64,000 nt of DNA from an uncultured Clostridia bacterium (GCA_947630765.1 CANRIX010000012.1:12129-76128); one strand, 5' to 3'; counted from the stretch's first letter, positions 1-64,000 are shown. Program-made: numbers and translations. The notes: generated from the letters alone by a model not told the origin.

Positions 1-41
1 ACGAACGGACGCTTCTGACCATCGTCTCGGCTCCGCTGGTC

Positions 42-1220
42 GTGACGGCCGGGAAGCTCGACGAGGTATATCTCGCGCTCGAAGGGCGCTCGGATACGCT
101 GCTGTGCCGGGAGGGGGATACGGTCCGCGCAGGGGAGGCGGTCGCGCATCTCGCGGACGGGACGCCGATCTACGCGTCGGTGCCCGGGCGGTTCGACGGG
201 GTGTTCGAGAATCGCGGCAGGCCGTATGCCCGCGTCACCGCGGACGCGCATGCGGACGAGCTCCCCGTGCAGGTGCGCGAGCCGGAAAAGAAACGGCTTT
301 CGGACCTGTCCCGGGAGGAACTGCTCGACGCGGTGCGGACGCTCGGCATCTTCGACGTCTGGTCGGGCGATTGGCTCTGGCGGCGGGCACGGGACGCGTG
401 GAAAAGCGATGTGTACCGGGTCGTCATCGATCTGACCGACGCAAACGGCTGGTCGCTGACCGGCTGTCGGGCGGCGCTGCGGGCCGCCGGGGACGTGCTC
501 AACGGCGCGAAGGTGCTGCTGCAGCTGCTCGGCGCGACGAAGGTCCTGCTGATCGTCGACCGTACCCAGCGGCGGCAGGCGAAGGTGTTCCGTGCGCTCA
601 TCAACGACCCGTCGCTGGTCGTGCTGGGCGAAGTGGAGCCGAAATATCCGCTGCGGGAGGAAACGCTGTACGAAGCGATCTATGCGAGGCGGCTTCCGCG
701 TGGGCGGAGTGCGCAGGACGAGGGGGTCTTTTTCGTCCGTGCGCAGACGGCGGAGGCGCTCTATCAGGCGCTGCTGTCCGGGCGCCCGCAGACCACCCGC
801 TGGCTGACCGCCGCCGGGGACGGGTTTGGGACGGACGTCGTGGTGCAGACTCCGCTCGGCACGCCGTGGAAGCGTCTTTTGGAGCTCTGCCGGTTCAAGG
901 GCGGCGAATATGTGACCAAGCTGGACTCCCCGCTGTACGGCGCACCGGCGGAAGGCGTGCTCGGCGGCCGCACGGAAAGCGTACTTTCGTCGCTTCCCGA
1001 GAAGCGGTCGGCGGGGCACTGCATCGCCTGCGGACGGTGCGCGGACGTCTGCCCGATGCGCCTGCAGCCCTATCGGATCCTGCGGACGCGAAGCTACCGG
1101 GCGGTCAAGACGCTTGCCGCCGCCTGCATCGGCTGCGGCTGCTGCTCGTATATCTGCCCGGCGGCGCTGCCGCTGCGGGAACGGATCGCGAAGCATCGGA
1201 ATCCGTCCGAAAATCCCTGA
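42..1220 (+). CDS. RnfC-like iron-sulfur protein (degenerate; possibly 5'-truncated by the window edge)
   Basis: 392-aa ORF with GTG at 42. The frame has no stop back to nt 3, so the true start may lie off-window. The N-terminal barrel-sandwich-like segment (GDTVRAGEAVAHL..PIYASVPGRFDGV) and two C-terminal 4Fe-4S motifs (CIACGRCADVCP, CIGCGCCSYICP) match RnfC architecture. The RnfC nucleotide-site motifs (GAGFP, ECEPY) are not recognisable. Confidence 0.7.
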   Translation: MTAGKLDEVYLALEGRSDTLLCREGDTVRAGEAVAHLADGTPIYASVPGRFDGVFENRGRPYARVTADAHADELPVQVREPEKKRLSDLSREELLDAVRTLGIFDVWSGDWLWRRARDAWKSDVYRVVIDLTDANGWSLTGCRAALRAAGDVLNGAKVLLQLLGATKVLLIVDRTQRRQAKVFRALINDPSLVVLGEVEPKYPLREETLYEAIYARRLPRGRSAQDEGVFFVRAQTAEALYQALLSGRPQTTRWLTAAGDGFGTDVVVQTPLGTPWKRLLELCRFKGGEYVTKLDSPLYGAPAEGVLGGRTESVLSSLPEKRSAGHCIACGRCADVCPMRLQPYRILRTRSYRAVKTLAAACIGCGCCSYICPAALPLRERIAKHRNPSENP

Positions 1221-1235
1221 AAACGGAGGTTGGCT

Positions 1236-2237
1236 ATGTTTGTTCGTTCCCCGCGCGATAAGACGGCGCTGGCGCTGGATTTAGGCATCGCGCTTCTGCC
1301 CGCGTCCGCATGGGCGATCTTTCTGTACGGCGGACGCGCCGCAGTCCTGATGATATTCTGCGGTTTATGCTGCACGATTCTCGATTTCCCGGTGCAGAAA
1401 TGGATCTGCCGTGCGCCGCTGAAGGACGCGCTTTCGCCGTTTCCGTTCCTGACCGGCGTGCTGACCGCGTTCTGGTTTCCCGTGACCGTGCCGCTTTGGT
1501 TCGGTGCGCTCGCGGCGCTGCCGATTGTGGTCTGCCGCGCGTTCTTCCGCTATTTCGGGCATCGGCTGTTCAATTCGTCAATCTTCGCGGCCGTGGTGCT
1601 GTCCGCCGCGTTCCCGGAATACATGAACCGTTTCACTCGTCCGTTCGCGTATTTTCCCGCCTTTACGATCTCGCTCGACCCGGATCTGGTGCAGTACTAC
1701 CGCGTGCGCACGCCGCTGGAGCTTCTGCAGGGCGGGACGCTCTACGAGGACGGCATGCTTCCGCAGTTGTACGGGTACGCGTCGGGCGCGATGGGCGCGG
1801 TTGCGATCGCGGCGATCCTGCTCGGCGGGGTCTGGCTGTTGGTGCGGCGGCAGCTGTCGCTGTATTCGACCGGCGCATATGTGCTGGTTTTGCTGGTCCT
1901 GGCGATGGCGTTTGCGCCGGAGGACGCGGAAATGCTCAATTACGGCTGGCTGTACCTGCTGTCCGGCGGGATCTCGCTGGTCGCGGTCTTTTCGCTGAAC
2001 GACCCGGCGTCGATGCCGCGCACGGCGGTCGGGAAAATGCTGTCCGGCGGGATCGCTGGGATCTTGACCTTTGTTTTCCGGCAGTATCTCGGCGGGGAAG
2101 GGGCTTTGCCTGCGGTGCTGGTGACCAACCTGCTGACCCCGCTTCTGGAGTATTTCACCCTGCCGCAGGACTACTATGCGACCGGCAAACGCCGCAAAAC
2201 GCCGAAGCAAGCCGCGTCCGCAGGGAGGCAGTCCTGA
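1236..2237 (+). CDS. RnfD/NqrB-family polytopic membrane protein
   Basis: ATG at 1236 lies 6 nt after GGAGG; the ORF-track TTG at 1230 is too close to the RBS. The 333-aa product is hydrophobic and multi-helix, with an RnfD-like layout. The gene follows the RnfC-like gene after a 15-nt gap. Confidence 0.7.
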   Translation: MFVRSPRDKTALALDLGIALLPASAWAIFLYGGRAAVLMIFCGLCCTILDFPVQKWICRAPLKDALSPFPFLTGVLTAFWFPVTVPLWFGALAALPIVVCRAFFRYFGHRLFNSSIFAAVVLSAAFPEYMNRFTRPFAYFPAFTISLDPDLVQYYRVRTPLELLQGGTLYEDGMLPQLYGYASGAMGAVAIAAILLGGVWLLVRRQLSLYSTGAYVLVLLVLAMAFAPEDAEMLNYGWLYLLSGGISLVAVFSLNDPASMPRTAVGKMLSGGIAGILTFVFRQYLGGEGALPAVLVTNLLTPLLEYFTLPQDYYATGKRRKTPKQAASAGRQS

Positions 2238-3616
2238 TGGCGGAGAGCCGAAAGAATCGCCTGTATTCCGTGGAGATCACCGGGATCAACCCGGACGGGA
2301 ACGGCGTCGGGCGTCTGGAGGACGGCATGGTGGTTTTTGTGCCGCTGACCGCGCCGGGGGACGTCGCGGTCGTGCGGGTCATCAAGGAAACGAAGAGCTA
2401 CGCGGTCGGCAGGCTTGAACGGCTGTCCGTCCCTTCGCCGGACCGTCGGGACCCGCTTTGCCCGGTCTATCAGCGGTGCGGCGGGTGCGTGTTCCGCCAT
2501 TTGCGCCCGGAGGCGGAGCGGAACGTCCTGCGGGAACTGGTCGAGAACGCGTTCCGGCGGATCGGGCATCTCGACGTTTCGGTCGAGCCGACGGTTTTTG
2601 TCAACGAGGAGCGCTACCGCAACAAGGTCGTCTATCCGCTTTGCGAAACGGAGCCGGGGCGTCCGACGTTCGGGTACTATACCCGCCATTCGCACGCGGT
2701 GGTCGAACACGCGGACTGCCCGCTGCAGGACCCGATTTTCGACCGCATCGCGATGTTTCACGTGAAACAACTTGCCGCTCGCCACGTCCCCGTCTGGAAC
2801 GAGAAGCGTGGGGCCGGGGTCGCGCGGCACCTGATGATGCGGCGGAACCGGGACGGGGAAGTGCTGGTCTGCATGGTCGCCGCGAAGCCGTTTCCACAGG
2901 CGCAAACGCTTGCGGAGGACCTTTTGCGGGAATTCCCGGAGGTCGTCGGGGTGTCGCTGAACCTGAACCCCACCCCCGGAAATGCGATTTTGGGGAGCGA
3001 AACGCGAACGCTCGCCGGGGGATCCGTCCTGCGGGACCGTCTGTGCGGAAAAACCTTTTTGCTATCGCCGACGGCGTTCTACCAAGTCAACGCCGACTGC
3101 GCCGAAGCGCTCTATCGAAAGGCGGCGGAACTGGCGGACCTCCCGGAAAACGGGATCCTGCTGGACTTGTACTGCGGCGCAGGGACCGTCGGGTTGACCA
3201 TGGTGCGGGACGGGCAGAAGCTGCTCGGGGTCGAATCGGTCCCGGAAGCGGTGGAGAATGCCCGTGAAAACGCCCTGCGAAACGGCAGAACGCCGGAAAA
3301 TACGCGATTCGTCTGCGGGGACGCGTCGCTCGGCGTGCGAACCTGCGAAGAATTATTCGGAACACCCGACGTCATCGTCGTGGATCCGCCCCGCAAAGGG
3401 CTGTCGCGGGAAGTCCTCGCGACGCTGCTGTCCGCCGCGCCGGAGCGGATCGTATACATTTCCTGCAATCCCGCGACGCTCGCGGCGAACTGCGAGACCC
3501 TCTGCGGCGCGGAAGGGGGCATCCGCTACCGCGTGACGTCCGCGACGCCGTTCCATATGTTCCCCTCGACCGGGCACGTGGAAACGGTGTGCTTGTTGTC
3601 AAAATACGACGTGTAG
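2237..3616 (+). CDS. TRAM-domain 23S rRNA (uracil-C5)-methyltransferase, RumA/RlmD (TrmA) family
   Basis: 459 aa. The ATG overlaps the upstream stop (TGATG). Features: TRAM-like N-terminus (YSVEITGINPDGNGVGRL), Fe-S Cys cluster (CPVYQRCGGCVFRH) and SAM-MTase motifs (LDLYCGAGTVGL, VVDPPRKG, YISCNP). The ORF-track entry from 1310 is an upstream shadow extension over the RnfD-like gene. Confidence 0.88.
   Translation: MAESRKNRLYSVEITGINPDGNGVGRLEDGMVVFVPLTAPGDVAVVRVIKETKSYAVGRLERLSVPSPDRRDPLCPVYQRCGGCVFRHLRPEAERNVLRELVENAFRRIGHLDVSVEPTVFVNEERYRNKVVYPLCETEPGRPTFGYYTRHSHAVVEHADCPLQDPIFDRIAMFHVKQLAARHVPVWNEKRGAGVARHLMMRRNRDGEVLVCMVAAKPFPQAQTLAEDLLREFPEVVGVSLNLNPTPGNAILGSETRTLAGGSVLRDRLCGKTFLLSPTAFYQVNADCAEALYRKAAELADLPENGILLDLYCGAGTVGLTMVRDGQKLLGVESVPEAVENARENALRNGRTPENTRFVCGDASLGVRTCEELFGTPDVIVVDPPRKGLSREVLATLLSAAPERIVYISCNPATLAANCETLCGAEGGIRYRVTSATPFHMFPSTGHVETVCLLSKYDV
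2754..2769. other. parS: parS (ParB/Spo0J centromere-like site), perfect consensus
   Basis: Exact 16-bp palindrome TGTTTCACGTGAAACA, matching the Firmicutes parS consensus TGTTNCACGTGAAACA. It lies inside the methyltransferase coding sequence (codons MFHVKQ). Confidence 0.85.
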
Positions 3617-3619
3617 AAA

Positions 3620-3635
3620 TGTTTCACGTGAAACA
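3620..3635. other. parS: parS (ParB/Spo0J centromere-like site), perfect consensus
   Basis: Second exact TGTTTCACGTGAAACA, 4 nt after the methyltransferase stop, embedded in a 22-bp perfect palindrome (AAATGTTTCACGTGAAACATTT, 3617-3638). A GCCCC/GGGGC hairpin follows at 3639-3651. Confidence 0.85.
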
Positions 3636-3692
3636 TTTGCCCCGACGGGGCGAAAAACGAGAAGGATTCGGTCAAATGATAGGGAGAAAACG

Positions 3693-5108
3693 ATGGGAAT
3701 GAAGAAACGCATCGGCATTTTGGCGTCTGCTGTTCTGCTGTTCGTGACGGCGTGCGCGAACGTCGCTTTGCCGCCGGACGCGCTGAAGGAATCGACGTCC
3801 CAGCGGCTGGAGGAGATCGCGAGCGCCCTGCCGCAGACGGACGATTTCCGCGGGACGTCGCTGACCGTCCTGACGGCGGACGAAGCGGTCGTCGACGGCG
3901 ACGAAGATGCCGCCGGGTCGGTTCGGGAAGCGCTGCGGAACCGCAACGAGCTGATTCGCACGTCCTACGGCATGGAAGTCACGGTCAAAACCGTCCCGGA
4001 GGCGGATATCCTGCAAACCCTGCAGGACGCCCGGCAGGCAGGGCTGTCCGCGGGGGATTTGCTCTGCTATTCCGCCGAAACGACGGCGAGTTTGTGGGCG
4101 GACGGACTGTTGCAGGACCTGACCAAGCTGCCGTATTTCTCGCTCGGCGAGTCCTGTTTCGGGGCGGACGCGGCGGAAAAACTGCGGACGGGGGATGCGG
4201 TGTATCTGCTGCCCGACCCGTCGGCGCAAAGCTATGACGGAGCTTATGTGCTGTTCTATGACCGGGAACTGGTGCGCTCGACCGGGCTCCCCCTGCCGGA
4301 AGCGCGGGTGACGGACGGCGACTGGACGTTGGAGGTATTTCAACAGTACGCGGAAGCAGTCGCGTCGTCGGTGATGCACAAGCAGAGCTACGATCTGCAG
4401 ACCGACGTGTTCGGCTATTCCGCAAAGGACAACACGGGTCTGCTGCCGTACCTGCTCTGGTGCGGGACGGACGACGCGCTGTTCGCGCGGAAGGACGGCG
4501 GGAAAACCGACTACGTATACGACACCGCCGACACGCTGAAAGAACGCGTCGAACCGCTGCGTGCGGTGTACGGGAGCGCCTGCCGCAGTCCGCTGGACGG
4601 CGACGAGGCGGCGAAGGCGTTTTCCGAGGGGCGGCTGGGCTTCCTGTTTGCGAAATTGGAGGAAATTAAAAATCTCTACGCCAACGCCAAACGGGAATAC
4701 GGCATTCTTCCGCTCCCCAAGCGGGACAAGGCGCAGAAATCCTATCGCTGTCCGATTGCCGCAGACGGGCGGGTGTTTTCGGCCCCCTCCGCGGCGGCGG
4801 ATCGGTCGCGGAGCGGCTTGGGACTGCTCGCCGTCTGCGCTGCCGGCGGCGGACTGCTGCAGGAGGCGGAGGTGCGGACTTACGTCACCCTGTATTCGAT
4901 GGACAACGACCAGACCTGTATGCTGGAGACCCTGCTCGGCTGCGCCGACTTCGATTTCGGCTGGGTGTACGGGACGCAGGAGCGAACGGTGCGCGGGCTG
5001 TCGACCGAGCTGATGAACGACGTGCTGGCGAACGGCGTGTCGTATCCGAACGCGCTTCGCCCGTATCTCGACGGATTCCGGCAGTATGCGCAGGAAAATT
5101 TCTCCTGA
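3693..5108 (+). CDS. Lipoprotein, extracellular solute-binding protein-like (ABC-type SBP, family 1-like), orphan
   Basis: 471 aa. Lipoprotein signal MKKRIGILASAVLLFVTAC. The protein is paralogous to the 24758-26302 product (VLFYDRELVRSTGLPLP..DGDWTLE versus IYFNKTLFDQYGLEYP..DMKWTLDE). No permease or ATPase gene is adjacent. Confidence 0.55.
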   Translation: MGMKKRIGILASAVLLFVTACANVALPPDALKESTSQRLEEIASALPQTDDFRGTSLTVLTADEAVVDGDEDAAGSVREALRNRNELIRTSYGMEVTVKTVPEADILQTLQDARQAGLSAGDLLCYSAETTASLWADGLLQDLTKLPYFSLGESCFGADAAEKLRTGDAVYLLPDPSAQSYDGAYVLFYDRELVRSTGLPLPEARVTDGDWTLEVFQQYAEAVASSVMHKQSYDLQTDVFGYSAKDNTGLLPYLLWCGTDDALFARKDGGKTDYVYDTADTLKERVEPLRAVYGSACRSPLDGDEAAKAFSEGRLGFLFAKLEEIKNLYANAKREYGILPLPKRDKAQKSYRCPIAADGRVFSAPSAAADRSRSGLGLLAVCAAGGGLLQEAEVRTYVTLYSMDNDQTCMLETLLGCADFDFGWVYGTQERTVRGLSTELMNDVLANGVSYPNALRPYLDGFRQYAQENFS

Positions 5109-5125
5109 TTTCCCCGCCGAAACCC

Positions 5126-5154
5126 TTGACGAACGCGGGAGGTTGTGCTAAAAT
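5126..5154 (+). promoter_or_regulatory. Sigma-A-type promoter of pgk-tpiA
   Basis: TTGACG (5126-5131), 17-nt spacer, TAAAAT (5149-5154) with an upstream TGc extended -10. It sits 43 nt upstream of the pgk ATG; the RBS is AAAGGAG. Confidence 0.6.
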
Positions 5155-5196
5155 GAAAGAGCAAAGAGAGAATACCGAAAAAGGAGAACTGAAAAC

Positions 5197-6402
5197 ATGA
5201 ATGCAAAGAAAACCGTAGAAGATCTTCAGGTCACCGGCAAGCGGGTTTTGGTCCGCTGCGACTTCAACGTCCCGACCAAGAACGGCGTGATCACCGACGA
5301 CACGCGGATCGTCGCCGCCCTGCCGACCATCGAATACCTGATCCGGCAGAACGCGAAAGTCATTCTCTGCTCCCATATGGGCAAGCCGAAGGGGCAGCCG
5401 TTGCCGGAGTACTCCCTTGCGCCGGTCGCGAAGCGTCTGGAGGAGAAGCTCGGCAAGCCCGTCGTGTTCGCCGCAGACGACAACGTCGTGGGCGAGCAGG
5501 CGAAGGCGGCGGTCGCCGCGATGCAGGACGGCGACGTCGTGCTGCTGCAAAACACCCGCTACCGCGCGGAGGAGACCAAAAACGTCGAAACCTTCTCGAA
5601 AGAACTCGCGTCCCTCGCGGAGCTGTTCGTCAACGACGCGTTCGGCGCGGCGCACCGCGCGCACTGCTCGACGGTCGGTGTGGCGTCCTTCGTGAAGGAA
5701 TCCGCCAACGGGTACCTGATGGCGAAGGAAGTCAAATTCCTCGGCGACGCGGTCAATAACCCGGTCCGCCCGTTCGTCTGCATCCTCGGCGGCGCGAAGG
5801 TCGCGGACAAGCTCAACGTCATTTCCAACCTGCTGACCAAGGCGGACACGCTCATCATCGGCGGCGGCATGGCGTATACCTTCCTCAAGGCGCAGGGGCA
5901 TTCCATCGGCACGTCGCTGGTTGACGACGAAAAGCTGGACTACTGCCGCGAAATGCTGGAAAAAGCTAAGGCGAACGGGGTCAAGCTGCTGCTGCCGGTC
6001 GATACGGTCTGCGCTTCTGCGTTCCCGAACCCGATCGACGCGCAAATCGAAACGGTCACGGTCGCGTCCGACGCGATCCCGTCCGACATGATGGGGTTGG
6101 ACATCGGTCCGAAGACCCGCGAACTGTTCGCGCAGGAGATCGCAAACGCAAAGACCGTGGTCTGGAACGGACCGATGGGCGTGTTCGAAAACCCGATCCT
6201 CGCGGAAGGCACGATTGCGATCGCGAAGGCGATGGCGGAAGCCGACGCGACGACCATCATCGGCGGCGGCGATTCGGCGGCGGCGGTCAACTCGCTCGGA
6301 TTCGGCGCTAAAATGACGCACATCTCCACCGGCGGCGGCGCTTCGCTGGAGTACCTCGAGGGCATCGAACTGCCCGGCATCGCCGCTATGACGGATAAAT
6401 AA
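5197..6402 (+). CDS. pgk: Phosphoglycerate kinase
   Basis: 401 aa. Hallmarks: [17 protein letters not shown] near the N-terminus, SHMGKPKG, and C-terminal STGGGASLE. Confidence 0.97.
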
Positions 6403-6422
6403 GAAGGAAAGAAGGACTTCCC

Positions 6423-7196
6423 ATGAAGAAAGAGACACGCAAGGCGGTCATCGCCGGCAACTGGAAAATGAACAAGACGCCCGCCGAGGCGACCGAACTG
6501 ATCTCCGCGATCCTCCAGGCGAACGAAGGCGCGGACAACAGCGGCTGCACGGTCGTCGCGTGCGTCCCGTATGTGGACATCGACGCGGCGGTGAAGGCGG
6601 CGAAGGGCACGTTCCTGAAGATCGGCGCGGAGAACTGCCACTGGGAAAAGAGCGGCGCGTATACCGGCGAGATCTCGGCGGATATGCTGGTCGCGTGCGG
6701 CGTGGAATACGTCATTATCGGGCATTCCGAGCGCCGTCAGTACTTCGGCGAAACGGATCTGACCGTCAACCGTCGCGTCAAGGCGGCGCTGGAGGCCGGA
6801 CTGAAGGTGATCCTGTGCGTCGGCGAGCTGCTGGAGCAGCGCGAACAGGGCATCACGTCGGAGATCATCTCTATGCAGGTCAAGATCGACCTGGCGGACG
6901 TGACCGCCGAGCAGATGGCGAACGTCATCATCGCATACGAGCCGGTCTGGGCGATCGGCACCGGCAAAACCGCGACGGCGGAACAGGCGGACGAGGTCTG
7001 CGGCGGGATCCGCGCGACCCTCGCGCAGCTGTACGGTCCCGCGCTCGCGGAAGCGACGACGATCCAGTACGGCGGGTCCATGAACGCGAAGAACTGCGCG
7101 GAACTGCTGGGCAAGGTCAACGTGGACGGCGGTCTGATCGGCGGCGCCGCGCTCAAGGCGCCGGACTTCACGACCATCATTTCGGCTGCCCGCTGA
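6423..7196 (+). CDS. tpiA: Triosephosphate isomerase
   Basis: 257 aa. Motifs: IAGNWKMN, IIGHSERR, AYEPVWAIGTGKTA, YGGS. It starts 20 nt after pgk. Confidence 0.97.
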   Translation: MKKETRKAVIAGNWKMNKTPAEATELISAILQANEGADNSGCTVVACVPYVDIDAAVKAAKGTFLKIGAENCHWEKSGAYTGEISADMLVACGVEYVIIGHSERRQYFGETDLTVNRRVKAALEAGLKVILCVGELLEQREQGITSEIISMQVKIDLADVTAEQMANVIIAYEPVWAIGTGKTATAEQADEVCGGIRATLAQLYGPALAEATTIQYGGSMNAKNCAELLGKVNVDGGLIGGAALKAPDFTTIISAAR

Positions 7197-7218
7197 CGGA
7201 ATCCAATCGGAACGACCG

Positions 7219-7247
7219 AAAAGGGGGAGGTTCGCCTCTCCCTTTTT
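7219..7247 (+). terminator. Rho-independent terminator after tpiA
   Basis: GGGGGAGG (7223-7230), loop TTCG, CCTCTCCC (7235-7242; 8 bp with one G-U), then TTTTT (7243-7247). Confidence 0.7.
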
Positions 7248-7350
7248 CCGTCGGACGGTCGGCGAAACGAATGGGGCTCGGAATTTCACCGCAGAAATGA
7301 TCAAAAAACGGGGCATAAAGCAAAAATTCAAAATTTTTTCGCACGACCCC

Positions 7351-7379
7351 TTGACAAACGGTGTATGCTGTGGTAAGAT
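7351..7379 (+). promoter_or_regulatory. Sigma-A-type promoter of the ArsR/HMA/CadA operon
   Basis: TTGACA (7351-7356), 17 nt, TAAGAT (7374-7379). Downstream lies CAATTG-CT-CAATTG (7397-7410), a self-complementary repeat that could be the ArsR-family operator (speculative). Confidence 0.6.
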
Positions 7380-7434
7380 ACAATAAAACAAGTGCACAAT
7401 TGCTCAATTGACGAGGTTTTGAAGGAGGCACACG

Positions 7435-7788
7435 ATGGAGGAAGCGGGCTATCTGCGAATCGACGGAGAACAGGCGAAAACGGCGCGGGAGGCGCTGCCG
7501 GACGGTCCGACCATGATTGCGCTGGCGGAGCTTTACAAGCTGTTCGGCGACGGGACCCGGCTGGGCATTCTGGCGCTGCTCTGCCGCGAGGAGCTTTGCG
7601 TCTACGACATCGCGCGGATCCTCTCGATGACGGACTCTGCGGTTTCCCACCAACTGCGGATCCTGCGGCAGGGGCGGTTGATCCGTTCCCGCCGGGAGGG
7701 AAAGACCGTCGTCTATTCCCTCGCCGACGAGCATGTGCGGAGTTTGATCCGTACCGGGCTGGAACACGTCTCGGAAGAGATCCGTTGA
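7435..7788 (+). CDS. ArsR/SmtB-family metal-sensing transcriptional repressor
   Basis: 117 aa. Winged-HTH signature: LFGDGTRLGILALLCREELCVYDIARILSMTDSAVSHQLRILR. RBS GAAGGAGG. It is the first gene of the metal-efflux operon. Confidence 0.9.
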   Translation: MEEAGYLRIDGEQAKTAREALPDGPTMIALAELYKLFGDGTRLGILALLCREELCVYDIARILSMTDSAVSHQLRILRQGRLIRSRREGKTVVYSLADEHVRSLIRTGLEHVSEEIR

Positions 7789-7810
7789 ACAGGAAAGGAA
7801 GGCAACGAAC

Positions 7811-8032
7811 ATGAAAAAAACGTTTGAACTCGAAGACCTCGACTGCGCGAACTGCGCGGCGAAGATGGAGGCGGCGATCCGCAAGATCGGCGGCGTGAAG
7901 GACGCGACGGTCAGCTATATCGCGCAGAAGCTGACGCTGGAGGCGGACGACGGTCGGTTTGAGGAGATCCTCAAGGAAGTCGTCAAGGTCTGCAAGGCGG
8001 TCGAGCCGGACTGCACGATCTTACTGAAGTAA
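7811..8032 (+). CDS. Stand-alone heavy-metal-associated (HMA) domain protein
   Basis: 73 aa. It carries the CxxC metal site LDCANCAAKME in a ferredoxin-like HMA layout. The downstream ATPase lacks its own N-terminal HMA domain. Confidence 0.8.
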   Translation: MKKTFELEDLDCANCAAKMEAAIRKIGGVKDATVSYIAQKLTLEADDGRFEEILKEVVKVCKAVEPDCTILLK

Positions 8033-8056
8033 CCGTCCGCGGAAAGGGGTATCCCC

Positions 8057-9982
8057 ATGAAAACAATGAGCAAAAAACAGCGGAAGATGCTGCTTCGCAT
8101 CCTCGTCGCGGGGGGGATATTCCTGCCGCTGCTGGTGCTGGAGATCATCGGCGTCAGCGAAGCGTGGCCGTGGTATATCGCGCTTCCGGTCCATGTAGTC
8201 CCGTACCTGATCGTCGGGTATGACGTGCTTCGGAAAGCGGTGCGGAATATCTGTCACGGGCAGGTATTCGACGAGAACTTCCTGATGTGCCTCGCGACGG
8301 TGGGCGCGATCGCCGTGCAGGAGTACCCGGAAGCGGTCGAGGTCATGCTCCTCTTCCAGATCGGCGAGCTTTTGCAGGGCGTCGCCGTCGGCAAGAGCCG
8401 CCGCTCGGTCAGCGATCTGATGGACATTCGCCCGGACTACGCGAACGTGGAGCGGGACGGCGAACTGCAAAGGATAGAGCCGGGCGACGTGCAGGTCGGG
8501 GAGATCATTCTTGTCAAGCCGGGCGAGAAGATCCCGCTCGACGGCGTCGTGGTCGAAGGGAACAGCAACCTCGACACGGCAACGCTGACCGGGGAATCCC
8601 TGCCGCGCCCGGTCGCGGCGGGGGACGAACTGATCTCCGGCTGCGTCAACATGAACGGGGCGCTCCGGGCACGCGTGACCAAGCCGTACGGCGAATCGAC
8701 GGTCGCACGGATCCTGGACCTGGTGGAGAACGCTTCCTCCGCGAAGGCGAAGAGCGAGGGGTTCATCACCCGGTTTGCGCGGTACTATACCCCGGCGGTG
8801 GTGGTGCTCGCGGTCCTGCTGGCGGTGGTCCCGCCGCTGTTCCTGGGCGATTGGTCGACGTGGGTGCGGCTCGCGCTGACCTGCCTTGTGGTCTCCTGCC
8901 CGTGCGCGCTGGTGATTTCGGTACCGCTGACCTTTTTCGCGGGCATCGGCGGGGCGGCTCGCAAGGGAATCCTCGTCAAGGGCGCGAACTGGCTGGAGGA
9001 ACTCGCCAAGGTGCAGACGGTCGTATTCGACAAGACCGGCACGCTGACAAGCGGTCGGTTCACGGTCACGGTCGTCCACCCGGACCATATGTCCGAGCAG
9101 GAGCTGCTTTCCCTCGCCGCGACGGCGGAATGCTACTCCGACCACCCGATCTCCCTCTCGCTTAAGCAGGCGTATAAGAAGGAGATCGACCGCACGCGGG
9201 TGTCCTCCGTCGAGGAGCTCGCCGGGCGGGGCGTCTGCGCGGTCATCGACGGAAAGCGGGTGCTGGTCGGCAACGAGCGGCTCATGGAGGAGCAGTCCGT
9301 CACGCGGACGCCCTGCTGTCACGGGCAGCACCGCGGCACGCTGGTGCACGTCGCGGTGGAGGGCGTATATGCCGGGCACGTCGAGATCTGCGACGAGCTC
9401 AAGCCGGACGCGATCGACACGATCCGTCTGCTGCGTCCGCGTAAAACCGTCCTGCTGACCGGCGACCACGCGACGGTCGGGGAGGAAGTCGCCGCCCGCC
9501 TCGGCGTCGACGAGGTGCATTGCGATCTGCTGCCGGCGGATAAGGTCGCCCGCGTGGAGGAGCTGCTGCGGCGCAAGAGCGCATCCTCCTCGCTCGCGTT
9601 CGTCGGCGACGGCATCAACGACGCGCCCGTGCTGTCCCGTGCGGACGTCGGGATCGCGATGGGGGCGCTCGGCTCGGACGCTGCCATCGAAGCGGCGGAC
9701 GTCGTGCTGATGGACGACCGGCCGTCGAAGGTCGCGACCGCGATCCGCGCGTCCCGTCGGACGCTGCGCATCGTGCGGGAGAACGTGGTGTTCTCGCTGG
9801 CCATCAAGATCGGCGTGCTTGCCGCGGAGGTCGTCATGACCATCGTCGGGCGCGAAAGCAATATGACGCTCGCGGCGTTCGCCGATGTGGGCGTGCTGGT
9901 GCTGGCGGTCCTGAACGCGACGAGAGCGTTACGGGTCAAACCGGCGGAAAAAATCCGCGAAAGGAAGGGGAAAACGGCTTGA
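8057..9982 (+). CDS. cadA: Heavy-metal-translocating P1B-type ATPase (Cd/Zn type)
   Basis: 641 aa. Motifs: CPC in a TM helix (VVSCPCALVISVP), DKTGTLT phosphorylation site, TGES-like LTGES, GDGINDAP hinge. Confidence 0.92.
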   Translation: MKTMSKKQRKMLLRILVAGGIFLPLLVLEIIGVSEAWPWYIALPVHVVPYLIVGYDVLRKAVRNICHGQVFDENFLMCLATVGAIAVQEYPEAVEVMLLFQIGELLQGVAVGKSRRSVSDLMDIRPDYANVERDGELQRIEPGDVQVGEIILVKPGEKIPLDGVVVEGNSNLDTATLTGESLPRPVAAGDELISGCVNMNGALRARVTKPYGESTVARILDLVENASSAKAKSEGFITRFARYYTPAVVVLAVLLAVVPPLFLGDWSTWVRLALTCLVVSCPCALVISVPLTFFAGIGGAARKGILVKGANWLEELAKVQTVVFDKTGTLTSGRFTVTVVHPDHMSEQELLSLAATAECYSDHPISLSLKQAYKKEIDRTRVSSVEELAGRGVCAVIDGKRVLVGNERLMEEQSVTRTPCCHGQHRGTLVHVAVEGVYAGHVEICDELKPDAIDTIRLLRPRKTVLLTGDHATVGEEVAARLGVDEVHCDLLPADKVARVEELLRRKSASSSLAFVGDGINDAPVLSRADVGIAMGALGSDAAIEAADVVLMDDRPSKVATAIRASRRTLRIVRENVVFSLAIKIGVLAAEVVMTIVGRESNMTLAAFADVGVLVLAVLNATRALRVKPAEKIRERKGKTA

Positions 9983-11301
9983 AAACCGTCAAATTACGGG
10001 GGATTTCTCTGCTCGCACTGCTGCTTGCGCTGCTGCTCTGTCTGCGGGGCCTGCCCGTGCTGCACGTCGCGAATCGGACGCTTACGAAGCGGGCGGACGC
10101 GGTGCTGGAGGCTCTGGGGGCGGAATTGCCGCCGGACGTGGACCAGGCATTCCTGCAATACGTCGGGAAAACCTACGGCGCGTTCGTGCTGGACGAACTG
10201 GCGGAAAAAGCGACTTATACGGACGGCGTATGGGACGAGCTGACCGGGAATTCCCTGCACGTCCTGCGTTCGCTGTACCGCGAGGAACCGACGAAAGCGA
10301 ACAACGTCCGCCTGCTCAGCGCCGGGAAGCGCGGGACGCGGAAAACCACCGTCATGACCTTCGGCGGGGACATCTGCTTTGCGGATAACTACGTGGTCAT
10401 GCAGCACCTGAAAACCACGGAAAACGGGCTGTTCGACTGCATCGACCCGCGCTGGGCGGACGAAATGCGGGCGGCGGACATCGCCGTGCTCAACAACGAA
10501 TTCACCATCTCCGACCGGGGCGCACCGCTCTCCGGCAAGATGTACACCTTCCGGGCGGACCCGGCGCATACGGCGCTCTACGGCGAACTCGGGGTGGATT
10601 TCGTCACCCTCGCAAACAACCACGCCTACGATTTCGGGCGGGACGCGTTTCTCGACACCATGGACTCCCTGCGGGAGAACGGCGTGGATTACGCGGGCGG
10701 CGGACGGAACGCCGCGGAAGCGCAAAGACCTTTCTACTACCTCGTCAACGGGCGAAAGATCGCGTTCGTCTCCGCGACGCGTGCGGAAAAGAACATCATG
10801 ACCCCGGAAGCGGGGCCGGATTCCCCCGGCGTGTTCCGCTGTTACGACCCGGAACGGCTCAAGCAGGTCCTCGCGGAGGCGAAGGCGTGCAGCGATTACG
10901 TCGTGCTGTTCGTCCATTGGGGGACCGAACACACCGACGTGCTCGAGCCGGTCCAGAAGTCCACCGCCCACGATTACATTGACGCCGGGGCGGACCTGAT
11001 CGTCGGCGCCCACGCGCACCAGTTGCAGGGCATCGAGTTCTACAAGGGAAAAGCAATTTTCTACAACCTCGGAAACTTCTGGTTCGACGATTATGACGAC
11101 GTCGACACCGGGCTGGTCCGTTTGGAGCTTTCGCCGGACGGCGGGGAGGCCTTTCGGTTCCTGCCGGGCGTGCAGACCGGCTGCGAGACCTCCTACGAGC
11201 TTGGGACTGCACGGGGGCGCGAGGTGCTCGACCGCATCGCGGGCTACCTGCCGGGCATCCGCATTGACGACGACGGGCGGGTCACGCCCGCAGAACCGTA
11301 A
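9979..11301 (+). CDS. CapA-family (PGA_cap metallophosphatase-like) membrane-anchored protein
   Basis: 440 aa. The TTG start overlaps the cadA stop (GCTTGA); there is no in-frame ATG nearby. N-terminal anchor KTVKLRGISLLALLLALLLCL. CapA motifs: MTFGGDICF, TLANNHAYDFG, VHWGTEH, GAHAHQLQG. Confidence 0.8.
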   Translation: MKTVKLRGISLLALLLALLLCLRGLPVLHVANRTLTKRADAVLEALGAELPPDVDQAFLQYVGKTYGAFVLDELAEKATYTDGVWDELTGNSLHVLRSLYREEPTKANNVRLLSAGKRGTRKTTVMTFGGDICFADNYVVMQHLKTTENGLFDCIDPRWADEMRAADIAVLNNEFTISDRGAPLSGKMYTFRADPAHTALYGELGVDFVTLANNHAYDFGRDAFLDTMDSLRENGVDYAGGGRNAAEAQRPFYYLVNGRKIAFVSATRAEKNIMTPEAGPDSPGVFRCYDPERLKQVLAEAKACSDYVVLFVHWGTEHTDVLEPVQKSTAHDYIDAGADLIVGAHAHQLQGIEFYKGKAIFYNLGNFWFDDYDDVDTGLVRLELSPDGGEAFRFLPGVQTGCETSYELGTARGREVLDRIAGYLPGIRIDDDGRVTPAEP

Positions 11302-11313
11302 AAACGCAAAAAA

Positions 11314-11356
11314 GGCGACCGATTTGCCGCGAAAGCGGTCGGTCGCCCCTTTTTTT
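11314..11356 (+). terminator. Rho-independent terminator after capA
   Basis: GGCGACCGA (11314-11322) pairs with TCGGTCGCC (11339-11347), followed by CC and TTTTTTT (11350-11356). Confidence 0.85.
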
Positions 11357-11389
11357 ACAAATTTTTTACGGCGAACGGGGGAAAATCGG

Positions 11390-11418
11390 TTGCAATTCCC
11401 GAAGGAATGTGCTATAAT
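11390..11418 (+). promoter_or_regulatory. Sigma-A-type promoter of the CotH/VTC/DUF4956 operon
   Basis: TTGCAA (11390-11395), 17 nt, TATAAT (11413-11418) preceded by TGc (extended -10). It sits directly after the capA terminator. Confidence 0.7.
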
Positions 11419-11485
11419 ACACCGTCTTTGGACCCTTTGGGATTTCTTGGGATCTTTGCGGAATGCGGAGGGAGGTTCGTCGCAC

Positions 11486-14400
11486 ATGTGGAAAAAGCAG
11501 GAAGCGAAAATCATTCTGCTCGTCGCGGTCGCTTTGCTCGCTGTCGTCGCCGTCGGTCTGGCGGTCGATCGGTACCGCACCGTGACGGACGTCGTTCCGG
11601 GGGAAGTGGAAGAGGTGGACCTGCTCATCACGGAGGTCTGCGCGAAGAACACGTCCATCGTGGAGGATAACGGCGGAAAACACGCCGATTATATTGAGAT
11701 CTACAATCGCGGAAACGACTGCGACCTCGAGGGCTTTACCCTCTCCGACGGCAAGCAGACGTCCGAGCCGTTCGGTCCGACGCCGTTCGCGAGCGGGGAG
11801 TACAAGGTCTTTTTCGTCGGATGGGACAGCATGGGCTTTTCCCTTTCCGCGTCGGGTGGGGAGACGATTACGCTGCGCAACCGCGACGGGTCCGTCGCGG
11901 CGCAGGTGACGACGGTCTCCATGCTGGAGGACCAGGTCATGCTCTGGAACGGGGCGGGCTACGAGCTGTCCGACACCCCCTCCCCCGGCTTCCCGAATAC
12001 GAGGGAGGGCAGCCTCGCGTTCACGCAGGGCGAGCCGGACGAAAACCCGTCCGTGACCGTCAGCGAGCTGCTCGTCAGCAATCGGAGCTCGCTCCCGGAC
12101 GAAAACGGTGTCTTTTGCGACGTCGTGGAGCTTTGCAACCTGACGGACGCGCCGGTTTCGCTGGGCGGGTATTACCTGTCCGACCGAAAGGAGAACCGCT
12201 TCCGCTACGCCCTGCCGTCGGTGACATTGCCGGTCGGCGGATATTTCGTCGTGTTCTGCGACAGCGGTTCGGCGGATTCGTCGGACCAACCGCACGCGGG
12301 CTTCGGGCTGTCCGTCGGGGAAACGCTGTATTTGACTTCGCCGAGCGGAAAATACGTTTCGGTCGAGGTGCCGAGCCTGCCGGACGACCGTTCGCTTTCG
12401 CTGGCGGACGGCGACTACGCCGAAAGCCCGGTCACGCTTGGATTTCCCAACGACGAAACGGGGGAAGCGGCCTTCCTGAACAGCCGCATCGACGCGGATT
12501 CCCCGCTGGTCATCAGCGAACTGCTGCTCGCGGGTGACGGCACGCCGGTCGGCGGCGCGCTTTGCGACGCGGTCGAGGTCTATAACCGTTCCGCCGAGCC
12601 GGTGGATACGACCGGCTGGCACCTGACCGACGGCGAGGATCTGCTTCGCTACGCCTTGCCCGCCCGCACGCTCGCGCCCGGGGAGTACCTTGTGCTGTAC
12701 TGCGACCGGCAGAGCGGAGAGGGGCATACGGGCTTTGGGCTGTCCGTCGGGGAGACGGTGCGGCTGGTCTGCCCGGATTTTCGGTACAGCGAGCCGGTGA
12801 CCTGCGTTTCCGCCGGGGACGGCAAGTCCCTGCGGCGGGAGGAGGACGGTGGCGAGGTCGCCTATCGTTCCGGCGAGGTCACGATGGGCTTTGCGAACAC
12901 GGAGGACGGCGCGAAGCAGTTCGCTTCGTCCGTTTCGCCGGCGGAGCTGCGCATCTCGGAAGCGCTTGCGAGCAACACCAAGACCCTCAAAGGCCCGTAC
13001 GGCACCTGCTGCGACTGGGTGGAGCTACTCAACGTTTCCGACCAGCCGATCGACCTTTCGGGGTGGTATCTGTCCGACGACCCGGACGAGCTGCGGCAGG
13101 GGGCGCTTCCCGCCGAGACCATCGCACCGGGCGAATATTTCGTGGTATTCCTGAGTAAAACGACCGAGAACCTGCTTTCCGGCTACCCGGTCCTGCCGTT
13201 CGCGCTCTCCTCGGAGGGCGACCGGCTCTACCTGTCGCACGAGAGCGGCGGGACGCTGACCGTGGCGGACAGCGTCGTGCTTCCCGGTCTGCCAGCGGAT
13301 ATTTCCTACGGCCGCCCGCGCGGGGAGGACGGATTTTCCGCCCTCGCCGAACCGTCTCCCGGAAGCGCGAACGGCGCTTCCGCCGCGCTGTCTGCAGCGC
13401 CGACCGCCGTGACCGCGCAGGGTGTCTATAACGGCGTCGACGGGCTGGACGTGGTGCTGACCGGGCCGGGACCCATTTATTACACGCTTGACTGCTCCGA
13501 ACCGACGGTTTCTTCGCCGGTGTTCGGCGGGAGCATTCGCCTGACGAAAACCACGGTCGTCCGCGCGATCTGCTGCGAACCGGGCAAGATGCCCAGCCGC
13601 ACCGTCGACCTGACCTACCTGCTCAACGAGGGGCATACCCTCCCGGTCGCGACACTGGTGACGACGCCGGAGAACCTGTGGGACTACTACACGGGCATCT
13701 ATGTGGAGGGACCGGGCGCGGAAGCGGAATTCCCGCACGTCGGGGCGAATTACTGGCAGCCGTGGGAGAAGGAAGCGACGGTCTCGCTGTTTGAGCCGGA
13801 CGGCGGCGGATTCACCTCCCCTTGCGGGATCCGCATCTTCGGGGCGTATTCCCGTGCGTTGGCGATGAAGTCGTTTTCCTGCTTTTTTCGGGCGTCCTAC
13901 GGAAACTCCGCCCTGCGGTACCCGCTGTTCGGGGAGGACGGGCTGGACACATACGAGGCGTTTCTGTTCCGCAATACCGGGCAGGACTACGCCAAAGCGC
14001 GGATGCGCGACCCCCTGCTTGCCGACCTCATCTCGCGGGAGACCGACGTCGCGGTCCAGAAGAACCGCCCGGTCGTGCTCTATCTGAACGGCGAATTCTG
14101 GGGGGTTTACTATATTCGGGAAAAAATCAACGAAAATTACGTCGCCGGGAACTACAATGTCGACCAGGATCAGGTGGACCTGACCCGTGCCAACGGCACG
14201 ACCAGCAAGGCGTATCAGGAACTGATCTCCTACGTGCGCGGACACGACCTTTCCAATCAGGAAGCGTACGATTACGTCGCTTCGCAGGTGGACATCGACG
14301 AGTATATTGATTACATCATCGCGGAGATCTACATCGCCAACACCGACAACGGCAACATCAAGTTCTTCCGTGCGACCGGGGGCAAGTGGACGTGGATCTT

Positions 14401-14806
14401 CTACGACGTCGACCAGTCCTTCCGCTCGGCGGACTTCAATACGGTCGCCGAACACCTCAACCCGAACGGCACCGGCTCGATGGACCGATTCTCGACCGCC
14501 CTGATCAACGGACTTTTGCGCAATTCCGGCTTTCGCGAGCAGTTCCTGCGCCGGTTCGCGTGGCAGATGACGAACGTGTGGGCGGCGGACAAGGTGGTCG
14601 CCGCGATCGACGCCTATGAGCAGGCGATCCTGCCGGAGATGCAGCGGGACTGCGAGCGCTGGGACTTGAGCTTTTCGGACTGGCAGGCGCAGGTCGAGGG
14701 CGTGCGCAGCTTCGCGCGGCGGCGCGGACAGTACGTTCTTTCCCATTTGAAGGCGTATTTTTCGCTTTCGGAGGACGATCTGTGGACATACGGGTTCCCC
14801 GTTTGA
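11486..14806 (+). CDS. Membrane-anchored CotH-family atypical kinase with four lamin-tail (LTD) modules
   Basis: 1106 aa. ATG at 11486 after GGAGGGAGG; the ORF-track start at 11093 is a shadow over capA. Single N-terminal TM (IILLVAVALLAVVAVGLAV). Four LTD-like repeats are followed by a YYTLD..GSIRL chitobiase-C-like module. C-terminal CotH region: FLFRNTGQDY..LYLNGEFWGVYYIREK..FYDVDQSF. Confidence 0.85.
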   Translation: MWKKQEAKIILLVAVALLAVVAVGLAVDRYRTVTDVVPGEVEEVDLLITEVCAKNTSIVEDNGGKHADYIEIYNRGNDCDLEGFTLSDGKQTSEPFGPTPFASGEYKVFFVGWDSMGFSLSASGGETITLRNRDGSVAAQVTTVSMLEDQVMLWNGAGYELSDTPSPGFPNTREGSLAFTQGEPDENPSVTVSELLVSNRSSLPDENGVFCDVVELCNLTDAPVSLGGYYLSDRKENRFRYALPSVTLPVGGYFVVFCDSGSADSSDQPHAGFGLSVGETLYLTSPSGKYVSVEVPSLPDDRSLSLADGDYAESPVTLGFPNDETGEAAFLNSRIDADSPLVISELLLAGDGTPVGGALCDAVEVYNRSAEPVDTTGWHLTDGEDLLRYALPARTLAPGEYLVLYCDRQSGEGHTGFGLSVGETVRLVCPDFRYSEPVTCVSAGDGKSLRREEDGGEVAYRSGEVTMGFANTEDGAKQFASSVSPAELRISEALASNTKTLKGPYGTCCDWVELLNVSDQPIDLSGWYLSDDPDELRQGALPAETIAPGEYFVVFLSKTTENLLSGYPVLPFALSSEGDRLYLSHESGGTLTVADSVVLPGLPADISYGRPRGEDGFSALAEPSPGSANGASAALSAAPTAVTAQGVYNGVDGLDVVLTGPGPIYYTLDCSEPTVSSPVFGGSIRLTKTTVVRAICCEPGKMPSRTVDLTYLLNEGHTLPVATLVTTPENLWDYYTGIYVEGPGAEAEFPHVGANYWQPWEKEATVSLFEPDGGGFTSPCGIRIFGAYSRALAMKSFSCFFRASYGNSALRYPLFGEDGLDTYEAFLFRNTGQDYAKARMRDPLLADLISRETDVAVQKNRPVVLYLNGEFWGVYYIREKINENYVAGNYNVDQDQVDLTRANGTTSKAYQELISYVRGHDLSNQEAYDYVASQVDIDEYIDYIIAEIYIANTDNGNIKFFRATGGKWTWIFYDVDQSFRSADFNTVAEHLNPNGTGSMDRFSTALINGLLRNSGFREQFLRRFAWQMTNVWAADKVVAAIDAYEQAILPEMQRDCERWDLSFSDWQAQVEGVRSFARRRGQYVLSHLKAYFSLSEDDLWTYGFPV
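11621..13320 (+). repeat. Four tandem lamin-tail-domain (LTD)-like coding modules inside the CotH gene
   Basis: Modules start near 11621, 12053, 12503 and 12943. Each has the pattern [IV]SE[VL]...D.[VI]E[IL].N..d..[VI]dL.G[FWY].L[ST]D...(f)..lP...l.pGey.V.f, for example LITEVCAKN..DYIEIYNRGNDCDLEGFTLSDG and RISEALASN..DWVELLNVSDQPIDLSGWYLSDD. Confidence 0.7.
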
Positions 14807-14825
14807 ACCGGAAAGGAGCATTCGC

Positions 14826-15500
14826 GTGGCAACCAGACACGAGGAGAAGTTCCTCATCGACTACCGGCAGTACGTCCTGCTCCGCAGCCGTGCGGAAGCG
14901 GCGATGCGGCCGGACGAGCACGCCCCGGACGGGAGCTACCTGATCACGTCGCTCTACTATGACGACCGGCAGGACAGCGCGCTGGACGAAAAGCTGGACG
15001 GCGTGCGGGTGCATACGAAGTACCGCGTGCGGACCTATGGCGCGGACGGGGACTTCATCCGGCTGGAACGCAAGGTCAAGCGCGGGATCATGACCGAAAA
15101 GCACAGCACGTCCCTGCAGAGGGAGCAGATCCCCCTGCTGAGCGACCCAGCGACGGCGCTCGGAACCTTCTCTGGGCGGGGATTGGTGATGGCGGCGGAC
15201 ATGCGCTCGCGCGGGCTGCTGCCGTCCGTGACCGTCCGCTACCGGCGGGACGCGTTCGTCTACCCCGGGACCGACACCCGCCTGACGTTCGACACGCACG
15301 TTGAAGCGCTTCCGCCGACGGCGGAGCATCTTTTCGACGCGTCCGGCGCGGGCATTCCCGCCCTGCCGCCGCAGACCGTGGTGATGGAGGTCAAGTACGG
15401 GGAGTACCTGCCCGCGTTCGTGCGAAAGCTCAGCGCCGTCTGCGGCGGGATGCAGCTTTCCGTTTCCAAATATGCGCTTTGCCGTGCCGTATGGCACTGA
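14826..15500 (+). CDS. VTC-domain (polyphosphate-polymerase-like, CYTH-like tunnel fold) protein
   Basis: 224 aa. GTG lies 7 nt after AAGGAG. N-terminal RHEEKFLI..Y and alternating basic/aromatic strands (ITSLYYDD, TKYRVRTYG, IRLERKVK, MEVKY) are typical of bacterial VTC-domain proteins. No signal peptide or TM. Confidence 0.75.
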   Translation: MATRHEEKFLIDYRQYVLLRSRAEAAMRPDEHAPDGSYLITSLYYDDRQDSALDEKLDGVRVHTKYRVRTYGADGDFIRLERKVKRGIMTEKHSTSLQREQIPLLSDPATALGTFSGRGLVMAADMRSRGLLPSVTVRYRRDAFVYPGTDTRLTFDTHVEALPPTAEHLFDASGAGIPALPPQTVVMEVKYGEYLPAFVRKLSAVCGGMQLSVSKYALCRAVWH

Positions 15501-15527
15501 ATCTGAAGAGAAAGGAAAACAATCGTC

Positions 15528-16196
15528 ATGAGTTTTGCGGATACGATCAAAAAAAGCGTTCTGGAGGGGTTCCAATCGGACATCAGCGCGACCCGCGTGG
15601 TGCTGTCGCTGCTGTTTTCGTTGCTCGCGGCGCTCTTTATCCTGCTGATCTACCGGCTGACGATGCGGGGCATCGCCGCCAGCCGCGGTTACGAGATCAC
15701 GCTGCTTCTGGTGACGTCGATCAGCGCCATGATCGTGCTGACGATCACGTCCAACCTCGCGCTGTCGCTCGGCATGGTCGGTGCGCTCTCCATCGTGCGC
15801 TTTCGCACGGCGCTGAAGGAATCGTCGGACACGGCGTTCATGTTCTGGTGCGTCGCTGCGGGGATCACGTCCGGGGCGGGCTTCTACCTGATCACGCTTA
15901 TCGGCTGCCTGTTCATCGGGCTGGTCGCGCTCATCGCGTCGCGACTGACCCGCAACGGGACGCGGCCGTACCTGCTCGTGATCCGCACGGAAGCGGAAAA
16001 CACGGCGGCAAGCGTCGAAAAGCTGCTCGCGGAGAACCACGTCCACCGTCGCCTTTCCTCCCTCGTGCAGAACGACCGCTACGCGGAGATCATCTACGAG
16101 ATCAGCGTTTCCGCCGCCCAGCAGCGCCTGGTCGCCGCCGTCCGTACCCTGCCGGGCGTGACGACGGTTTCCCTCGTGGATTGCCGGAATTCCTGA
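15528..16196 (+). CDS. DUF4956-family integral membrane protein
   Basis: 222 aa. Several TM helices and the conserved LSIVRFRTALKESSDTAFMFW stretch, followed by a soluble C-terminal tail. It starts 27 nt after the VTC gene. Confidence 0.7.
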   Translation: MSFADTIKKSVLEGFQSDISATRVVLSLLFSLLAALFILLIYRLTMRGIAASRGYEITLLLVTSISAMIVLTITSNLALSLGMVGALSIVRFRTALKESSDTAFMFWCVAAGITSGAGFYLITLIGCLFIGLVALIASRLTRNGTRPYLLVIRTEAENTAASVEKLLAENHVHRRLSSLVQNDRYAEIIYEISVSAAQQRLVAAVRTLPGVTTVSLVDCRNS

Positions 16197-16218
16197 CGGA
16201 AAAATTTCCGTTCGGTGA

Positions 16219-16247
16219 TTGACAGGGCGTATTCGGCGTGGTATACT
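16219..16247 (+). promoter_or_regulatory. Sigma-A-type promoter upstream of the OadB-like gene
   Basis: TTGACA (16219-16224), 17 nt, TATACT (16242-16247). A small ACGGAAA/TTTCCGT hairpin at 16197-16213 precedes it. Confidence 0.6.
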
Positions 16248-16303
16248 AAAAGAAAGGAAAACCAAAACGAATCCTGCCGAATGCAGGGGAGGAAGGAAAA
16301 ACC

Positions 16304-17404
16304 ATGCAGTTTCTCTACGAAACCGCCGCCCAGCTCACGTGGCAGCATCTGGTGATGTTCGTCATCGGCGGCGTGCTGATTTTCCTTGCGATCAAGAAGG
16401 ACATGGAGCCGACGCTGCTTCTGCCGCTCGGCTTCGGGACGCTGCTCGTCAACATCCCGAATGTGGACGCGATCCTGCCGAACGGCGCGCTGACGACGCT
16501 CTACAACGCCGGGATCGCCAACGAGCTGTTCCCGCTGCTGCTGTTCATCGGGATCGGCGCGATGATCGACTTCGGACCGCTGCTGTCGAATCCGAAGCTG
16601 ATGCTGTTCGGCGCGGCCGCGCAGTTCGGCATCTTCTTCACGCTCTGCACCGCTTCCATGTTTTTTGACCTCAAGGACGCCGCTTCCATCGCCGTCATCG
16701 GCGCCGCGGACGGGCCGACGTCGATCTTCGTCGCCAATACGCTCGGCAGCCAGTACACCGGCGCGATCATGGTCGCCGCCTATTCGTATATGGCGCTCGT
16801 GCCGATCATCCAGCCGCCGTTCATCCGGCTGCTGACGACCTGCAAGGAGCGCATGATCCGCATGCCGTACCAGCCGAAGGAGGTTTCCAAGCGGACGCGC
16901 ATCCTCTTCCCGATCGGGATCTTCCTGCTGACGGCGCTGGTCGCCCCGTCCGCCGCTTCGCTGGTGTTCTTCCTGATGTTCGGCAACCTGATCCGCGAAT
17001 GCGGAGTGCTCAATTCCCTGTCGGAAACGGCGCAAAAGGTGCTCGCGAACCTCGTGACCATCGTGCTGGGCATCTCCATCGCGACGCAGATGCAGGCGGA
17101 GAGCTTCCTGCGCCCGGAAACGCTGCTGATCCTCGGGCTGGGGCTGTTCGCGTTCATCTTCGACACGGTCGGCGGCGTGCTGTTCGCAAAGTTCCTCAAT
17201 CTGTTCCTGAAGAAGAAGATCAACCCGATGATCGGCGCGGCGGGCATCTCGGCGTTCCCGATGTCCGGGCGGATCGTCCACAAGATGGGGCTGAAGGAGG
17301 ACCCGCAGAACTTCCTGCTGATGCATTCCATCGGCGTCAACGTCTCCGGGCAGATCGCGTCCGTCATCGCCGGCGGGCTGATCCTCAGCCTGATCCCGCA
17401 TTAA
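16304..17404 (+). CDS. Sodium-ion-translocating decarboxylase, beta subunit (OadB/GcdB/MmdB family)
   Basis: 366 aa polytopic membrane protein. N-terminus LTWQHLVMFVIGGVLIFLAIKK..EPTLLLPLGFG. Conserved segments: IGAADGPTSIF and INPMIGAAGISAFPMS. Confidence 0.9.
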   Translation: MQFLYETAAQLTWQHLVMFVIGGVLIFLAIKKDMEPTLLLPLGFGTLLVNIPNVDAILPNGALTTLYNAGIANELFPLLLFIGIGAMIDFGPLLSNPKLMLFGAAAQFGIFFTLCTASMFFDLKDAASIAVIGAADGPTSIFVANTLGSQYTGAIMVAAYSYMALVPIIQPPFIRLLTTCKERMIRMPYQPKEVSKRTRILFPIGIFLLTALVAPSAASLVFFLMFGNLIRECGVLNSLSETAQKVLANLVTIVLGISIATQMQAESFLRPETLLILGLGLFAFIFDTVGGVLFAKFLNLFLKKKINPMIGAAGISAFPMSGRIVHKMGLKEDPQNFLLMHSIGVNVSGQIASVIAGGLILSLIPH

Positions 17405-17417
17405 GGAGGTGCTGGTC

Positions 17418-17561
17418 ATGGAATTTCATCCGCAGTCCTTTTTGGATACGCTGCCCTATTTGGGGAAAGGAATGCTTGGGATCTTCCTGGTGATGGGGAT
17501 CCTGATCCTCGCCGTCTGCCTGCTCAACGCGGTCGGCGGTCACAAAGGGAAAAAACCGTGA
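17418..17561 (+). CDS. Small OadG-like (decarboxylase gamma-type) single-TM protein
   Basis: 47-aa ORF not in the supplied track: MEFHPQSFLDTLPYLGKGMLGIFLVMGILILAVCLLNAVGGHKGKKP. ATG lies 8 nt after AAGGAGG and 13 nt after the OadB stop. It has an OadG-like GxGMxxxF TM helix and a basic tail. Confidence 0.55.
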   Translation: MEFHPQSFLDTLPYLGKGMLGIFLVMGILILAVCLLNAVGGHKGKKP

Positions 17562-17578
17562 AAATTTGAAAGCCGAAC

Positions 17579-17614
17579 GGCGGGGAGAACGATCTGTTTT
17601 CCCCGCCTTTTTTT
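17579..17614 (+). terminator. Rho-independent terminator after the OadB/OadG-like pair
   Basis: GGCGGGGA (17579-17586) pairs with TCCCCGCC (17600-17607), followed by TTTTTTT (17608-17614). Confidence 0.85.
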
Positions 17615-17830
17615 GCGGAATCCGCCGAAGCGGATTGATAAATATGCCGAAATGCCGAACGCCTGCGGAAGCGGCGCGAAGGCGCCCGCCGCCGGAAACG
17701 GAAGGGGACCGTCCGCATGAGGGGGAATTTTGCATGGAATTCGCATAGAAAACTCGATGGGGGAGACGATTTAACGTCAGATTGCACAATGTGAAAAGGA
17801 AAAATTTTCTATATTTTGTTTGTCAAAGTC

Positions 17831-17859
17831 TTGACTTTCTTTTGTCATTTTTGTATAAT
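17831..17859 (+). promoter_or_regulatory. Sigma-A-type promoter of the giant S8 protease gene
   Basis: TTGACT (17831-17836), 17 nt, TATAAT (17854-17859), inside a locally AT-rich stretch (about 17790-17900). This implies a leader of roughly 195 nt before the ATG at 18059. Confidence 0.65.
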
Positions 17860-18058
17860 GATTTTTAACATGGGGAGTAGTATTCCAAAAACTGCCTAAA
17901 CGCGGGCAGAGGATGCTGTTTTTCGGTGTAGGAAGGGTCTGGGCCGCCGGTTTCGGATCGAGGAGACGATGCGGGAGCGGCGGAACGGGAATTTTCCGGC
18001 GGGTGCTCCGCGATGCCTTGCGGAACGCCCGAAAAAAGTGTTGGAAAGGAAGGAATTT

Positions 18059-21000
18059 ATGAGCAAGTTCGGTACAAACAAGAGATGGATCGCATTGCTG
18101 CTGGCTGTCGTCATGCTGACGGGCATTCCGATCGCCACCGGCGCATTTTCCGTGAAAGCGGATGAATTCTTGCGGTTCACAGAAACTGACGTCTCGCCGG
18201 AGATCCATAAGGGCCTGGGCGATTTGCTGCCCGACGCCCCGCTTGCGCAGGAACCGGCGCCGGACGACGTGGTTCGTGTGTCCATCGTTCTGGAGGATGC
18301 ACCCACGCTGCAGAAAAAGTATTCCACCATCGGTATTGCGGCAAACGCAGAGGCAATGGCGTACAGCGATTCCCTGCGCGAGAAGCAGAATGCGGTGGAA
18401 AGCGTCATCGAGCGCGACGTCCTGCAGGGAAAACAGCTGGACGTGGTGTGGAATCTGACGCTCGCCGCCAACATCATCTCCGCAAACGTTGCATACGGGC
18501 GCGTTGACGCCATCAAATCCGTTTCCGGCGTCAAGGACGTCGTTTTGGAAAAGCAGTATGCGCCTGCGGTGGTAAATGATGAGCTGCCTGCCGACCCCAA
18601 CATGGGCACCTCCTCCGCTCAAATCGGTTCTCCTGCCGCTTGGGCCGGGAAGTTCTACGGTGCGGGAAGCAAAGTCGCGATCATCGACACGGGCATTGAT
18701 ACGAATCATCAGTCCTTCGACGAAGCGGCGTTCAATTACGCGCTCGAACAGCATGAAGTGACCGATACGCAAAAGGATTCCATGCTGACGGAGAAAGAGG
18801 TTCAGGAGCTTCTGAGCAAGCTGCATATCGCGGACCTCGCCGATCCGGACAAGATTTTCGTTTCCAATAAGATTCCGTTCGCATTCAACTATGTGGACGA
18901 AAACCACGATATTACGCACGACAATGACGAACAAGGCGAACACGGTTCCCACGTCAGCGGTATCGCTGCGGCAAACGCCTTTATCCCGCAGGGCGACGGT
19001 TTTGTTCCCGCGCTGGACGCGGTCAAGACGCAGGGCGTTGCGCCCGATGCGCAGATCCTGACTATGAAGGTGTTCGGTTCCAGCGGCGGCGCCTATGAAT
19101 CCGACTACATGGTCGCGATCGAGGACGCGATCCTGCTGGGTGCGGATTCCGTCAACCTGTCGCTGGGCTCCGCGGCGCCTGGTTTCGGCAACAGCGGCAT
19201 CTATGACGAAATCCTCAACGACCTGATGGTCAACAGCGACACGGTCGTTACCATGTCCGCCGGCAACAACGGCTACTGGGCGGAGAATTCCGAAGTCGGC
19301 GACCTGTTCGGCGACGACGTGAGCTTCCACACCGGCGGCTCGCCCGGAAGCTTTACGAATTCCCTCGCGGTCGCGTCCGTGGATAACGTCGGTCGTACCG
19401 ATTATTATGTCCGCGTGGGCGACAAAATGGTCTTCTATACCGATACCAACGCCAACTACGGGAAACCCGGTCTGGCTTCCATCGCCAGCGACGAGGCGTA
19501 CCCGTTTGTCTACCTCGACACGGTCGGTATTCATACGACGACGTTCCTCGGCACGATTACGGTGACGCTTGAGGATCAGCTTGAAGAGCTGGACGAGCAT
19601 CTGAAGGCGAACGGCGACGAAAACGGTCTGAAGGGCAAGGTCGTCCTTGTCAACCGCGGTATTTCGAGCTTCGCGCTCAAGTGCTCCGCCGCGGCGGAGC
19701 TCGGCGCGGCTGCCGTGATCATCGTCGACAATGCCCCGGGCAGCACCATCAACATGGATCTGACCGATTATACCGGCGAAGTGCCTGCCGTTGCCATTTC
19801 CATGGAGGACGGCGCCCTGTTCCGTGCCGGCGGCATTGCCGGAAAGGTTCCCGTTCAGTATGACAACGACGGCGAGAACAACCCGTGGGATGCGCCCTAC
19901 TACACCGGCGAATTCTACATTTCCGCGGAAGTCGGCTCCACCGACAGCGAAGCGGACCCGGACAATCGCTACACGATGTCCAGCTTCTCCTCCTGGGGCG
20001 TTCCCGGATCTCTGGTCATGAAGCCTGAGATCACCGCTCCCGGCGGAAACATCTATTCCGTCAACGGCGCGATCGAAAGCGGCGACGCTTACGAGAATAT
20101 GTCCGGCACCTCCATGGCGGCGCCGCAGGTGACCGGCATGGTTGCGGTCGTCGCGCAGTACATTCGCGAGAACGAGGCGAAGTTTGATCAGGTTGACTTC
20201 GACTATCGCCGCGCGCTCATCAACAGCCTGCTGATGTCCACGGCCAAGCCGGTCATCGCGGAGGACGGCAGTTACTACTCCATCCTCAGCCAGGGCGCCG
20301 GTCTTGCCAACGTCGGCGCGGCGATCCAGGCGCAGGCGGTCATTCAAATGGCGGAGAACGCCACGGCTTCCTATGCCGACGGCAAGGTCAAAGTCGAACT
20401 CGGCGACGACCCGAAGAAGGACGGCACCTACACGTATTCGTTCCTGATCACCAACGTGGGTGAAACGGATAATGAATACTTGCTTTCCACCGATCTGTTC
20501 ACGCAGGACCTGTACGAAGCGTATGGGTACACTTGGTTGGACACCGCGACCACGGAGCTGGGCGCATCGGTCAGCTACACGGTCCTCGCTGCTGATTTCA
20601 ATCGCGACGGCGTGACCGATTCGCGTGACGCGCAGGATATTCTTGATTATCTTTCCGACAGCGGCAAGATCGATCCTGAGACGGTCGATCCCGAAGCGGG
20701 CGATATGGACGGAGACGGCGAACTGACGACCTACGACGCGCATCTGATCCTTGCCGGGGCCGGCAAGACTGTCGATGCGGGCGCCGGTGATTCCATCGTC
20801 GTGGCCGCCGGCGAAACCGTCACGGTCAATGTTACCATCAACGTCAACAAGAGAGACCTTTCCGCTTACGAAAACGGCGCGTATGTCGAGGGTTACACCT
20901 TTGTGACGGCCGTTCCGAACGAAGAAGGCGTGCAGGATGTGGAGTACTCCATCCCGATCCTCGGGTTCTACGGGAATTGGAGCGAACCCTCCATGTTCGA

Positions 21001-24000
21001 CCGCACCAACTATCAGGAAACCGCGGATTACATCATTTACGGTCAGGACAGCGGGAATATCCCGTATAACAGCGATACGTCTATGTCCAACGTCCTGATC
21101 TATAAGGACAGCAACACCAAAGCCGAAGACGGAAAGCTCATCAACCCGTTCTATGCATACGGTCTCCCGGACCTCGGCGGTTTTGACTTCTACGATACCG
21201 ATGCGTCGCGCACCTCCATCAAGAGCAGCGACACGCTGGTCGGTTATGAATTCGCACTGATCCGCAACGCGTATGTGGCGGCCGTCATTGAAGATGCGGC
21301 GGGGAACGTCCTCGGTCTCACGGCTCCCACCGAGACAAACAGCGGATTCTACTACACCAACGGACAGGTTTGGCAGTCCCTCGTTTCCATGATGGGGATC
21401 AACCAGAAGGTTTCCGCGCTCGGACTTGACGAAGGCGACAGCTTCACCGTCAAGCTGGTTGCGCTGCCCGAATACTACTTCGGAAAAGCGCTTTCCGAGA
21501 GTGCGGAAGGCGAGCCGGTCAACACCGTTACTGCAAACGAGTTCCAGACCGTTTACAATACGGTCGAGATCGGAGATGGCGCGGTCCTTTCCACGACCAT
21601 GACCATTGACGATACCAAGCCGGAAATGCTTACGGCCCGCAGAAAGATGAGCGGCGAACTGGAGGTCACCCTGCAGGATAACCGTTATGTCGCGCACGTC
21701 AGCCTGAGAACGGCGGACGGCACCGGCTTCATCGACTGCGTTCTTCCCGAGCAAACCGCGCCGAACCAGGAATGCGTCGTCACCTTCCCGTGGCAAGAGG
21801 TCCAGACTCTTGTCAATGCGACTGAAGAAAACAAGGTCATGATCTATGTGGCCGACTACGCGGAGAACATTCACGCGTATATCATTGATCTGGCGACGGA
21901 AGAGGCCGAAGAAGCGGCTCCCACGGATATCGAACTTCCGGCGGAGGTCCACGTCTTTAACGGCGGCGTTTCCAGCGTCACGGCGACGATCCTCCCCTCG
22001 ATCATGACCGCGTCTGATTTGAACTGGTCGGTCGATAATCCCGAGGTCGCCGACGTGGACGAATTCGGAAACGTCACGGGTCTCAGCGTCGGCGAGGCGA
22101 CCCTCACCGCCGCTTCCAAGAAGGATCCTTCGATCAATGCGACCTCCAAGATCGTCGTCAAGGATGCGCCGAGCATTGATCTCGCAGGTATGGTCTTCAA
22201 CAAGGACAGCGAAACCTGGTGGAGCACCTTCAACCTGCAGGATCCCAGCCAATTCAAGCAAGTCGCGCAGGGTCCGGCGCTGTACGCGGGCGATTTCGCG
22301 CTTGGCTTCCAAACGATGTACGGGCATGACGGGACCAACGTCTGGAGAGTGGATATGAACACCTTCGAGTCGAAGTCGCTGTTTGCCATGAATCCGACAT
22401 ACCTGTTCCCGGACGCGGCTGTGAATAACTACTTTGCGGTGTATGGCGCGGGCGATTACGCGCTCCTTGCGCCGCAGGCGAACAGTGCGATCCTGATGAT
22501 CCTGCTGCCGGAAGCGGGCAATTTGTACACGGTCGATCTTTCGAGCGCGCTTCCCAGCAACATCTGCGCCATCGCGTTCAGCGGAATGGATGATTACAGT
22601 GAGCGCGACTACTACTACATGCTGCTGGAGAACGGCGACCTGTATCAGATTTATCTGTCCTCTGCCGGAAGCCTCGGCTACGGTCCGGTCGGCAACGTCG
22701 GCATGACCTTCGACGGCGCCGCCGCTGCGGACGGCACTTCGGTCACGTCCATGATGTACAGCTTCACCGCAAGAGAGTCGTTGTATCCGGACGGCATGAC
22801 CGAGCCGCTGCTCCTGACCCACTACAAGGAAGGGGACAGCACTGCGTATCTCTCCCTCATTGAAATCACCTTTGACGACATGGGCGATATCGCCTTCTGC
22901 GGAATCGCGGGTTCGATGCCCTTCGGCGACGCAGTCTGGCCGGTCAGCGCTCTGTACGATCCCGAGATGGTCGAGCCGGCTGACGAAGGCAACACCGTAC
23001 ACGCGCTTGCGGAGTACACGGTCGTCAACAACCTGTCCGACAAGATGTCGATGGTCGCCCCGGAAACCGAAAGCACTGCGCTCGGCGGAACGGGCAGCAC
23101 GTTCGTTCTGAATAAGAAGAACGGCGGCTCCGTCGCGCCCAATTCGATCGGCGTGGGCGGCAGCACGACCTACAACGTGGTGGATGTGGCGAACAACACC
23201 GTCACGATTGATATTTCTGCGGACGATTCTACGAACGGCCTGTTCAAGGTCGCCTGCCCTGCCGAACTGTCCCTGGTCAGTGTCGAGGGGTTGGTAGACT
23301 TCTATGCAAACGGCACTGCCGAGGATGGCTCCGTCGTCTTTGCATACGCCGACGCCGATTCTTTGACCTGCCCGGTCGCGAAACTGGTCTTCTCCTATGA
23401 GGAGGCGGACGAGTTGAAGCTGGTCGGGAAGACCGTCGATGTGACCACGGTCGAAGACGGCGAACCCGGCAAGGCGGAATCCGTCGAAACCATTCTGTTG
23501 ACCTTCGAGCCGGAGAGCTACGAGCTTTCTGTGCAGGTGGTTGACGGTTCTCACGATGCGCCGAATACCATCACCGAGGGCGAGGAAGCTTCCTTCACGA
23601 TCAAACCGAACGAAGGGTACAAACTGCCTGAGAGCGTCACCGTCACCATGAACGGTGAGGCGATGGATTCTGCGAACTACACCTACGATCCCGAAACCGG
23701 AGCTGTGACGCTGCAGAGCGACTACATCACCGGGCCGATCGTCGTCACGGCGTCCTGCGTCTACGTTCCGAAGGAATTCACGACCGACGCAGATGTGGAT
23801 AACGGCAGCACGACGATCCCGGAAACGGTGACCGAAGGCGAAGATGTTTCCTTCACGGTCAAACCGTCTGAAGGTTACAAGCTGCCTGAAAGCATCACGG
23901 TCAAGGTGAACGGCGTCGCTCTTGCGGCAGGTGACTACACCTACAACGCAGAGACCGGCGAAGTGGTGATTCCGGGCGACAAGGTGACTGGTCCGATCTC

Positions 24001-24319
24001 GGTTGAGGTCGCGTTTGTGGCTGCCGATGCCCCCGGAGACGAACCTTCTGAAGGCGACACTTCCTCCGGAGATACTCCCTCTGGTGGCGATACCTCCTCT
24101 GGTGACGACACCTCGAGCACGACGCCCGGAACTTCCTCCGGCGACGAAACTTCAAGCACGGCGCCCGGAACCTCTTCCGGCGACGAATCCACCAGCCCGA
24201 CCACGGGCGACGACGCGAGCATCCTGTTCTTCGCAATCATGGGTGTTCTGGCGCTGGTCGGCGCGATCTCGGCGGTGCGCCTGCGCAGATTTTCCCTTGA
24301 TGAAAAGCGTGGTCACTAA
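18059..24319 (+). CDS. Cell-surface subtilisin-like (S8, lactocepin/C5a-peptidase-type) protease with PA, dockerin-like, Big_2 and cohesin-like modules and a C-terminal SPxTG sorting signal
   Basis: 2086 aa from the ATG at 18059 (RBS GGAAAGGAAGG), with signal peptide MSKFGTNKRWIALLLAVVMLTGIPIATGAFSVKA. Catalytic triad contexts: VAIIDTGID, EHGSHVSGIAA, MSGTSMAAPQVTG. PA insert: GKVVLVNRGISSF..AAVIIVDN. The ORF-track start at 17969 adds 30 non-signal residues. Confidence 0.92.
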   Translation: MSKFGTNKRWIALLLAVVMLTGIPIATGAFSVKADEFLRFTETDVSPEIHKGLGDLLPDAPLAQEPAPDDVVRVSIVLEDAPTLQKKYSTIGIAANAEAMAYSDSLREKQNAVESVIERDVLQGKQLDVVWNLTLAANIISANVAYGRVDAIKSVSGVKDVVLEKQYAPAVVNDELPADPNMGTSSAQIGSPAAWAGKFYGAGSKVAIIDTGIDTNHQSFDEAAFNYALEQHEVTDTQKDSMLTEKEVQELLSKLHIADLADPDKIFVSNKIPFAFNYVDENHDITHDNDEQGEHGSHVSGIAAANAFIPQGDGFVPALDAVKTQGVAPDAQILTMKVFGSSGGAYESDYMVAIEDAILLGADSVNLSLGSAAPGFGNSGIYDEILNDLMVNSDTVVTMSAGNNGYWAENSEVGDLFGDDVSFHTGGSPGSFTNSLAVASVDNVGRTDYYVRVGDKMVFYTDTNANYGKPGLASIASDEAYPFVYLDTVGIHTTTFLGTITVTLEDQLEELDEHLKANGDENGLKGKVVLVNRGISSFALKCSAAAELGAAAVIIVDNAPGSTINMDLTDYTGEVPAVAISMEDGALFRAGGIAGKVPVQYDNDGENNPWDAPYYTGEFYISAEVGSTDSEADPDNRYTMSSFSSWGVPGSLVMKPEITAPGGNIYSVNGAIESGDAYENMSGTSMAAPQVTGMVAVVAQYIRENEAKFDQVDFDYRRALINSLLMSTAKPVIAEDGSYYSILSQGAGLANVGAAIQAQAVIQMAENATASYADGKVKVELGDDPKKDGTYTYSFLITNVGETDNEYLLSTDLFTQDLYEAYGYTWLDTATTELGASVSYTVLAADFNRDGVTDSRDAQDILDYLSDSGKIDPETVDPEAGDMDGDGELTTYDAHLILAGAGKTVDAGAGDSIVVAAGETVTVNVTINVNKRDLSAYENGAYVEGYTFVTAVPNEEGVQDVEYSIPILGFYGNWSEPSMFDRTNYQETADYIIYGQDSGNIPYNSDTSMSNVLIYKDSNTKAEDGKLINPFYAYGLPDLGGFDFYDTDASRTSIKSSDTLVGYEFALIRNAYVAAVIEDAAGNVLGLTAPTETNSGFYYTNGQVWQSLVSMMGINQKVSALGLDEGDSFTVKLVALPEYYFGKALSESAEGEPVNTVTANEFQTVYNTVEIGDGAVLSTTMTIDDTKPEMLTARRKMSGELEVTLQDNRYVAHVSLRTADGTGFIDCVLPEQTAPNQECVVTFPWQEVQTLVNATEENKVMIYVADYAENIHAYIIDLATEEAEEAAPTDIELPAEVHVFNGGVSSVTATILPSIMTASDLNWSVDNPEVADVDEFGNVTGLSVGEATLTAASKKDPSINATSKIVVKDAPSIDLAGMVFNKDSETWWSTFNLQDPSQFKQVAQGPALYAGDFALGFQTMYGHDGTNVWRVDMNTFESKSLFAMNPTYLFPDAAVNNYFAVYGAGDYALLAPQANSAILMILLPEAGNLYTVDLSSALPSNICAIAFSGMDDYSERDYYYMLLENGDLYQIYLSSAGSLGYGPVGNVGMTFDGAAAADGTSVTSMMYSFTARESLYPDGMTEPLLLTHYKEGDSTAYLSLIEITFDDMGDIAFCGIAGSMPFGDAVWPVSALYDPEMVEPADEGNTVHALAEYTVVNNLSDKMSMVAPETESTALGGTGSTFVLNKKNGGSVAPNSIGVGGSTTYNVVDVANNTVTIDISADDSTNGLFKVACPAELSLVSVEGLVDFYANGTAEDGSVVFAYADADSLTCPVAKLVFSYEEADELKLVGKTVDVTTVEDGEPGKAESVETILLTFEPESYELSVQVVDGSHDAPNTITEGEEASFTIKPNEGYKLPESVTVTMNGEAMDSANYTYDPETGAVTLQSDYITGPIVVTASCVYVPKEFTTDADVDNGSTTIPETVTEGEDVSFTVKPSEGYKLPESITVKVNGVALAAGDYTYNAETGEVVIPGDKVTGPISVEVAFVAADAPGDEPSEGDTSSGDTPSGGDTSSGDDTSSTTPGTSSGDETSSTAPGTSSGDESTSPTTGDDASILFFAIMGVLALVGAISAVRLRRFSLDEKRGH
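20594..20758 (+). other. Internal dockerin-like (duplicated EF-hand-type Ca-binding) module of the S8 protease
   Basis: DFNRDGVTDSRDAQDILDYL ... DMDGDGELTTYDAHLILAG: two D-x-[ND]-x-D-G-x-x-x-x-x-D loops, each followed by a helix, about 35 aa apart. Confidence 0.6.
23168..23515 (+). other. Cohesin-like beta-sandwich module of the S8 protease (tentative)
   Basis: TYNVVDVANNTVTIDISADDSTNGLFKVACPAELSLVSVEG..GSVVFAYADADSL..VAKLVFSYE follows the cohesin pattern (selected strand, x-x-[FV]-x-[YC]-[DP]-x-x-[VL]-x-[LV], later G-x-[IV]-x-F.. and [IV]A.[IL].F). The call is by eye only. Confidence 0.4.
23516..24019 (+). repeat. Two tandem ~84-aa repeat domains in the S8 protease C-terminal region
   Basis: R1 (23516-23773) and R2 (23774-24019) align throughout: T[IV]TEGE[ED].SFT[IV]KP[NS]EGYKLPES[VI]TV..NG.a....YTY[DN].ETG.V....D..TGPI.V. 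Confidence 0.8.
24194..24316 (+). other. Sortase-type cell-wall sorting signal with SPxTG motif
   Basis: SPTTG (24194-24208), then the hydrophobic stretch ASILFFAIMGVLALVGAISAV, then the basic tail RLRRFSLDEKRGH. It is preceded by a Ser/Thr/Gly/Asp-rich linker (24019-24193). Confidence 0.7.
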
Positions 24320-24423
24320 AGACCCGCAATAGGGGGAATCCCAAGCAAAACAAAATTGTCTGCGCGAGCGCCGCGTAGGTCGGGCAACTGAAAACGACCG
24401 ATAGGCGTTCGCAAGGACGGAAA

Positions 24424-24463
24424 AACAGCACGGAGAGCAGAAATGCTTTCTGTGCTGTTTTTT
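24424..24463 (+). terminator. Rho-independent terminator after the S8 protease gene
   Basis: AACAGCAC (24424-24431) pairs with GTGCTGTT (24452-24459), with additional inner pairing, followed by TTTT. Confidence 0.7.
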
Positions 24464-24696
24464 GTGGCCGCGCTTGCGGGGAGACGTGCTGCGCGGCAGG
24501 GTCGATGGGGGAAAGCCGTCGCCGGACGTGCCCGTTCTGCTTGACGAAACTGTGCGGAGCGACGTGTGGGAGACCACGTTTGCGGGCGAAGACCGTTTGT
24601 CGTGCGGCAAGGGCGAGCGGAAAGAATGCCACCGTCGGATTTTCCATTCCGACCGGCGAAGCTGTGCTGATGCCGCGTGTCAGCGACCACGACCGC

Positions 24697-24738
24697 GAAA
24701 AAAATACGGCGCGGTTACCGTATCGGTGCCGCGCCGTA
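24697..24738 (-). terminator. Rho-independent terminator (minus strand) after the second SBP-like gene
   Basis: TACGGCGCGG (24705-24714) pairs with CCGCGCCGTA (24729-24738). The plus-strand A-run at 24698-24704 reads as a T-run after the hairpin on the minus strand. Confidence 0.8.
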
Positions 24739-24757
24739 TCTCCTTATCGGGGATGGT

Positions 24758-26302
24758 TTATTTTTTATTTGTCTTAAACGTTTCGATCAGACTGTCCAGG
24801 GCCGTTTGCGCCGCGCTTTCCAGCGATTGATAGGCGGACGTGAATTGTCCGGGCGTCTGAGACGCGAGGCTGGTCAGCATCGTCGAAAGGTTGTTCGAGG
24901 CGTCGCCGAGCGTGTAGATGTGCGCAAGGTCGGTGCCGGTGGTGCTGAAGATGATGTCCAGCATCTCCTTATCCTCGTCCGTGTGGAGCTTTTGATACTG
25001 CAAAACCACGTCGTAGTAGGTCTTGGCGACGGTATCAACGGAGTAGCCGCCGAGCGCGTCGAGAATGACCTGCGCCTGGTAGGATCTCGTTTCGTCCAGT
25101 CCGGCGGGAATGCAGTAGGCGTTCGACGACCAAGCGCCGATCATCGTGTAGTACTGTCCCTGCTCCAAATCGTACATCGGGGCAGGCAGAAGACCGAACT
25201 CGCCCTCCATGTCGCCGAGTCGGAGCGCCGTTTCCGCGTTGCCGGAATAGAACAGGCACCGATTCGCCTTGAAGGCCTCCTCGAGCAGGATCATCGGCGT
25301 GGGGGATTCGCTGAAGAAGTCGTCGCCGAGCACGTATTCCGCGTCGTTCTGCATGAGGGAGATGATTTTATCGACGACGTTGGAGCTTCTCTGGTTGTAC
25401 ATCGAGAGGATCAACGTGTCCTGCTCGTCCGGGCGGACGATGCGTTCGCCGGAGGCGTAGAACAGGTTGTGCATATCGCCGTTTTGCCCGCTCCAGCCGT
25501 AGGAGTCGTGGTAGGTGATGATCCCGTCGCCGTCAAGGTCCTGGCTGAGCCCGACCTGCGAAATGATGGAAAGCACCTCGTCGAGGGTCCATTTCATATC
25601 CCGCACGGTCTGGTAGGGATACTCCAGGCCGTACTGGTCAAACAGCGTCTTGTTGAAGTAGATGCAGTTGGCGGCGTTCTTGGCGCGCAGGCCGATGTCG
25701 CCGGTCAGATAGTAGGTGCTGCCCCCGATGGAGGTGTCCTTGATGATGATCTGGTCCCACCACGGGTTGGAGACGTCGATTCCCTCGGCGCTGCTGAGGT
25801 CGAGCAGCAGCCCGTTCGCCGCCATCGTCCCCGCGTCGATCAGGCAGGGGTAGTAGATGTCGTAGTCGAACGTACCGGCGGCCGCAAATTGCTGGACGGC
25901 GGACAGAAAACTGCCGTTATACCGCTTCGGGTCGATCTCAATTTTTTCCTCGATCTTGACGCCATACGCGTCCTCGACCAGGCGGGTGCGGTTCACGATC
26001 TCGTCGCTGAGCACCTTGGGACAGGTTTCGTTATTCTCGTTATTGCCGATCTCGGTGACGTATGCGTCGTTGAAGGCTGCGGTAAAGACCTTGACGGTCT
26101 GCCCTTGAAACGCGTCCGTTTCGACGAGATGTCCTTCGGCTTCCGAGGGGGCTGCCCTGCTGACCGCGTCAGAGGATCCGCTGGCAGACGTATCGGCTTC
26201 GCCCGATTCTTCCGCGCAGCCTGCGCAGACCACGGCGCAGAGTAGCGAAAGCAGCAGGCAGAGCGCGACGGTCGCTTTGACATGCAAATGCAGGTGTTTC
26301 AT
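24758..26302 (-). CDS. Lipoprotein, extracellular solute-binding protein-like (ABC-type SBP, family 1-like), orphan
   Basis: 514 aa from the ATG at 26302. Lipoprotein signal MKHLHLHVKATVALCLLLSLLCAVVCAGC. SBP-like body (TVKVFTAAFND.., NPWWDQ, YYLTGD). The ORF-track entry to 26797 is a shadow extension. It has its own promoter and terminator. Confidence 0.6.
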   Translation of the reverse strand: MKHLHLHVKATVALCLLLSLLCAVVCAGCAEESGEADTSASGSSDAVSRAAPSEAEGHLVETDAFQGQTVKVFTAAFNDAYVTEIGNNENNETCPKVLSDEIVNRTRLVEDAYGVKIEEKIEIDPKRYNGSFLSAVQQFAAAGTFDYDIYYPCLIDAGTMAANGLLLDLSSAEGIDVSNPWWDQIIIKDTSIGGSTYYLTGDIGLRAKNAANCIYFNKTLFDQYGLEYPYQTVRDMKWTLDEVLSIISQVGLSQDLDGDGIITYHDSYGWSGQNGDMHNLFYASGERIVRPDEQDTLILSMYNQRSSNVVDKIISLMQNDAEYVLGDDFFSESPTPMILLEEAFKANRCLFYSGNAETALRLGDMEGEFGLLPAPMYDLEQGQYYTMIGAWSSNAYCIPAGLDETRSYQAQVILDALGGYSVDTVAKTYYDVVLQYQKLHTDEDKEMLDIIFSTTGTDLAHIYTLGDASNNLSTMLTSLASQTPGQFTSAYQSLESAAQTALDSLIETFKTNKK

Positions 26303-26337
26303 GGTCAAATGTTCCTTTCTGTTTTTCGTTTCACCAC

Positions 26338-26366
26338 AGTATACCATATTTCCTGCGGAAATGCAA
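26338..26366 (-). promoter_or_regulatory. Sigma-A-type promoter (minus strand) of the second SBP-like gene
   Basis: Read on the minus strand: TTGCAT (26366-26361), 17 nt, TATACT (26343-26338). Confidence 0.6.
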
Positions 26367-26377
26367 GGGCAAACGGC

Positions 26378-26425
26378 ACAAAAAATACAAAAGACCGGCG
26401 GTTCCACGTTTAGGTGGAGCCGCCG
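26378..26425 (-). terminator. Rho-independent terminator (minus strand) ending the murQ / GDPD / cohesin-dockerin unit
   Basis: On the minus strand, CGGCGGCTCCAC pairs with GTGGAACCGCCG (11 of 12 bp; plus coordinates 26396-26425), followed by GTCTTTTGTATTTTTT. Confidence 0.7.
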
Positions 26426-26442
26426 ATCTCGCAGGAAAGTAT

Positions 26443-27237
26443 TTACTGCAATCGGAAGGTGCCGAGGACGTGCCGCTTGATCAACATGTAATCCGTCGCG
26501 TTGGTCCCGCCGTCCCAGTTCACGTCTGCGAGACGCATCTGCCTGTCCGTGAGCCGGAAGGTGCGAAGGACGTGCCGCTTGACCAGCAGATAGTCCGTCG
26601 CGTTGACCTTGCCGTCGCCGGAGACGTCGCCGTTCACGCCGTCCGGCGCGACCAGGTTCAGCCGGAGCGAGAACCGCTCTTCCGCGACGCGGAGGGCGCC
26701 GGACGCAGAGGAAAGGGAATTTTCCGGCGAAACCGTTGGGGAGCCCGGCGTCACCGTGACCGTTGTCGTGACCCCGGACTTGCGCGGACGAAAGCAAACG
26801 CTAAACAGCGTGCCGCTTGCGCGGGAGCGGTTGACGGCGCTCCCGGACGTGACGGTAAGCTCCCCCTGCGCCGCCATGGAGACGTTGACTGTTGTTACAT
26901 CGCCGTCGGGGATCATGGTCCAGCCGTCCGAATAAGCGTCGGTGAAGCAGCAGCCGGTATTCCGTTCGGACTGCGGAGTGCGCGCCAGTTCGAGCACCGT
27001 CGGGTCCCAGCGGACCGTGACGACGTAGGACGCGATCTTCGATTCGCCGCTCCCTGCCGAAAGGTTGACGGCGACGCGGAACAGGTCGGCGTCCGTCCCG
27101 CCGACGGAGATGTCGTCCGTTCGGACGGAGGCGGAAAACCTCGCTTGCGCGGCAGACGCGGCGCCGGCAGGAAACGAAAACGCGAACAGCAGCGCCAGCG
27201 CGAATGCGAGGAAAAGCAAACGTTTTTGGGCTTTGAT
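26443..27237 (-). CDS. Secreted cohesin-like + dockerin protein (small adaptor/scaffoldin-like)
   Basis: After the signal-like segment KAQKRLLFLAFALALLFAFSFPAGA comes a cohesin-like module (about 26740-27141: LFRVAVNLSAGSGESKIASYVVTVRWDPTVLEL..GTLFSVCFRPRK). Then a C-terminal dockerin (26446-26631: GDVSGDGKVNATDYLLVKRHVL..DVNWDGGTNATDYMLIKRHVLGTF). The start is uncertain: ATC 27237, TTG 27219 or TTG 27321; there is no in-frame ATG or GTG. Confidence 0.65.
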   Translation of the reverse strand: MKAQKRLLFLAFALALLFAFSFPAGAASAAQARFSASVRTDDISVGGTDADLFRVAVNLSAGSGESKIASYVVTVRWDPTVLELARTPQSERNTGCCFTDAYSDGWTMIPDGDVTTVNVSMAAQGELTVTSGSAVNRSRASGTLFSVCFRPRKSGVTTTVTVTPGSPTVSPENSLSSASGALRVAEERFSLRLNLVAPDGVNGDVSGDGKVNATDYLLVKRHVLRTFRLTDRQMRLADVNWDGGTNATDYMLIKRHVLGTFRLQ

Positions 27238-27267
27238 GGTGCAGACCCCCTTTTGCGAAGGTTTGTG

Positions 27268-27298
27268 GAAAGAGGGCGTCCGGCGGACGCCCTCTTTC
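27268..27298 (-). other. Strong intercistronic stem-loop between the GDPD and cohesin-dockerin genes
   Basis: GAAAGAGGGCGTCC / GGACGCCCTCTTTC: about 14 bp of perfect pairing around a 3-nt loop. No clean T-run follows on the minus strand, so it does not look like a full terminator. Confidence 0.7.
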
Positions 27299-27313
27299 GA
27301 TTTGGGTTGAGAA

Positions 27314-30300
27314 TTATGCAAAGAGATTGAAACTCTTGAGCACGTGACGCTTGATCAGCATGTAGTCGTTCGCATTGATTTCATCTTTGCTGTCCACCAT
27401 GACGTCCGCCGCGAGCGTCTGGATGTCGGTGAGCTTAAACGTTTTGAGCGCGCCGCGCTTGACGAGCATGTAGTCGAACGCGTCGACCTTGCCGTTGCTG
27501 TTGATGTCGCCGCGGACGATGATGGTCGCCTTCTTGCCCTTGTACTCGATCGTATAGCCGTTGCCGATGACGTCGACGTCGGTGACTTCTTCGCCTTTCG
27601 CGTCATAGATCTTCGCGTTTCCTGCGTCCGCGATGGCGAGCAGGAAATCCTTCGCAGAGGTCTTTTCCGCGACGCCGGTCAGCTTGTCGCCGTCGAGCGT
27701 GTAATCCGTGCTGTTGACCGTCAGGGTGTCAATATCGCCGACTTTGACGGTGATCGGCTGGGTGTACAGCGTATACTTGGTCGCGCCGTCCGGCATGGTC
27801 GCCTCGTAGGAAACCATGACCGTCGCTTCGCCGTTCTTCTTCGCGGTCAGCGTGCCATCCTCGTTGACTTCGACGACGCCGTCGTTATCGAGCGGGATGA
27901 TCTTGGCCGACGCGCCGATGCTGGTGCTGCCGTTGCCGTAGGTAACAGCCTTGGCGTTGAGCGCGAAGGTGTTGTTCGTGGCCGCTCTAATGGTGTCCGG
28001 CGCGGTGATGGTCTTGACCACGGTCTTGAAGTACGCCGCGTCATTGGTCGTAAGCCCGTTCATGCCGGCGAGGAACATCTGGTTGACGGTTGAGCGGACG
28101 CTGGACGAATAGGTCCAGGTCCAGAACGTCATGCCGCGGTCGCCCGCATCGCGAATATATTCCGCGTTGATGCCGCCGTAGGACGGGCCAAGCGTACCGT
28201 TGCAGTTGAGCGCGCTGGTCTGGAGCGAGTAGTAGCCGTTGAGGACCGCTGCCGTGTCCGTGACTTGCGCGACCGTGCCGCCGAGCAGGTCGGCGCAGGT
28301 GTTCAGTTCCTGCTTGATGAGACGGACCTGATTGCTGTGGAAGCTGATGTAGACGACCTGGTCTTCCATTTCGTATTTCTTGACCAGTTCGGCGGTCTTT
28401 TTCGGCAGCTCCGCCTGATCTTCCTTCAGCTCGCAGAGGATCTTGATGTCCTTATCCTTGAATTCGATGAGCATTTCCTCGAAGGTCGGGATCGGTTCGT
28501 CCGTGCCGTCGAGCGTGTATTGACGAAGCTCGTCAAAGGTCTTGTCGTGGATATAGCCCGTGCCGGCGGTGGTGCGGTCGATGGTGTCGTCGTGCATGAC
28601 CATGACGACGCCGTCCTTGGAAAGGTGCACGTCGGTTTCGAGGTTATCCACGCCCTCTCTGTAGGCGGCTCTGTAGGCGGCCATGGAGTTCTCCGCGTAC
28701 TTTTCCGAGTAGCCTCTGTGCGCGGTGTAGACCGAGGTGCGGGTCAGGGAATTCTCCGCGGTAAAGAGCTTGGTTTCCGCTTCCGAAACCAGCGCGTAGT
28801 TGTCGGAAATGACCGCATTCGCGCCGGAAGCCAGCAGATAGGCCGCCTGGGTATTGGTGGTGACGCCCGTGCCGAGCGCCCAGACGGAAAGCTGGAACTG
28901 CTGCAGCACCGCGACGTTCTCCTTGGTTGCGAGCGCGTACGGCAGCAGGATGCCCTGCGCGTTTGCGCCGGCGGCCGTCTGGTACGCGGCAAAGCGCTCG
29001 TCGGCGGTCATGGTTTCCGCCGTGACTTCGTAGATACCGCGGAGGTTCGCAGGTCTCTGCTCACGCGCGGACTTCAAAAGTTCGGCGCTCGGCGTGACGA
29101 CCACGGCTTCCGGCACCAGCGTGCTCTTGAGCGCCGTGACCAGATTGGTCAGCTGCGCATCGGTAGTGATGCGGAATTCCGGAATGATCTTTTTGTCGTA
29201 GCAGGTCGTCAGATAGGTCTCGAATTTAGCGGCGGTAACGTCAGCCGCGACGTCCAGCAGGACCGCGACCGGGCGCTTCTCGGCGTTGACGATCGCGTTG
29301 AACGCGGCTTCGTCCTTCGCGTAAGCCTGGTCGGACACATAGCTGGTGATGTTGGATTGCGGACGGTTTGCGCTGGTGTCGATCAGATTATCCCGCTCCG
29401 GCAGTTTTTCCGGCGCCTGCTCCATCACGGTGACCTTGATGGAATCCACGTTCAGAACGCCCTGGTCGGAGAGAAGACCGAGGAGACCGGTGGTTTCTTC
29501 GTGCTTGGTGTTCTTCAGCTTGGAGATGTCCTCCACATAAATGGCCCGCTCTCCGTCCACCGAGAAGGCGGCGGAACCGCCGAAGAGGTTGAGGGTGAGG
29601 TCGTGGTAGCCGGTGATCATGTTCAGCACATAGGAGATGCGAAGGTCATATTCGGTGTTTACATAAGGATATTCCCACGCCCCGTTGTGCATCCCCGAAA
29701 ATTCGAGGGTGTTGGCGGTCTGATTGGCGCGAATGGTAATGTGGCGCTCCTCTTTGTAGGTACCGTCGTCCTTCACATGGAACATAATGGCGCTCCAGCG
29801 AGCGGAGTTGGCGACTTCCGTCTGGCTGGCGCTCATCGTGATGGCGTAATCGCCGAAGTCTCCCAGCCATTTCGGGAGCATGAGCTTGGATTGTCCGATG
29901 CTTGTCGCGCCCAAGTGCAGCGCACCGTCGGAGACGCTGTACGGGGAAGCGCCGCCGGCCGCATTTTTCCCTTCGATCCAGCCGTCTGCGGCGAGGGAAG
30001 CGGTGGTAGCCGAATCAAAATCGTTTTCGTACAGGACGAACTCGGTTTCATCCGGGTTCTTCGCGACCACATAGACGTTTTTGGTGGTCGTCCCGGCGGT
30101 CGCGGTCAGCGTCGTCACGCCTTTTTTATCCGGCGTGACCGTGGTGACGGCGCTGTCGCCGTTCTTCCAGGTGATGTCCTTGGCGGCGAGGGTGGTGTTT
30201 GCATCGACCTGAACGCTGACCTTCGTCAAGTCGATTTCCGTGCCCACGTCGACGGTCAACGCCGGGTTGGTGTAGGTCAGGGTGATCTCGGCGCTTTCCG

Positions 30301-30388
30301 CCACCGTCGCGGGAACGGAAAGGGACGAAACGACCGTTGCCAGCATCAACACAGTGAGCAGGACGGAAAGAATGCGTTTTGCTTTCAT
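27314..30388 (-). CDS. Secreted multidomain glycerophosphodiester phosphodiesterase (GDPD) with Big_2, LamG/ConA-like and C-terminal dockerin modules
   Basis: 1024 aa from the ATG at 30388 (RBS AAGGAG), with signal MKAKRILSVLLTVLMLATVVSSLSVPATVAES. GDPD core at about 28100-28740 (YTAHRGYS..ENSMAAY..ETDVHLSKDGVVMVMHDDTIDRTT). Dockerin at 27317-27511 (GDINSNGKVDAFDYMLVKRGAL..EINANDYMLIKRHVLKSF). The ORF-track start at 30931 is a shadow over murQ. Confidence 0.88.
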   Translation of the reverse strand: MKAKRILSVLLTVLMLATVVSSLSVPATVAESAEITLTYTNPALTVDVGTEIDLTKVSVQVDANTTLAAKDITWKNGDSAVTTVTPDKKGVTTLTATAGTTTKNVYVVAKNPDETEFVLYENDFDSATTASLAADGWIEGKNAAGGASPYSVSDGALHLGATSIGQSKLMLPKWLGDFGDYAITMSASQTEVANSARWSAIMFHVKDDGTYKEERHITIRANQTANTLEFSGMHNGAWEYPYVNTEYDLRISYVLNMITGYHDLTLNLFGGSAAFSVDGERAIYVEDISKLKNTKHEETTGLLGLLSDQGVLNVDSIKVTVMEQAPEKLPERDNLIDTSANRPQSNITSYVSDQAYAKDEAAFNAIVNAEKRPVAVLLDVAADVTAAKFETYLTTCYDKKIIPEFRITTDAQLTNLVTALKSTLVPEAVVVTPSAELLKSAREQRPANLRGIYEVTAETMTADERFAAYQTAAGANAQGILLPYALATKENVAVLQQFQLSVWALGTGVTTNTQAAYLLASGANAVISDNYALVSEAETKLFTAENSLTRTSVYTAHRGYSEKYAENSMAAYRAAYREGVDNLETDVHLSKDGVVMVMHDDTIDRTTAGTGYIHDKTFDELRQYTLDGTDEPIPTFEEMLIEFKDKDIKILCELKEDQAELPKKTAELVKKYEMEDQVVYISFHSNQVRLIKQELNTCADLLGGTVAQVTDTAAVLNGYYSLQTSALNCNGTLGPSYGGINAEYIRDAGDRGMTFWTWTYSSSVRSTVNQMFLAGMNGLTTNDAAYFKTVVKTITAPDTIRAATNNTFALNAKAVTYGNGSTSIGASAKIIPLDNDGVVEVNEDGTLTAKKNGEATVMVSYEATMPDGATKYTLYTQPITVKVGDIDTLTVNSTDYTLDGDKLTGVAEKTSAKDFLLAIADAGNAKIYDAKGEEVTDVDVIGNGYTIEYKGKKATIIVRGDINSNGKVDAFDYMLVKRGALKTFKLTDIQTLAADVMVDSKDEINANDYMLIKRHVLKSFNLFA

Positions 30389-30441
30389 TGAGGTGAACTC
30401 CTTTTCTGCGATTTTATCTGTTTTTCTTTTTTCTCTCTCGG

Positions 30442-31293
30442 TTATTCGCACGACCCCGACAGCCCCGTGCCCGCTTCGATCGCGTCCATCGCATCGGCAA
30501 TAACGTTGTGCGCCTTTTCCAGCTCGCGCGCCGCGCGTTCGGGGGCGCAGCCGGTCTTTTGGCAGATCATGCGGATCGCCCGGTCGACCAATTTGCGGTT
30601 GGACGGGATCATGTACGCCATATAATTCCCGCGCACCCGCCCGAAGCGGACCATCCCGCCGGTCGAGAGCATATTGAGGATCATTTTCTGCGCCGTGCCG
30701 GCCTTCATGCGGGTCGAGCCGCTGATGACCTCGGGGCCGACCTCGGCGATGATCGCGAGGTCCGAAAGCGGGATCAGGTCGCTGCCACGGTTGCAGGAGA
30801 TGCAGACGGTTTTCGCCCCGCACGACCGCGCGTACCGCAACGCACCCTTGACGCATTCCGCCGAGCCGCTCGCGGAGATCGCGACGAGCAGATCCGCTTC
30901 GCCGAACGCGTATTCCCCGCGCAGCAGGCAAACCAGACTATCCGGGTCGTCCTCGGCGTCCTCGGAAGGGTGGATCAGCGCGCTGGTTCCGCCCGCCATC
31001 AGACCGATGACGCGGTCCTGCAAACCGTACGTCGGCGGGATCTCGGCCGCGTCCACCACGCCGAGCCGCCCGGACGTTCCCGCGCCGCAGTAGAACACGC
31101 GACCGCCCGCACGCAGCGCACCGGCGAACAGCTCGATCCCTTCGGCGACCTGCGGCAGGCAACGCTCCACCGCGAGCGCGACGGTCTGGTCCTCCCGGTT
31201 GATCAGCCGGGCGATCTCCAGCGCGTCCATTCTGTCGATGGACGCGGCGGCGGCATTTTCGCCCTCCGTTGCAAGTTTGCCAAAATCTGCCAT
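30442..31293 (-). CDS. murQ: N-acetylmuramic acid 6-phosphate etherase
   Basis: 283 aa. SIS-domain MurQ signature: LATEGENAAAASIDRMDALEIARLINRED..VFYCGAGTSGRLGVVDAAEIPPTYG..ISASGS..GSTRMKAGTAQK. Confidence 0.92.
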   Translation of the reverse strand: MADFGKLATEGENAAAASIDRMDALEIARLINREDQTVALAVERCLPQVAEGIELFAGALRAGGRVFYCGAGTSGRLGVVDAAEIPPTYGLQDRVIGLMAGGTSALIHPSEDAEDDPDSLVCLLRGEYAFGEADLLVAISASGSAECVKGALRYARSCGAKTVCISCNRGSDLIPLSDLAIIAEVGPEVISGSTRMKAGTAQKMILNMLSTGGMVRFGRVRGNYMAYMIPSNRKLVDRAIRMICQKTGCAPERAARELEKAHNVIADAMDAIEAGTGLSGSCE

Positions 31294-31321
31294 TTGTTTC
31301 CCTTTCTGGCGCCGAAAAACG

Positions 31322-31337
31322 GTATCGGAACCGATAC
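31322..31337. promoter_or_regulatory. Operator-like palindrome at the predicted murQ transcription start
   Basis: GTATCGG-AA-CCGATAC (7-2-7 inverted repeat), 6 nt downstream of the murQ -10 box and 29 nt upstream of the murQ ATG. Confidence 0.45.
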
Positions 31338-31343
31338 AAGTTT

Positions 31344-31372
31344 ATTTTAACACAGAAGAAGCGGTTTGTCAA
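31344..31372 (-). promoter_or_regulatory. Sigma-A-type promoter (minus strand) of murQ / GDPD-dockerin / cohesin-dockerin
   Basis: Read on the minus strand: TTGACA (31372-31367), 17 nt, TAAAAT (31349-31344). Confidence 0.65.
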
Positions 31373-31414
31373 TCGTTTTTGCAATTTCTTTTCGGAAAAA
31401 TGTCTTAAAACCCG

Positions 31415-31443
31415 TTGACAAAAAAAGGGAGATATGGTAGTAT
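31415..31443 (+). promoter_or_regulatory. Sigma-A-type promoter of the GT2 gene cluster (divergent from murQ)
   Basis: TTGACA (31415-31420), 17 nt, TAGTAT (31438-31443). Confidence 0.55.
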
Positions 31444-31480
31444 TGAATAAAGTAGGTCAGAGAAGGGGGAGAGCGTGAAA

Positions 31481-32467
31481 ATGGCGGAGCAAAAACAGGG
31501 AAAACCGCGTATCAGCGTCATGGTTCCCTGCTATAATGAGGAGGAATCCCTGCCGCTTTTCCGCGCGGAGATCTGCCGGGTGATGGAGCTGATGCCGCAG
31601 TATGCGTTCGAGGTGATCCTCGTCGATGACGGGTCGCGGGACGGAACGCTCGGATTGATGCGGCAGGCCGCGTCGGAGGACGAGCGGTTCCGTTACGTTT
31701 CGTTCACCCGCAATTTCGGCAAGGAGGCGGCCATGTACGCCGCGCTGCAGGTGTCCCGCGGGGATTACGTCGTCTATATGGACGCGGACCTGCAGGACCC
31801 GCCGGCGCTTTTGCCGCAGATGATGGAAAAGCTCGAACAGGACGAAACGCTCGACAGCGTCGGCACCCGCCGAAGCTCCCGCAAGGGCGAACCGCCGATC
31901 CGCAGCTTCTTCGCAAACCTGTTCTACCGCATGATCAACCGCATTTCCGACGTCCGGCTGATCCCCGCCGCGCGGGATTACCGGCTTATGACCCGCCGCA
32001 TGGCGGATTCGGTGCTGTCGCTGTGCGAGTACAACCGATTTTCCAAGGGCATTTTCGAGTGGGTCGGCTATCGGACGGAATGGATCTCCTATGAGAATAT
32101 CGAGCGTTCCGCCGGAAAGACCAAATTTTCCTTCTGGAAGCTGTTTAAGTATTCGTTGGAGTGCATCGTCGCGTTCTCGACGGCACCGCTCGCGATCGCG
32201 TCCGTGATGGGCGTGTTGTTCTGCTTCGCGTCGTTCGTGGGGATCCTCGTCATCATCATCCGTGCGCTGCTCGGTGTGTCGTCCGCGTTCGGCTGGCCGT
32301 CCATGATGTGCGTGATCCTGTTCGTCGGCGGGATGCTGGAGCTGTCCATCGGCATTCTGGGCGAATACCTGTCGAAGGCGTACCTCGAAACCAAGCGGCG
32401 TCCGATCTACCTTGCGCGGGAAACGGAGGAGGACCTGCGGAAGAAGCGGGAGAAGGAAGGCGACTGA
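31481..32467 (+). CDS. Family-2 glycosyltransferase, polyprenyl-phosphate sugar transferase type (GtrB/CsbB-like)
   Basis: About 328 aa. ATG at 31481 lies 10 nt after GGGGGA; a GTG at 31475 is also possible. Motifs: ISVMVPCYNEE, VDDGSRDGT, DADLQDPP. Two C-terminal TM helices, as in GtrB. Confidence 0.88.
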   Translation: MAEQKQGKPRISVMVPCYNEEESLPLFRAEICRVMELMPQYAFEVILVDDGSRDGTLGLMRQAASEDERFRYVSFTRNFGKEAAMYAALQVSRGDYVVYMDADLQDPPALLPQMMEKLEQDETLDSVGTRRSSRKGEPPIRSFFANLFYRMINRISDVRLIPAARDYRLMTRRMADSVLSLCEYNRFSKGIFEWVGYRTEWISYENIERSAGKTKFSFWKLFKYSLECIVAFSTAPLAIASVMGVLFCFASFVGILVIIIRALLGVSSAFGWPSMMCVILFVGGMLELSIGILGEYLSKAYLETKRRPIYLARETEEDLRKKREKEGD

Positions 32468-32806
32468 ATGTTCGGCAGGAAACGGAAGGACAAACCGCCC
32501 CGCAACACGGACAGCCCGGAGTTCCGGCTCTGGATGGCGGAAAGGCTGGACGGGCGGACGCTGCGCTATATCCTCGAACGGGAGGAAAACGGGGAGGAGC
32601 GGGTGCTCGCGAAGGGCGGCGTCCTGAGCAATTATGAAGGGAATTTCAGCGTCATCAGCGGGGAAAAGACGATTTTTTGCGTCAGATCCGCCGACCTGCA
32701 CGCGTGGGAGTTCCTTTCGCTGGAAGGCGCGACGCTGACCGGCTATGATCAGACGGTAGGCAGGGAACGAACCATCCTCGCTTACTATAAATACTACAGA
32801 GATTGA
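32468..32806 (+). CDS. Hypothetical soluble protein (no family recognised)
   Basis: 112 aa. The ATG abuts the GT2 stop (TGAATG), suggesting translational coupling. Basic N-terminus MFGRKRKDKPPRN, no TM, C-terminal YYKYYRD. Confidence 0.5.
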   Translation: MFGRKRKDKPPRNTDSPEFRLWMAERLDGRTLRYILEREENGEERVLAKGGVLSNYEGNFSVISGEKTIFCVRSADLHAWEFLSLEGATLTGYDQTVGRERTILAYYKYYRD

Positions 32807-32830
32807 CAAAACGTCAAGGAGGAATTGTTC

Positions 32831-33922
32831 ATGGACAAAAAGTTAAGAATCGGCGTCATCGGGTGCGGCGGCATCGCCAACGGCAAGCATCTGCCGTCGC
32901 TCAAGAAGTGCTCCGACCTCGCGGAAATGGTGTGGTTCTGCGACCTGGTGCAGTCCAAAGCGGAGGCCGCCGCCAAGGCGTACGGAACGCCGGACGCGAA
33001 GGTCACGACGGACTACAAGGAGGTCCTCGCGGACCCGACCGTGGACGTGGTACATGTCTGCACGCCGAACCGCTCCCACAGCTTCATCACCGTCGATGCG
33101 CTCGAAGCGGGCAAGCACGTCATGTGCGAAAAGCCGATGGCGATCAACGCCGCGGAGGCGCAGAAGATGCTCGACGCCGCGAAGCGCACCGGCAAGAAGC
33201 TGACCATCGGCTACCAGAACCGGCAGCGCCCGGATTCGCTCTTCATCAAGCGGGAGTGCGAGGAAGGCACGCTGGGCGAGATCTACTACGCGAAGGCGAC
33301 GGCGATCCGCCGCAGGGCGGTCCCGACGTGGGGCGTGTTCATGAACGAGTACGAGCAGGGCGGCGGTCCGCTGATCGACATCGGCACGCACGCGCTGGAC
33401 CTGACGCTCTGGTGCATGAACAACTATGCGCCGAAGTACTGCGTCGGCACGGTCTACCACAAGCTCGGCGAGAAGTTTCCGACCGGCAACGCCTGGGGCG
33501 ACTGGAAGAGCGGCGACCTGACCGTTGAGGACAGCGCGTTCGGCTTCATCGTCATGGAGAACGGCGCGACCATCGTCCTCGAATCCAGTTGGGCGCTGAA
33601 TATGCTCGACCCGCGTGAGGCGATCACGACGCTTTGCGGCACGGAGGGCGGTGCGGATATGCTGGACGGCGTGCGGATCAACGGCATCCGTCAGGGTCGT
33701 CAGTACGTCCTCAAGCCCGACCTGAACGCAGGCGGCGTCGCCTTCTACGAGGGGACCGGCAACGGCACGCCGGAGGAGCGCGAAGCCCGCAGCTGGCTCA
33801 ACGCGGTGCTGAACGATACCGACCCGTTCGTCCTGCCGGAGCAGGCGTTGGTCGTCAGCCGCATTCTGGAGGGCATCTATGTGTCCGCCAAGACCGGGGA
33901 ACCGTATTACTTCAATAAATAA
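32831..33922 (+). CDS. Gfo/Idh/MocA-family NAD(P)-dependent oxidoreductase
   Basis: 363 aa. ATG lies 7 nt after AAGGAGG. Rossmann start: LRIGVIGCGGIANGKHLP. Family motif: VHVCTPNRSH..ALEAGKHVMCEKP. Confidence 0.88.
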   Translation: MDKKLRIGVIGCGGIANGKHLPSLKKCSDLAEMVWFCDLVQSKAEAAAKAYGTPDAKVTTDYKEVLADPTVDVVHVCTPNRSHSFITVDALEAGKHVMCEKPMAINAAEAQKMLDAAKRTGKKLTIGYQNRQRPDSLFIKRECEEGTLGEIYYAKATAIRRRAVPTWGVFMNEYEQGGGPLIDIGTHALDLTLWCMNNYAPKYCVGTVYHKLGEKFPTGNAWGDWKSGDLTVEDSAFGFIVMENGATIVLESSWALNMLDPREAITTLCGTEGGADMLDGVRINGIRQGRQYVLKPDLNAGGVAFYEGTGNGTPEEREARSWLNAVLNDTDPFVLPEQALVVSRILEGIYVSAKTGEPYYFNK

Positions 33923-33942
33923 AGAATAAGGAGGCAATCCCT

Positions 33943-34911
33943 ATGAAGCTGGGCGTTATCACCGTCCTGTTCGGCGACCAACCGCTGAACGAGGCGCTCG
34001 CGTACCTCAAATCCATCGGCATCGAGGAGCTTGAAGTCGGCGCCGGTGGGTATCCGGGCAAGGCGCACTGCGACCCTGCGGTCCTGCTGAAGGACGAGCG
34101 CAAGCTCGCGGAATTCCGCGAGACCATCGAAACCTACGGAATGCCGATCAACGCGTTCGGCTGCCACGGCAACCCGGTACACCCGGACAAGGAGATCCGC
34201 GAGAAGTACCGCGCGGACTTCCACGACGCGATCCTGCTGGCGGAAAAGCTGGGGATCCGTAAGATCATCGGTTTCTCCGGCTGTCCCGGCGACTGCGAAA
34301 CCTCCCGCAACCCGAACTGGGTCACCTGCCCGTGGCCGAACGAGTATTACGACGTGCTCCAGTGGCAGTGGGAGAAGGTCCTGATCCCCTATTGGAAAGA
34401 GGAAGTCAAGTTCGCCGAGGCGCACGGCATCGAGAAGATCGCGTTGGAGATGCACCCGGGCTTCTGCGTGTACAACCCGGAAACGCTTCTGCACCTGCGG
34501 AGCGAAGTCGGCAAGCTGATCGGTGCGAACCTCGACCCGTCCCATTTGATCTGGCAGGGCATCGACCCGGTCGCCGCGACCCGTGCGCTCGGCGACGCGA
34601 TCTATCACGTCCACGCAAAGGACACGAAGGTGGATCGGCTCAACGTCGCGGTCAACGGCGTGCTGGACACCAAGCCGTATGCGGACGAACTGCACCGTGC
34701 GTGGGTGTTCCGCTCCGTCGGGTACGGCAACGATATGCAGTACTGGCGGGACTTCATCAGCAACCTGCGTTTGGTGGGGTACGACGACATCCTCTCCATC
34801 GAGCACGAGGACAGCATCATGACCAATCGCGAGGGGCTGGAAAAGGCCGCCTACTTCCTCAAGCAGGCGATCATTCGCGAACCGAAGCCGACCGGCATGT
34901 GGTGGGTGTAA
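33943..34911 (+). CDS. Xylose-isomerase-like TIM-barrel protein (sugar phosphate isomerase/epimerase family)
   Basis: 322 aa. MKLGVIT..LAYLKSIGIEELEV, IALEMHPG, ILSIEHED: typical AP_endonuc_2/TIM-barrel metal-ligand contexts. Confidence 0.8.
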   Translation: MKLGVITVLFGDQPLNEALAYLKSIGIEELEVGAGGYPGKAHCDPAVLLKDERKLAEFRETIETYGMPINAFGCHGNPVHPDKEIREKYRADFHDAILLAEKLGIRKIIGFSGCPGDCETSRNPNWVTCPWPNEYYDVLQWQWEKVLIPYWKEEVKFAEAHGIEKIALEMHPGFCVYNPETLLHLRSEVGKLIGANLDPSHLIWQGIDPVAATRALGDAIYHVHAKDTKVDRLNVAVNGVLDTKPYADELHRAWVFRSVGYGNDMQYWRDFISNLRLVGYDDILSIEHEDSIMTNREGLEKAAYFLKQAIIREPKPTGMWWV

Positions 34912-34952
34912 GTCCCGTAAAACCTGCGGCTTTGTTGCCGAAAAACGCATCG

Positions 34953-34990
34953 AAAAAGGGTGCGGCGCTGAAAACGCCGCACCCTTTTTT
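34953..34990. terminator. Bidirectional rho-independent terminator between convergent genes
   Basis: GGGTGCGGCG (34958-34967) pairs with CGCCGCACCC (34975-34984). It is flanked by AAAAA (34953-34957) and TTTTTT (34985-34990). Confidence 0.85.
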
Positions 34991-35001
34991 AGACGGAGCG
35001 G

Positions 35002-35232
35002 TCAGGAAATATCGTCCGTGAGGTAGTCGCGATCCGGGCTTCGTTCTTGAATTGTTCCGATTTTTGTTTCCGCCGTTTCGCGGTTGGGGACCCGAATCAA
35101 AATTCCTTCGTCTGTGGCGAATATTTCCACCCGTTTGCCTGTCGGCATTTTGAAGAAATCCCGATATTCTTTCGGGAGCGTTACCCTTCCCATATGGTCA
35201 ATTTTTCTGGTGATTCCGATCAAACCCGTCAT
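35002..35232 (-). CDS. AbrB/SpoVT-family DNA-binding transition-state-regulator-like protein
   Basis: 76 aa from the ATG at 35232 (RBS GGGGA). GITRKIDHMGRVTLPKEYRDFFKM parallels B. subtilis AbrB GIVRKVDELGRVVIPIELRRTLGI. Confidence 0.8.
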   Translation of the reverse strand: MTGLIGITRKIDHMGRVTLPKEYRDFFKMPTGKRVEIFATDEGILIRVPNRETAETKIGTIQERSPDRDYLTDDIS

Positions 35233-35272
35233 TTTGCTTCCCCTTTCCAAATTTGCAATTGGCATAGAATCT

Positions 35273-35287
35273 ATGCTATACGCTAAT
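35273..35287. promoter_or_regulatory. Third (12/15) copy of the ATGCTATTTGCTAAG motif, upstream of the AbrB-like gene
   Basis: ATGCTATACGCTAAT, which overlaps a 7-1-7 palindrome GCATAGA-A-TCTATGC at 35262-35276. It lies 41-55 nt upstream of the AbrB-like start. Confidence 0.45.
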
Positions 35288-35370
35288 TCTACACCCATAT
35301 TTACAGGAAAGATGTCGAACGGGGGTGGAGATTGATGACTTCTTTTGTCAACTTTCGGCGAAAAAGTACA

Positions 35371-35401
35371 AAAAAAGGAGACGCCGGGATTCGGCGTCTC
35401 C
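35371..35401 (-). terminator. Rho-independent terminator (minus strand) after the XRE regulator gene
   Basis: GGAGACGCCG (35377-35386) pairs with CGGCGTCTCC (35392-35401). The plus-strand A-run at 35371-35376 reads as a T-run on the minus strand. Confidence 0.8.
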
Positions 35402-35412
35402 GAAGTAACGGA

Positions 35413-35736
35413 TTACTGCTGGTTTTCAACGTAGACCGCAATCATTTCCGCGATGCACTTCCGCTGTTTGGGCGACAACCCTGCGAGCATCTGCGTGATT
35501 TCGTCAAAGACATAATCTTTCCCGGTCGAAAGCTCGTTTCTCAGGATATAGTCCGCCGAAACGCCCAAGGCCTCGATCAGTTTGATAAAGACTTTCAGGC
35601 TCGGCATTTTCTTCCCACGCTCGATCTCGCCGAGGTACATGACGCCGATATCGGCAAGTTCCGCAAGCTGTTCCTGCGTCAGCGACCTGCCGGTCCGCGC
35701 TTCCCGCAGCGCTTTGCCTAATTCGACCTTATCCAC
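35413..35736 (-). CDS. XRE-family helix-turn-helix transcriptional regulator
   Basis: 107 aa with a GTG start after AAGGGGG. HTH_3 signature: LREARTGRSLTQEQLAELADIGVMYLGEIERGKKMPSLKVFIKLIEALGV. Confidence 0.85.
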   Translation of the reverse strand: MDKVELGKALREARTGRSLTQEQLAELADIGVMYLGEIERGKKMPSLKVFIKLIEALGVSADYILRNELSTGKDYVFDEITQMLAGLSPKQRKCIAEMIAVYVENQQ

Positions 35737-35747
35737 TTGTCCGCCCC

Positions 35748-35840
35748 CTTAGCAAATAGCATGAATTCTACCAAAAGTATACGCGATACCGCCACAAAAG
35801 GGAATAAGCGCATGGCGTTTCATATATGCTATTTGCTAAG
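35748..35840. repeat. Perfect 15-bp inverted repeat bracketing the XRE promoter region
   Basis: CTTAGCAAATAGCAT (35748-35762) and its exact reverse complement ATGCTATTTGCTAAG (35826-35840), separated by 63 nt of AT-rich sequence. The proximal arm abuts the XRE RBS. Confidence 0.85.
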
Positions 35841-35856
35841 AAGAAAAAGAGCTTTT

Positions 35857-36600
35857 TTATTTGTCTTGCGTCGGGTCTTGTGCCGCGGATTCGCAGAGCG
35901 CCGCCAATTCCGCGTCGGTCGCCTCACGGACAGCGCCTTCCGGCAGGTCGTCCGGCAGATTGAGGTTTCCGATGGCGACGCGGTGCAGCCCGACGACCGC
36001 CGCGCCGCAGGCGGCGAACATCCGCTTGATCTGGTGGTATCGCCCCTCGGTCAGGGTCACGAGGGCGGTATTTTGCCCGACGATCGAAAGCGACGCCGGT
36101 TTGCAGACCCCGTCGGAGAGTTCCACCCCTTTCGCGAAGCGTTTCGCCATTTCTTCGGTCGGCGGGACGTCGAGCGTGACGAAGTAGCGCTTCTTGACGT
36201 GCCGCTTGGGGGCGAGGATGCGGTGGGCGAACTGCCCGTCGTCGGTCAGGAGCATCAGCCCGGTCGTGTCCTTGTCCAGCCGCCCCGCCGGGAACAGCCC
36301 GCGCCGGAACAGTGTCGGCGGGACCAGTTCGAGCACGGTGGGTCCGTCCCCCGCGTCGGTCGACGAAACGTAGCCCTTCGGCTTGTGGAGCAGCAGGTAG
36401 ACGTGGGTTTTAAGCGTCAGCGGGACGCCGTCGATCGCGACGGACGCGGTTTCCGGGTCGATTTTCTGCTCCGCGCTCTTCGCCCGCACGCCGTCGACCG
36501 TGACCCGTCCGCGTGCGATCAGCGCTTTCGCGTCCCGGCGGGAAAGCGGGGTCTCCCCGCCCTGCGAAGCGAGCAGTTTGTCCAGCCGTTCGGGCTTCAT
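35857..36600 (-). CDS. rRNA pseudouridine synthase, RsuA/RluB family (S4 domain + PseudoU_synth_2)
   Basis: 247 aa. S4 N-terminus: RLDKLLAS..SRRDAKALIARGRVTVDG. Catalytic motif: GRLDKDTTGLMLLTDDG. Confidence 0.88.
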   Translation of the reverse strand: MKPERLDKLLASQGGETPLSRRDAKALIARGRVTVDGVRAKSAEQKIDPETASVAIDGVPLTLKTHVYLLLHKPKGYVSSTDAGDGPTVLELVPPTLFRRGLFPAGRLDKDTTGLMLLTDDGQFAHRILAPKRHVKKRYFVTLDVPPTEEMAKRFAKGVELSDGVCKPASLSIVGQNTALVTLTEGRYHQIKRMFAACGAAVVGLHRVAIGNLNLPDDLPEGAVREATDAELAALCESAAQDPTQDK

Positions 36601-37472
36601 GCGGGGTTGCGCGGCAGGGCGTAGGTGCCGAGGACTGCCCGCTTGACGAGCATGTAGTCAACGGCATTGACGGCGCCGTCCCGGTTCACGTCCGCGTAGC
36701 CGGTGCGTTCGCCGAGAGAAAAGGTGCCGAGGACGTCCCGCTTGACGAGCATATAATCCACGGCATTTACGCGGCCGTCGCCGTTCGCGTCGCCGAGGTC
36801 CAGACGGTACAGGGCGTCGACGAGTGCGGACGCGTAGAGCGCGTAGCCCCGTGCGTTCGGGTGTACGCCGTCCGCGAGCAGACCGTCGACCGTGCCCTTA
36901 GTCATTTCCGCCGTTTCGGTGAAGATTCGGTACAGGTCCGCCGTGACCAGACCGTATTCCGCCGCGAGCTCCCGCGCAGCAAGGACGTATTGCAGGTAGA
37001 AGGCGTTCGCCCCGCCGTGCGGTTCAAATACGGCGCGGTCGTGCCGGGTGTAGTAGTCGGTTTCGCCGATCGGGTTTTCGATGACCAGCACCACGCGTGC
37101 GCCGGCGGCGGTCGCCCGTTCGATCATGTCCCGCAGATTTGCGCGATAGGTTTCGAGCGGCACATACTTCGCCATGTCCAGCGCCGCGTCGTTCATGCCG
37201 AAGGAGAGCAGCAGGACGTCCGGCTTTTGCGCGAGCGCCGAGGCAAACGCCGCCCGCCCGTCGGCGGAATTCCAGCCCCCGACGGCCTTATTGACGACGG
37301 AAATGCCGAACGCCTTTTCCGCGTCGGAGAACCACGCCCCGGAAGCCGTGATGCTGTCGCCGAACGCGACGATCTTTTTGTCCCGGCTTGTCAGTGCGGA
37401 CGGGCAGACCGCGCAAACGGAGAAAAGCACGGAAAGCGCCAGCAGGAGGGAAGAAAAGCGGAACCGTTTCAT
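36597..37472 (-). CDS. Secreted SGNH/GDSL-family esterase with C-terminal dockerin
   Basis: 291 aa from the ATG at 37472, with signal MKRFRFSSLLLALSVLFSVCAVC. SGNH block I is IVAFGDSITASG; later blocks are GMND and DGVHPN. Dockerin at 36600-36794 (GDANGDGRVNAVDYMLVKRDVLGTF..DVNRDGAVNAVDYMLVKRAVLGTY). The stop overlaps the rsuA-like start (ATGA). Confidence 0.85.
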   Translation of the reverse strand: MKRFRFSSLLLALSVLFSVCAVCPSALTSRDKKIVAFGDSITASGAWFSDAEKAFGISVVNKAVGGWNSADGRAAFASALAQKPDVLLLSFGMNDAALDMAKYVPLETYRANLRDMIERATAAGARVVLVIENPIGETDYYTRHDRAVFEPHGGANAFYLQYVLAARELAAEYGLVTADLYRIFTETAEMTKGTVDGLLADGVHPNARGYALYASALVDALYRLDLGDANGDGRVNAVDYMLVKRDVLGTFSLGERTGYADVNRDGAVNAVDYMLVKRAVLGTYALPRNPA

Positions 37473-37504
37473 GTTTTGTTCGTCCTTTCGCACGCTTTTT
37501 GTTC

Positions 37505-37533
37505 AGTGTAGCATAAAATCGGGAAATTTTCAA
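37505..37533 (-). promoter_or_regulatory. Sigma-A-type promoter (minus strand) of the SGNH-dockerin / pseudouridine synthase pair
   Basis: Read on the minus strand: TTGAAA (37533-37528), 17 nt, TACACT (37510-37505) preceded by TGc (extended -10). Confidence 0.55.
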
Positions 37534-37553
37534 GGGAAAGTTCCGCAAAACCC

Positions 37554-37581
37554 TTGCATTTTTTCGGATTTATGGTAAGAT
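37554..37581 (+). promoter_or_regulatory. Sigma-A-type promoter of the DUF4434-like / FAD-protein pair
   Basis: TTGCAT (37554-37559), 16 nt, TAAGAT (37576-37581). Confidence 0.5.
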
Positions 37582-37617
37582 AAGGAAAAAGGAAACCGGA
37601 AAGAAGGAAATTTGTTT

Positions 37618-38583
37618 ATGCAAAAACCGATCGTTGGCACATGGTTTGAATTCTGGCACCACAACATCGCAGAGGGCAAGTACTGGAACCCGATCTGCCG
37701 CCATTTCACCGCCGAACAGTGGGAAGCGAAGGTGGACGAGATCGCGTCCGTGGGGATGAAGTACATCGTCCTGCTCGCCACCGGCATCGGCTACGACGAG
37801 GGGTTCGAGTGCTACTTCCACACCGACCTCGCCCCGTTCGCCGATATGGCGTGCAAGGACCCGATCGGGGCGCTGCTGAAGGCCGCCGACCGCAACGGGA
37901 TCAAGGTGTTCGTTTCGACAGGCTTTTACGGCAACTGGACCCACACGATGGAGAACATGACCTCCCCCGAGGTCACCGCTCGCGCCTTCAAGGCGATGGA
38001 GCAACTCTGGGCGCAGTACGGGTCGCACGAGTCCTTCTACGGCTGGTACTACCCGGACGAGACCTGCATCGACGGGCATTTCCACCCGGCGTTCCTCGAA
38101 TACGTCAACCGCTATTCCGCCCACGCGCGTAAGATCGCGCCCGGCACCAAGACGCTCATCGCCCCCTACGGCACGAACATCCTCAAGGCGGACGCGGAAT
38201 ACGTCGAGCAGCTGAAGAACCTCGACGTGGACATCGTCGCCTATCAGGACGAGATCGGCGTGCGCAAGTCCAAGCCGGAGGACACCGCCGCCTACTACCG
38301 GGCGCTGCGCGAGGCGCACGACGCGGCCGGACGCTCCGCGCTCTGGGCGGATATGGAGGTTTTCCAGTTCGAGGACCAGGTCTACCGTTCCGCGCTGCTG
38401 CCCGCGACGATGGAGCGCGTCGAGCGGCAGATCGAGTCCATCGCCCCGTATGTGGACGAGATCCTCTGCTACCAGTATCAGGGCATGTTCAACAAGCCCG
38501 GCACCATCGCCTACTGCGGACACCCGGATTCCGTCCGCTTCTACGAGGAGCTTGCCGAACATAACCGCAAGTACGGCGGATAA
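37618..38583 (+). CDS. DUF4434-like putative glycoside-hydrolase-fold (TIM-barrel) protein
   Basis: 321 aa from the ATG at 37618. IVGTWFEFWHHN..W..QW..EIASVGMKYIVL..GWYYPDE..VAYQDEIG resembles the DUF4434 pattern. No signal peptide. Confidence 0.55.
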   Translation: MQKPIVGTWFEFWHHNIAEGKYWNPICRHFTAEQWEAKVDEIASVGMKYIVLLATGIGYDEGFECYFHTDLAPFADMACKDPIGALLKAADRNGIKVFVSTGFYGNWTHTMENMTSPEVTARAFKAMEQLWAQYGSHESFYGWYYPDETCIDGHFHPAFLEYVNRYSAHARKIAPGTKTLIAPYGTNILKADAEYVEQLKNLDVDIVAYQDEIGVRKSKPEDTAAYYRALREAHDAAGRSALWADMEVFQFEDQVYRSALLPATMERVERQIESIAPYVDEILCYQYQGMFNKPGTIAYCGHPDSVRFYEELAEHNRKYGG

Positions 38584-38587
38584 CGTC

Positions 38588-40183
38588 ATGTTTCGGATCA
38601 CCCTGCGTCTGCCGTCTGGAACGCCCGAAGCGCTCCGGGCGGCGGTTTGCAAAAAGCTGGGCGTCGGCGCGGACGAAGTGGCGGTCCTGCCGCGCAAGCG
38701 GTCCGTGGACGCCCGTGGGACGCCGACGTTCGTCTGGACGGCGGACCTGCGCTTCGCCGACCCGGAAACCGAAGCCTTCCTGCTTCGGAAGCATGGGGAG
38801 TTGCTGTCCGTTCCGCCGGAGGAGGTCCCGTATCGGTTCCCGACGGCGCAGGCGGTGTTGCCGGAACATCCGGTCGTGGTCGGGTTCGGTCCGGCGGGGA
38901 TCTTCTGCGCCCTGCTGCTGGCGCGGTGCGGACTGCGCCCGGTCGTGCTGGAGCGGGGCGGTCCGCTGGAGGAGCGCGTCCCGGCGGTGGAAACCTTCTT
39001 CCGGGCGGGCACGCTCGATCCGTCCTGCAACATCCAGTTCGGAGAGGGCGGCGCGGGCGCGTTTTCGGACGGAAAACTCAATACGCTGGTCAAGGACCGT
39101 TCCTTCCGGGGGACGTTTGTGCTCGAGCAGCTGGTTTCCGCCGGAGCGCCGGAGGAACTTCTTTGGCAGAGCAAGCCGCACATCGGGACCGACCTGCTGC
39201 GCGAAGTGCTGCAGAATCTGCGGCGGGAGATCTGCGCCCTCGGCGGGGAAGTGCGCTTCCACGCGCAGGCGACGGGTCTGCTCGCGGCGGACGGACGCGT
39301 GCGCGGCGTGGTCTGCGCGGACGGCGAAACGGTTTCGAGCGGGACGGTCGTGCTCGCGGTCGGGCATTCCGCCCGGGACACCTTCCGCGCTCTGCACGCG
39401 CAGGGGATCCCCATGGAGCGCAAGCCCTTTTCCGTCGGCGTCCGCATCGAACACCCGCAATCCTGCATCAACCGTTCACAGTACGGGCGGGAACGGCTGC
39501 CCGGATTCCCGGCGGCGGACTATAAGCTGGTCGCGCACACCCGGAACGGGCGGACGGTCTACACGTTCTGCATGTGTCCGGGCGGGGTGGTGGTCGCCGC
39601 GGCGTCCGAACCGGGCGGCGTGGTGACGAACGGCATGAGCTATCACGCGCGGGACGGCGAAAACGCCAACAGCGCCCTGCTGTGCGAGGTATTGCCGTCG
39701 GACCTGCCGGACGGGCTGTTCGCGGGTCTAGCGTTCCAGCGGGAGCTCGAACAGGCTGCGTTCCGTGCGGGCGGGGGCGGATTCCGCGCACCGGCGCAGA
39801 CTGTCGGGGATTTCCTCGCGGGGAAGGCGAGCACGGCGTTCGGCGGCGTGCGGCCGACCTATTCCCGCGGCGTCACGCCGTGCGACCTGCGGACGGTCCT
39901 GCCCGCGTTCGTTTCCGCGTCGCTTGCGGAGGCGCTGCCGCTGTTCGGGCGCAAATTACATGGATTTAACCGTCCGGACGCGGTGCTGACCGGCGTGGAA
40001 AGCCGAAGTACTTCCCCGATTCGCATCCTGCGCGGGGAAACCATGCAGTCGCCGTCGCTCGCCGGACTTTATCCGATCGGCGAGGGCGCGGGCTACGCGG
40101 GCGGCATCGTTTCCGCCGCGATCGACGGCGTGAAGTGCGCCGAAACGATCGTCCTGTCCGCAAACCGGGAAGCGCTTCGCTGA
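38588..40183 (+). CDS. FAD-dependent dehydrogenase of the COG2509 type
   Basis: 531 aa. The ATG lies 4 nt after the upstream stop. N-terminal ferredoxin-like segment, then VVVGFGPAGIFCALLLARCGLRPVVLERG (dinucleotide fold), FSDGKL, GIPMERKPFSVGVRIEH, GEGAGYAGGI. Confidence 0.8.
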   Translation: MFRITLRLPSGTPEALRAAVCKKLGVGADEVAVLPRKRSVDARGTPTFVWTADLRFADPETEAFLLRKHGELLSVPPEEVPYRFPTAQAVLPEHPVVVGFGPAGIFCALLLARCGLRPVVLERGGPLEERVPAVETFFRAGTLDPSCNIQFGEGGAGAFSDGKLNTLVKDRSFRGTFVLEQLVSAGAPEELLWQSKPHIGTDLLREVLQNLRREICALGGEVRFHAQATGLLAADGRVRGVVCADGETVSSGTVVLAVGHSARDTFRALHAQGIPMERKPFSVGVRIEHPQSCINRSQYGRERLPGFPAADYKLVAHTRNGRTVYTFCMCPGGVVVAAASEPGGVVTNGMSYHARDGENANSALLCEVLPSDLPDGLFAGLAFQRELEQAAFRAGGGGFRAPAQTVGDFLAGKASTAFGGVRPTYSRGVTPCDLRTVLPAFVSASLAEALPLFGRKLHGFNRPDAVLTGVESRSTSPIRILRGETMQSPSLAGLYPIGEGAGYAGGIVSAAIDGVKCAETIVLSANREALR

Positions 40184-40198
40184 AATTCACGCTGCAAA

Positions 40199-40240
40199 CA
40201 AAAAAATGCCGTGCGAGACCCGCACGGCATTCCTTTTTTT
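40199..40240. terminator. Bidirectional rho-independent terminator between convergent genes
   Basis: AATGCCGTGCG (40205-40215) pairs with CGCACGGCATT (40221-40231). It is flanked by an A-run (40199-40206) and TTTTTTT (40234-40240). Confidence 0.85.
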
Positions 40241-40243
40241 GCG

Positions 40244-41632
40244 TTATTTCGCGTATTCTGCGCCGCGGGCGACCATGATCTCCCGAACGGCGGCGCCGTC
40301 CACCTGATGCACGGACACGCCGTCCCGCAGGGAGAGCGCGGCGCCGATGCCCGCCGCCTCGCCGGACGACCGGGCGACGATCTGGATGCGGCTGCTGGCC
40401 TCGGCGATGAAATCCGTCCCCATGCACCGCCCGCAGACCAGCAGGTTCTCCACGTCCTTGACCTGCAGGCAGCCGAACGGGATATCGTACCACGGCTTGC
40501 TGTCGACCGGCTCGTCGACCAGATAGCGGTTCTGGAGGACCGCGCCGTGGATGTCGATCGGGTAGTTGCACTGGCAGAACATATCCGGGAACTTGCGCTT
40601 GCAGAGGATGTCCTCGGCGGTCAGGACGTAGTCGGTCACGATTTCCCGGCTCTCGCGGATGCCGACCATCGCGGCGATCTCGGCGATGTACGCGTCCTCG
40701 AAGCCCTTGAAGTACTTCTTGTAGAACGCGAGCTGGCGGACGACCGCCTTCTTGCCGTTGACCTGCGCGAGCGTCAGGTCCTCCGGGTTCGTGCCGTCGA
40801 CGCGGTCGAAGAACTCGGGGCAGTTGAAGGCGACGGAACCCTTCCGACCGGGCAGACCGAACGCTTGCCAGTAGAGGTAGTCCTCGGGGATCAGGTCGCC
40901 GTTGGCGACGGCCTCCTCAAAGACGGCGGTCAGCGTGACGGGGGGATTGCTCTTGCAGCAGTCCGCGTACATATCCAGCCCGTTCGGGTTGGCGTAGGCG
41001 TTGCGGTCGACGCCGGTCTTTTCGATCTGTTCGCGGAAGAAGCCGTTCAGTGCGGCGAAATCCACGTTGTCGATGATGTAGCGCAGGGACATCGGCTGGT
41101 TCTTGCCGGTTTCCGGGTTGCCCTTGTTGTAGGCGGCGCCCGCCCGCACGCTGACGTCGCCGTCGCCGGTCGCGTCGATGAAAATTTTGCCCTTCACCAG
41201 CGAAAGCCCGGCTTTGTTGGCGATGACGACGGCGGAGATCCTGCCGTTTTCCGTCACGACCTCGGGGATAAACGTGTGGTAGAGCAGTTTTACCCCGGAC
41301 TCCACGCACATCTGTTCGAGCGCGACGCCCAGCAGCAGCGGGTCGAATCGGTTGCCCTCCGGGTTTGCGGCGTCCATCGCCAGCAGTTTTTGCTGCAGGA
41401 GCGGGTAAATGTAGGAGCTGTGGGGGTTGCCGTCGATGTGGGTGTGCATCAGCGGGGTGGTCAGCCCGGCGGTCGCGGTGCCGCCGAGCGTGCCGAACTG
41501 CTCGACGAGCAGGACGGAGCGCCCTTCGTTGGCCGCCGCGATCGCGGCGAACGCCCCGGCAGTTCCGCCGCCGCAGACGACGACCTCCGCTTCGGCGTAG
41601 ACGGGTAGACGAGAGAAATCGGTGTTTGCCAT
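40244..41632 (-). CDS. FAD-dependent oxidoreductase (FAD_oxidored family)
   Basis: 462 aa. The N-terminal VVVCGGGTAGAFAAIAAANEGRSVLLVEQFGTLGGTAT is a classic GxGxxG FAD fold. Confidence 0.8.
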   Translation of the reverse strand: MANTDFSRLPVYAEAEVVVCGGGTAGAFAAIAAANEGRSVLLVEQFGTLGGTATAGLTTPLMHTHIDGNPHSSYIYPLLQQKLLAMDAANPEGNRFDPLLLGVALEQMCVESGVKLLYHTFIPEVVTENGRISAVVIANKAGLSLVKGKIFIDATGDGDVSVRAGAAYNKGNPETGKNQPMSLRYIIDNVDFAALNGFFREQIEKTGVDRNAYANPNGLDMYADCCKSNPPVTLTAVFEEAVANGDLIPEDYLYWQAFGLPGRKGSVAFNCPEFFDRVDGTNPEDLTLAQVNGKKAVVRQLAFYKKYFKGFEDAYIAEIAAMVGIRESREIVTDYVLTAEDILCKRKFPDMFCQCNYPIDIHGAVLQNRYLVDEPVDSKPWYDIPFGCLQVKDVENLLVCGRCMGTDFIAEASSRIQIVARSSGEAAGIGAALSLRDGVSVHQVDGAAVREIMVARGAEYAK

Positions 41633-41658
41633 GAGAATTCTGTCCTTTCGGGTGTTTT

Positions 41659-44612
<2,954 letters not shown>

Positions 44613-44617
44613 GCGTT

Positions 44618-45268
44618 TTAACCTCCTTCGGTCGGGTCCGGCAGGAAAATGCCGTCCCAGACCGCTTTGACGCGGGCGATCGGCTCCCGCAGGTAGTTTC
44701 GGATGCCGTAGACCCACAGCTCCGCCGCGACGCCTTTGCACTGCAGTCCCAGCCGGTCGGCGAGGTAGAGCGCACGGGGCAGGAAAAGGGACTGCGTGAC
44801 GATCAGAACGCTTTCGGCGTGATAGACATATTTTGCCCGCCAAAGGCTTTCATAAGTCGAAAGACCGAGCGGATCCTGCAGGATCTGCGTTTCCGCAGCG
44901 CCCGCCGCCTCCGCGTAGACCGCCATCGCGCCGACTTCGTCATACGCGTCTGGGTCTTCCGAGTCGCCGGAGAGCAGCAGGGTTTCCGCGTAACCGTCCA
45001 ACAGCAGGGACAGCCCGACGTCCATGCGGTCCTGCAGGACCGGGTAGAGCGTGCCGTCCGGGTGGACGCGTGCGCCGGGGACGAGGATGCAGTCGAAGCG
45101 CGTCCCGTCCGACGCGAGCTCCTCCCGCGTCGTTTGCAGCGGGAACGCGGAAATCCGAACGATCAGGGTGCAGACCAGCACCACGAGCAGCAGGAACGCG
45201 GCCACCCCGACGAGCACGCGGAACCACGTCCGCCGCGGGAGGGAACGCAGGGTCTCCTTCCAGTTCAT
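44618..45268 (-). CDS. SanA/YdcF (DUF218) family membrane-anchored protein
   Basis: 216 aa. N-terminal TM: FRVLVGVAAFLLLVVLVCTLIV. DUF218 body: DCILVPGARV..LLLSGDS..YDEV..VTQSLFLPRALYLA. Confidence 0.8.
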   Translation of the reverse strand: MNWKETLRSLPRRTWFRVLVGVAAFLLLVVLVCTLIVRISAFPLQTTREELASDGTRFDCILVPGARVHPDGTLYPVLQDRMDVGLSLLLDGYAETLLLSGDSEDPDAYDEVGAMAVYAEAAGAAETQILQDPLGLSTYESLWRAKYVYHAESVLIVTQSLFLPRALYLADRLGLQCKGVAAELWVYGIRNYLREPIARVKAVWDGIFLPDPTEGG

Positions 45269-46110
45269 AGAGAACGGTAGTACGCCTGCATGGCACGGGC
45301 GTCCTCGGACTGCGTCCCGGCGGATTCGCTGATGAACGTCGGGGAAACGCCCAGCGAGACGACCGCACGCAGCAGCGGACGGTGGTCGGGTCCGAACGTC
45401 TCGTCGGCGAAGGTCAGGTGCCGTTTTTCGCCTTTCTCGGTGTATTCGATGCGGGAGAAATGGCAGTGCAGGGTTTCCGCCGCTTCCGGGCCGAGTTCCT
45501 CGGCGATGCGGTCGAAAATGCGCTTGAAATCGTCCTCCGTGCGCAAAATCCCCTGCTCACGGGCATTGATATGCCCGAAATCCACGACCGGGACGAAGCG
45601 GGGGGACAGCTTGCAGAGCGTCAAAACCTCGTCGAGCGTGCCGAGCTGGTTCAGCTTGCCCATGGTTTCCAGCCCGAGCTTGACGGAAAAGCCGTTTTCC
45701 GCCAGCATTTCGTCCGCCTGCCGAAGCGTGTCGGCCGCATACGCCATCGCGGTTTCACGGGAGATTTTCGCGGCGGACCCGGTGTGTACGACCATGACCG
45801 TCGCGCCGAGATCCGCCGACGCGCGGGCGGATTCGTAGAGGTATTCCACGCTTTTTTGCCGTTTTTCCGGCTCAACGGAGGAAAGCGAGACGAAGTACGG
45901 CGTATGCAGGGACATGCGCACGCCGTGGGCGACCGCCTCCCTGCCGATGGCGGAAAGCGTTTCGGGGGTCGCGGAGATGCCCTGCCCCGCCTCGTATTCG
46001 TAGGCGTCCAGCTCGCAGGAAGCGACGAAACGGGGGGCGTCCAGCGTGGATTTCCAGCCGGCACGGCGGAATTCGTCGGAGTTCCCGCCGGGTCCGAAAT
46101 GTGCGCTCAT
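45265..46110 (-). CDS. Endonuclease IV-like (AP_endonuc_2 / xylose-isomerase-like TIM barrel) protein
   Basis: 281 aa. Metal-ligand contexts in Nfo order: LHTPY, VVHTG, LGLETM, VDFGHIN, HCHFS..E. ATGA overlaps at both gene junctions. Confidence 0.7.
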   Translation of the reverse strand: MSAHFGPGGNSDEFRRAGWKSTLDAPRFVASCELDAYEYEAGQGISATPETLSAIGREAVAHGVRMSLHTPYFVSLSSVEPEKRQKSVEYLYESARASADLGATVMVVHTGSAAKISRETAMAYAADTLRQADEMLAENGFSVKLGLETMGKLNQLGTLDEVLTLCKLSPRFVPVVDFGHINAREQGILRTEDDFKRIFDRIAEELGPEAAETLHCHFSRIEYTEKGEKRHLTFADETFGPDHRPLLRAVVSLGVSPTFISESAGTQSEDARAMQAYYRSL

Positions 46111-46676
46111 GTCAAATCACGTCCTTTCTGACGACGCGGCATGCTGTCGGTCTTGGAGAGGTAAAGGCGGTAGTGCCGGAACGAACGGACGAACGGCCGC
46201 TCCAGAAGCCGCTTGAAACGGAAGAACAGGTTTTTCCTGTCGCGGATGGGCGGGACGATGTAGAACCGAAGTCCCGCGCGGTGGGCGGCGACGCAGTCGG
46301 TGAAGATCTGGTCGCCGAGGGAAACCGTTTCCTCCGGCGCAAGCCCGAGTTGCCGAAGCGCGAGCCGCATGCCTTTCGGCGAGGGCTTGCCCGCCTTGCA
46401 GAACTGCGGAATGCCCCATGCACGGTTGAACCGCGTCACGCGGTCGCCGTGGTTGTTGGAAACGAAAGCCAGACGGACGCCCGCGTCCCGCAGGGCGGTG
46501 AACCACGCGTTCATCTCGTCGGTCGGCTGCTCGATCTCGTAAGGGGCGATGGTGTTGTCGAGGTCCAGCAGGATCCCCCGAACGCCGTTCGCACGCAGGA
46601 AGTCCGGCGTGATCTCGTAGATGTTTTCAAACAGGACGTCCGGGTAGAACAGCCCCTTCTTTTCGCCTCGTTCCAT
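46107..46676 (-). CDS. YqeG-family HAD-IIIA phosphatase
   Basis: 189 aa from the ATG at 46676, 9 nt after AAGGAGG. GILLDLDNTIAPY, AFVSNN, KAGKPSP and LGDQIFTD closely parallel B. subtilis YqeG. Confidence 0.88.
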   Translation of the reverse strand: MERGEKKGLFYPDVLFENIYEITPDFLRANGVRGILLDLDNTIAPYEIEQPTDEMNAWFTALRDAGVRLAFVSNNHGDRVTRFNRAWGIPQFCKAGKPSPKGMRLALRQLGLAPEETVSLGDQIFTDCVAAHRAGLRFYIVPPIRDRKNLFFRFKRLLERPFVRSFRHYRLYLSKTDSMPRRQKGRDLT

Positions 46677-46697
46677 GGGCAAACGCCTCCTTTTTTC

Positions 46698-48737
46698 TCA
46701 AGATAGGATCCACGATACCGAAAGCGGCGGCAGCGTCGCCGTCAGGACCCCGTTTTCGACGCGGACCGGCTTTGTCAGATCCCCGTGCGGCGGGTAAACG
46801 CCGTCCGGCAGGGAGAGGGTCAGCGTCGGCGACGTTTCCCGCGGGGAAGCGTTGAGCAGAAGCAGCAGCTTCCTCCCGTCCCTGCGTTCCCAAAGCTCCG
46901 AGAACGTCGCGGTATGTTCGAGCAGTCCGCCGTAGGCTTCAAACTGCATTTTGGTCGTGCGGACGCGGTGCGCGTCCCGAATGATCGGCGAACGCAGCAG
47001 CCGCCCGTCGTAGAAGTAGCTTCCGAGCGCTTCGCGGGCGTGGACGCACTTGCGGTAGAACGCCTTGTGCTGCAGCGTCCGATAGACCTCCGGCTTGATC
47101 CAGCCCATCTGCTCCCCGAAGGTCAGCGACTGGGCGGCGAGGATGTCCTGCCCCACCGCGTCGGGTGCGTAGTCGTAGCACCGTCCGAACACGGTCACGT
47201 AGTCGTTGTAGACGACCATGAAGGCGGGGACCTGGTCGTTTTTGATCCAGATCCACGAAAGGTACGCCTGAATCTCCTTCATATACGGGTCGGACGTACA
47301 TTCCGTAGCGAGATAGCGCCCGTCCGGCAGGGTGCGGCGGACGTGGTCGAGCAGGTTGCGGTAGCTTTCGACCCACCAGCTTCCCCCGCCCGGGCGGTGG
47401 GGATGGGTGCGGTCCTCGCACGGATAGGGGGTTGCGGCGCCGATCTGGTCGAGGTAGACGCCGTCCACCCCGCATTCATTGCACAGCCGGTCGACCAGCT
47501 TCGCGAGCGTTTCCTGCCAGAGCGCCGTCGAGGGGCACATGATGGCAAGTTCGATGTTGCTTGTCGGGTAGACCTCCAGAAACGGCTTGCCGTCCCGCTT
47601 TTTCGTGCAGTTGGGCAGGGCGGTGGAGGTGAACATCCAGTCCTCCTTGCCCCGGTCGTGCGTGTCCCACAGCCGCCCGTTGAGGTACGGCATGACCCGC
47701 ATTCCGTGCGCCTGCAAGCGCCGGATGCCCGGCAGAAACGCGTCCTTCGCGGGGAAATAGTGGGGGTAATTCGTGTCGTAGGGGATCTGGAACCAATCGT
47801 ACAGGTGGACCGGGCTGACCGTCGAAAGCCCGAGGTCCGCCTCCGCTTCGAGCAGTTCGTCGGCGAAGGACGGGTCCCACTGCATCCGCTTGCGCCACCA
47901 GTGCGGGTTGGTGCGGAGCCATTCCGGGGTGTCGGTCCGCCTGCCATCCTTCCGTTCGGGCAGCCACGAGGCGCTTTGCTCGCAGAACGCCCGGTAGAGC
48001 TGCGCGGCGTCGTACCAGTCGCCGTCGAATACCTGCCAGACCGCACGTCCCTCGAGCGTTTGGGAATTGCAGGCGCGGTCGATGTCCCGCAGGGGCATGG
48101 ACGCTTTCAGGCTGGCGACCGGGTCGTTCGCGTCCTTGCGGTATTCCAGCTGCTTATATGCCGGTGCGGGGTCGTGCAGACCGTAGTAGATACCCCGACC
48201 CGCGCCGGTGTGCCAGACGGCGAAATACTGCATCGACGCGCCGTAGGACGGGTAATTCTGACGGGAGGAAAAGGTCCGCGTGGCGGGATAGACCTCGCCG
48301 CAGCCGTAGGGGAAGAACACCTTCGTGCGGCTGCAGGTGCGGAAGGAGAGGATCGGGTAGTCGCAGGCGTAGAGCGTATAGGACGGGTTTTCGCTTTTCA
48401 GCTGCACCGTCCATTCGACGCGACCGTCCGACAGAAACGCGCTCAGCGCCACCGTGACGTCGGGCAATACGGCGTGGTTGGACAGCGTGAAGGAGCCGAA
48501 CGTTTCCGTGACGGACGCGTTCACCCGTCCCCAGCCCTCGTCGGCGGAAACGGTCAGCAGGTCGTCTCCGTCGGTACGGCGGGCGGTCAGCGTGAGCAGC
48601 GGCGCGTCCGACTGCAGGAAGCGGCGACCGGACTTGCGGTCGGTCACACCGCGCAGGCAGAGCCCGCTTTCCAATCGTCCGACGGCGATCTCCAGATCGC
48701 CCGCACGCAGGACGGAACAGGTTTCGGACGGCGGCAC
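46698..48737 (-). CDS. DUF6259-like putative glycoside hydrolase (beta-sandwich + TIM-barrel-like)
   Basis: 679 aa from the GTG at 48737 (RBS AGAGAGGA). No signal peptide. The family call rests on my recollection of DUF6259-type proteins (YDWFQIPYDTNYPHYFP, GVDGVYLDQIGAA, WIWIKNDQVPAF). The ORF-track start at 49430 is a shadow over comFC. Confidence 0.5.
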   Translation of the reverse strand: MPPSETCSVLRAGDLEIAVGRLESGLCLRGVTDRKSGRRFLQSDAPLLTLTARRTDGDDLLTVSADEGWGRVNASVTETFGSFTLSNHAVLPDVTVALSAFLSDGRVEWTVQLKSENPSYTLYACDYPILSFRTCSRTKVFFPYGCGEVYPATRTFSSRQNYPSYGASMQYFAVWHTGAGRGIYYGLHDPAPAYKQLEYRKDANDPVASLKASMPLRDIDRACNSQTLEGRAVWQVFDGDWYDAAQLYRAFCEQSASWLPERKDGRRTDTPEWLRTNPHWWRKRMQWDPSFADELLEAEADLGLSTVSPVHLYDWFQIPYDTNYPHYFPAKDAFLPGIRRLQAHGMRVMPYLNGRLWDTHDRGKEDWMFTSTALPNCTKKRDGKPFLEVYPTSNIELAIMCPSTALWQETLAKLVDRLCNECGVDGVYLDQIGAATPYPCEDRTHPHRPGGGSWWVESYRNLLDHVRRTLPDGRYLATECTSDPYMKEIQAYLSWIWIKNDQVPAFMVVYNDYVTVFGRCYDYAPDAVGQDILAAQSLTFGEQMGWIKPEVYRTLQHKAFYRKCVHAREALGSYFYDGRLLRSPIIRDAHRVRTTKMQFEAYGGLLEHTATFSELWERRDGRKLLLLLNASPRETSPTLTLSLPDGVYPPHGDLTKPVRVENGVLTATLPPLSVSWILS

Positions 48738-48763
48738 GGCGGTTTTCCTCTCTTTCGGGTGGT

Positions 48764-49450
48764 TTATCGTTTCGGCTGCGGGGTCTTGGCGAGCGACGCG
48801 AGGGTGACCGCCCGCGCACCTGCCTGCCGCAGCAGGGACGCGCATGCGCGCAAGGTGGCGCCCGTGGTGGACACGTCGTCGATCAGCAGCAGGCGCGGAT
48901 ACAGCGCGACGGCGGCCGGAAGAGCGGCGTACCGCCCGCGCATGCTCTTTTCCCGCTGGGACGCGGAAAGCAGTTTCTGTTCGACCGCGGAACGGCTGAC
49001 GAGCGTATCCAGCAGCGGCAGTTCCAAGCGGTCTGCGACCGCCTTCGCGAGCAGCCGCGCCTGGTCGTATCCGTACTGCCGGACACGCGCACGGCTTCGC
49101 GGCACATACGTCACCGCGTCGTACCGCCCGGTGCAGAGCGACGCGAGCAGTTCCCCGAGCGCACGCGCTTCCGCGCGGTCTGCCCGGTACTTCAGCGAGC
49201 GGACGAGCCGCTTGGAATCCGGGCTGTGATACCAGAACAGGGCGTGCAGGTGCTGCTTCTGCAGGCATTCGCATTCGGACGCCGGGCGGGAACAGACCCC
49301 GCACGGTTCGCGCAGCAGGGCGCGGAACCGATCGGCGCAGTCCGGGCAGATCGGCAGCGGCGTGACGCACGCGCCGTCCTGACAAAGCACGCAGGGCTGG
49401 GGAAACAGGCGCAGCCGCAGGGACTGCCAATCCGGCTTCTTGCGCGTCAT
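48764..49450 (-). CDS. comFC: ComF-family protein (ComFC; Zn-finger + phosphoribosyltransferase domain)
   Basis: 228 aa. Cys pairs: CVLCQ..CPDC and CGVC..CEC. PRTase motif: LLLIDDVSTTGATL. The start overlaps the recD2 stop (ATGA). Confidence 0.88.
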   Translation of the reverse strand: MTRKKPDWQSLRLRLFPQPCVLCQDGACVTPLPICPDCADRFRALLREPCGVCSRPASECECLQKQHLHALFWYHSPDSKRLVRSLKYRADRAEARALGELLASLCTGRYDAVTYVPRSRARVRQYGYDQARLLAKAVADRLELPLLDTLVSRSAVEQKLLSASQREKSMRGRYAALPAAVALYPRLLLIDDVSTTGATLRACASLLRQAGARAVTLASLAKTPQPKR

Positions 49451-51651
49451 ATCTGCTTCAGAATGCCCGGCAGGGCGGTGAATCGGACGGGCTTGCGGTC
49501 GTTTCCGACCATGATGGCGAACGTCTGCGGGTCCCCGACGGCGCAGACCATCTCCCGTGCACGCGTCACCGCCGTGTAGAGCAGGTTGCGCGTCATGAGC
49601 GGGTAGGCCGCTTCAAACGCGGGGATCAGCACGAAGCGGTATTCGCTCCCCTGGCTCTTGTGCGTCGTGATGGCGTAGGCGAGCTCCAGATCGTCGAGCA
49701 GGGAGAAATCGTAGGTGCATACCCGGTCGTCGAAGTCGATCAGCAGCGCTTCGCCCTGCGGGTCGATGCGGCGGATGCGCCCGATGTCGCCGTTGAACAC
49801 CCCGGCGCCGTCGACGCGGTTCCCCGCGCCGTCCACGCGCCGCCAGAGCAGGTCGTAGTTGTTGCGGATCTGCATGACCTTGTCCCCCTCGCGAAAGACG
49901 CGCGAGCCGGCCTTTTTCTCCCGCTTGCCGGGGGCTGGCGGATTGAGCGTTTCCTGCAGGGAGGCGTTCAGTTCGGTCGTGCCAAGCGGCCCTTTGCGGG
50001 TCCAGCAGATGATTTGAATGTCCTCGAACGGGTCCACCCCGTACCGCTTCGGCAGGCGCAGCGCGCAGAGCTGCAGCAGCGTATCCCGCACCGCGTCCGC
50101 GCCGTGCCGCTCGAGGAAGAAGAAATCGCTGTCCCGCACGGAAAGCAGCGGCATTTCGCCGCGGTTGATGCGGTGGGCGTTCATGATGATCAGGCTCTGC
50201 TCCGCCTGCCGGAAAATGTGGTGCAGCCGCACGACCGCGAACCGACCCGAATCGATCAGGTTCGCAAGGCAGTTGCCCGGTCCGACCGACGGAAGCTGGT
50301 CGACGTCCCCGATAAAGACGACGAATGTGCCCGGCTTGACCGCCCGCAGTAGCGCTTCGAGCAGCAGCGTATCGACCATGGACATCTCGTCGATGATCAG
50401 CGCCTTGCAGGGGAGCGGGTTGTCCTCGCCGCGCTGGAAGCGGGTCTGGCGGTCCTCCGTAAAGCCGGTTTCCAGCAGGCGGTGAATAGTTTTCGCTTCC
50501 CGACCCGACGCTTCGCTCATTCGCTTCGCGGCACGCCCGGTGGGGGCCGCGAGCATACAGTCTAACTTCAGGTCGTCGAACAGCTGCAGGATCGCCTTGA
50601 TGACCGTGGTTTTCCCGGTGCCGGGTCCGCCGGTGACGACGGTCACGCCCTCGGTCACGGCGTAGGTGATCGCCTGCCGCTGTTCCTCGGCGTAGGTGAT
50701 GCCGCTTTCCCGTTCGAGCGCGTCGATACGTCCGGGGATCCCGGCGGGGGTGAACGGTCGTTTTTCCCCGGCGAGCAGGATCAGCTTGGACGCGATGTAC
50801 CGCTCCGCCGTATACAGCGCCTGCGAAGCGTAGAACACGGTCCCGTCCTCCTCCGTGCGGATCAGCACCTTTTCCTCCGCAAGCGCGGAAAGCGCCCCAC
50901 ACAAAGCCGATTCCGGGACTTCCAGCGATTTCGCCGTTTGGGCGCAAAGCAGCTCCTCCGGCACGCGGCAATGCCCGTTTTGGAACGCCGCACTGTCCAG
51001 CATACAGCAGATCCCTGCCCGCAGGCGTTCCTCCGCGTCCGGCGCGACACCCAACGACTGCGCAAGGCGGTCCGCGGAACGGAATCCGATCCCGTCGAGC
51101 TCCGTGCAGAGCCGGTACGGGTTCTGCCGGATCAGGTCGACCGCCGCCGCGCCATAGCGCTTGAAGATGCGCACGCACAGCGACGGACCGAAGAAATCCC
51201 CGAACGCGAGCATGACCGAACGAAGCCCGAACTGCTGCGTAAACGATTCGTGCAGTTCGTCCGCCTTTTTCGGGGAAATGCCCCGGATCTCGCACAGCCA
51301 GCGGGGGTGGTGTTCGATGACATCGAGCGCTTCCGCGCCGAATCGGTGGATCAGCCGTTCCGCCAGCACCGGGCCGATGCCCCGCAGCGCCCCGGACGCC
51401 AGGTAGCGGTAGATGGCTTCGGCGGAATCGGGCAGCTTCTTTTCAAACGAGTCCACGCGGAACTGCCGCCCGAAGGTCGGGTGGACGGTCCAGCTGCCGT
51501 GAACCTTGACCGTCTCCCCCTCCCCGAGGAACGGCATGGTGCCGACCAGCGTGACCGGCTCGCCTGCGCAATCCATCACGCAGACCGTGTAGCCGTTTTC
51601 CGGGTTGGTATAGACCACGTCGTCGACGACGCCTTCCAGGAATTCGTCCAC
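49447..51651 (-). CDS. recD2: ATP-dependent RecD2-type SF1B DNA helicase
   Basis: 734 aa with a GTG start. RecD2 N-terminal OB/HhH region, Walker A (VVTGGPGTGKTT), DEMSMVD, and C-terminal SH3-like and AITTHKSQGSE motifs. Confidence 0.92.
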   Translation of the reverse strand: MDEFLEGVVDDVVYTNPENGYTVCVMDCAGEPVTLVGTMPFLGEGETVKVHGSWTVHPTFGRQFRVDSFEKKLPDSAEAIYRYLASGALRGIGPVLAERLIHRFGAEALDVIEHHPRWLCEIRGISPKKADELHESFTQQFGLRSVMLAFGDFFGPSLCVRIFKRYGAAAVDLIRQNPYRLCTELDGIGFRSADRLAQSLGVAPDAEERLRAGICCMLDSAAFQNGHCRVPEELLCAQTAKSLEVPESALCGALSALAEEKVLIRTEEDGTVFYASQALYTAERYIASKLILLAGEKRPFTPAGIPGRIDALERESGITYAEEQRQAITYAVTEGVTVVTGGPGTGKTTVIKAILQLFDDLKLDCMLAAPTGRAAKRMSEASGREAKTIHRLLETGFTEDRQTRFQRGEDNPLPCKALIIDEMSMVDTLLLEALLRAVKPGTFVVFIGDVDQLPSVGPGNCLANLIDSGRFAVVRLHHIFRQAEQSLIIMNAHRINRGEMPLLSVRDSDFFFLERHGADAVRDTLLQLCALRLPKRYGVDPFEDIQIICWTRKGPLGTTELNASLQETLNPPAPGKREKKAGSRVFREGDKVMQIRNNYDLLWRRVDGAGNRVDGAGVFNGDIGRIRRIDPQGEALLIDFDDRVCTYDFSLLDDLELAYAITTHKSQGSEYRFVLIPAFEAAYPLMTRNLLYTAVTRAREMVCAVGDPQTFAIMVGNDRKPVRFTALPGILKQI

Positions 51652-51660
51652 CCGCTTTTT

Positions 51661-51912
51661 TCACCACCTTCTAATGTAGATCCTGCGCTTTTCTCCGTCG
51701 GACAGGCGGCGGAGCAGTTCTTCCTCCTGCAGTTCCGACCGGCAGAGCAGGACGATCTGATACGTCCGACCGTCCCACGCGTCCTTCGCTTCGTCCCCGA
51801 ACAGCAGACAGGTGAACCGCATCCGGCGCTTCCCGAACAGCCGGAACACCTCTAAACAGACCGCCAAAAGCCCTATGGCGGCGAAGAGACAGAGCAGCAG
51901 CTCCCATACCAT
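51661..51912 (-). CDS. Hypothetical small membrane-anchored protein
   Basis: 83 aa. ATG lies 6 nt after GGTGA and directly downstream of a strong promoter. N-terminal TM WELLLCLFAAIGLLAVCL, then a charged tail. No family recognised. Confidence 0.5.
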   Translation of the reverse strand: MVWELLLCLFAAIGLLAVCLEVFRLFGKRRMRFTCLLFGDEAKDAWDGRTYQIVLLCRSELQEEELLRRLSDGEKRRIYIRRW

Positions 51913-51926
51913 GAGAAATCACCTCT

Positions 51927-51955
51927 ATTATAATATACAGGAGATGAAAAATCAA
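51927..51955 (-). promoter_or_regulatory. Sigma-A-type promoter (minus strand) heading the recD2 ... ligA gene run
   Basis: Read on the minus strand: TTGATT (51955-51950), 17 nt, TATAAT (51932-51927). Confidence 0.7.
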
Positions 51956-51991
51956 GGTGAAAATCAAAAACTTTCCTGCCGAAAACCGCAT

Positions 51992-52023
51992 AAAAAAGGT
52001 TCCCGGCGCTTTCGCGCCGGGAA
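51992..52023 (-). terminator. Rho-independent terminator (minus strand) after ispH/S1
   Basis: TTCCCGGCGC (52000-52009) pairs with GCGCCGGGAA (52014-52023). The plus-strand A-run at 51992-51997 reads as a T-run on the minus strand. Confidence 0.85.
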
Positions 52024-52044
52024 AACCGAACGATGTATAACGGA

Positions 52045-54165
52045 TTACTGCTCGGAAGCGTCCTCGGACGCGGGGGCTTCCTCCGCCGGAGCTTCCGCCG
52101 CAGGCGTTTCCGCTGCGGGAGCTTCCTCTGCCGGAACTTCCTCAGCAGGCGCTTCCGCTGCGGGGGTCTCTTCAACCGGGACCTCCTCTGCAGGGACTTC
52201 CTCCGCCGGAGCTTCCTCCTCCAAAAGCGCCTTGATGGACAGGTTGATGCGCTTGTTCTCCAGGTCGATGCCGACGATCTTGACCTTGACCCTGTCGCCG
52301 ACCTTCAGGACCGTCGCCGGGTTCGTAACGTTCTTATCGGAGATCTGGCTGTTGTGGATCAGACCGTCCAGTTCCGGAATGATCTCCGCGAACGCGCCGA
52401 ACGGCATGAGCGAAACGACCTTCACGTCCGCCACGTCGCCGATGGAATACTGGTCCGTGAACAGCTTCCACGGATCGTTTTCCGGGGTCTTGTAGCCGAG
52501 CGAGATGCGCTTGGTCTCCGGGTCGAAATGCTTGATGAACACGTTGAGCTTCTGCCCGACGGTGAGGACCTCTGCCGGCGGACGGAGCCTGCCCCAGGAC
52601 AGTTCGGAGATATGTACCATGCCGTCGACCGGGCCGATGTTGACGAACGCGCCGTAGTTCATGATGGCGCGGACCGTACCGACGAACTTCTGCCCGACTT
52701 CGAGGCTCTTATAGAATTCTTCCTCCGCCTGCTTCTTTTCGGCACGCTGCACGGCCTTGATCGAGCCGACGGCACGCTTGCGCTCCTCGTTGAGGTCGAT
52801 GATCTTGAACGTAACGCGCTGCCCCTTGAGCGGTTCGAGCGCTTCGCCCTTGGCGATGCCGGTCTGCGACGCGGGGATAAAGACGCGGGACGTGCCCTTG
52901 TTGACCACGACGCCCGCATAGCCGTCCTCCTTGCGGATGACTTCCTTGACGACGCCGGTGAGGAATTCGCCGGATTCGTGCGCCGCTTTGATGGATTCCC
53001 AGTTCTTTGCAATGTCGAGCCGCTTGCTGGAGAGTTGGACGGTGCCGTCCGAATCGCTGAACTTGACGCATATGACGTCGATCGTGTCGCCGACGTGATA
53101 CTTTTCGGTCAGGTCGATCCCGCCCTCGTCGGTGATCTCGTCGTAGGAGAGGATGCCGGTGTGCTTGGTTCCGAGATCCACTTTCAGCTCCGTGGGGCTG
53201 ACCGCGGAGACTGTGCCTGTGACCTTATCTCCCGCATGTAATGTCTTGAATGACGCCTCCAGCAGCTCTGCAAAGCTGGTTTCTTCATTCTGAATTTCTT
53301 CCATAGTGTTTCTAACCTCCTGAATTATACTACCCGGAGCGGAAGCTCCTGCAGTGATTGAAATGGATGCCGCCGCCCGGATCCGGGGACGGAGCGCTTC
53401 AAGGTCCGCAGCGCGTTCCACAAGCACAGCGTCCCTGCCGGTCTCCTTCGCAATGCGGAACAGTTTGACCGTATTGGAGCTGTTCGGAGAACCGACCACG
53501 ACCGTCAGGTCGGACGCTGCGGCAAGCGCGCGGGCCTCTTTTTGGCGGTCCTCGGTCGCCGAGCAGATGGTATCGTAAATTTTTATTTTTTCAAAGATTC
53601 CTTCGAGGAAGAGCCGGCATTTCCGCCATTCCTCCGTGTCAAACGTCGTTTGCACGGCGAGGACGACCGATTCTTCCCGCGCTTCCCGGTTCGGGAACGC
53701 CGCTTCCAGTTCGGCAAGGCCGCTGTATACGGCACTTTCGCCGGGGGCGGCGCTGACGATGCCCTGCACCTCCGGGTGGTTCCTGTCGCCGATGATCAGG
53801 AATTTCGCCCCGACGGCGGACGCCGCGATCTCGTGCAGCTTGCGCACATACGGGCAGGTCGCGTCGATGCAATCGACCCCGCTCTCCCGCAGGGAGCGGT
53901 ATATCTCTTCCGTCGTGCCGTGGGCGCGGATCAGCACCCGCGCGTCCGGCGGCAGATCGGGCAAATCGCTCGGTTGGATAAACTGTACGCCCCGCGCACG
54001 CAGGGAATCGGTAAAGACCCGGTTGTGAATCAGCTCGCCGAGGCAATACACCTCGCCCTTGCGCCGACCCGACGCCCGCTCCGCGAGCGCTTTCTCCATC
54101 AGTCCGACCGCGCGGGAAACGCCGGGACAGAATCCGGCGTGCGCGGCGACGCGCAAGGTCCTCAT
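52045..54165 (-). CDS. ispH: Bifunctional 4-hydroxy-3-methylbut-2-enyl diphosphate reductase (IspH) / ribosomal protein S1-like (4 S1 domains) fusion
   Basis: 706 aa. IspH N-terminus: AHAGFCPGVSRAV, IHN, DATCPYV, SPNSSNT. Four S1 repeats follow (GDKVTGTV.., GEFLTGVV.., GQKFVGTV.., GDVADVKV..), then an acidic Ala/Pro/Glu-rich repeat tail. Confidence 0.92.
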   Translation of the reverse strand: MRTLRVAAHAGFCPGVSRAVGLMEKALAERASGRRKGEVYCLGELIHNRVFTDSLRARGVQFIQPSDLPDLPPDARVLIRAHGTTEEIYRSLRESGVDCIDATCPYVRKLHEIAASAVGAKFLIIGDRNHPEVQGIVSAAPGESAVYSGLAELEAAFPNREAREESVVLAVQTTFDTEEWRKCRLFLEGIFEKIKIYDTICSATEDRQKEARALAAASDLTVVVGSPNSSNTVKLFRIAKETGRDAVLVERAADLEALRPRIRAAASISITAGASAPGSIIQEVRNTMEEIQNEETSFAELLEASFKTLHAGDKVTGTVSAVSPTELKVDLGTKHTGILSYDEITDEGGIDLTEKYHVGDTIDVICVKFSDSDGTVQLSSKRLDIAKNWESIKAAHESGEFLTGVVKEVIRKEDGYAGVVVNKGTSRVFIPASQTGIAKGEALEPLKGQRVTFKIIDLNEERKRAVGSIKAVQRAEKKQAEEEFYKSLEVGQKFVGTVRAIMNYGAFVNIGPVDGMVHISELSWGRLRPPAEVLTVGQKLNVFIKHFDPETKRISLGYKTPENDPWKLFTDQYSIGDVADVKVVSLMPFGAFAEIIPELDGLIHNSQISDKNVTNPATVLKVGDRVKVKIVGIDLENKRINLSIKALLEEEAPAEEVPAEEVPVEETPAAEAPAEEVPAEEAPAAETPAAEAPAEEAPASEDASEQ

Positions 54166-54767
54166 CGGTTGCCCTCCGCGACCGGCCCGCAGACCTGCGC
54201 AAAGCAGACCGCGGCGGCGGCATTCCGCCCGTTCGCCTGTTCTTCCGCGTGGTAGACCTCGTAGGGGATCGGCTCCCCGATGCGGATCAGGGTCTTTCGG
54301 AAGGGACGCGGTTTATTCCCCTTGACGATGATACTGACCGGCAGCACCGGCGCCTTCGCGCCGTTGGCGATGACGATAAGTCCGCCCATCGCCTGCTCCG
54401 GGAGCGGGTCTTCGCCCGGGATGCGCTTCCCTTGCGGGAACACCCCGACGCACCGACCCTCCCGCAGGGTTTTGATCGCTTCCCGCAGCGCGGTGAGGTT
54501 GCTTTCGCCCTCCTGCACGACCAGCACGTCGAACACCCGAAACACCGCCCGCAGCGCGGCGTGGGTCGTCAGGACCCGCTTGGCAAGGAATCGCTGCTTC
54601 CTGCGCAGCGCGATGGAGACGAAAATCGGATCGAGAAAGGAGATGTGGTTCGCGACGGAAACGTAAGCGCCTTCCGCCGGTTCGTTCTCCCGCCCGACGA
54701 CGCGGACGCGGTACAGCACATGGAACACCCCGCTCACCAGCGCCCGGGCAAGACCGTACAGGCTCAT
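54162..54767 (-). CDS. plsC: 1-acyl-sn-glycerol-3-phosphate acyltransferase
   Basis: 201 aa from the ATG at 54767. HxxxxD box (VANHISFLDP) and FPQGKR. The stop overlaps the ispH start (ATGA). The ORF-track start at 54926 is a shadow extension. Confidence 0.85.
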   Translation of the reverse strand: MSLYGLARALVSGVFHVLYRVRVVGRENEPAEGAYVSVANHISFLDPIFVSIALRRKQRFLAKRVLTTHAALRAVFRVFDVLVVQEGESNLTALREAIKTLREGRCVGVFPQGKRIPGEDPLPEQAMGGLIVIANGAKAPVLPVSIIVKGNKPRPFRKTLIRIGEPIPYEVYHAEEQANGRNAAAAVCFAQVCGPVAEGNR

Positions 54768-54774
54768 TTCGCGG

Positions 54775-55473
54775 TCAGACCGACGTCGGCAGATCGCCGA
54801 GCCGTTCGCGCACGATGGCGAGGGCCGCTTGCAGGGTCTCCTCCGCGTCCAGTCCGGAATTGTCCAGAAAAACGGCGTCCGGCGCGGGCTTCGCGGGGGC
54901 AATCTCCCGATTTTGGTCGTTCTCATCCCGCTGGCACAGGTCAGCGAGGACTTGCTCCTTCGTCACCCGTTCGCCCTTCGCGAGCAGTTCGGCGGACCGG
55001 CGCTCGGCACGCGTTTCCGGCGAGGCGGAAAGGAACAGCTTGAGCTGCGCGTCCGGCAGGACGACGGTTCCGATGTCCCGGCCGTCCATGACGACGCTGT
55101 ACTTCCGCGCGGTTTCGCGCTGGGTCTCCAGCAGGAACGCGCGGACCTGCGGGATCTTGGAGACTTGCGAACTGTACTGCGTCACGAGGGTCGTGCGGAT
55201 CTCGTCGCCGAGCTTCCGTCCGTCGAGGTAGACGGCGCTGCCGCCGTCCTCCAGCCGCATTTCCAGGTTCAGTCCGTCCAGGAGAGCGCAAACGCCCTCC
55301 GGCTTTTCCGGCGGAACGCCCGCTCGCACGGCGGCAAGACCGATGGCCCGGTAGAGGGAGCCGGTGTCGATGTACACGAACCCCAGCGCCTTTGCCAAAC
55401 GGCGGGCGAGCGTGCTTTTGCCGGAACCGGAGGGTCCGTCAATCGCAATTTGCAAGGTTTTTGCCGCGCCCAT
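54775..55473 (-). CDS. cmk: Cytidylate kinase
   Basis: 232 aa. IAIDGPSGSGKSTLARRLA..YIDTGSLYRA and GRDIGTVVLP. Confidence 0.95.
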   Translation of the reverse strand: MGAAKTLQIAIDGPSGSGKSTLARRLAKALGFVYIDTGSLYRAIGLAAVRAGVPPEKPEGVCALLDGLNLEMRLEDGGSAVYLDGRKLGDEIRTTLVTQYSSQVSKIPQVRAFLLETQRETARKYSVVMDGRDIGTVVLPDAQLKLFLSASPETRAERRSAELLAKGERVTKEQVLADLCQRDENDQNREIAPAKPAPDAVFLDNSGLDAEETLQAALAIVRERLGDLPTSV

Positions 55474-55584
55474 ATCACCGCCGCCCCTTCCGAAGTTCGC
55501 CCGGAGGTCCGCCCGTTCGACCGGCTTCGCCGACCGAATCCTGCTTTTCCCCCGAGTTTACCCAAGTCTACAATGATTGCATAT

Positions 55585-55613
55585 AGTATACACTTTTTTT
55601 TCGTGCTTCGCAA
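55585..55613 (-). promoter_or_regulatory. Sigma-A-type promoter (minus strand) of cmk-plsC-ispH/S1
   Basis: Read on the minus strand: TTGCGA (55613-55608), 17 nt, TATACT (55590-55585). Confidence 0.55.
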
Positions 55614-55830
55614 GGGGTTTTTCAAAAAAAATCAATGGTAAAAGTCAACAATATCAATACACCGTTTTTGGTAAATGCTCCAAAAATCAAAAAATTTGGT
55701 CGAAAAAAACCGAATTTTTGCACGCGCACGCGAAAATCCGGCGGTTCGGGAAATTCCCGCCGCGGCGGGAAACCCGTTGTCCGCGGCGGAAAATTTCGAC
55801 TTTTTTCGGGGATTTTTTCTTTCAAAACGG

Positions 55831-58800
55831 CTATTCCAGGCGGAACGTGACCGTATGGTCGCCGTCGAGCAGGGTCACAGGGAACTGTGCCGGCTCGCCG
55901 TCGAGGGTGGTGTCCAGCTCGGACGAAACGGAGATCCGCGTCGTCCCGTGCAGGCGCAGGGTCAGCTCGAACGGGATCCGGGGGCGCAGGTCGAGGATCC
56001 GCCCCCCGGCGGACAGGCGCACGCCGAGCACATCCTCGACGAACACCTTGTAGTACCAGGCCGCAGACCCGGTGTACCAGCTCCAGCCGCCCCGACCGAG
56101 GTGCTGCCCGGTGTAGATGTCCGCGCACAGGGCGTACGGCTCGGCGCGGTAGCGCTCGGCTTCGACGCGCGTGACGGCGCGGTTGAGCGGGTTGATGCCG
56201 GTCAGCAGGTCGAGCGCGGTCTCGACCTTGCCCACGCGCAGGAACGCCAGGGCACCCCAGATGGCGGCGTGGGTGTACTGCCCGCCGTTTTCGCGGACGC
56301 CGGGCGGATAGCCCCGGATATATCCCGCCGGCACGTCGCCACCGTCGAACGGCGGGTCGAACAGCATCAGGATGCGTTCGTGCGGGTCGAACAGCCGCTT
56401 CTCCGCCGTGTCCAGCGCCTTGCGGCAGCGCGTTTCGTCCGCGCCGGCGAACAGGGCGAACGCCTGCGAGAGGATATCGACGGCGCACTCCGCGTTCCCT
56501 TCCTTTCCGAGCACCTCGCCGTTGTCGCAGAACGCCCGCAGGTAGCGGTCGCCGTCGAAGGCGCAGCGTTCCGCGTTGGCGAGCAGTTCGTCCGCCGTGC
56601 GTCGCAGGTCCTCCGCCGCGTTTTCGTCGCGTTCCGCGAGCAGCGGCAGGAAGGCTTTCGCCGAAACGACGTACAGGAATGTCGAAAAGACGCTTTCCCC
56701 CCGCCCTTTCGCGCCGACAGCGGAAAAGGCGTCGTTCCAGTCGCAGCTCCCCATCAGCAACAGCCCGTGGGACCCCCGCCGGTCCGCCCGCGAAAACGCC
56801 CGCAGGCAGTGCAGCAGCACGCTTTCGCTCAGGAAGCTGCGTGCCGGCAGCTCGTAGCGTTCATTTTCCCCGGTCAGCGGCGGGGAGGACAGGTATTCCG
56901 CCTGCTCGGTCAGCAGTCCGCTGTCGCCGGTTTTCCGAACGTAGTCCGCGACGACGTAGGGAAGCCAGAGCAGGTCGTCCGAGCAGGTGGTGCGGATCCC
57001 CTTGCCGTCCGGGTGCCACCAGTGCTGCACGTCGCCCTCCTCGTATTGGTGCGCACAGCAGCGCAGGATATGCGTGCGGACCTCTTTCGGGTCCGCGTAG
57101 ACCAGCGCGAGGCAGTCCTGCAGCTGGTCGCGGAACCCGTAAGCACCGCCGGACTGCCGGAAGGACGCGCGGGCGTGGAACCGGCTCGCCCCGATCTGGT
57201 AGGGCAGGAAGCGCCCGAGCAGCAGGTTCTGCGCTCGGCTGTGGGTGTGGAAGTCGATCGGCGGACGCATGGCGCGGGCGAACGCCTCCGCGCCGGACTG
57301 CTCTTCGTCCGGCGAGAGGTCCGGCAGTTCCCGCAGCAGGGGTTCGAGGTCTTTTTGGTCGCACCCGCCGAGCGCAAAGACCGCCGACGCGGCGTTTATC
57401 CGCAATCCGACGAGGTCGGAAAAGTCCGGCGCGGGTCCTCCGCCGAAAACCTCCGTCTGGGAGTAGAGCGCGGACGCGCCCTTCGCGTAGAGCAGACCGA
57501 CCCCGTCGCCGAACGCGACGTCATGCCCCGAACGGAACAGCAGAACGCCGTTCTGCTCCTTTTTCCACAGCACGTGCGCCGGGGACGCGCCGCTGCCCAT
57601 GGTCGGGCGGACGCAGTACAGCAATTCCCCGCAGGGGGATGCGAAGTGCACGCGGAGCAGTTTGAGCGGTTTGTCCGCGCAGCAGAAGGCGTGCACGGTG
57701 TAGCCGGTCCCCGCCGCCGTGCCTTCCCAGACCGCTACGCCGTTCCCCCACGTGACCTTTCCCGCACAGGCGATCAGGTCGTAGAGCTGCCCGCCGGAAC
57801 GCAGGTAGAGCCGTTCGCCGTCCGGCAGGGACCCGGGGTCGCCCGCGAACGGGGTGAGCCGGCGCTCGTGCGCGTTGCCGCAGAAGGTGTAGCCGAGCGA
57901 ATAAGACGTCACGATGCTGCCGCAGTTCCGACCGGACAGCACGAAGGAGCGCGGACCGGGCTGCGGGAAGTCCTTGTAGAGCACGAATCCGTCCTCCGAC
58001 GCGTATCCGTCGGCGAGGGAGAGGGCGCCCTCCGGGACCTGCCGCGAAACTGGAGACGGCGTGACGCAGACCGGGCGGACGCGCGGGAGCGGCGGGGTTT
58101 TTCCGCTCTGCACCTTCGCGGGGTCGCGCCAGTACACGCAAAGTCGGGGCAGCAGGGCGAGCAGTTCGCCTTCGACCTGTTCCCGCCGCAGCAGGAAGAT
58201 GCCGCCCCGCACGCCGAGAAAGCCCTGCAGGTCGAGTTGTTCGCACAGGGAAAGCAGTTTCTTTTCCGCCGGGCGGAAATACTGCCCGTCCCCCTCCGGG
58301 AGCAGCAGGAGTTCCGTGCGCAGCCCGGCGTGCGTCAGTTCCGCGAAGGAGTGGAGCAGGGATTCGGCGGACGTCATGTCGGATTCGCCGCACTGCATGC
58401 CGAGCAGCGGGTAATCCCCGGAAATGCCGTATTTCCAGAGCATTTCCCGCCGGTAGTCCGGCCAGACGCCGGGGGGCGGGGACTTCGGAAACAGCAGGGA
58501 CGCGAGCAGGGCGCAGGTCTCCGGGCGGGAGGAGCCGGCGAAGCGCTGCTGTTCGTGTCGGGCGGCGAGAATCGCCTTGCGGACCTCCGCACGGCTCCCG
58601 GCAGCGGCAAGCAGCAGGGACGCGCGTCCGCCCGGACAGGGGGACGTGCGAATGACGCACAGCGGGTCGATGCAGGCGCCGGTCTGCCCGTCGAGCGGGC
58701 GGTCGAAGTCGGCGGGGGTGTTGAGGCTCTCCGCCGGAAAGCCGTCCTTGGAGGTGCAGAAGGTGAACGGCAGCGTCGGGTCCGCGAGCGCGGCGGCGAG

Positions 58801-61800
58801 CCATTCGCGGGGTTTGCCCGTTTCGCGGTCCCGCCGGGCGAAATAGAGGATACGCGTTTCCGGTTCGTAGGCGCTTTCGATGAACAGTTTGGAGAACGCC
58901 TGGTGCGCGTCGTAGGCTGCCTCTTCCGAAAGCACCGGTTCGAACGCGAACAGCACTTCCCGCGAACGGCGGCTTTCCGCCTGCGTTTCCACGCGGAAAC
59001 AGTCCGCGCGGCGGCAGAACGAGAACCGCACGCGCCCGGAGAACCGTTTGCTCCCCGCGATGAGGCTTGCGGAATCCGCGTTGGTCTCGAACGCGTACGC
59101 GCCTTCGCCGAAGAACGGCGTGCAGCCGTCCGCGCGGTCCTCCGTCGGGAAGGAGACAAGCAGGGTGTGGGCACAGGAAAAGCGTTCCGTGCGGCAGTCG
59201 TTGAGCAGCAGCCCGCCCTTTCGCAGGCGGACGTGTCCGAGCGACGTGACGATGGCGGAAAAGCCGTCCTTGTTCAGCAGCGCCGCTTTCGGGGCGCAGA
59301 GGTTCGTTTCGCTGCTCTCGGTCGGTCGTTCGGCGCGCAGCAGGCGCAACGTTTTCGGCGGGACGCGCAGTCCTTCGGTCAGCAACGCGGGATTGGGCGG
59401 GAGTTTTTCCTGCAAAAGCCCCGCGGCGGCACGCATGCGCGCGTCGCGCATGAACCGGCGCACGAATACGCGGTCCTCCAGCGCGTTCGCGACGGAAAGC
59501 AGGCTCATGCCCATGTGGTGCGCCATATAGCTCCGCACGGCGACCCCGTCGCGGCTGCGTCCGGGCGTGCGGTCGAACGCTTCGTACAGCCCGTATTTCC
59601 CGTACATGCCGCACGCTTCGAGCGCGCGCAGGTTCCGCACGGCGGCGGACGGGCAGATCGCGAGCGTCAGATAGGTCGAATAGGGGGACACGACTGTTTC
59701 CCCGCTGACGTCCCGCCGCAGGGCGAGCGTGCGGACGCCGTTGGCGCGGTAGCGGTAGTGCAGTTCTCCGTCGAAGGCGTAGTAGGCGGATTCGGACACG
59801 CCCCACGGCTTGCCGTGCGCCGCTTTCCGCTGTGCCCAGACCGAGAACAGCAGGGTCTCCTGCAGGAAGGAATTGCGGTAGATCGGCAGGAAGATCTGGG
59901 GCATGAAGTATTCAAACATGGTCCCGGACCAGCTGACCATGCCGATATACCCTTTCTCCGCCGAGACCGTCCGGCACAGGGCGTACCAGTGCTTCTTCGG
60001 CACCAGTCCGGCGGCGACCGCGTAGTAGCTGGTCGTGCGGGCTTCGCTCATAAGCATATCGTAGCACCCCGGCTCGCGGCGGTTTCGCACGCTGTCCCAG
60101 CCGAGGGAAAAGAGCGCCTTGCGCTCGTCGTAAAAGACGGTCAGGTTGGTCTCGTCCGCCAGCCGTCGGCACTGCTTGGCGAGGGCAGGGAACCGCTCCT
60201 CCGCGTCGGCGTACTCCGCAAGACCGTTCTCCAGCGTCAGCAGGGAAACCACAAAGTTCCCGCTGTCGACGAAGGAAACGAAGGAATCCCCGAGCACGGA
60301 GAGGGTCTTGAGGTCGTACCAGTTGTACAGGTTGCCCCGGAATTTCGGCAGACCCTCCACGGTCGCGAGCGTCCGCTCCAGTCGGTCGGCGGCTTCCTTC
60401 GCGTCCGCGAGCCCGAGGTCGAGGGCGGCGAGGACGGAGAGCAGGAACAGCCCGATGTTGGTCGGGGAGGTCCGCATGGCGACTTCCTCGCTCGGGGCGA
60501 GCTGCAGGTTGTCGGGCGGGAGGAAGTGCGTTTCCCGCGTGACCGTATCCGCGAAGAAGCTCCATTGGTCGGCGGCGTGCTTACGGAGCAGGGATGCGTC
60601 CTTTTCGGTCGGAACGGCGGTGCATTCGCCGGTTTGCGGATTGCCGTCCCGCGTCAGCGGCAGGGAAAGCAGGTAGGACAGGATGGGGTCGACGAAGAAC
60701 AGGATCCCGAGCAATCGGTAGACCGACGCCCCGCCGAACAGGAACAGCAGACACCCCGCGACCGCGCCGGGAAGTCCCTTCCGCAGGTACAGCGAGAGCT
60801 TCCCGGAACCGCTTTCCCCCGCGGCGGCGGTCGTCCATTCGAGCAGGCGGCGGTGCGAGACCGCCATGCGCCAAAGAGAGCGGCAGACCGCGTCGAGCGA
60901 AAGGAACGCGGAACGGCAGGCGGAACACAGGTCGTTCCCCAGCCGTGCCACCGCTTCCGCGAAGGCGGAAAGCCCCGCCGTGAAGGCGTGCCGCAGCAGG
61001 AACGGACCCCCGGACAGCAGGTCGCAGACCGATCCGACGGCGAACGGGAGCAGCAGGTAGCTGTACGCGGCGAGAAAGACCCCCAGCGCCTCCCATTCCC
61101 CCCGCGCAAAGACCGCGCCGAGCGCGACGGCGAGCAGGGCGGACAGCGGGGTCAGGTGCCGGAACAGGTTGCAGACGATCTGCCGCCGGCTGACGAAGGA
61201 GAGCGGGTATTTCCGCCGGAACAGCAGCGGCAGGTTCTGCACGTCCCCGCGGATCCAGCGGTGCGCTCGCCGGTACCACGCGATGGGGTTGCTCGGGACC
61301 GAATCCGGCAGTGCGAGGTCGGACACCAGCAGGGTTTTCAGCAGACCGCCCTCCGGCAGGTCGTGGCTTAGGATCTTGCCTTCCGGCAGATCGAGCGCCT
61401 TTTCGCGGAAGCGCCGGACGTCGAGAAGACCCTTCCCGCAGAAGATGCCCTCGCCGTACAGGCTCATGTTGCGGTCGAACGAGGCGCGTTCATAGAAAGA
61501 GACGCCCGCCGACCCGGAAATCAGGCGGGTAAAATAGGTGCGGTAGGAGGAGAGCAGTTCGGTCTGCACGGCGGGCTGGAACACGCCGAACCGACGGTTG
61601 ACCGGGTGCAGGGCGACGCCGAGCAGCTCCCGCACCACGCCGGGGGTCAGTTCCGTGTCCGCGTCCAGCGTCAGCAGGTAACGCACGTCGGTCGGGCAGG
61701 GTCCGTACAGCAGTCCGGCGTCCTCCCCGGTCAATCGGCGGATCAGCGCGCCGACCGCGCCCCGCTTGCGTTCCTTCCCGCCGAACCGTCCGCTTTCCAG

Positions 61801-62892
61801 CGGTTCGCGTTCGCGGTAAAAGAGGAAGAAACGCTCGCCGTGCTCGCGGTTGAGCCGGTCGACGGCGGACTTCGCCTGTGCGAGCAGTTCGTCGTCCCCG
61901 TCGGCATGGGCGGAAACGGCTTCCGGCAGGTCCGCCAAAAGGCAGAAGGAGAGATTTTCGTCCCGATTCAGATAATAGAACCGTTCCAGCCGGTCGAACG
62001 CGTCGGAATCCGCCTGCAAAAGCGTCGTCACGGCGACCACCGTCCGCGCCCGATCGGGAACCGACGGCAGGTCCAGCCGCAGGGCGGCGTGCTCCCGTCG
62101 GAACGGCGACGCGAGCCGGTCGCACACCGGGGCGACCCCTTCCGCGAGCGGCAGGAGCAGCGGGACGGTCAGCCAGCCGAACGCGCGCGCACACAGCGCA
62201 CACCCGCCGCCGAACAGCACCAGAAAGCACCCCCACCAGACGAGGACGCCCCGAACCGACGCCCCGTGCGGGAACAGCAGTTCCCCGAGCGGGCGGTTTT
62301 TCGCTTTCGCTTCCGCCGCCAGTTCGACGGCTTCCTTCGCTTCGCTGCGCTTGTTTTTCTTCGCCCGTTTTGCGAGGGCGAGGCGGTAGACCGCCTTGGT
62401 TTCCGGGGAAAAGAGCGGGTAGTCGTTCTCAAATGCCGCAAGTACCCCTTCCGGCTCCCACGCCGCTTCAAACAGTGCGGACACCGAAAGCTCCGGCACG
62501 GTCCGCAGGACCCCGACCGCTTCCGGCAGGAGGGAGGCGTTCTTTTTGCCCTCGCAGATGCCCCCGATCCGCAGCAGCGCGTTCGCGGCGAGCATGGCGG
62601 GGACGGCGCTCAGGGCGGCGAATTCCAGCGGGGTCTGCGCGGACTGCTCCCGCAGGAAGTCGAGCAGGCTTTCCTCCGTCAGCTTCCAGCCGACCGACGC
62701 GAGGTAGTCGGCGGCGACGGATTCGGTCTGCGGGGAGGAACGCAGTCCGTCGCTTTTCCGCACGGCGTTGTACTGCCGGTCGATCAGGTAGTAGTTGTCC
62801 GCGACCCATTCCGGCGCACCCTCGCGGATACTGGCGCGGATCGCGCGAATGGCGGCGGAAAGCCTTGCGCGGAGCGAGGAACCGTTTTTCAT
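55831..62892 (-). CDS. Cyclic beta-1,2-glucan synthase-like giant membrane protein (GT domain + alpha-barrel 'cyclisation/glucoamylase-like' domain + GH94 phosphorylase-like domain)
   Basis: About 2353 aa from the ATG at 62892, 10 nt after GAAAGGA (an ATG at 62901 is also possible). GT region at about 61240-62050 (LTLDADTEL; RRAHRWIRGDVQ as the QxxRW-type motif), flanked by TM helices. Middle domain near 60500 (PPDNLQLAP..RTSPTNIGL). GH94-like C-terminus (YGFRDQLQDCLAL, EGDVQHWWHP). Confidence 0.85.
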   Translation of the reverse strand: MKNGSSLRARLSAAIRAIRASIREGAPEWVADNYYLIDRQYNAVRKSDGLRSSPQTESVAADYLASVGWKLTEESLLDFLREQSAQTPLEFAALSAVPAMLAANALLRIGGICEGKKNASLLPEAVGVLRTVPELSVSALFEAAWEPEGVLAAFENDYPLFSPETKAVYRLALAKRAKKNKRSEAKEAVELAAEAKAKNRPLGELLFPHGASVRGVLVWWGCFLVLFGGGCALCARAFGWLTVPLLLPLAEGVAPVCDRLASPFRREHAALRLDLPSVPDRARTVVAVTTLLQADSDAFDRLERFYYLNRDENLSFCLLADLPEAVSAHADGDDELLAQAKSAVDRLNREHGERFFLFYREREPLESGRFGGKERKRGAVGALIRRLTGEDAGLLYGPCPTDVRYLLTLDADTELTPGVVRELLGVALHPVNRRFGVFQPAVQTELLSSYRTYFTRLISGSAGVSFYERASFDRNMSLYGEGIFCGKGLLDVRRFREKALDLPEGKILSHDLPEGGLLKTLLVSDLALPDSVPSNPIAWYRRAHRWIRGDVQNLPLLFRRKYPLSFVSRRQIVCNLFRHLTPLSALLAVALGAVFARGEWEALGVFLAAYSYLLLPFAVGSVCDLLSGGPFLLRHAFTAGLSAFAEAVARLGNDLCSACRSAFLSLDAVCRSLWRMAVSHRRLLEWTTAAAGESGSGKLSLYLRKGLPGAVAGCLLFLFGGASVYRLLGILFFVDPILSYLLSLPLTRDGNPQTGECTAVPTEKDASLLRKHAADQWSFFADTVTRETHFLPPDNLQLAPSEEVAMRTSPTNIGLFLLSVLAALDLGLADAKEAADRLERTLATVEGLPKFRGNLYNWYDLKTLSVLGDSFVSFVDSGNFVVSLLTLENGLAEYADAEERFPALAKQCRRLADETNLTVFYDERKALFSLGWDSVRNRREPGCYDMLMSEARTTSYYAVAAGLVPKKHWYALCRTVSAEKGYIGMVSWSGTMFEYFMPQIFLPIYRNSFLQETLLFSVWAQRKAAHGKPWGVSESAYYAFDGELHYRYRANGVRTLALRRDVSGETVVSPYSTYLTLAICPSAAVRNLRALEACGMYGKYGLYEAFDRTPGRSRDGVAVRSYMAHHMGMSLLSVANALEDRVFVRRFMRDARMRAAAGLLQEKLPPNPALLTEGLRVPPKTLRLLRAERPTESSETNLCAPKAALLNKDGFSAIVTSLGHVRLRKGGLLLNDCRTERFSCAHTLLVSFPTEDRADGCTPFFGEGAYAFETNADSASLIAGSKRFSGRVRFSFCRRADCFRVETQAESRRSREVLFAFEPVLSEEAAYDAHQAFSKLFIESAYEPETRILYFARRDRETGKPREWLAAALADPTLPFTFCTSKDGFPAESLNTPADFDRPLDGQTGACIDPLCVIRTSPCPGGRASLLLAAAGSRAEVRKAILAARHEQQRFAGSSRPETCALLASLLFPKSPPPGVWPDYRREMLWKYGISGDYPLLGMQCGESDMTSAESLLHSFAELTHAGLRTELLLLPEGDGQYFRPAEKKLLSLCEQLDLQGFLGVRGGIFLLRREQVEGELLALLPRLCVYWRDPAKVQSGKTPPLPRVRPVCVTPSPVSRQVPEGALSLADGYASEDGFVLYKDFPQPGPRSFVLSGRNCGSIVTSYSLGYTFCGNAHERRLTPFAGDPGSLPDGERLYLRSGGQLYDLIACAGKVTWGNGVAVWEGTAAGTGYTVHAFCCADKPLKLLRVHFASPCGELLYCVRPTMGSGASPAHVLWKKEQNGVLLFRSGHDVAFGDGVGLLYAKGASALYSQTEVFGGGPAPDFSDLVGLRINAASAVFALGGCDQKDLEPLLRELPDLSPDEEQSGAEAFARAMRPPIDFHTHSRAQNLLLGRFLPYQIGASRFHARASFRQSGGAYGFRDQLQDCLALVYADPKEVRTHILRCCAHQYEEGDVQHWWHPDGKGIRTTCSDDLLWLPYVVADYVRKTGDSGLLTEQAEYLSSPPLTGENERYELPARSFLSESVLLHCLRAFSRADRRGSHGLLLMGSCDWNDAFSAVGAKGRGESVFSTFLYVVSAKAFLPLLAERDENAAEDLRRTADELLANAERCAFDGDRYLRAFCDNGEVLGKEGNAECAVDILSQAFALFAGADETRCRKALDTAEKRLFDPHERILMLFDPPFDGGDVPAGYIRGYPPGVRENGGQYTHAAIWGALAFLRVGKVETALDLLTGINPLNRAVTRVEAERYRAEPYALCADIYTGQHLGRGGWSWYTGSAAWYYKVFVEDVLGVRLSAGGRILDLRPRIPFELTLRLHGTTRISVSSELDTTLDGEPAQFPVTLLDGDHTVTFRLE

Positions 62893-62973
62893 GACTGACA
62901 TATCCTTTCCCGTTGGATTTACTCGCTTTAGTGTTGACCGGAACATTGGGAATTATACCCGAGCGGCGGGAAA

Positions 62974-63018
62974 GAAAAAACGCACGGGGGGCTTTTGCAA
63001 ACGACCCTCTGTGCGTTT
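62974..63018 (-). terminator. Rho-independent terminator (minus strand) separating the AT-rich island gene from the glucan synthase gene
   Basis: On the minus strand, AAACGCACAGAGGG pairs partially with CCCCCCGTGCGTTT (outer 8 bp AAACGCAC/GTGCGTTT perfect), followed by TTTTTC. A TATAAT (minus strand, plus coordinates 62952-62957) lies between it and the synthase start. Confidence 0.6.
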
Positions 63019-63161
63019 GGGATATTGGAAAGATTACTTTTCGATGGCGGCATTTTTTGAACGCGTTCGCCCTGTAAGTCGCGGAAAAACCAAAACGGTT
63101 CACCGATTTTTCGGGAAAATTTGCTTAACCTTTGGGGCGTACTTCAAATCAATAAGGCGGT

Positions 63162-63773
63162 TTATTTTTGTGCTTCAATATAGTCAAAGAAATTGTCGGC
63201 ATACATAATTGTGTACTTACAAATTGTATGGCCGGAATTTAGGTATTCTAATCGAGTACCCGTATAGGTTAAGTTTTTGGGGCGTGGAAACATTAGAAGA
63301 ATATACGTATCATATTTCATTTCTTCCGGGGGGAGCAGACATAAGTTACATCTTTGAAATCTGGACTCGCGACGATACTCTTTTGAATGCTCCGGTTCTG
63401 TCCCAGTATTTACATAGTTGTTGAAAAAAATTTTATTATATATGCGTGCCTCTATATAAAAGCGGTCATTTCGGGTCTTCTCGATATTCCAACGACCTCT
63501 TGTAGATAGGAATGAGATTACACTCACCGCGATTCTCTCTTGTTTAGTAGATATTACGAAATCTGTCTCCCCTTTTCGGCCAAATAAAACTTTATAAAAA
63601 GGGCGCTTGAATTCTACAGACACTCCAGCAGAAGTCAACTTTCCTATTTTGATCCGCAAAGTAATTAATTTTGCTGTATACCAAATACAATTAAAAATGG
63701 CATAAAGAAGCATGAGCCCAGCAAAGACCGCGAGCGCAAGTAAAATAACATACACAAGTAAAATAACATACAT
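63162..63773 (-). CDS. Hypothetical membrane-anchored protein encoded in an AT-rich island
   Basis: 203 aa from the ATG at 63773, 9 nt after AAGGAG. N-terminal TM: MYVILLVYVILLALAVFAGLMLLYAIF. Lys/Asn/Tyr/Ile-rich soluble domain. Codon usage differs sharply from all neighbours. No family recognised. Confidence 0.55.
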   Translation of the reverse strand: MYVILLVYVILLALAVFAGLMLLYAIFNCIWYTAKLITLRIKIGKLTSAGVSVEFKRPFYKVLFGRKGETDFVISTKQERIAVSVISFLSTRGRWNIEKTRNDRFYIEARIYNKIFFNNYVNTGTEPEHSKEYRRESRFQRCNLCLLPPEEMKYDTYILLMFPRPKNLTYTGTRLEYLNSGHTICKYTIMYADNFFDYIEAQK

Positions 63774-63892
63774 AATATATGTCTCCTTTTTCCATTGTGT
63801 GGCAAAGGCTTTTGAAAAAAGACTTCGCCCGAAAACCACCGCTTAGGCTGCCGGCGGTCTTGACCACAGATGGGATCTTACTCGTATTTTAC

Positions 63893-64000
63893 TCATGTTT
63901 CATGGCGAACGAGATCGTCGTACTCTGCTTTTGTATGTTTCCAAATGGTTTTGCAGATGAAGAAGATGCCGAGCAGATGAATGAGGATGTAAACTAAATA
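63893..64000 (-). CDS. Possible 3' end of a minus-strand gene entering from the right edge (hydrophobic C-terminus)
   Basis: Open frame from the window edge to the TGA at 63895-63893: ..YLVYILIHLLGIFFICKTIWKHTKAEYDDLVRHET*. It competes with a plus-strand 72-aa ORF (63779-63997). The sequence is too short to decide. Confidence 0.25.
   Translation of the reverse strand, partial: YLVYILIHLLGIFFICKTIWKHTKAEYDDLVRHET

Follow-up and report, generated by a model that had tools for sequence, protein, structure and literature searches.

A conserved murQ-GDPD gene pair in uncultured Clostridia: a possible unit for the salvage of Gram-positive wall material

Introduction

Why should murQ, which encodes a cytoplasmic enzyme, be followed on the same strand by the gene of a large secreted phosphodiesterase? 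This question is raised by a locus of an uncultured Clostridia bacterium, analyzed here within a stretch of 64,000 nt (the window). MurQ converts N-acetylmuramic acid 6-phosphate (MurNAc-6-P) into GlcNAc-6-P and D-lactate in the cytoplasm, which is the committed step of MurNAc catabolism, and murQ is normally linked to MurNAc uptake or kinase genes. Secreted enzymes of the glycerophosphodiester phosphodiesterase (GDPD) family such as Bacillus subtilis GlpQ degrade glycerol-phosphate teichoic acid. The answer we favor, with a probability of roughly 0.45 for the statement as a whole, is that murQ and the GDPD gene form a conserved two-gene operon, extended to three genes in this lineage, which would act as one unit salvaging Gram-positive wall material.

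The murQ Gene, Its Promoter and the Junction with the GDPD Gene

The proximal part of the locus carries the following features:

31415..31443, plus strand: promoter of a GT2 gene, divergent and back-to-back with the murQ promoter (TTGACA-17-TAGTAT; promoter scan)
31344..31372, minus strand: murQ promoter, sigma-70-type with an extended -10 (TTGACA-N14-TGtTAAAAT; promoter scan and orthologue alignment)
31322..31337, minus strand: perfect 16-nt palindrome GTATCGGTTCCGATAC in the murQ leader (sequence scan)
30442..31293, minus strand: murQ, MurNAc-6-phosphate etherase, 283 aa, cytoplasmic (NCBIfam and structure alignment)
30389..30441, minus strand: murQ-GDPD spacer, 53 nt, with the RBS AAAGGAG (sequence and promoter/terminator scan)

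The murQ product passed the cut-offs of the NCBIfam subfamily models NF009222 (324.1 bits, cut-off 255) and NF003915 (319.4 bits, cut-off 168) and narrowly missed that of the equivalog TIGR00274 (293.6 bits vs. 302), the match ending at position 262 of the 291 of the model. Its residues 5-261 align with Haemophilus influenzae MurQ (4LZJ/1NRI, SIS fold) at E 3e-66, and both acidic motifs find their counterparts (DAAEiPPT with DASEcPPT, and hpSEDAED with hpVEGAED). The catalytic acidic residues presumably occupy the positions of Glu83 and Glu114 of Escherichia coli. With the subfamily cut-offs passed and both catalytic motifs kept, the enzyme looks active, as judged from its sequence. No record of this exact protein sequence was found in public assemblies.

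A scan of approximately 45 ORFs across the window detected no gene for a MurNAc transporter, a kinase or a MurR/RpiR regulator, in agreement with the first-pass annotation, which had seen neither a MurNAc transporter nor a MurR-type regulator there. The search for a MurNAc transporter, a kinase, MupG, NagZ, an amidase or MurR was likewise negative in the window as a whole and in all the related loci examined (gene neighborhoods with 10-kb flanks), and the route by which MurNAc-6-P is supplied is therefore not visible in these loci.

The murQ promoter (TTGACA-17-TAAAAT, minus strand 31372-31344) matches the consensus at 11 of 12 positions and carries the TG of an extended -10. A search for the extended pattern TTGACA-N14-TGNTANAAT gave a single match in the 64 kb and none in 100 shuffles. 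Alignment of 13 orthologous leaders shows no variation in the -35 hexamer or at the TG-N-TA..AT positions, and also a conserved divergent GT2-gene promoter, while the sequence around the murQ promoter has diverged. For the palindrome, the roles of operator, attenuator and riboswitch were all rejected: it is present only in the three loci L001-L003, shows no conservation past these nearest relatives, is unstable when folded as RNA (z-score -0.14) and has no credible Rfam match, and is probably not a functional conserved element. The Rfam scan of the leader yielded two sub-threshold chance matches (a miRNA family and CsrC), neither of them on the palindrome; that to the miRNA family, far below threshold, lies further upstream, at 31366-31423.

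The spacer between murQ and the GDPD gene carries AAAGGAG 9 nt before the GDPD ATG, and no promoter-like or terminator-like site was found on scanning it. A TAAAAT lies in the spacer but lacks both a -35 partner and conservation, and no internal GDPD promoter is predicted. The homologous spacers measure 5-66 nt, and in many relatives only 14-21 nt, which leaves no room for a promoter or a terminator. The pair shows the sequence features expected of a single transcription unit (one promoter, the same strand, a short gap and no internal terminator). The first-pass annotation had described a near-consensus promoter, murQ, a 53-nt gap and a 1024-aa GDPD-dockerin gene in this order, and each of these elements was recovered at its place. 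The co-transcription it had proposed for murQ and the GDPD gene gains strong comparative backing from the conserved promoter and the very short spacers and, taken alone, is very probable.

The Secreted GDPD-Dockerin Protein

The second gene and the domains of its product discussed below are as follows:

27314..30388, minus strand: secreted multidomain GDPD-dockerin protein, 1024 aa (Pfam, AF2 model, Foldseek, hhalign and Pfam marks on orthologues)
28028..28732, minus strand: catalytic GDPD domain, aa 553-787 (Pfam, alignment to 2PZ0, Foldseek)
27338..27511, minus strand: type I dockerin (Pfam Dockerin_1, 36.9 bits)

The protein consists, in this order, of a signal peptide, an Ig-like domain, a β-sandwich (DUF1080-like according to the Pfam marks on the orthologues), a non-catalytic TIM barrel, the GDPD TIM barrel, two Ig-like domains and the dockerin, and its AF2 model has a pLDDT of 89. 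Pfam GDPD (PF03009) matches residues 557-783 with 125.9 bits (gathering threshold 23.6). Seven residues aligning with those of 2PZ0 (H557, R558, E584, D586, H599, E653, and K655) do not vary among 31 family members; they correspond to the catalytic His-Arg, the Glu/Asp metal ligands, the second His and the Glu-x-Lys motif. Since this Ca-type active site is intact, the domain looks active. The other TIM barrel was rejected as a second active GDPD, as it has neither the His-Arg nor the Glu-x-Asp motif; its hhalign match with the GDPD domain (probability 69-80%) is weak and covers only the C-terminal two-thirds of the latter. The dockerin (PF00404, residues 960-1017, 36.9 bits vs. a threshold of 22.9) is 58% identical to that of the cohesin-dockerin protein encoded downstream, and both match solved dockerins. 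No paper naming a dockerin together with GDPD or glycerophosphodiester phosphodiesterase was found in full-text literature searches.

The GDPD barrel is superposable on those of solved GDPDs. Foldseek matched it with 2PZ0 (TM 0.85, rmsd 2.4 Å), the C-terminal domain of phage K gp155 (TM 0.87, E 6e-16) and B. subtilis GlpQ (5T9B, TM 0.74), so that its neighbors include the wall-teichoic-acid-active GlpQ and the gp155/phi812 spike domain. Generic cytoplasmic-type and teichoic-acid-active GDPDs are matched alike, and the substrate therefore cannot be read from the fold. The best match in both sequence and structure is the generic GDPD 2PZ0, which speaks for another explanation: the two genes might be co-transcribed and biochemically unrelated, the GDPD scavenging glycerol-3-phosphate or phosphate from the head-groups of phospholipids of dietary, host or microbial origin (glycerophosphocholine and the like), as the classical GlpQ/UgpQ do, and MurQ recycling the cell's own peptidoglycan. 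Their common promoter would then reflect membership in one starvation or stationary-phase program. Known secreted GlpQ enzymes do serve phosphate limitation (PMC9208761), and no other wall-recycling gene is linked to the pair. However, the lectin-like, Ig-like and dockerin modules are more in keeping with a polymer or a surface as substrate than with small diesters. We regard this scavenging of head-groups as rather unlikely, also in view of the comparative data presented below.

The Hairpin, the Cohesin-Dockerin Gene and the Distal End

Beyond the GDPD gene, four features were identified:

27268..27298, minus strand: 14-bp G+C-rich hairpin, 16 nt past the GDPD stop (-26.8 kcal/mol, z -7.2)
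26443..27237, minus strand: cohesin-dockerin protein of ScaC-like architecture (dockerin by Pfam, cohesin by fold)
26378..26425, minus strand: intrinsic terminator, end of the unit (-29 kcal/mol, z -4.75, U-rich tail)
24758..26302, minus strand: lipoprotein solute-binding protein (weak SBP_bac_1) with its own promoter (TTGCAT-17-TGgTATACT, 26366-26338)

The first good terminator had been placed by the first-pass annotation at 26425-26378. A terminator does stand there, followed by UCUUUUGUAUUUUUU, but the stable hairpin at 27298-27268 (-26.8 kcal/mol) had been overlooked. In the window, this hairpin has no clean U-run (…CUCUUUCCACAAACC) and may be either a weak, leaky terminator or an mRNA 3' stabilizer; it may end most transcripts ahead of the cohesin-dockerin gene. 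Of 13 syntenic loci, 12 have a hairpin here, and a U-run makes it a canonical terminator in L007, L008, L010, L012, and L023. In L006-L008, L010, and L012, the hairpin (with a clean T-run in four of them) is followed by a promoter of the TTGCAT/TATAAT type; in L010, the only one of these in which the next gene was checked, that gene is a much longer cohesin-dockerin gene. No promoter was found between the hairpin and the cohesin-dockerin gene in the window, where this gene is probably expressed by read-through. Because a true terminator stands after the GDPD gene in several relatives, the conserved core would consist of murQ and the GDPD gene only, and the cohesin-dockerin gene is best described as a lineage-specific add-on. 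The co-transcription of three genes proposed earlier is thus well supported for murQ and the GDPD gene and is weakened for the third by the hairpin, by the terminator and promoter present in relatives and by its restricted occurrence.

Comparison of start codons points to ATC (27237-27235), 8 nt after AAAGGGGG, as the likely start of the third gene, an in-frame TTG at 27321 being the upstream alternative. In its product of approximately 265 aa, a signal peptide precedes a single cohesin, and the dockerin (PF00404, 59.3 bits vs. a threshold of 22.9) lies at the C-terminus. The cohesin could not be recognized from this sequence alone, as Pfam with default settings, NCBIfam, and phmmer and profile searches of the PDB returned only the dockerin; the score against Pfam Cohesin (PF00963) is 15.7 bits (E 0.017), short of the cut-off of 24.1. 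Across the family, 15 of 17 members reached E <= 0.1 with the same profile (best E 6e-6), and precomputed Pfam marks place PF00963 on three of them (P0039, P0044, and P0046). In the AF2 model (pLDDT 84), the predicted nine-stranded β-sandwich of the N-terminal domain confirmed its assignment as a cohesin: the top 24 Foldseek matches were all cohesins (E 3e-8 to 6e-6), with target TM scores of 0.43-0.72 for single modules and 0.32 for one multi-module chain. Of the cohesin-dockerin adaptor named in the first-pass annotation, the dockerin stands by Pfam and the cohesin by fold, the latter being below the Pfam cut-off. Its dockerin and that of the enzyme belong to one type (58% identity), so that the adaptor role is only putative. 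Other dockerin-bearing hydrolases are also encoded in the window, among them an S8 protease (17969-24319) and a GDSL esterase (36597-37502).

The solute-binding protein gene is a syntenic neighbor lying outside the murQ-GDPD transcript. It is located downstream in L001-L004, L007-L012, and L057, and its product had no matches in the PDB or NCBIfam. The same protein family also recurs beside GDPD paralogues, which would suit the uptake of small products and counts in favor of the scavenging of phospholipid head-groups.

Conservation of the murQ-GDPD Adjacency

Loss of the adjacency in related genomes had been named beforehand as a finding that would speak against the unit. Of 33 related loci that are informative (MurQ identity >=60%, with 600 nt or more available downstream), 30 have the GDPD gene directly after murQ, across gaps of 5-66 nt. 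This count overstates the number of independent observations, since redundant loci and loci of closely related MAGs are numerous. The linkage spans locus GC contents of 0.38-0.62 and GDPD identities from 87% down to 28%, and it is kept in at least three different flanking contexts: beside a divergent GT2-GFO-isomerase block; between a CitMHS-type transporter gene upstream of murQ and a DNA methylase gene downstream; and between rimP-nusA-infB upstream and an SBP_bac_5 gene downstream. In a crude neighbor-joining tree of the GDPD family, the linked copies fall on three deep branches, and approximately 40 paralogues without murQ belong to other clades. Not every linked copy comes with the dockerin and the cohesin gene: no cohesin gene is detectable in the other linked clades, and the GDPD of at least one locus (L076) has no dockerin. 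Literature searches combining murQ with glycerophosphodiester or GlpQ retrieved no report of such a linkage, which appears to be unreported so far.

Retention in several unrelated contexts, by one orthologous line among many paralogues, exceeds what shared regulation usually preserves and argues against the co-transcription of two biochemically unrelated enzymes. It also bears on the idea that the adjacency has no function, a fast-evolving surface-protein gene having landed after the housekeeping murQ in an ancestor and been inherited since, hitch-hiking on its promoter. All the related loci do come from one broad group of uncultured Clostridia, three of them (L058, L073, and L074) carry murQ and have lost the GDPD gene, and neighboring housekeeping genes are far more conserved than the latter (in L010, 88% identity for the GFO-type oxidoreductase, 72% for MurQ and 43% for the GDPD). 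However, the pair persists when both flanks have changed, across the GC range given above and down to 28% GDPD identity, and the spacers remain very short. We consider a mere accident of inheritance to be very unlikely.

A Possible Unit for Wall Salvage

The organization described above suggests a wall-harvesting function. In this model, transcription would start at the single sigma-70-type promoter with its extended -10, run through murQ and, 53 nt on, through the gene of the Sec-secreted 1024-aa phosphodiesterase, and then meet the strong hairpin, which lacks a proper U-run; partial read-through would reach the small cohesin-dockerin gene with its weak non-ATG start, and the canonical terminator would close the unit. 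The dockerin would tether the GDPD to cohesin-bearing surface proteins, which is supported by the adjacent cohesin and by the other dockerin-bearing hydrolases of the window, and the active site would sit behind the lectin-like and Ig-like modules. Outside the cell, the enzyme would cut phosphodiester-linked anionic wall polymers of the teichoic-acid type or glycerophosphodiester fragments, freeing glycerol-phosphate and unmasking peptidoglycan; inside, MurQ would handle the MurNAc then entering, its uptake and phosphorylation having to be encoded elsewhere, and both enzymes would belong to one regulon for wall salvage. The material may be either the cell's own turnover products or the debris of its neighbors.

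Several known systems offer partial parallels. The sigmaA operon of B. subtilis, murQ-murR-murP-amiE-nagZ-ybbC, resembles the present unit in that murQ stands first after a sigmaA-type promoter and shares its transcript with wall-degrading enzymes that work extracellularly, AmiE and NagZ (PMC5061867). Unlike in that operon and in mupG-murQ-murP-murR of Staphylococcus aureus, a phosphodiesterase of the GDPD family takes the place of a glycosidase or amidase as partner here, this secreted partner is predicted to be tethered by a dockerin, and no MurP or MurR is linked. In a walR mutant of S. aureus, glpQ/glpT are down together with mupG-murQ-murP-murR (PMC9547203). In Tannerella forsythia, murQ belongs to a MurT-MurK-MurQ cluster using the MurNAc of other bacteria (PMC5790795); that cluster has a transporter and a kinase, both unlinked here, and is not known to have an extracellular enzyme partner.

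As regards the enzyme, the secreted GlpQ proteins of B. subtilis and S. aureus and WhyD of Streptococcus pneumoniae share the GDPD TIM barrel with its catalytic and metal-binding residues and the extracellular location. GlpQ, however, is a single domain of approximately 290 aa belonging to phosphate-starvation regulons and is approximately 24% identical to the present protein, and WhyD is a membrane protein with seven TM segments, whereas here 1024 aa include Ig-like domains, a β-sandwich, a second TIM barrel and a dockerin. In the central-spike protein of phage K (gp155) and phi812, a GDPD domain is likewise borne by a large multidomain extracellular protein, and the phage infects the teichoic-acid-rich Gram-positive S. 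aureus; that protein is a virion component, however, and its other domains are unrelated. The third protein resembles the ScaC-type adaptor scaffoldins of Ruminococcus flavefaciens in having one cohesin and one dockerin, and its fold matches include cohesins from this species, but its cohesin is very divergent (below the Pfam cut-off) and the context is non-cellulolytic.

GlpQ-type enzymes hydrolyze wall teichoic acid (WTA), and the GlpQ-domain enzyme WhyD, which frees WTA from sacculi, has been argued to cleave the phosphate linkage between WTA and peptidoglycan (PMC9208761). A more direct coupling can be envisaged along these lines, in which the GDPD would cut the phosphodiester between the polymer and C6 of MurNAc, in the cell's own or its neighbors' wall, within a cohesin-dockerin assembly digesting envelopes. 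The phosphate on the substrate of MurQ occupies exactly the position at which wall polymers are attached, and fragments bearing MurNAc-6-P could thus remain which, once imported, would be substrates of MurQ without MurP or MurK. Action at this linkage would explain why murQ occurs here without its usual transporter or kinase partner, and in one subclade the CitMHS-type anion transporter gene lies directly upstream of murQ. Against this, the scheme is purely inferential, down to the P-O bond to be cut; the search for murP, murK, and anmK is confined to the window and the related loci; and we know of no precedent for the import of phosphorylated muropeptides, which it requires. We hold this direct route to be very unlikely. 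If it were true, teichoic-acid removal would be tied mechanistically to the catabolism of MurNAc-6-P by MurQ, possibly through MurNAc supplied already phosphorylated, with MurP and MurK bypassed, and the surface assembly would display protease, esterase and phosphodiesterase activities directed at bacterial envelopes and not at plant fiber.

Significance

With the GDPD-dockerin protein, cohesin-dockerin display would extend to an enzyme class that is not carbohydrate-active. The GDPD protein is a concrete, expressible enzyme, the substrate of which could reveal how gut anaerobes feed on bacterial wall material (necromass). In model Gram-positives, peptidoglycan recycling and teichoic-acid degradation have been studied as separate regulons; a clade-wide murQ-GDPD pair in abundant uncultured Clostridia of the herbivore gut would be the first genomic evidence that both are run together.

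Organization and conservation of the murQ-GDPD unit

The unit lies on the minus strand of the window, the G+C content of which is about 60%.

Features of the unit, in order of transcription
31372-31344, minus strand: promoter TTGACA-17-TAAAAT with a TG extended -10 (11 of 12 matches)
30442-31293, minus strand: murQ
53 nt, minus strand: murQ-GDPD spacer, in which AAAGGAG precedes the GDPD ATG
27314-30388, minus strand: GDPD-dockerin gene (1024 aa)
end at 26443, minus strand: third gene (cohesin-dockerin)
26425-26378, minus strand: distal terminator, a hairpin with a U-run folding at -29 kcal/mol

All these features had been correctly placed in the first-pass annotation. Throughout the 64 kb, the extended promoter pattern has a single occurrence, against none in 100 shuffled sequences. 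MurQ passes the cut-offs of two NCBIfam MurQ subfamilies and falls just under the equivalog cut-off (293.6 vs. 302); its residues 5-261 align with Haemophilus influenzae MurQ (4LZJ/1NRI; E 3e-66), both catalytic acidic motifs being kept. Past the -10 and ahead of the murQ start there is a perfect 16-nt palindrome (31322-31337), which was rejected as a conserved element because it is shared with the three nearest relatives only. The Rfam search yielded no credible family on this palindrome, but only two far-sub-threshold chance matches, one located 29-86 nt upstream of it and the other on the hairpin following the GDPD gene.

Using the GDPD protein as query, 56 related genomic loci were retrieved. 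The murQ gene is immediately upstream of the GDPD gene in all 12 orthologous loci (GDPD 86-42% identical) and also in L023 and L054, where the GDPD is about 30% identical, while 42 paralogue loci carry no adjacent upstream murQ. Using MurQ as query, 31 metagenomic loci were retrieved: at MurQ identities of at least 61%, and where enough downstream sequence is available, the next gene belongs to the GDPD family in nearly all cases; below 55%, the neighbors are the usual Bacteroidota- or Acidobacteriota-type ones, with no GDPD. For both retrievals combined, the adjacency, on the conservation of which the earlier proposal had been made to depend, is kept in 30 of the 33 informative loci, a count including several near-duplicates, so that independent observations are fewer (estimated gaps 5-66 nt; locus G+C 0.38 to 0.62). 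The related loci come from MAGs filed under Clostridia, Oscillospiraceae, "uncultured Ruminococcus," or Candidatus Coliplasma, obtained from the gut of rabbit, sheep, goat, yak, buffalo, and horse.

The flanks of the pair differ between loci: many have a divergent GT2/GFO-type oxidoreductase/sugar-isomerase block; in L060-L068, the pair lies between a CitMHS-type transporter (upstream) and a DNA methylase (downstream); and L070 has rimP-nusA-infB upstream with an SBP_bac_5 gene downstream. In a crude neighbor-joining tree, the murQ-linked GDPD copies form three deep branches containing no unlinked copies. The exceptions to the linkage are L058, L073, and L074. After murQ, L074 (6846-8986) and L073 show a separate promoter, TTGAAA-17-TGATATTAT, and then genes for a small membrane protein and for a 542-aa dockerin protein related to the GDPD protein in its dockerin only.

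In an alignment of 13 leaders, the -35 and the TG-N-TA..AT positions do not vary, whereas the remaining sequence diverges; the conserved unit is therefore promoter-murQ-GDPD, and the cohesin gene and even the dockerin are lineage-specific. That murQ and the GDPD gene are co-transcribed is supported as far as sequence comparison allows, with a probability of roughly 85%.

The GDPD-dockerin protein

The GDPD protein carries a Sec-type signal peptide and Pfam matches to GDPD (557-783; 125.9 bits) and Dockerin_1 (960-1017). Its AlphaFold model (31 homologs; pLDDT 89) consists of an Ig-like domain, a beta-sandwich, the counterpart of which in the orthologs scores as DUF1080, an eight-fold beta/alpha barrel (352-540), the GDPD barrel, two Ig-like domains, and the dockerin. 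For the first barrel, similarity to the GDPD domain of the protein extends over the C-terminal two-thirds of that domain only (hhalign probability 69-80%), and the catalytic motifs are absent. The N-terminal architecture defines a small family, with 295 clusters (E<=1e-3) in a set of 1.84 billion representatives. In the GDPD domain, residues H557, R558, E584, D586, H599, E653, and K655 are kept and are all family-invariant. Its superpositions on the Thermoanaerobacter tengcongensis GDPD (TM 0.85), the C-terminal domain of phage K gp155 (0.87), and Bacillus subtilis GlpQ (0.74) say that it is a predicted active GDPD, the fold not telling which substrate is used.

The third gene

Default sequence searches on the third protein detected a dockerin alone and no cohesin. 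Its description as a cohesin-dockerin protein is nevertheless right: Pfam Cohesin is matched by 15 of the 17 family members (best 6e-6; window protein 0.017), and the top 24 Foldseek matches of its model (pLDDT 84) are all cohesin modules (E down to 3e-8). The dockerins of the third protein and the GDPD protein share 58% identity, so that the third protein is no more than a candidate adaptor.

The distal terminator had been taken to be the first good one, which overlooks a perfect 14-bp G+C-rich hairpin (27298-27268) located 16 nt past the GDPD stop (-26.8 kcal/mol; z -7.2; none of 200 shuffles equally stable). In the window, it is not a textbook terminator because it is followed on the coding strand by CACAAACC. 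A hairpin is present at the same place in 12 of 13 orthologous loci, with a clear T-run in L007, L008, L010, L012, and L023, and is followed by a TTGCAT/TATAAT-type promoter in L006-L008, L010, and L012. In the window and its relatives L001-L004, the third gene begins about 25 nt past the hairpin, and no promoter-like site was found either between the two or in the GDPD 3' end, so that this gene could probably be expressed only via read-through. Its conserved start position (27235-27237), 8 nt after the strong RBS AAAGGGGG, is ATC in the window, L001, and L002, ATT in L003, and ATG in L004 and L005; no ATG, GTG, or TTG is thus present there in the window, and public gene calls use an upstream TTG, reading through the hairpin. 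The hairpin and the weak start codon suggest that expression may be low in comparison with that of GDPD. In L010 (11226-14609), the gene after GDPD has its own promoter and a product of 1127 aa, a cohesin-…-dockerin protein containing repeated OB-fold-like and F5/8 type C modules; it is a long syntenic counterpart of the short gene in the window.

Other genes in the window

The 2116-aa S8 peptidase (17969-24319, plus strand) carries a PA domain, an internal dockerin (residues 875-926), Big_2 domains, and a sortase sorting signal-like C-terminus (SPTTG, hydrophobic stretch, RLRR tail); its gene is convergent with the solute-binding protein gene at 24758-26302. A GDSL/SGNH esterase with a C-terminal dockerin is encoded at 36597-37502 (minus strand). 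Together with the GDPD, these make three non-glycosidase dockerin enzymes within 20 kb, which suggests that a non-cellulosomal cohesin-dockerin display system may be present.

At 24758-26302 (minus strand) and 3537-5108 (plus strand), and also in L033 and L043, there are genes for large lipoprotein solute-binding proteins that are orphans, having no permease genes next to them; these proteins have no match in PDB or NCBIfam. In most close relatives, members of the same family lie downstream of the murQ-GDPD unit, and tandem triplets occur beside GDPD paralogs. The 2373-aa protein encoded at 55831-62952 (minus strand), with GT2, glucoamylase-like, and GH94 domains, has the predicted architecture of a cyclic beta-1,2-glucan synthase. 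A cluster (11000-16196, plus strand) encodes a 1268-aa protein with four lamin-tail domains and a CotH kinase, along with VTC-domain and DUF4956 proteins.

Possible function of the pair

We infer that murQ and GDPD may serve together in the salvage of Gram-positive wall material, since the two genes are kept together in different contexts and the binding-type modules of the secreted partner suit a polymer or a surface. Wall teichoic acid is degraded by enzymes of the GlpQ type, and WhyD, a GlpQ-domain protein, frees it from sacculi, probably by acting where it is joined to peptidoglycan (PMC9208761); B. subtilis murQ is coupled with extracellular wall enzymes in one sigmaA operon (PMC5061867), and glpQ/glpT and the murQ operon are down-regulated together in a Staphylococcus aureus walR mutant (PMC9547203), all of which is in line with wall salvage. 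Against it, the predicted GDPD fold does not give the substrate, and no supply route for MurNAc-6-phosphate was seen. Pfam searches on about 45 ORFs across the window detected no MurNAc PTS or other MurNAc transporter and no RpiR/MurR regulator, in agreement with what had been noted from the sequence, and no MurK/AnmK-type kinase, MupG, NagZ, or amidase; the related loci that were examined did not contain any of these either. An alternative explanation for the pairing, simple and still viable, is a shared starvation promoter. The only transporter found adjoining this murQ among the loci examined is the CitMHS-type anion transporter of one linked subclade, the gene of which lies about 135 nt upstream on the same strand (L060:4724-5863; also L061, L063, and L068).

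As to the target, which may be the cell's own wall or that of neighbors, two observations would favor the cell's own envelope: the divergent GT2 is of the polyprenyl-phosphate glycosyltransferase type (PgfS and ArnC being the nearest NCBIfam models, each scoring under its cut-off), and unlinked GDPD paralogs adjoin MBOAT/AlgX/DHHW O-acyltransferase genes. Digestion outside the cell would be suggested by the window's many dockerin-bearing hydrolases. In L013-L056 (e.g., L014:6936-7502, L017:3307-4692, L015:1600-2754, L028:2738-4138), dockerin-less paralogs of about 915 aa repeatedly lie about 1 kb past a DUF4358 lipoprotein gene and, in 13-16 loci, beside a divergent MBOAT and DHHW/AlgX-like O-acyltransferase cluster, which hints that these paralogs might modify the cell's own surface polymers.

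The full-text literature search showed no report of a murQ-GDPD gene link and no mention of a dockerin together with a GDPD. The murQ-GDPD unit is a new form within the known class of wall-recycling operons, and the importance of the pair would be raised if the enzyme acted at the MurNAc-6-phosphodiester linkage.
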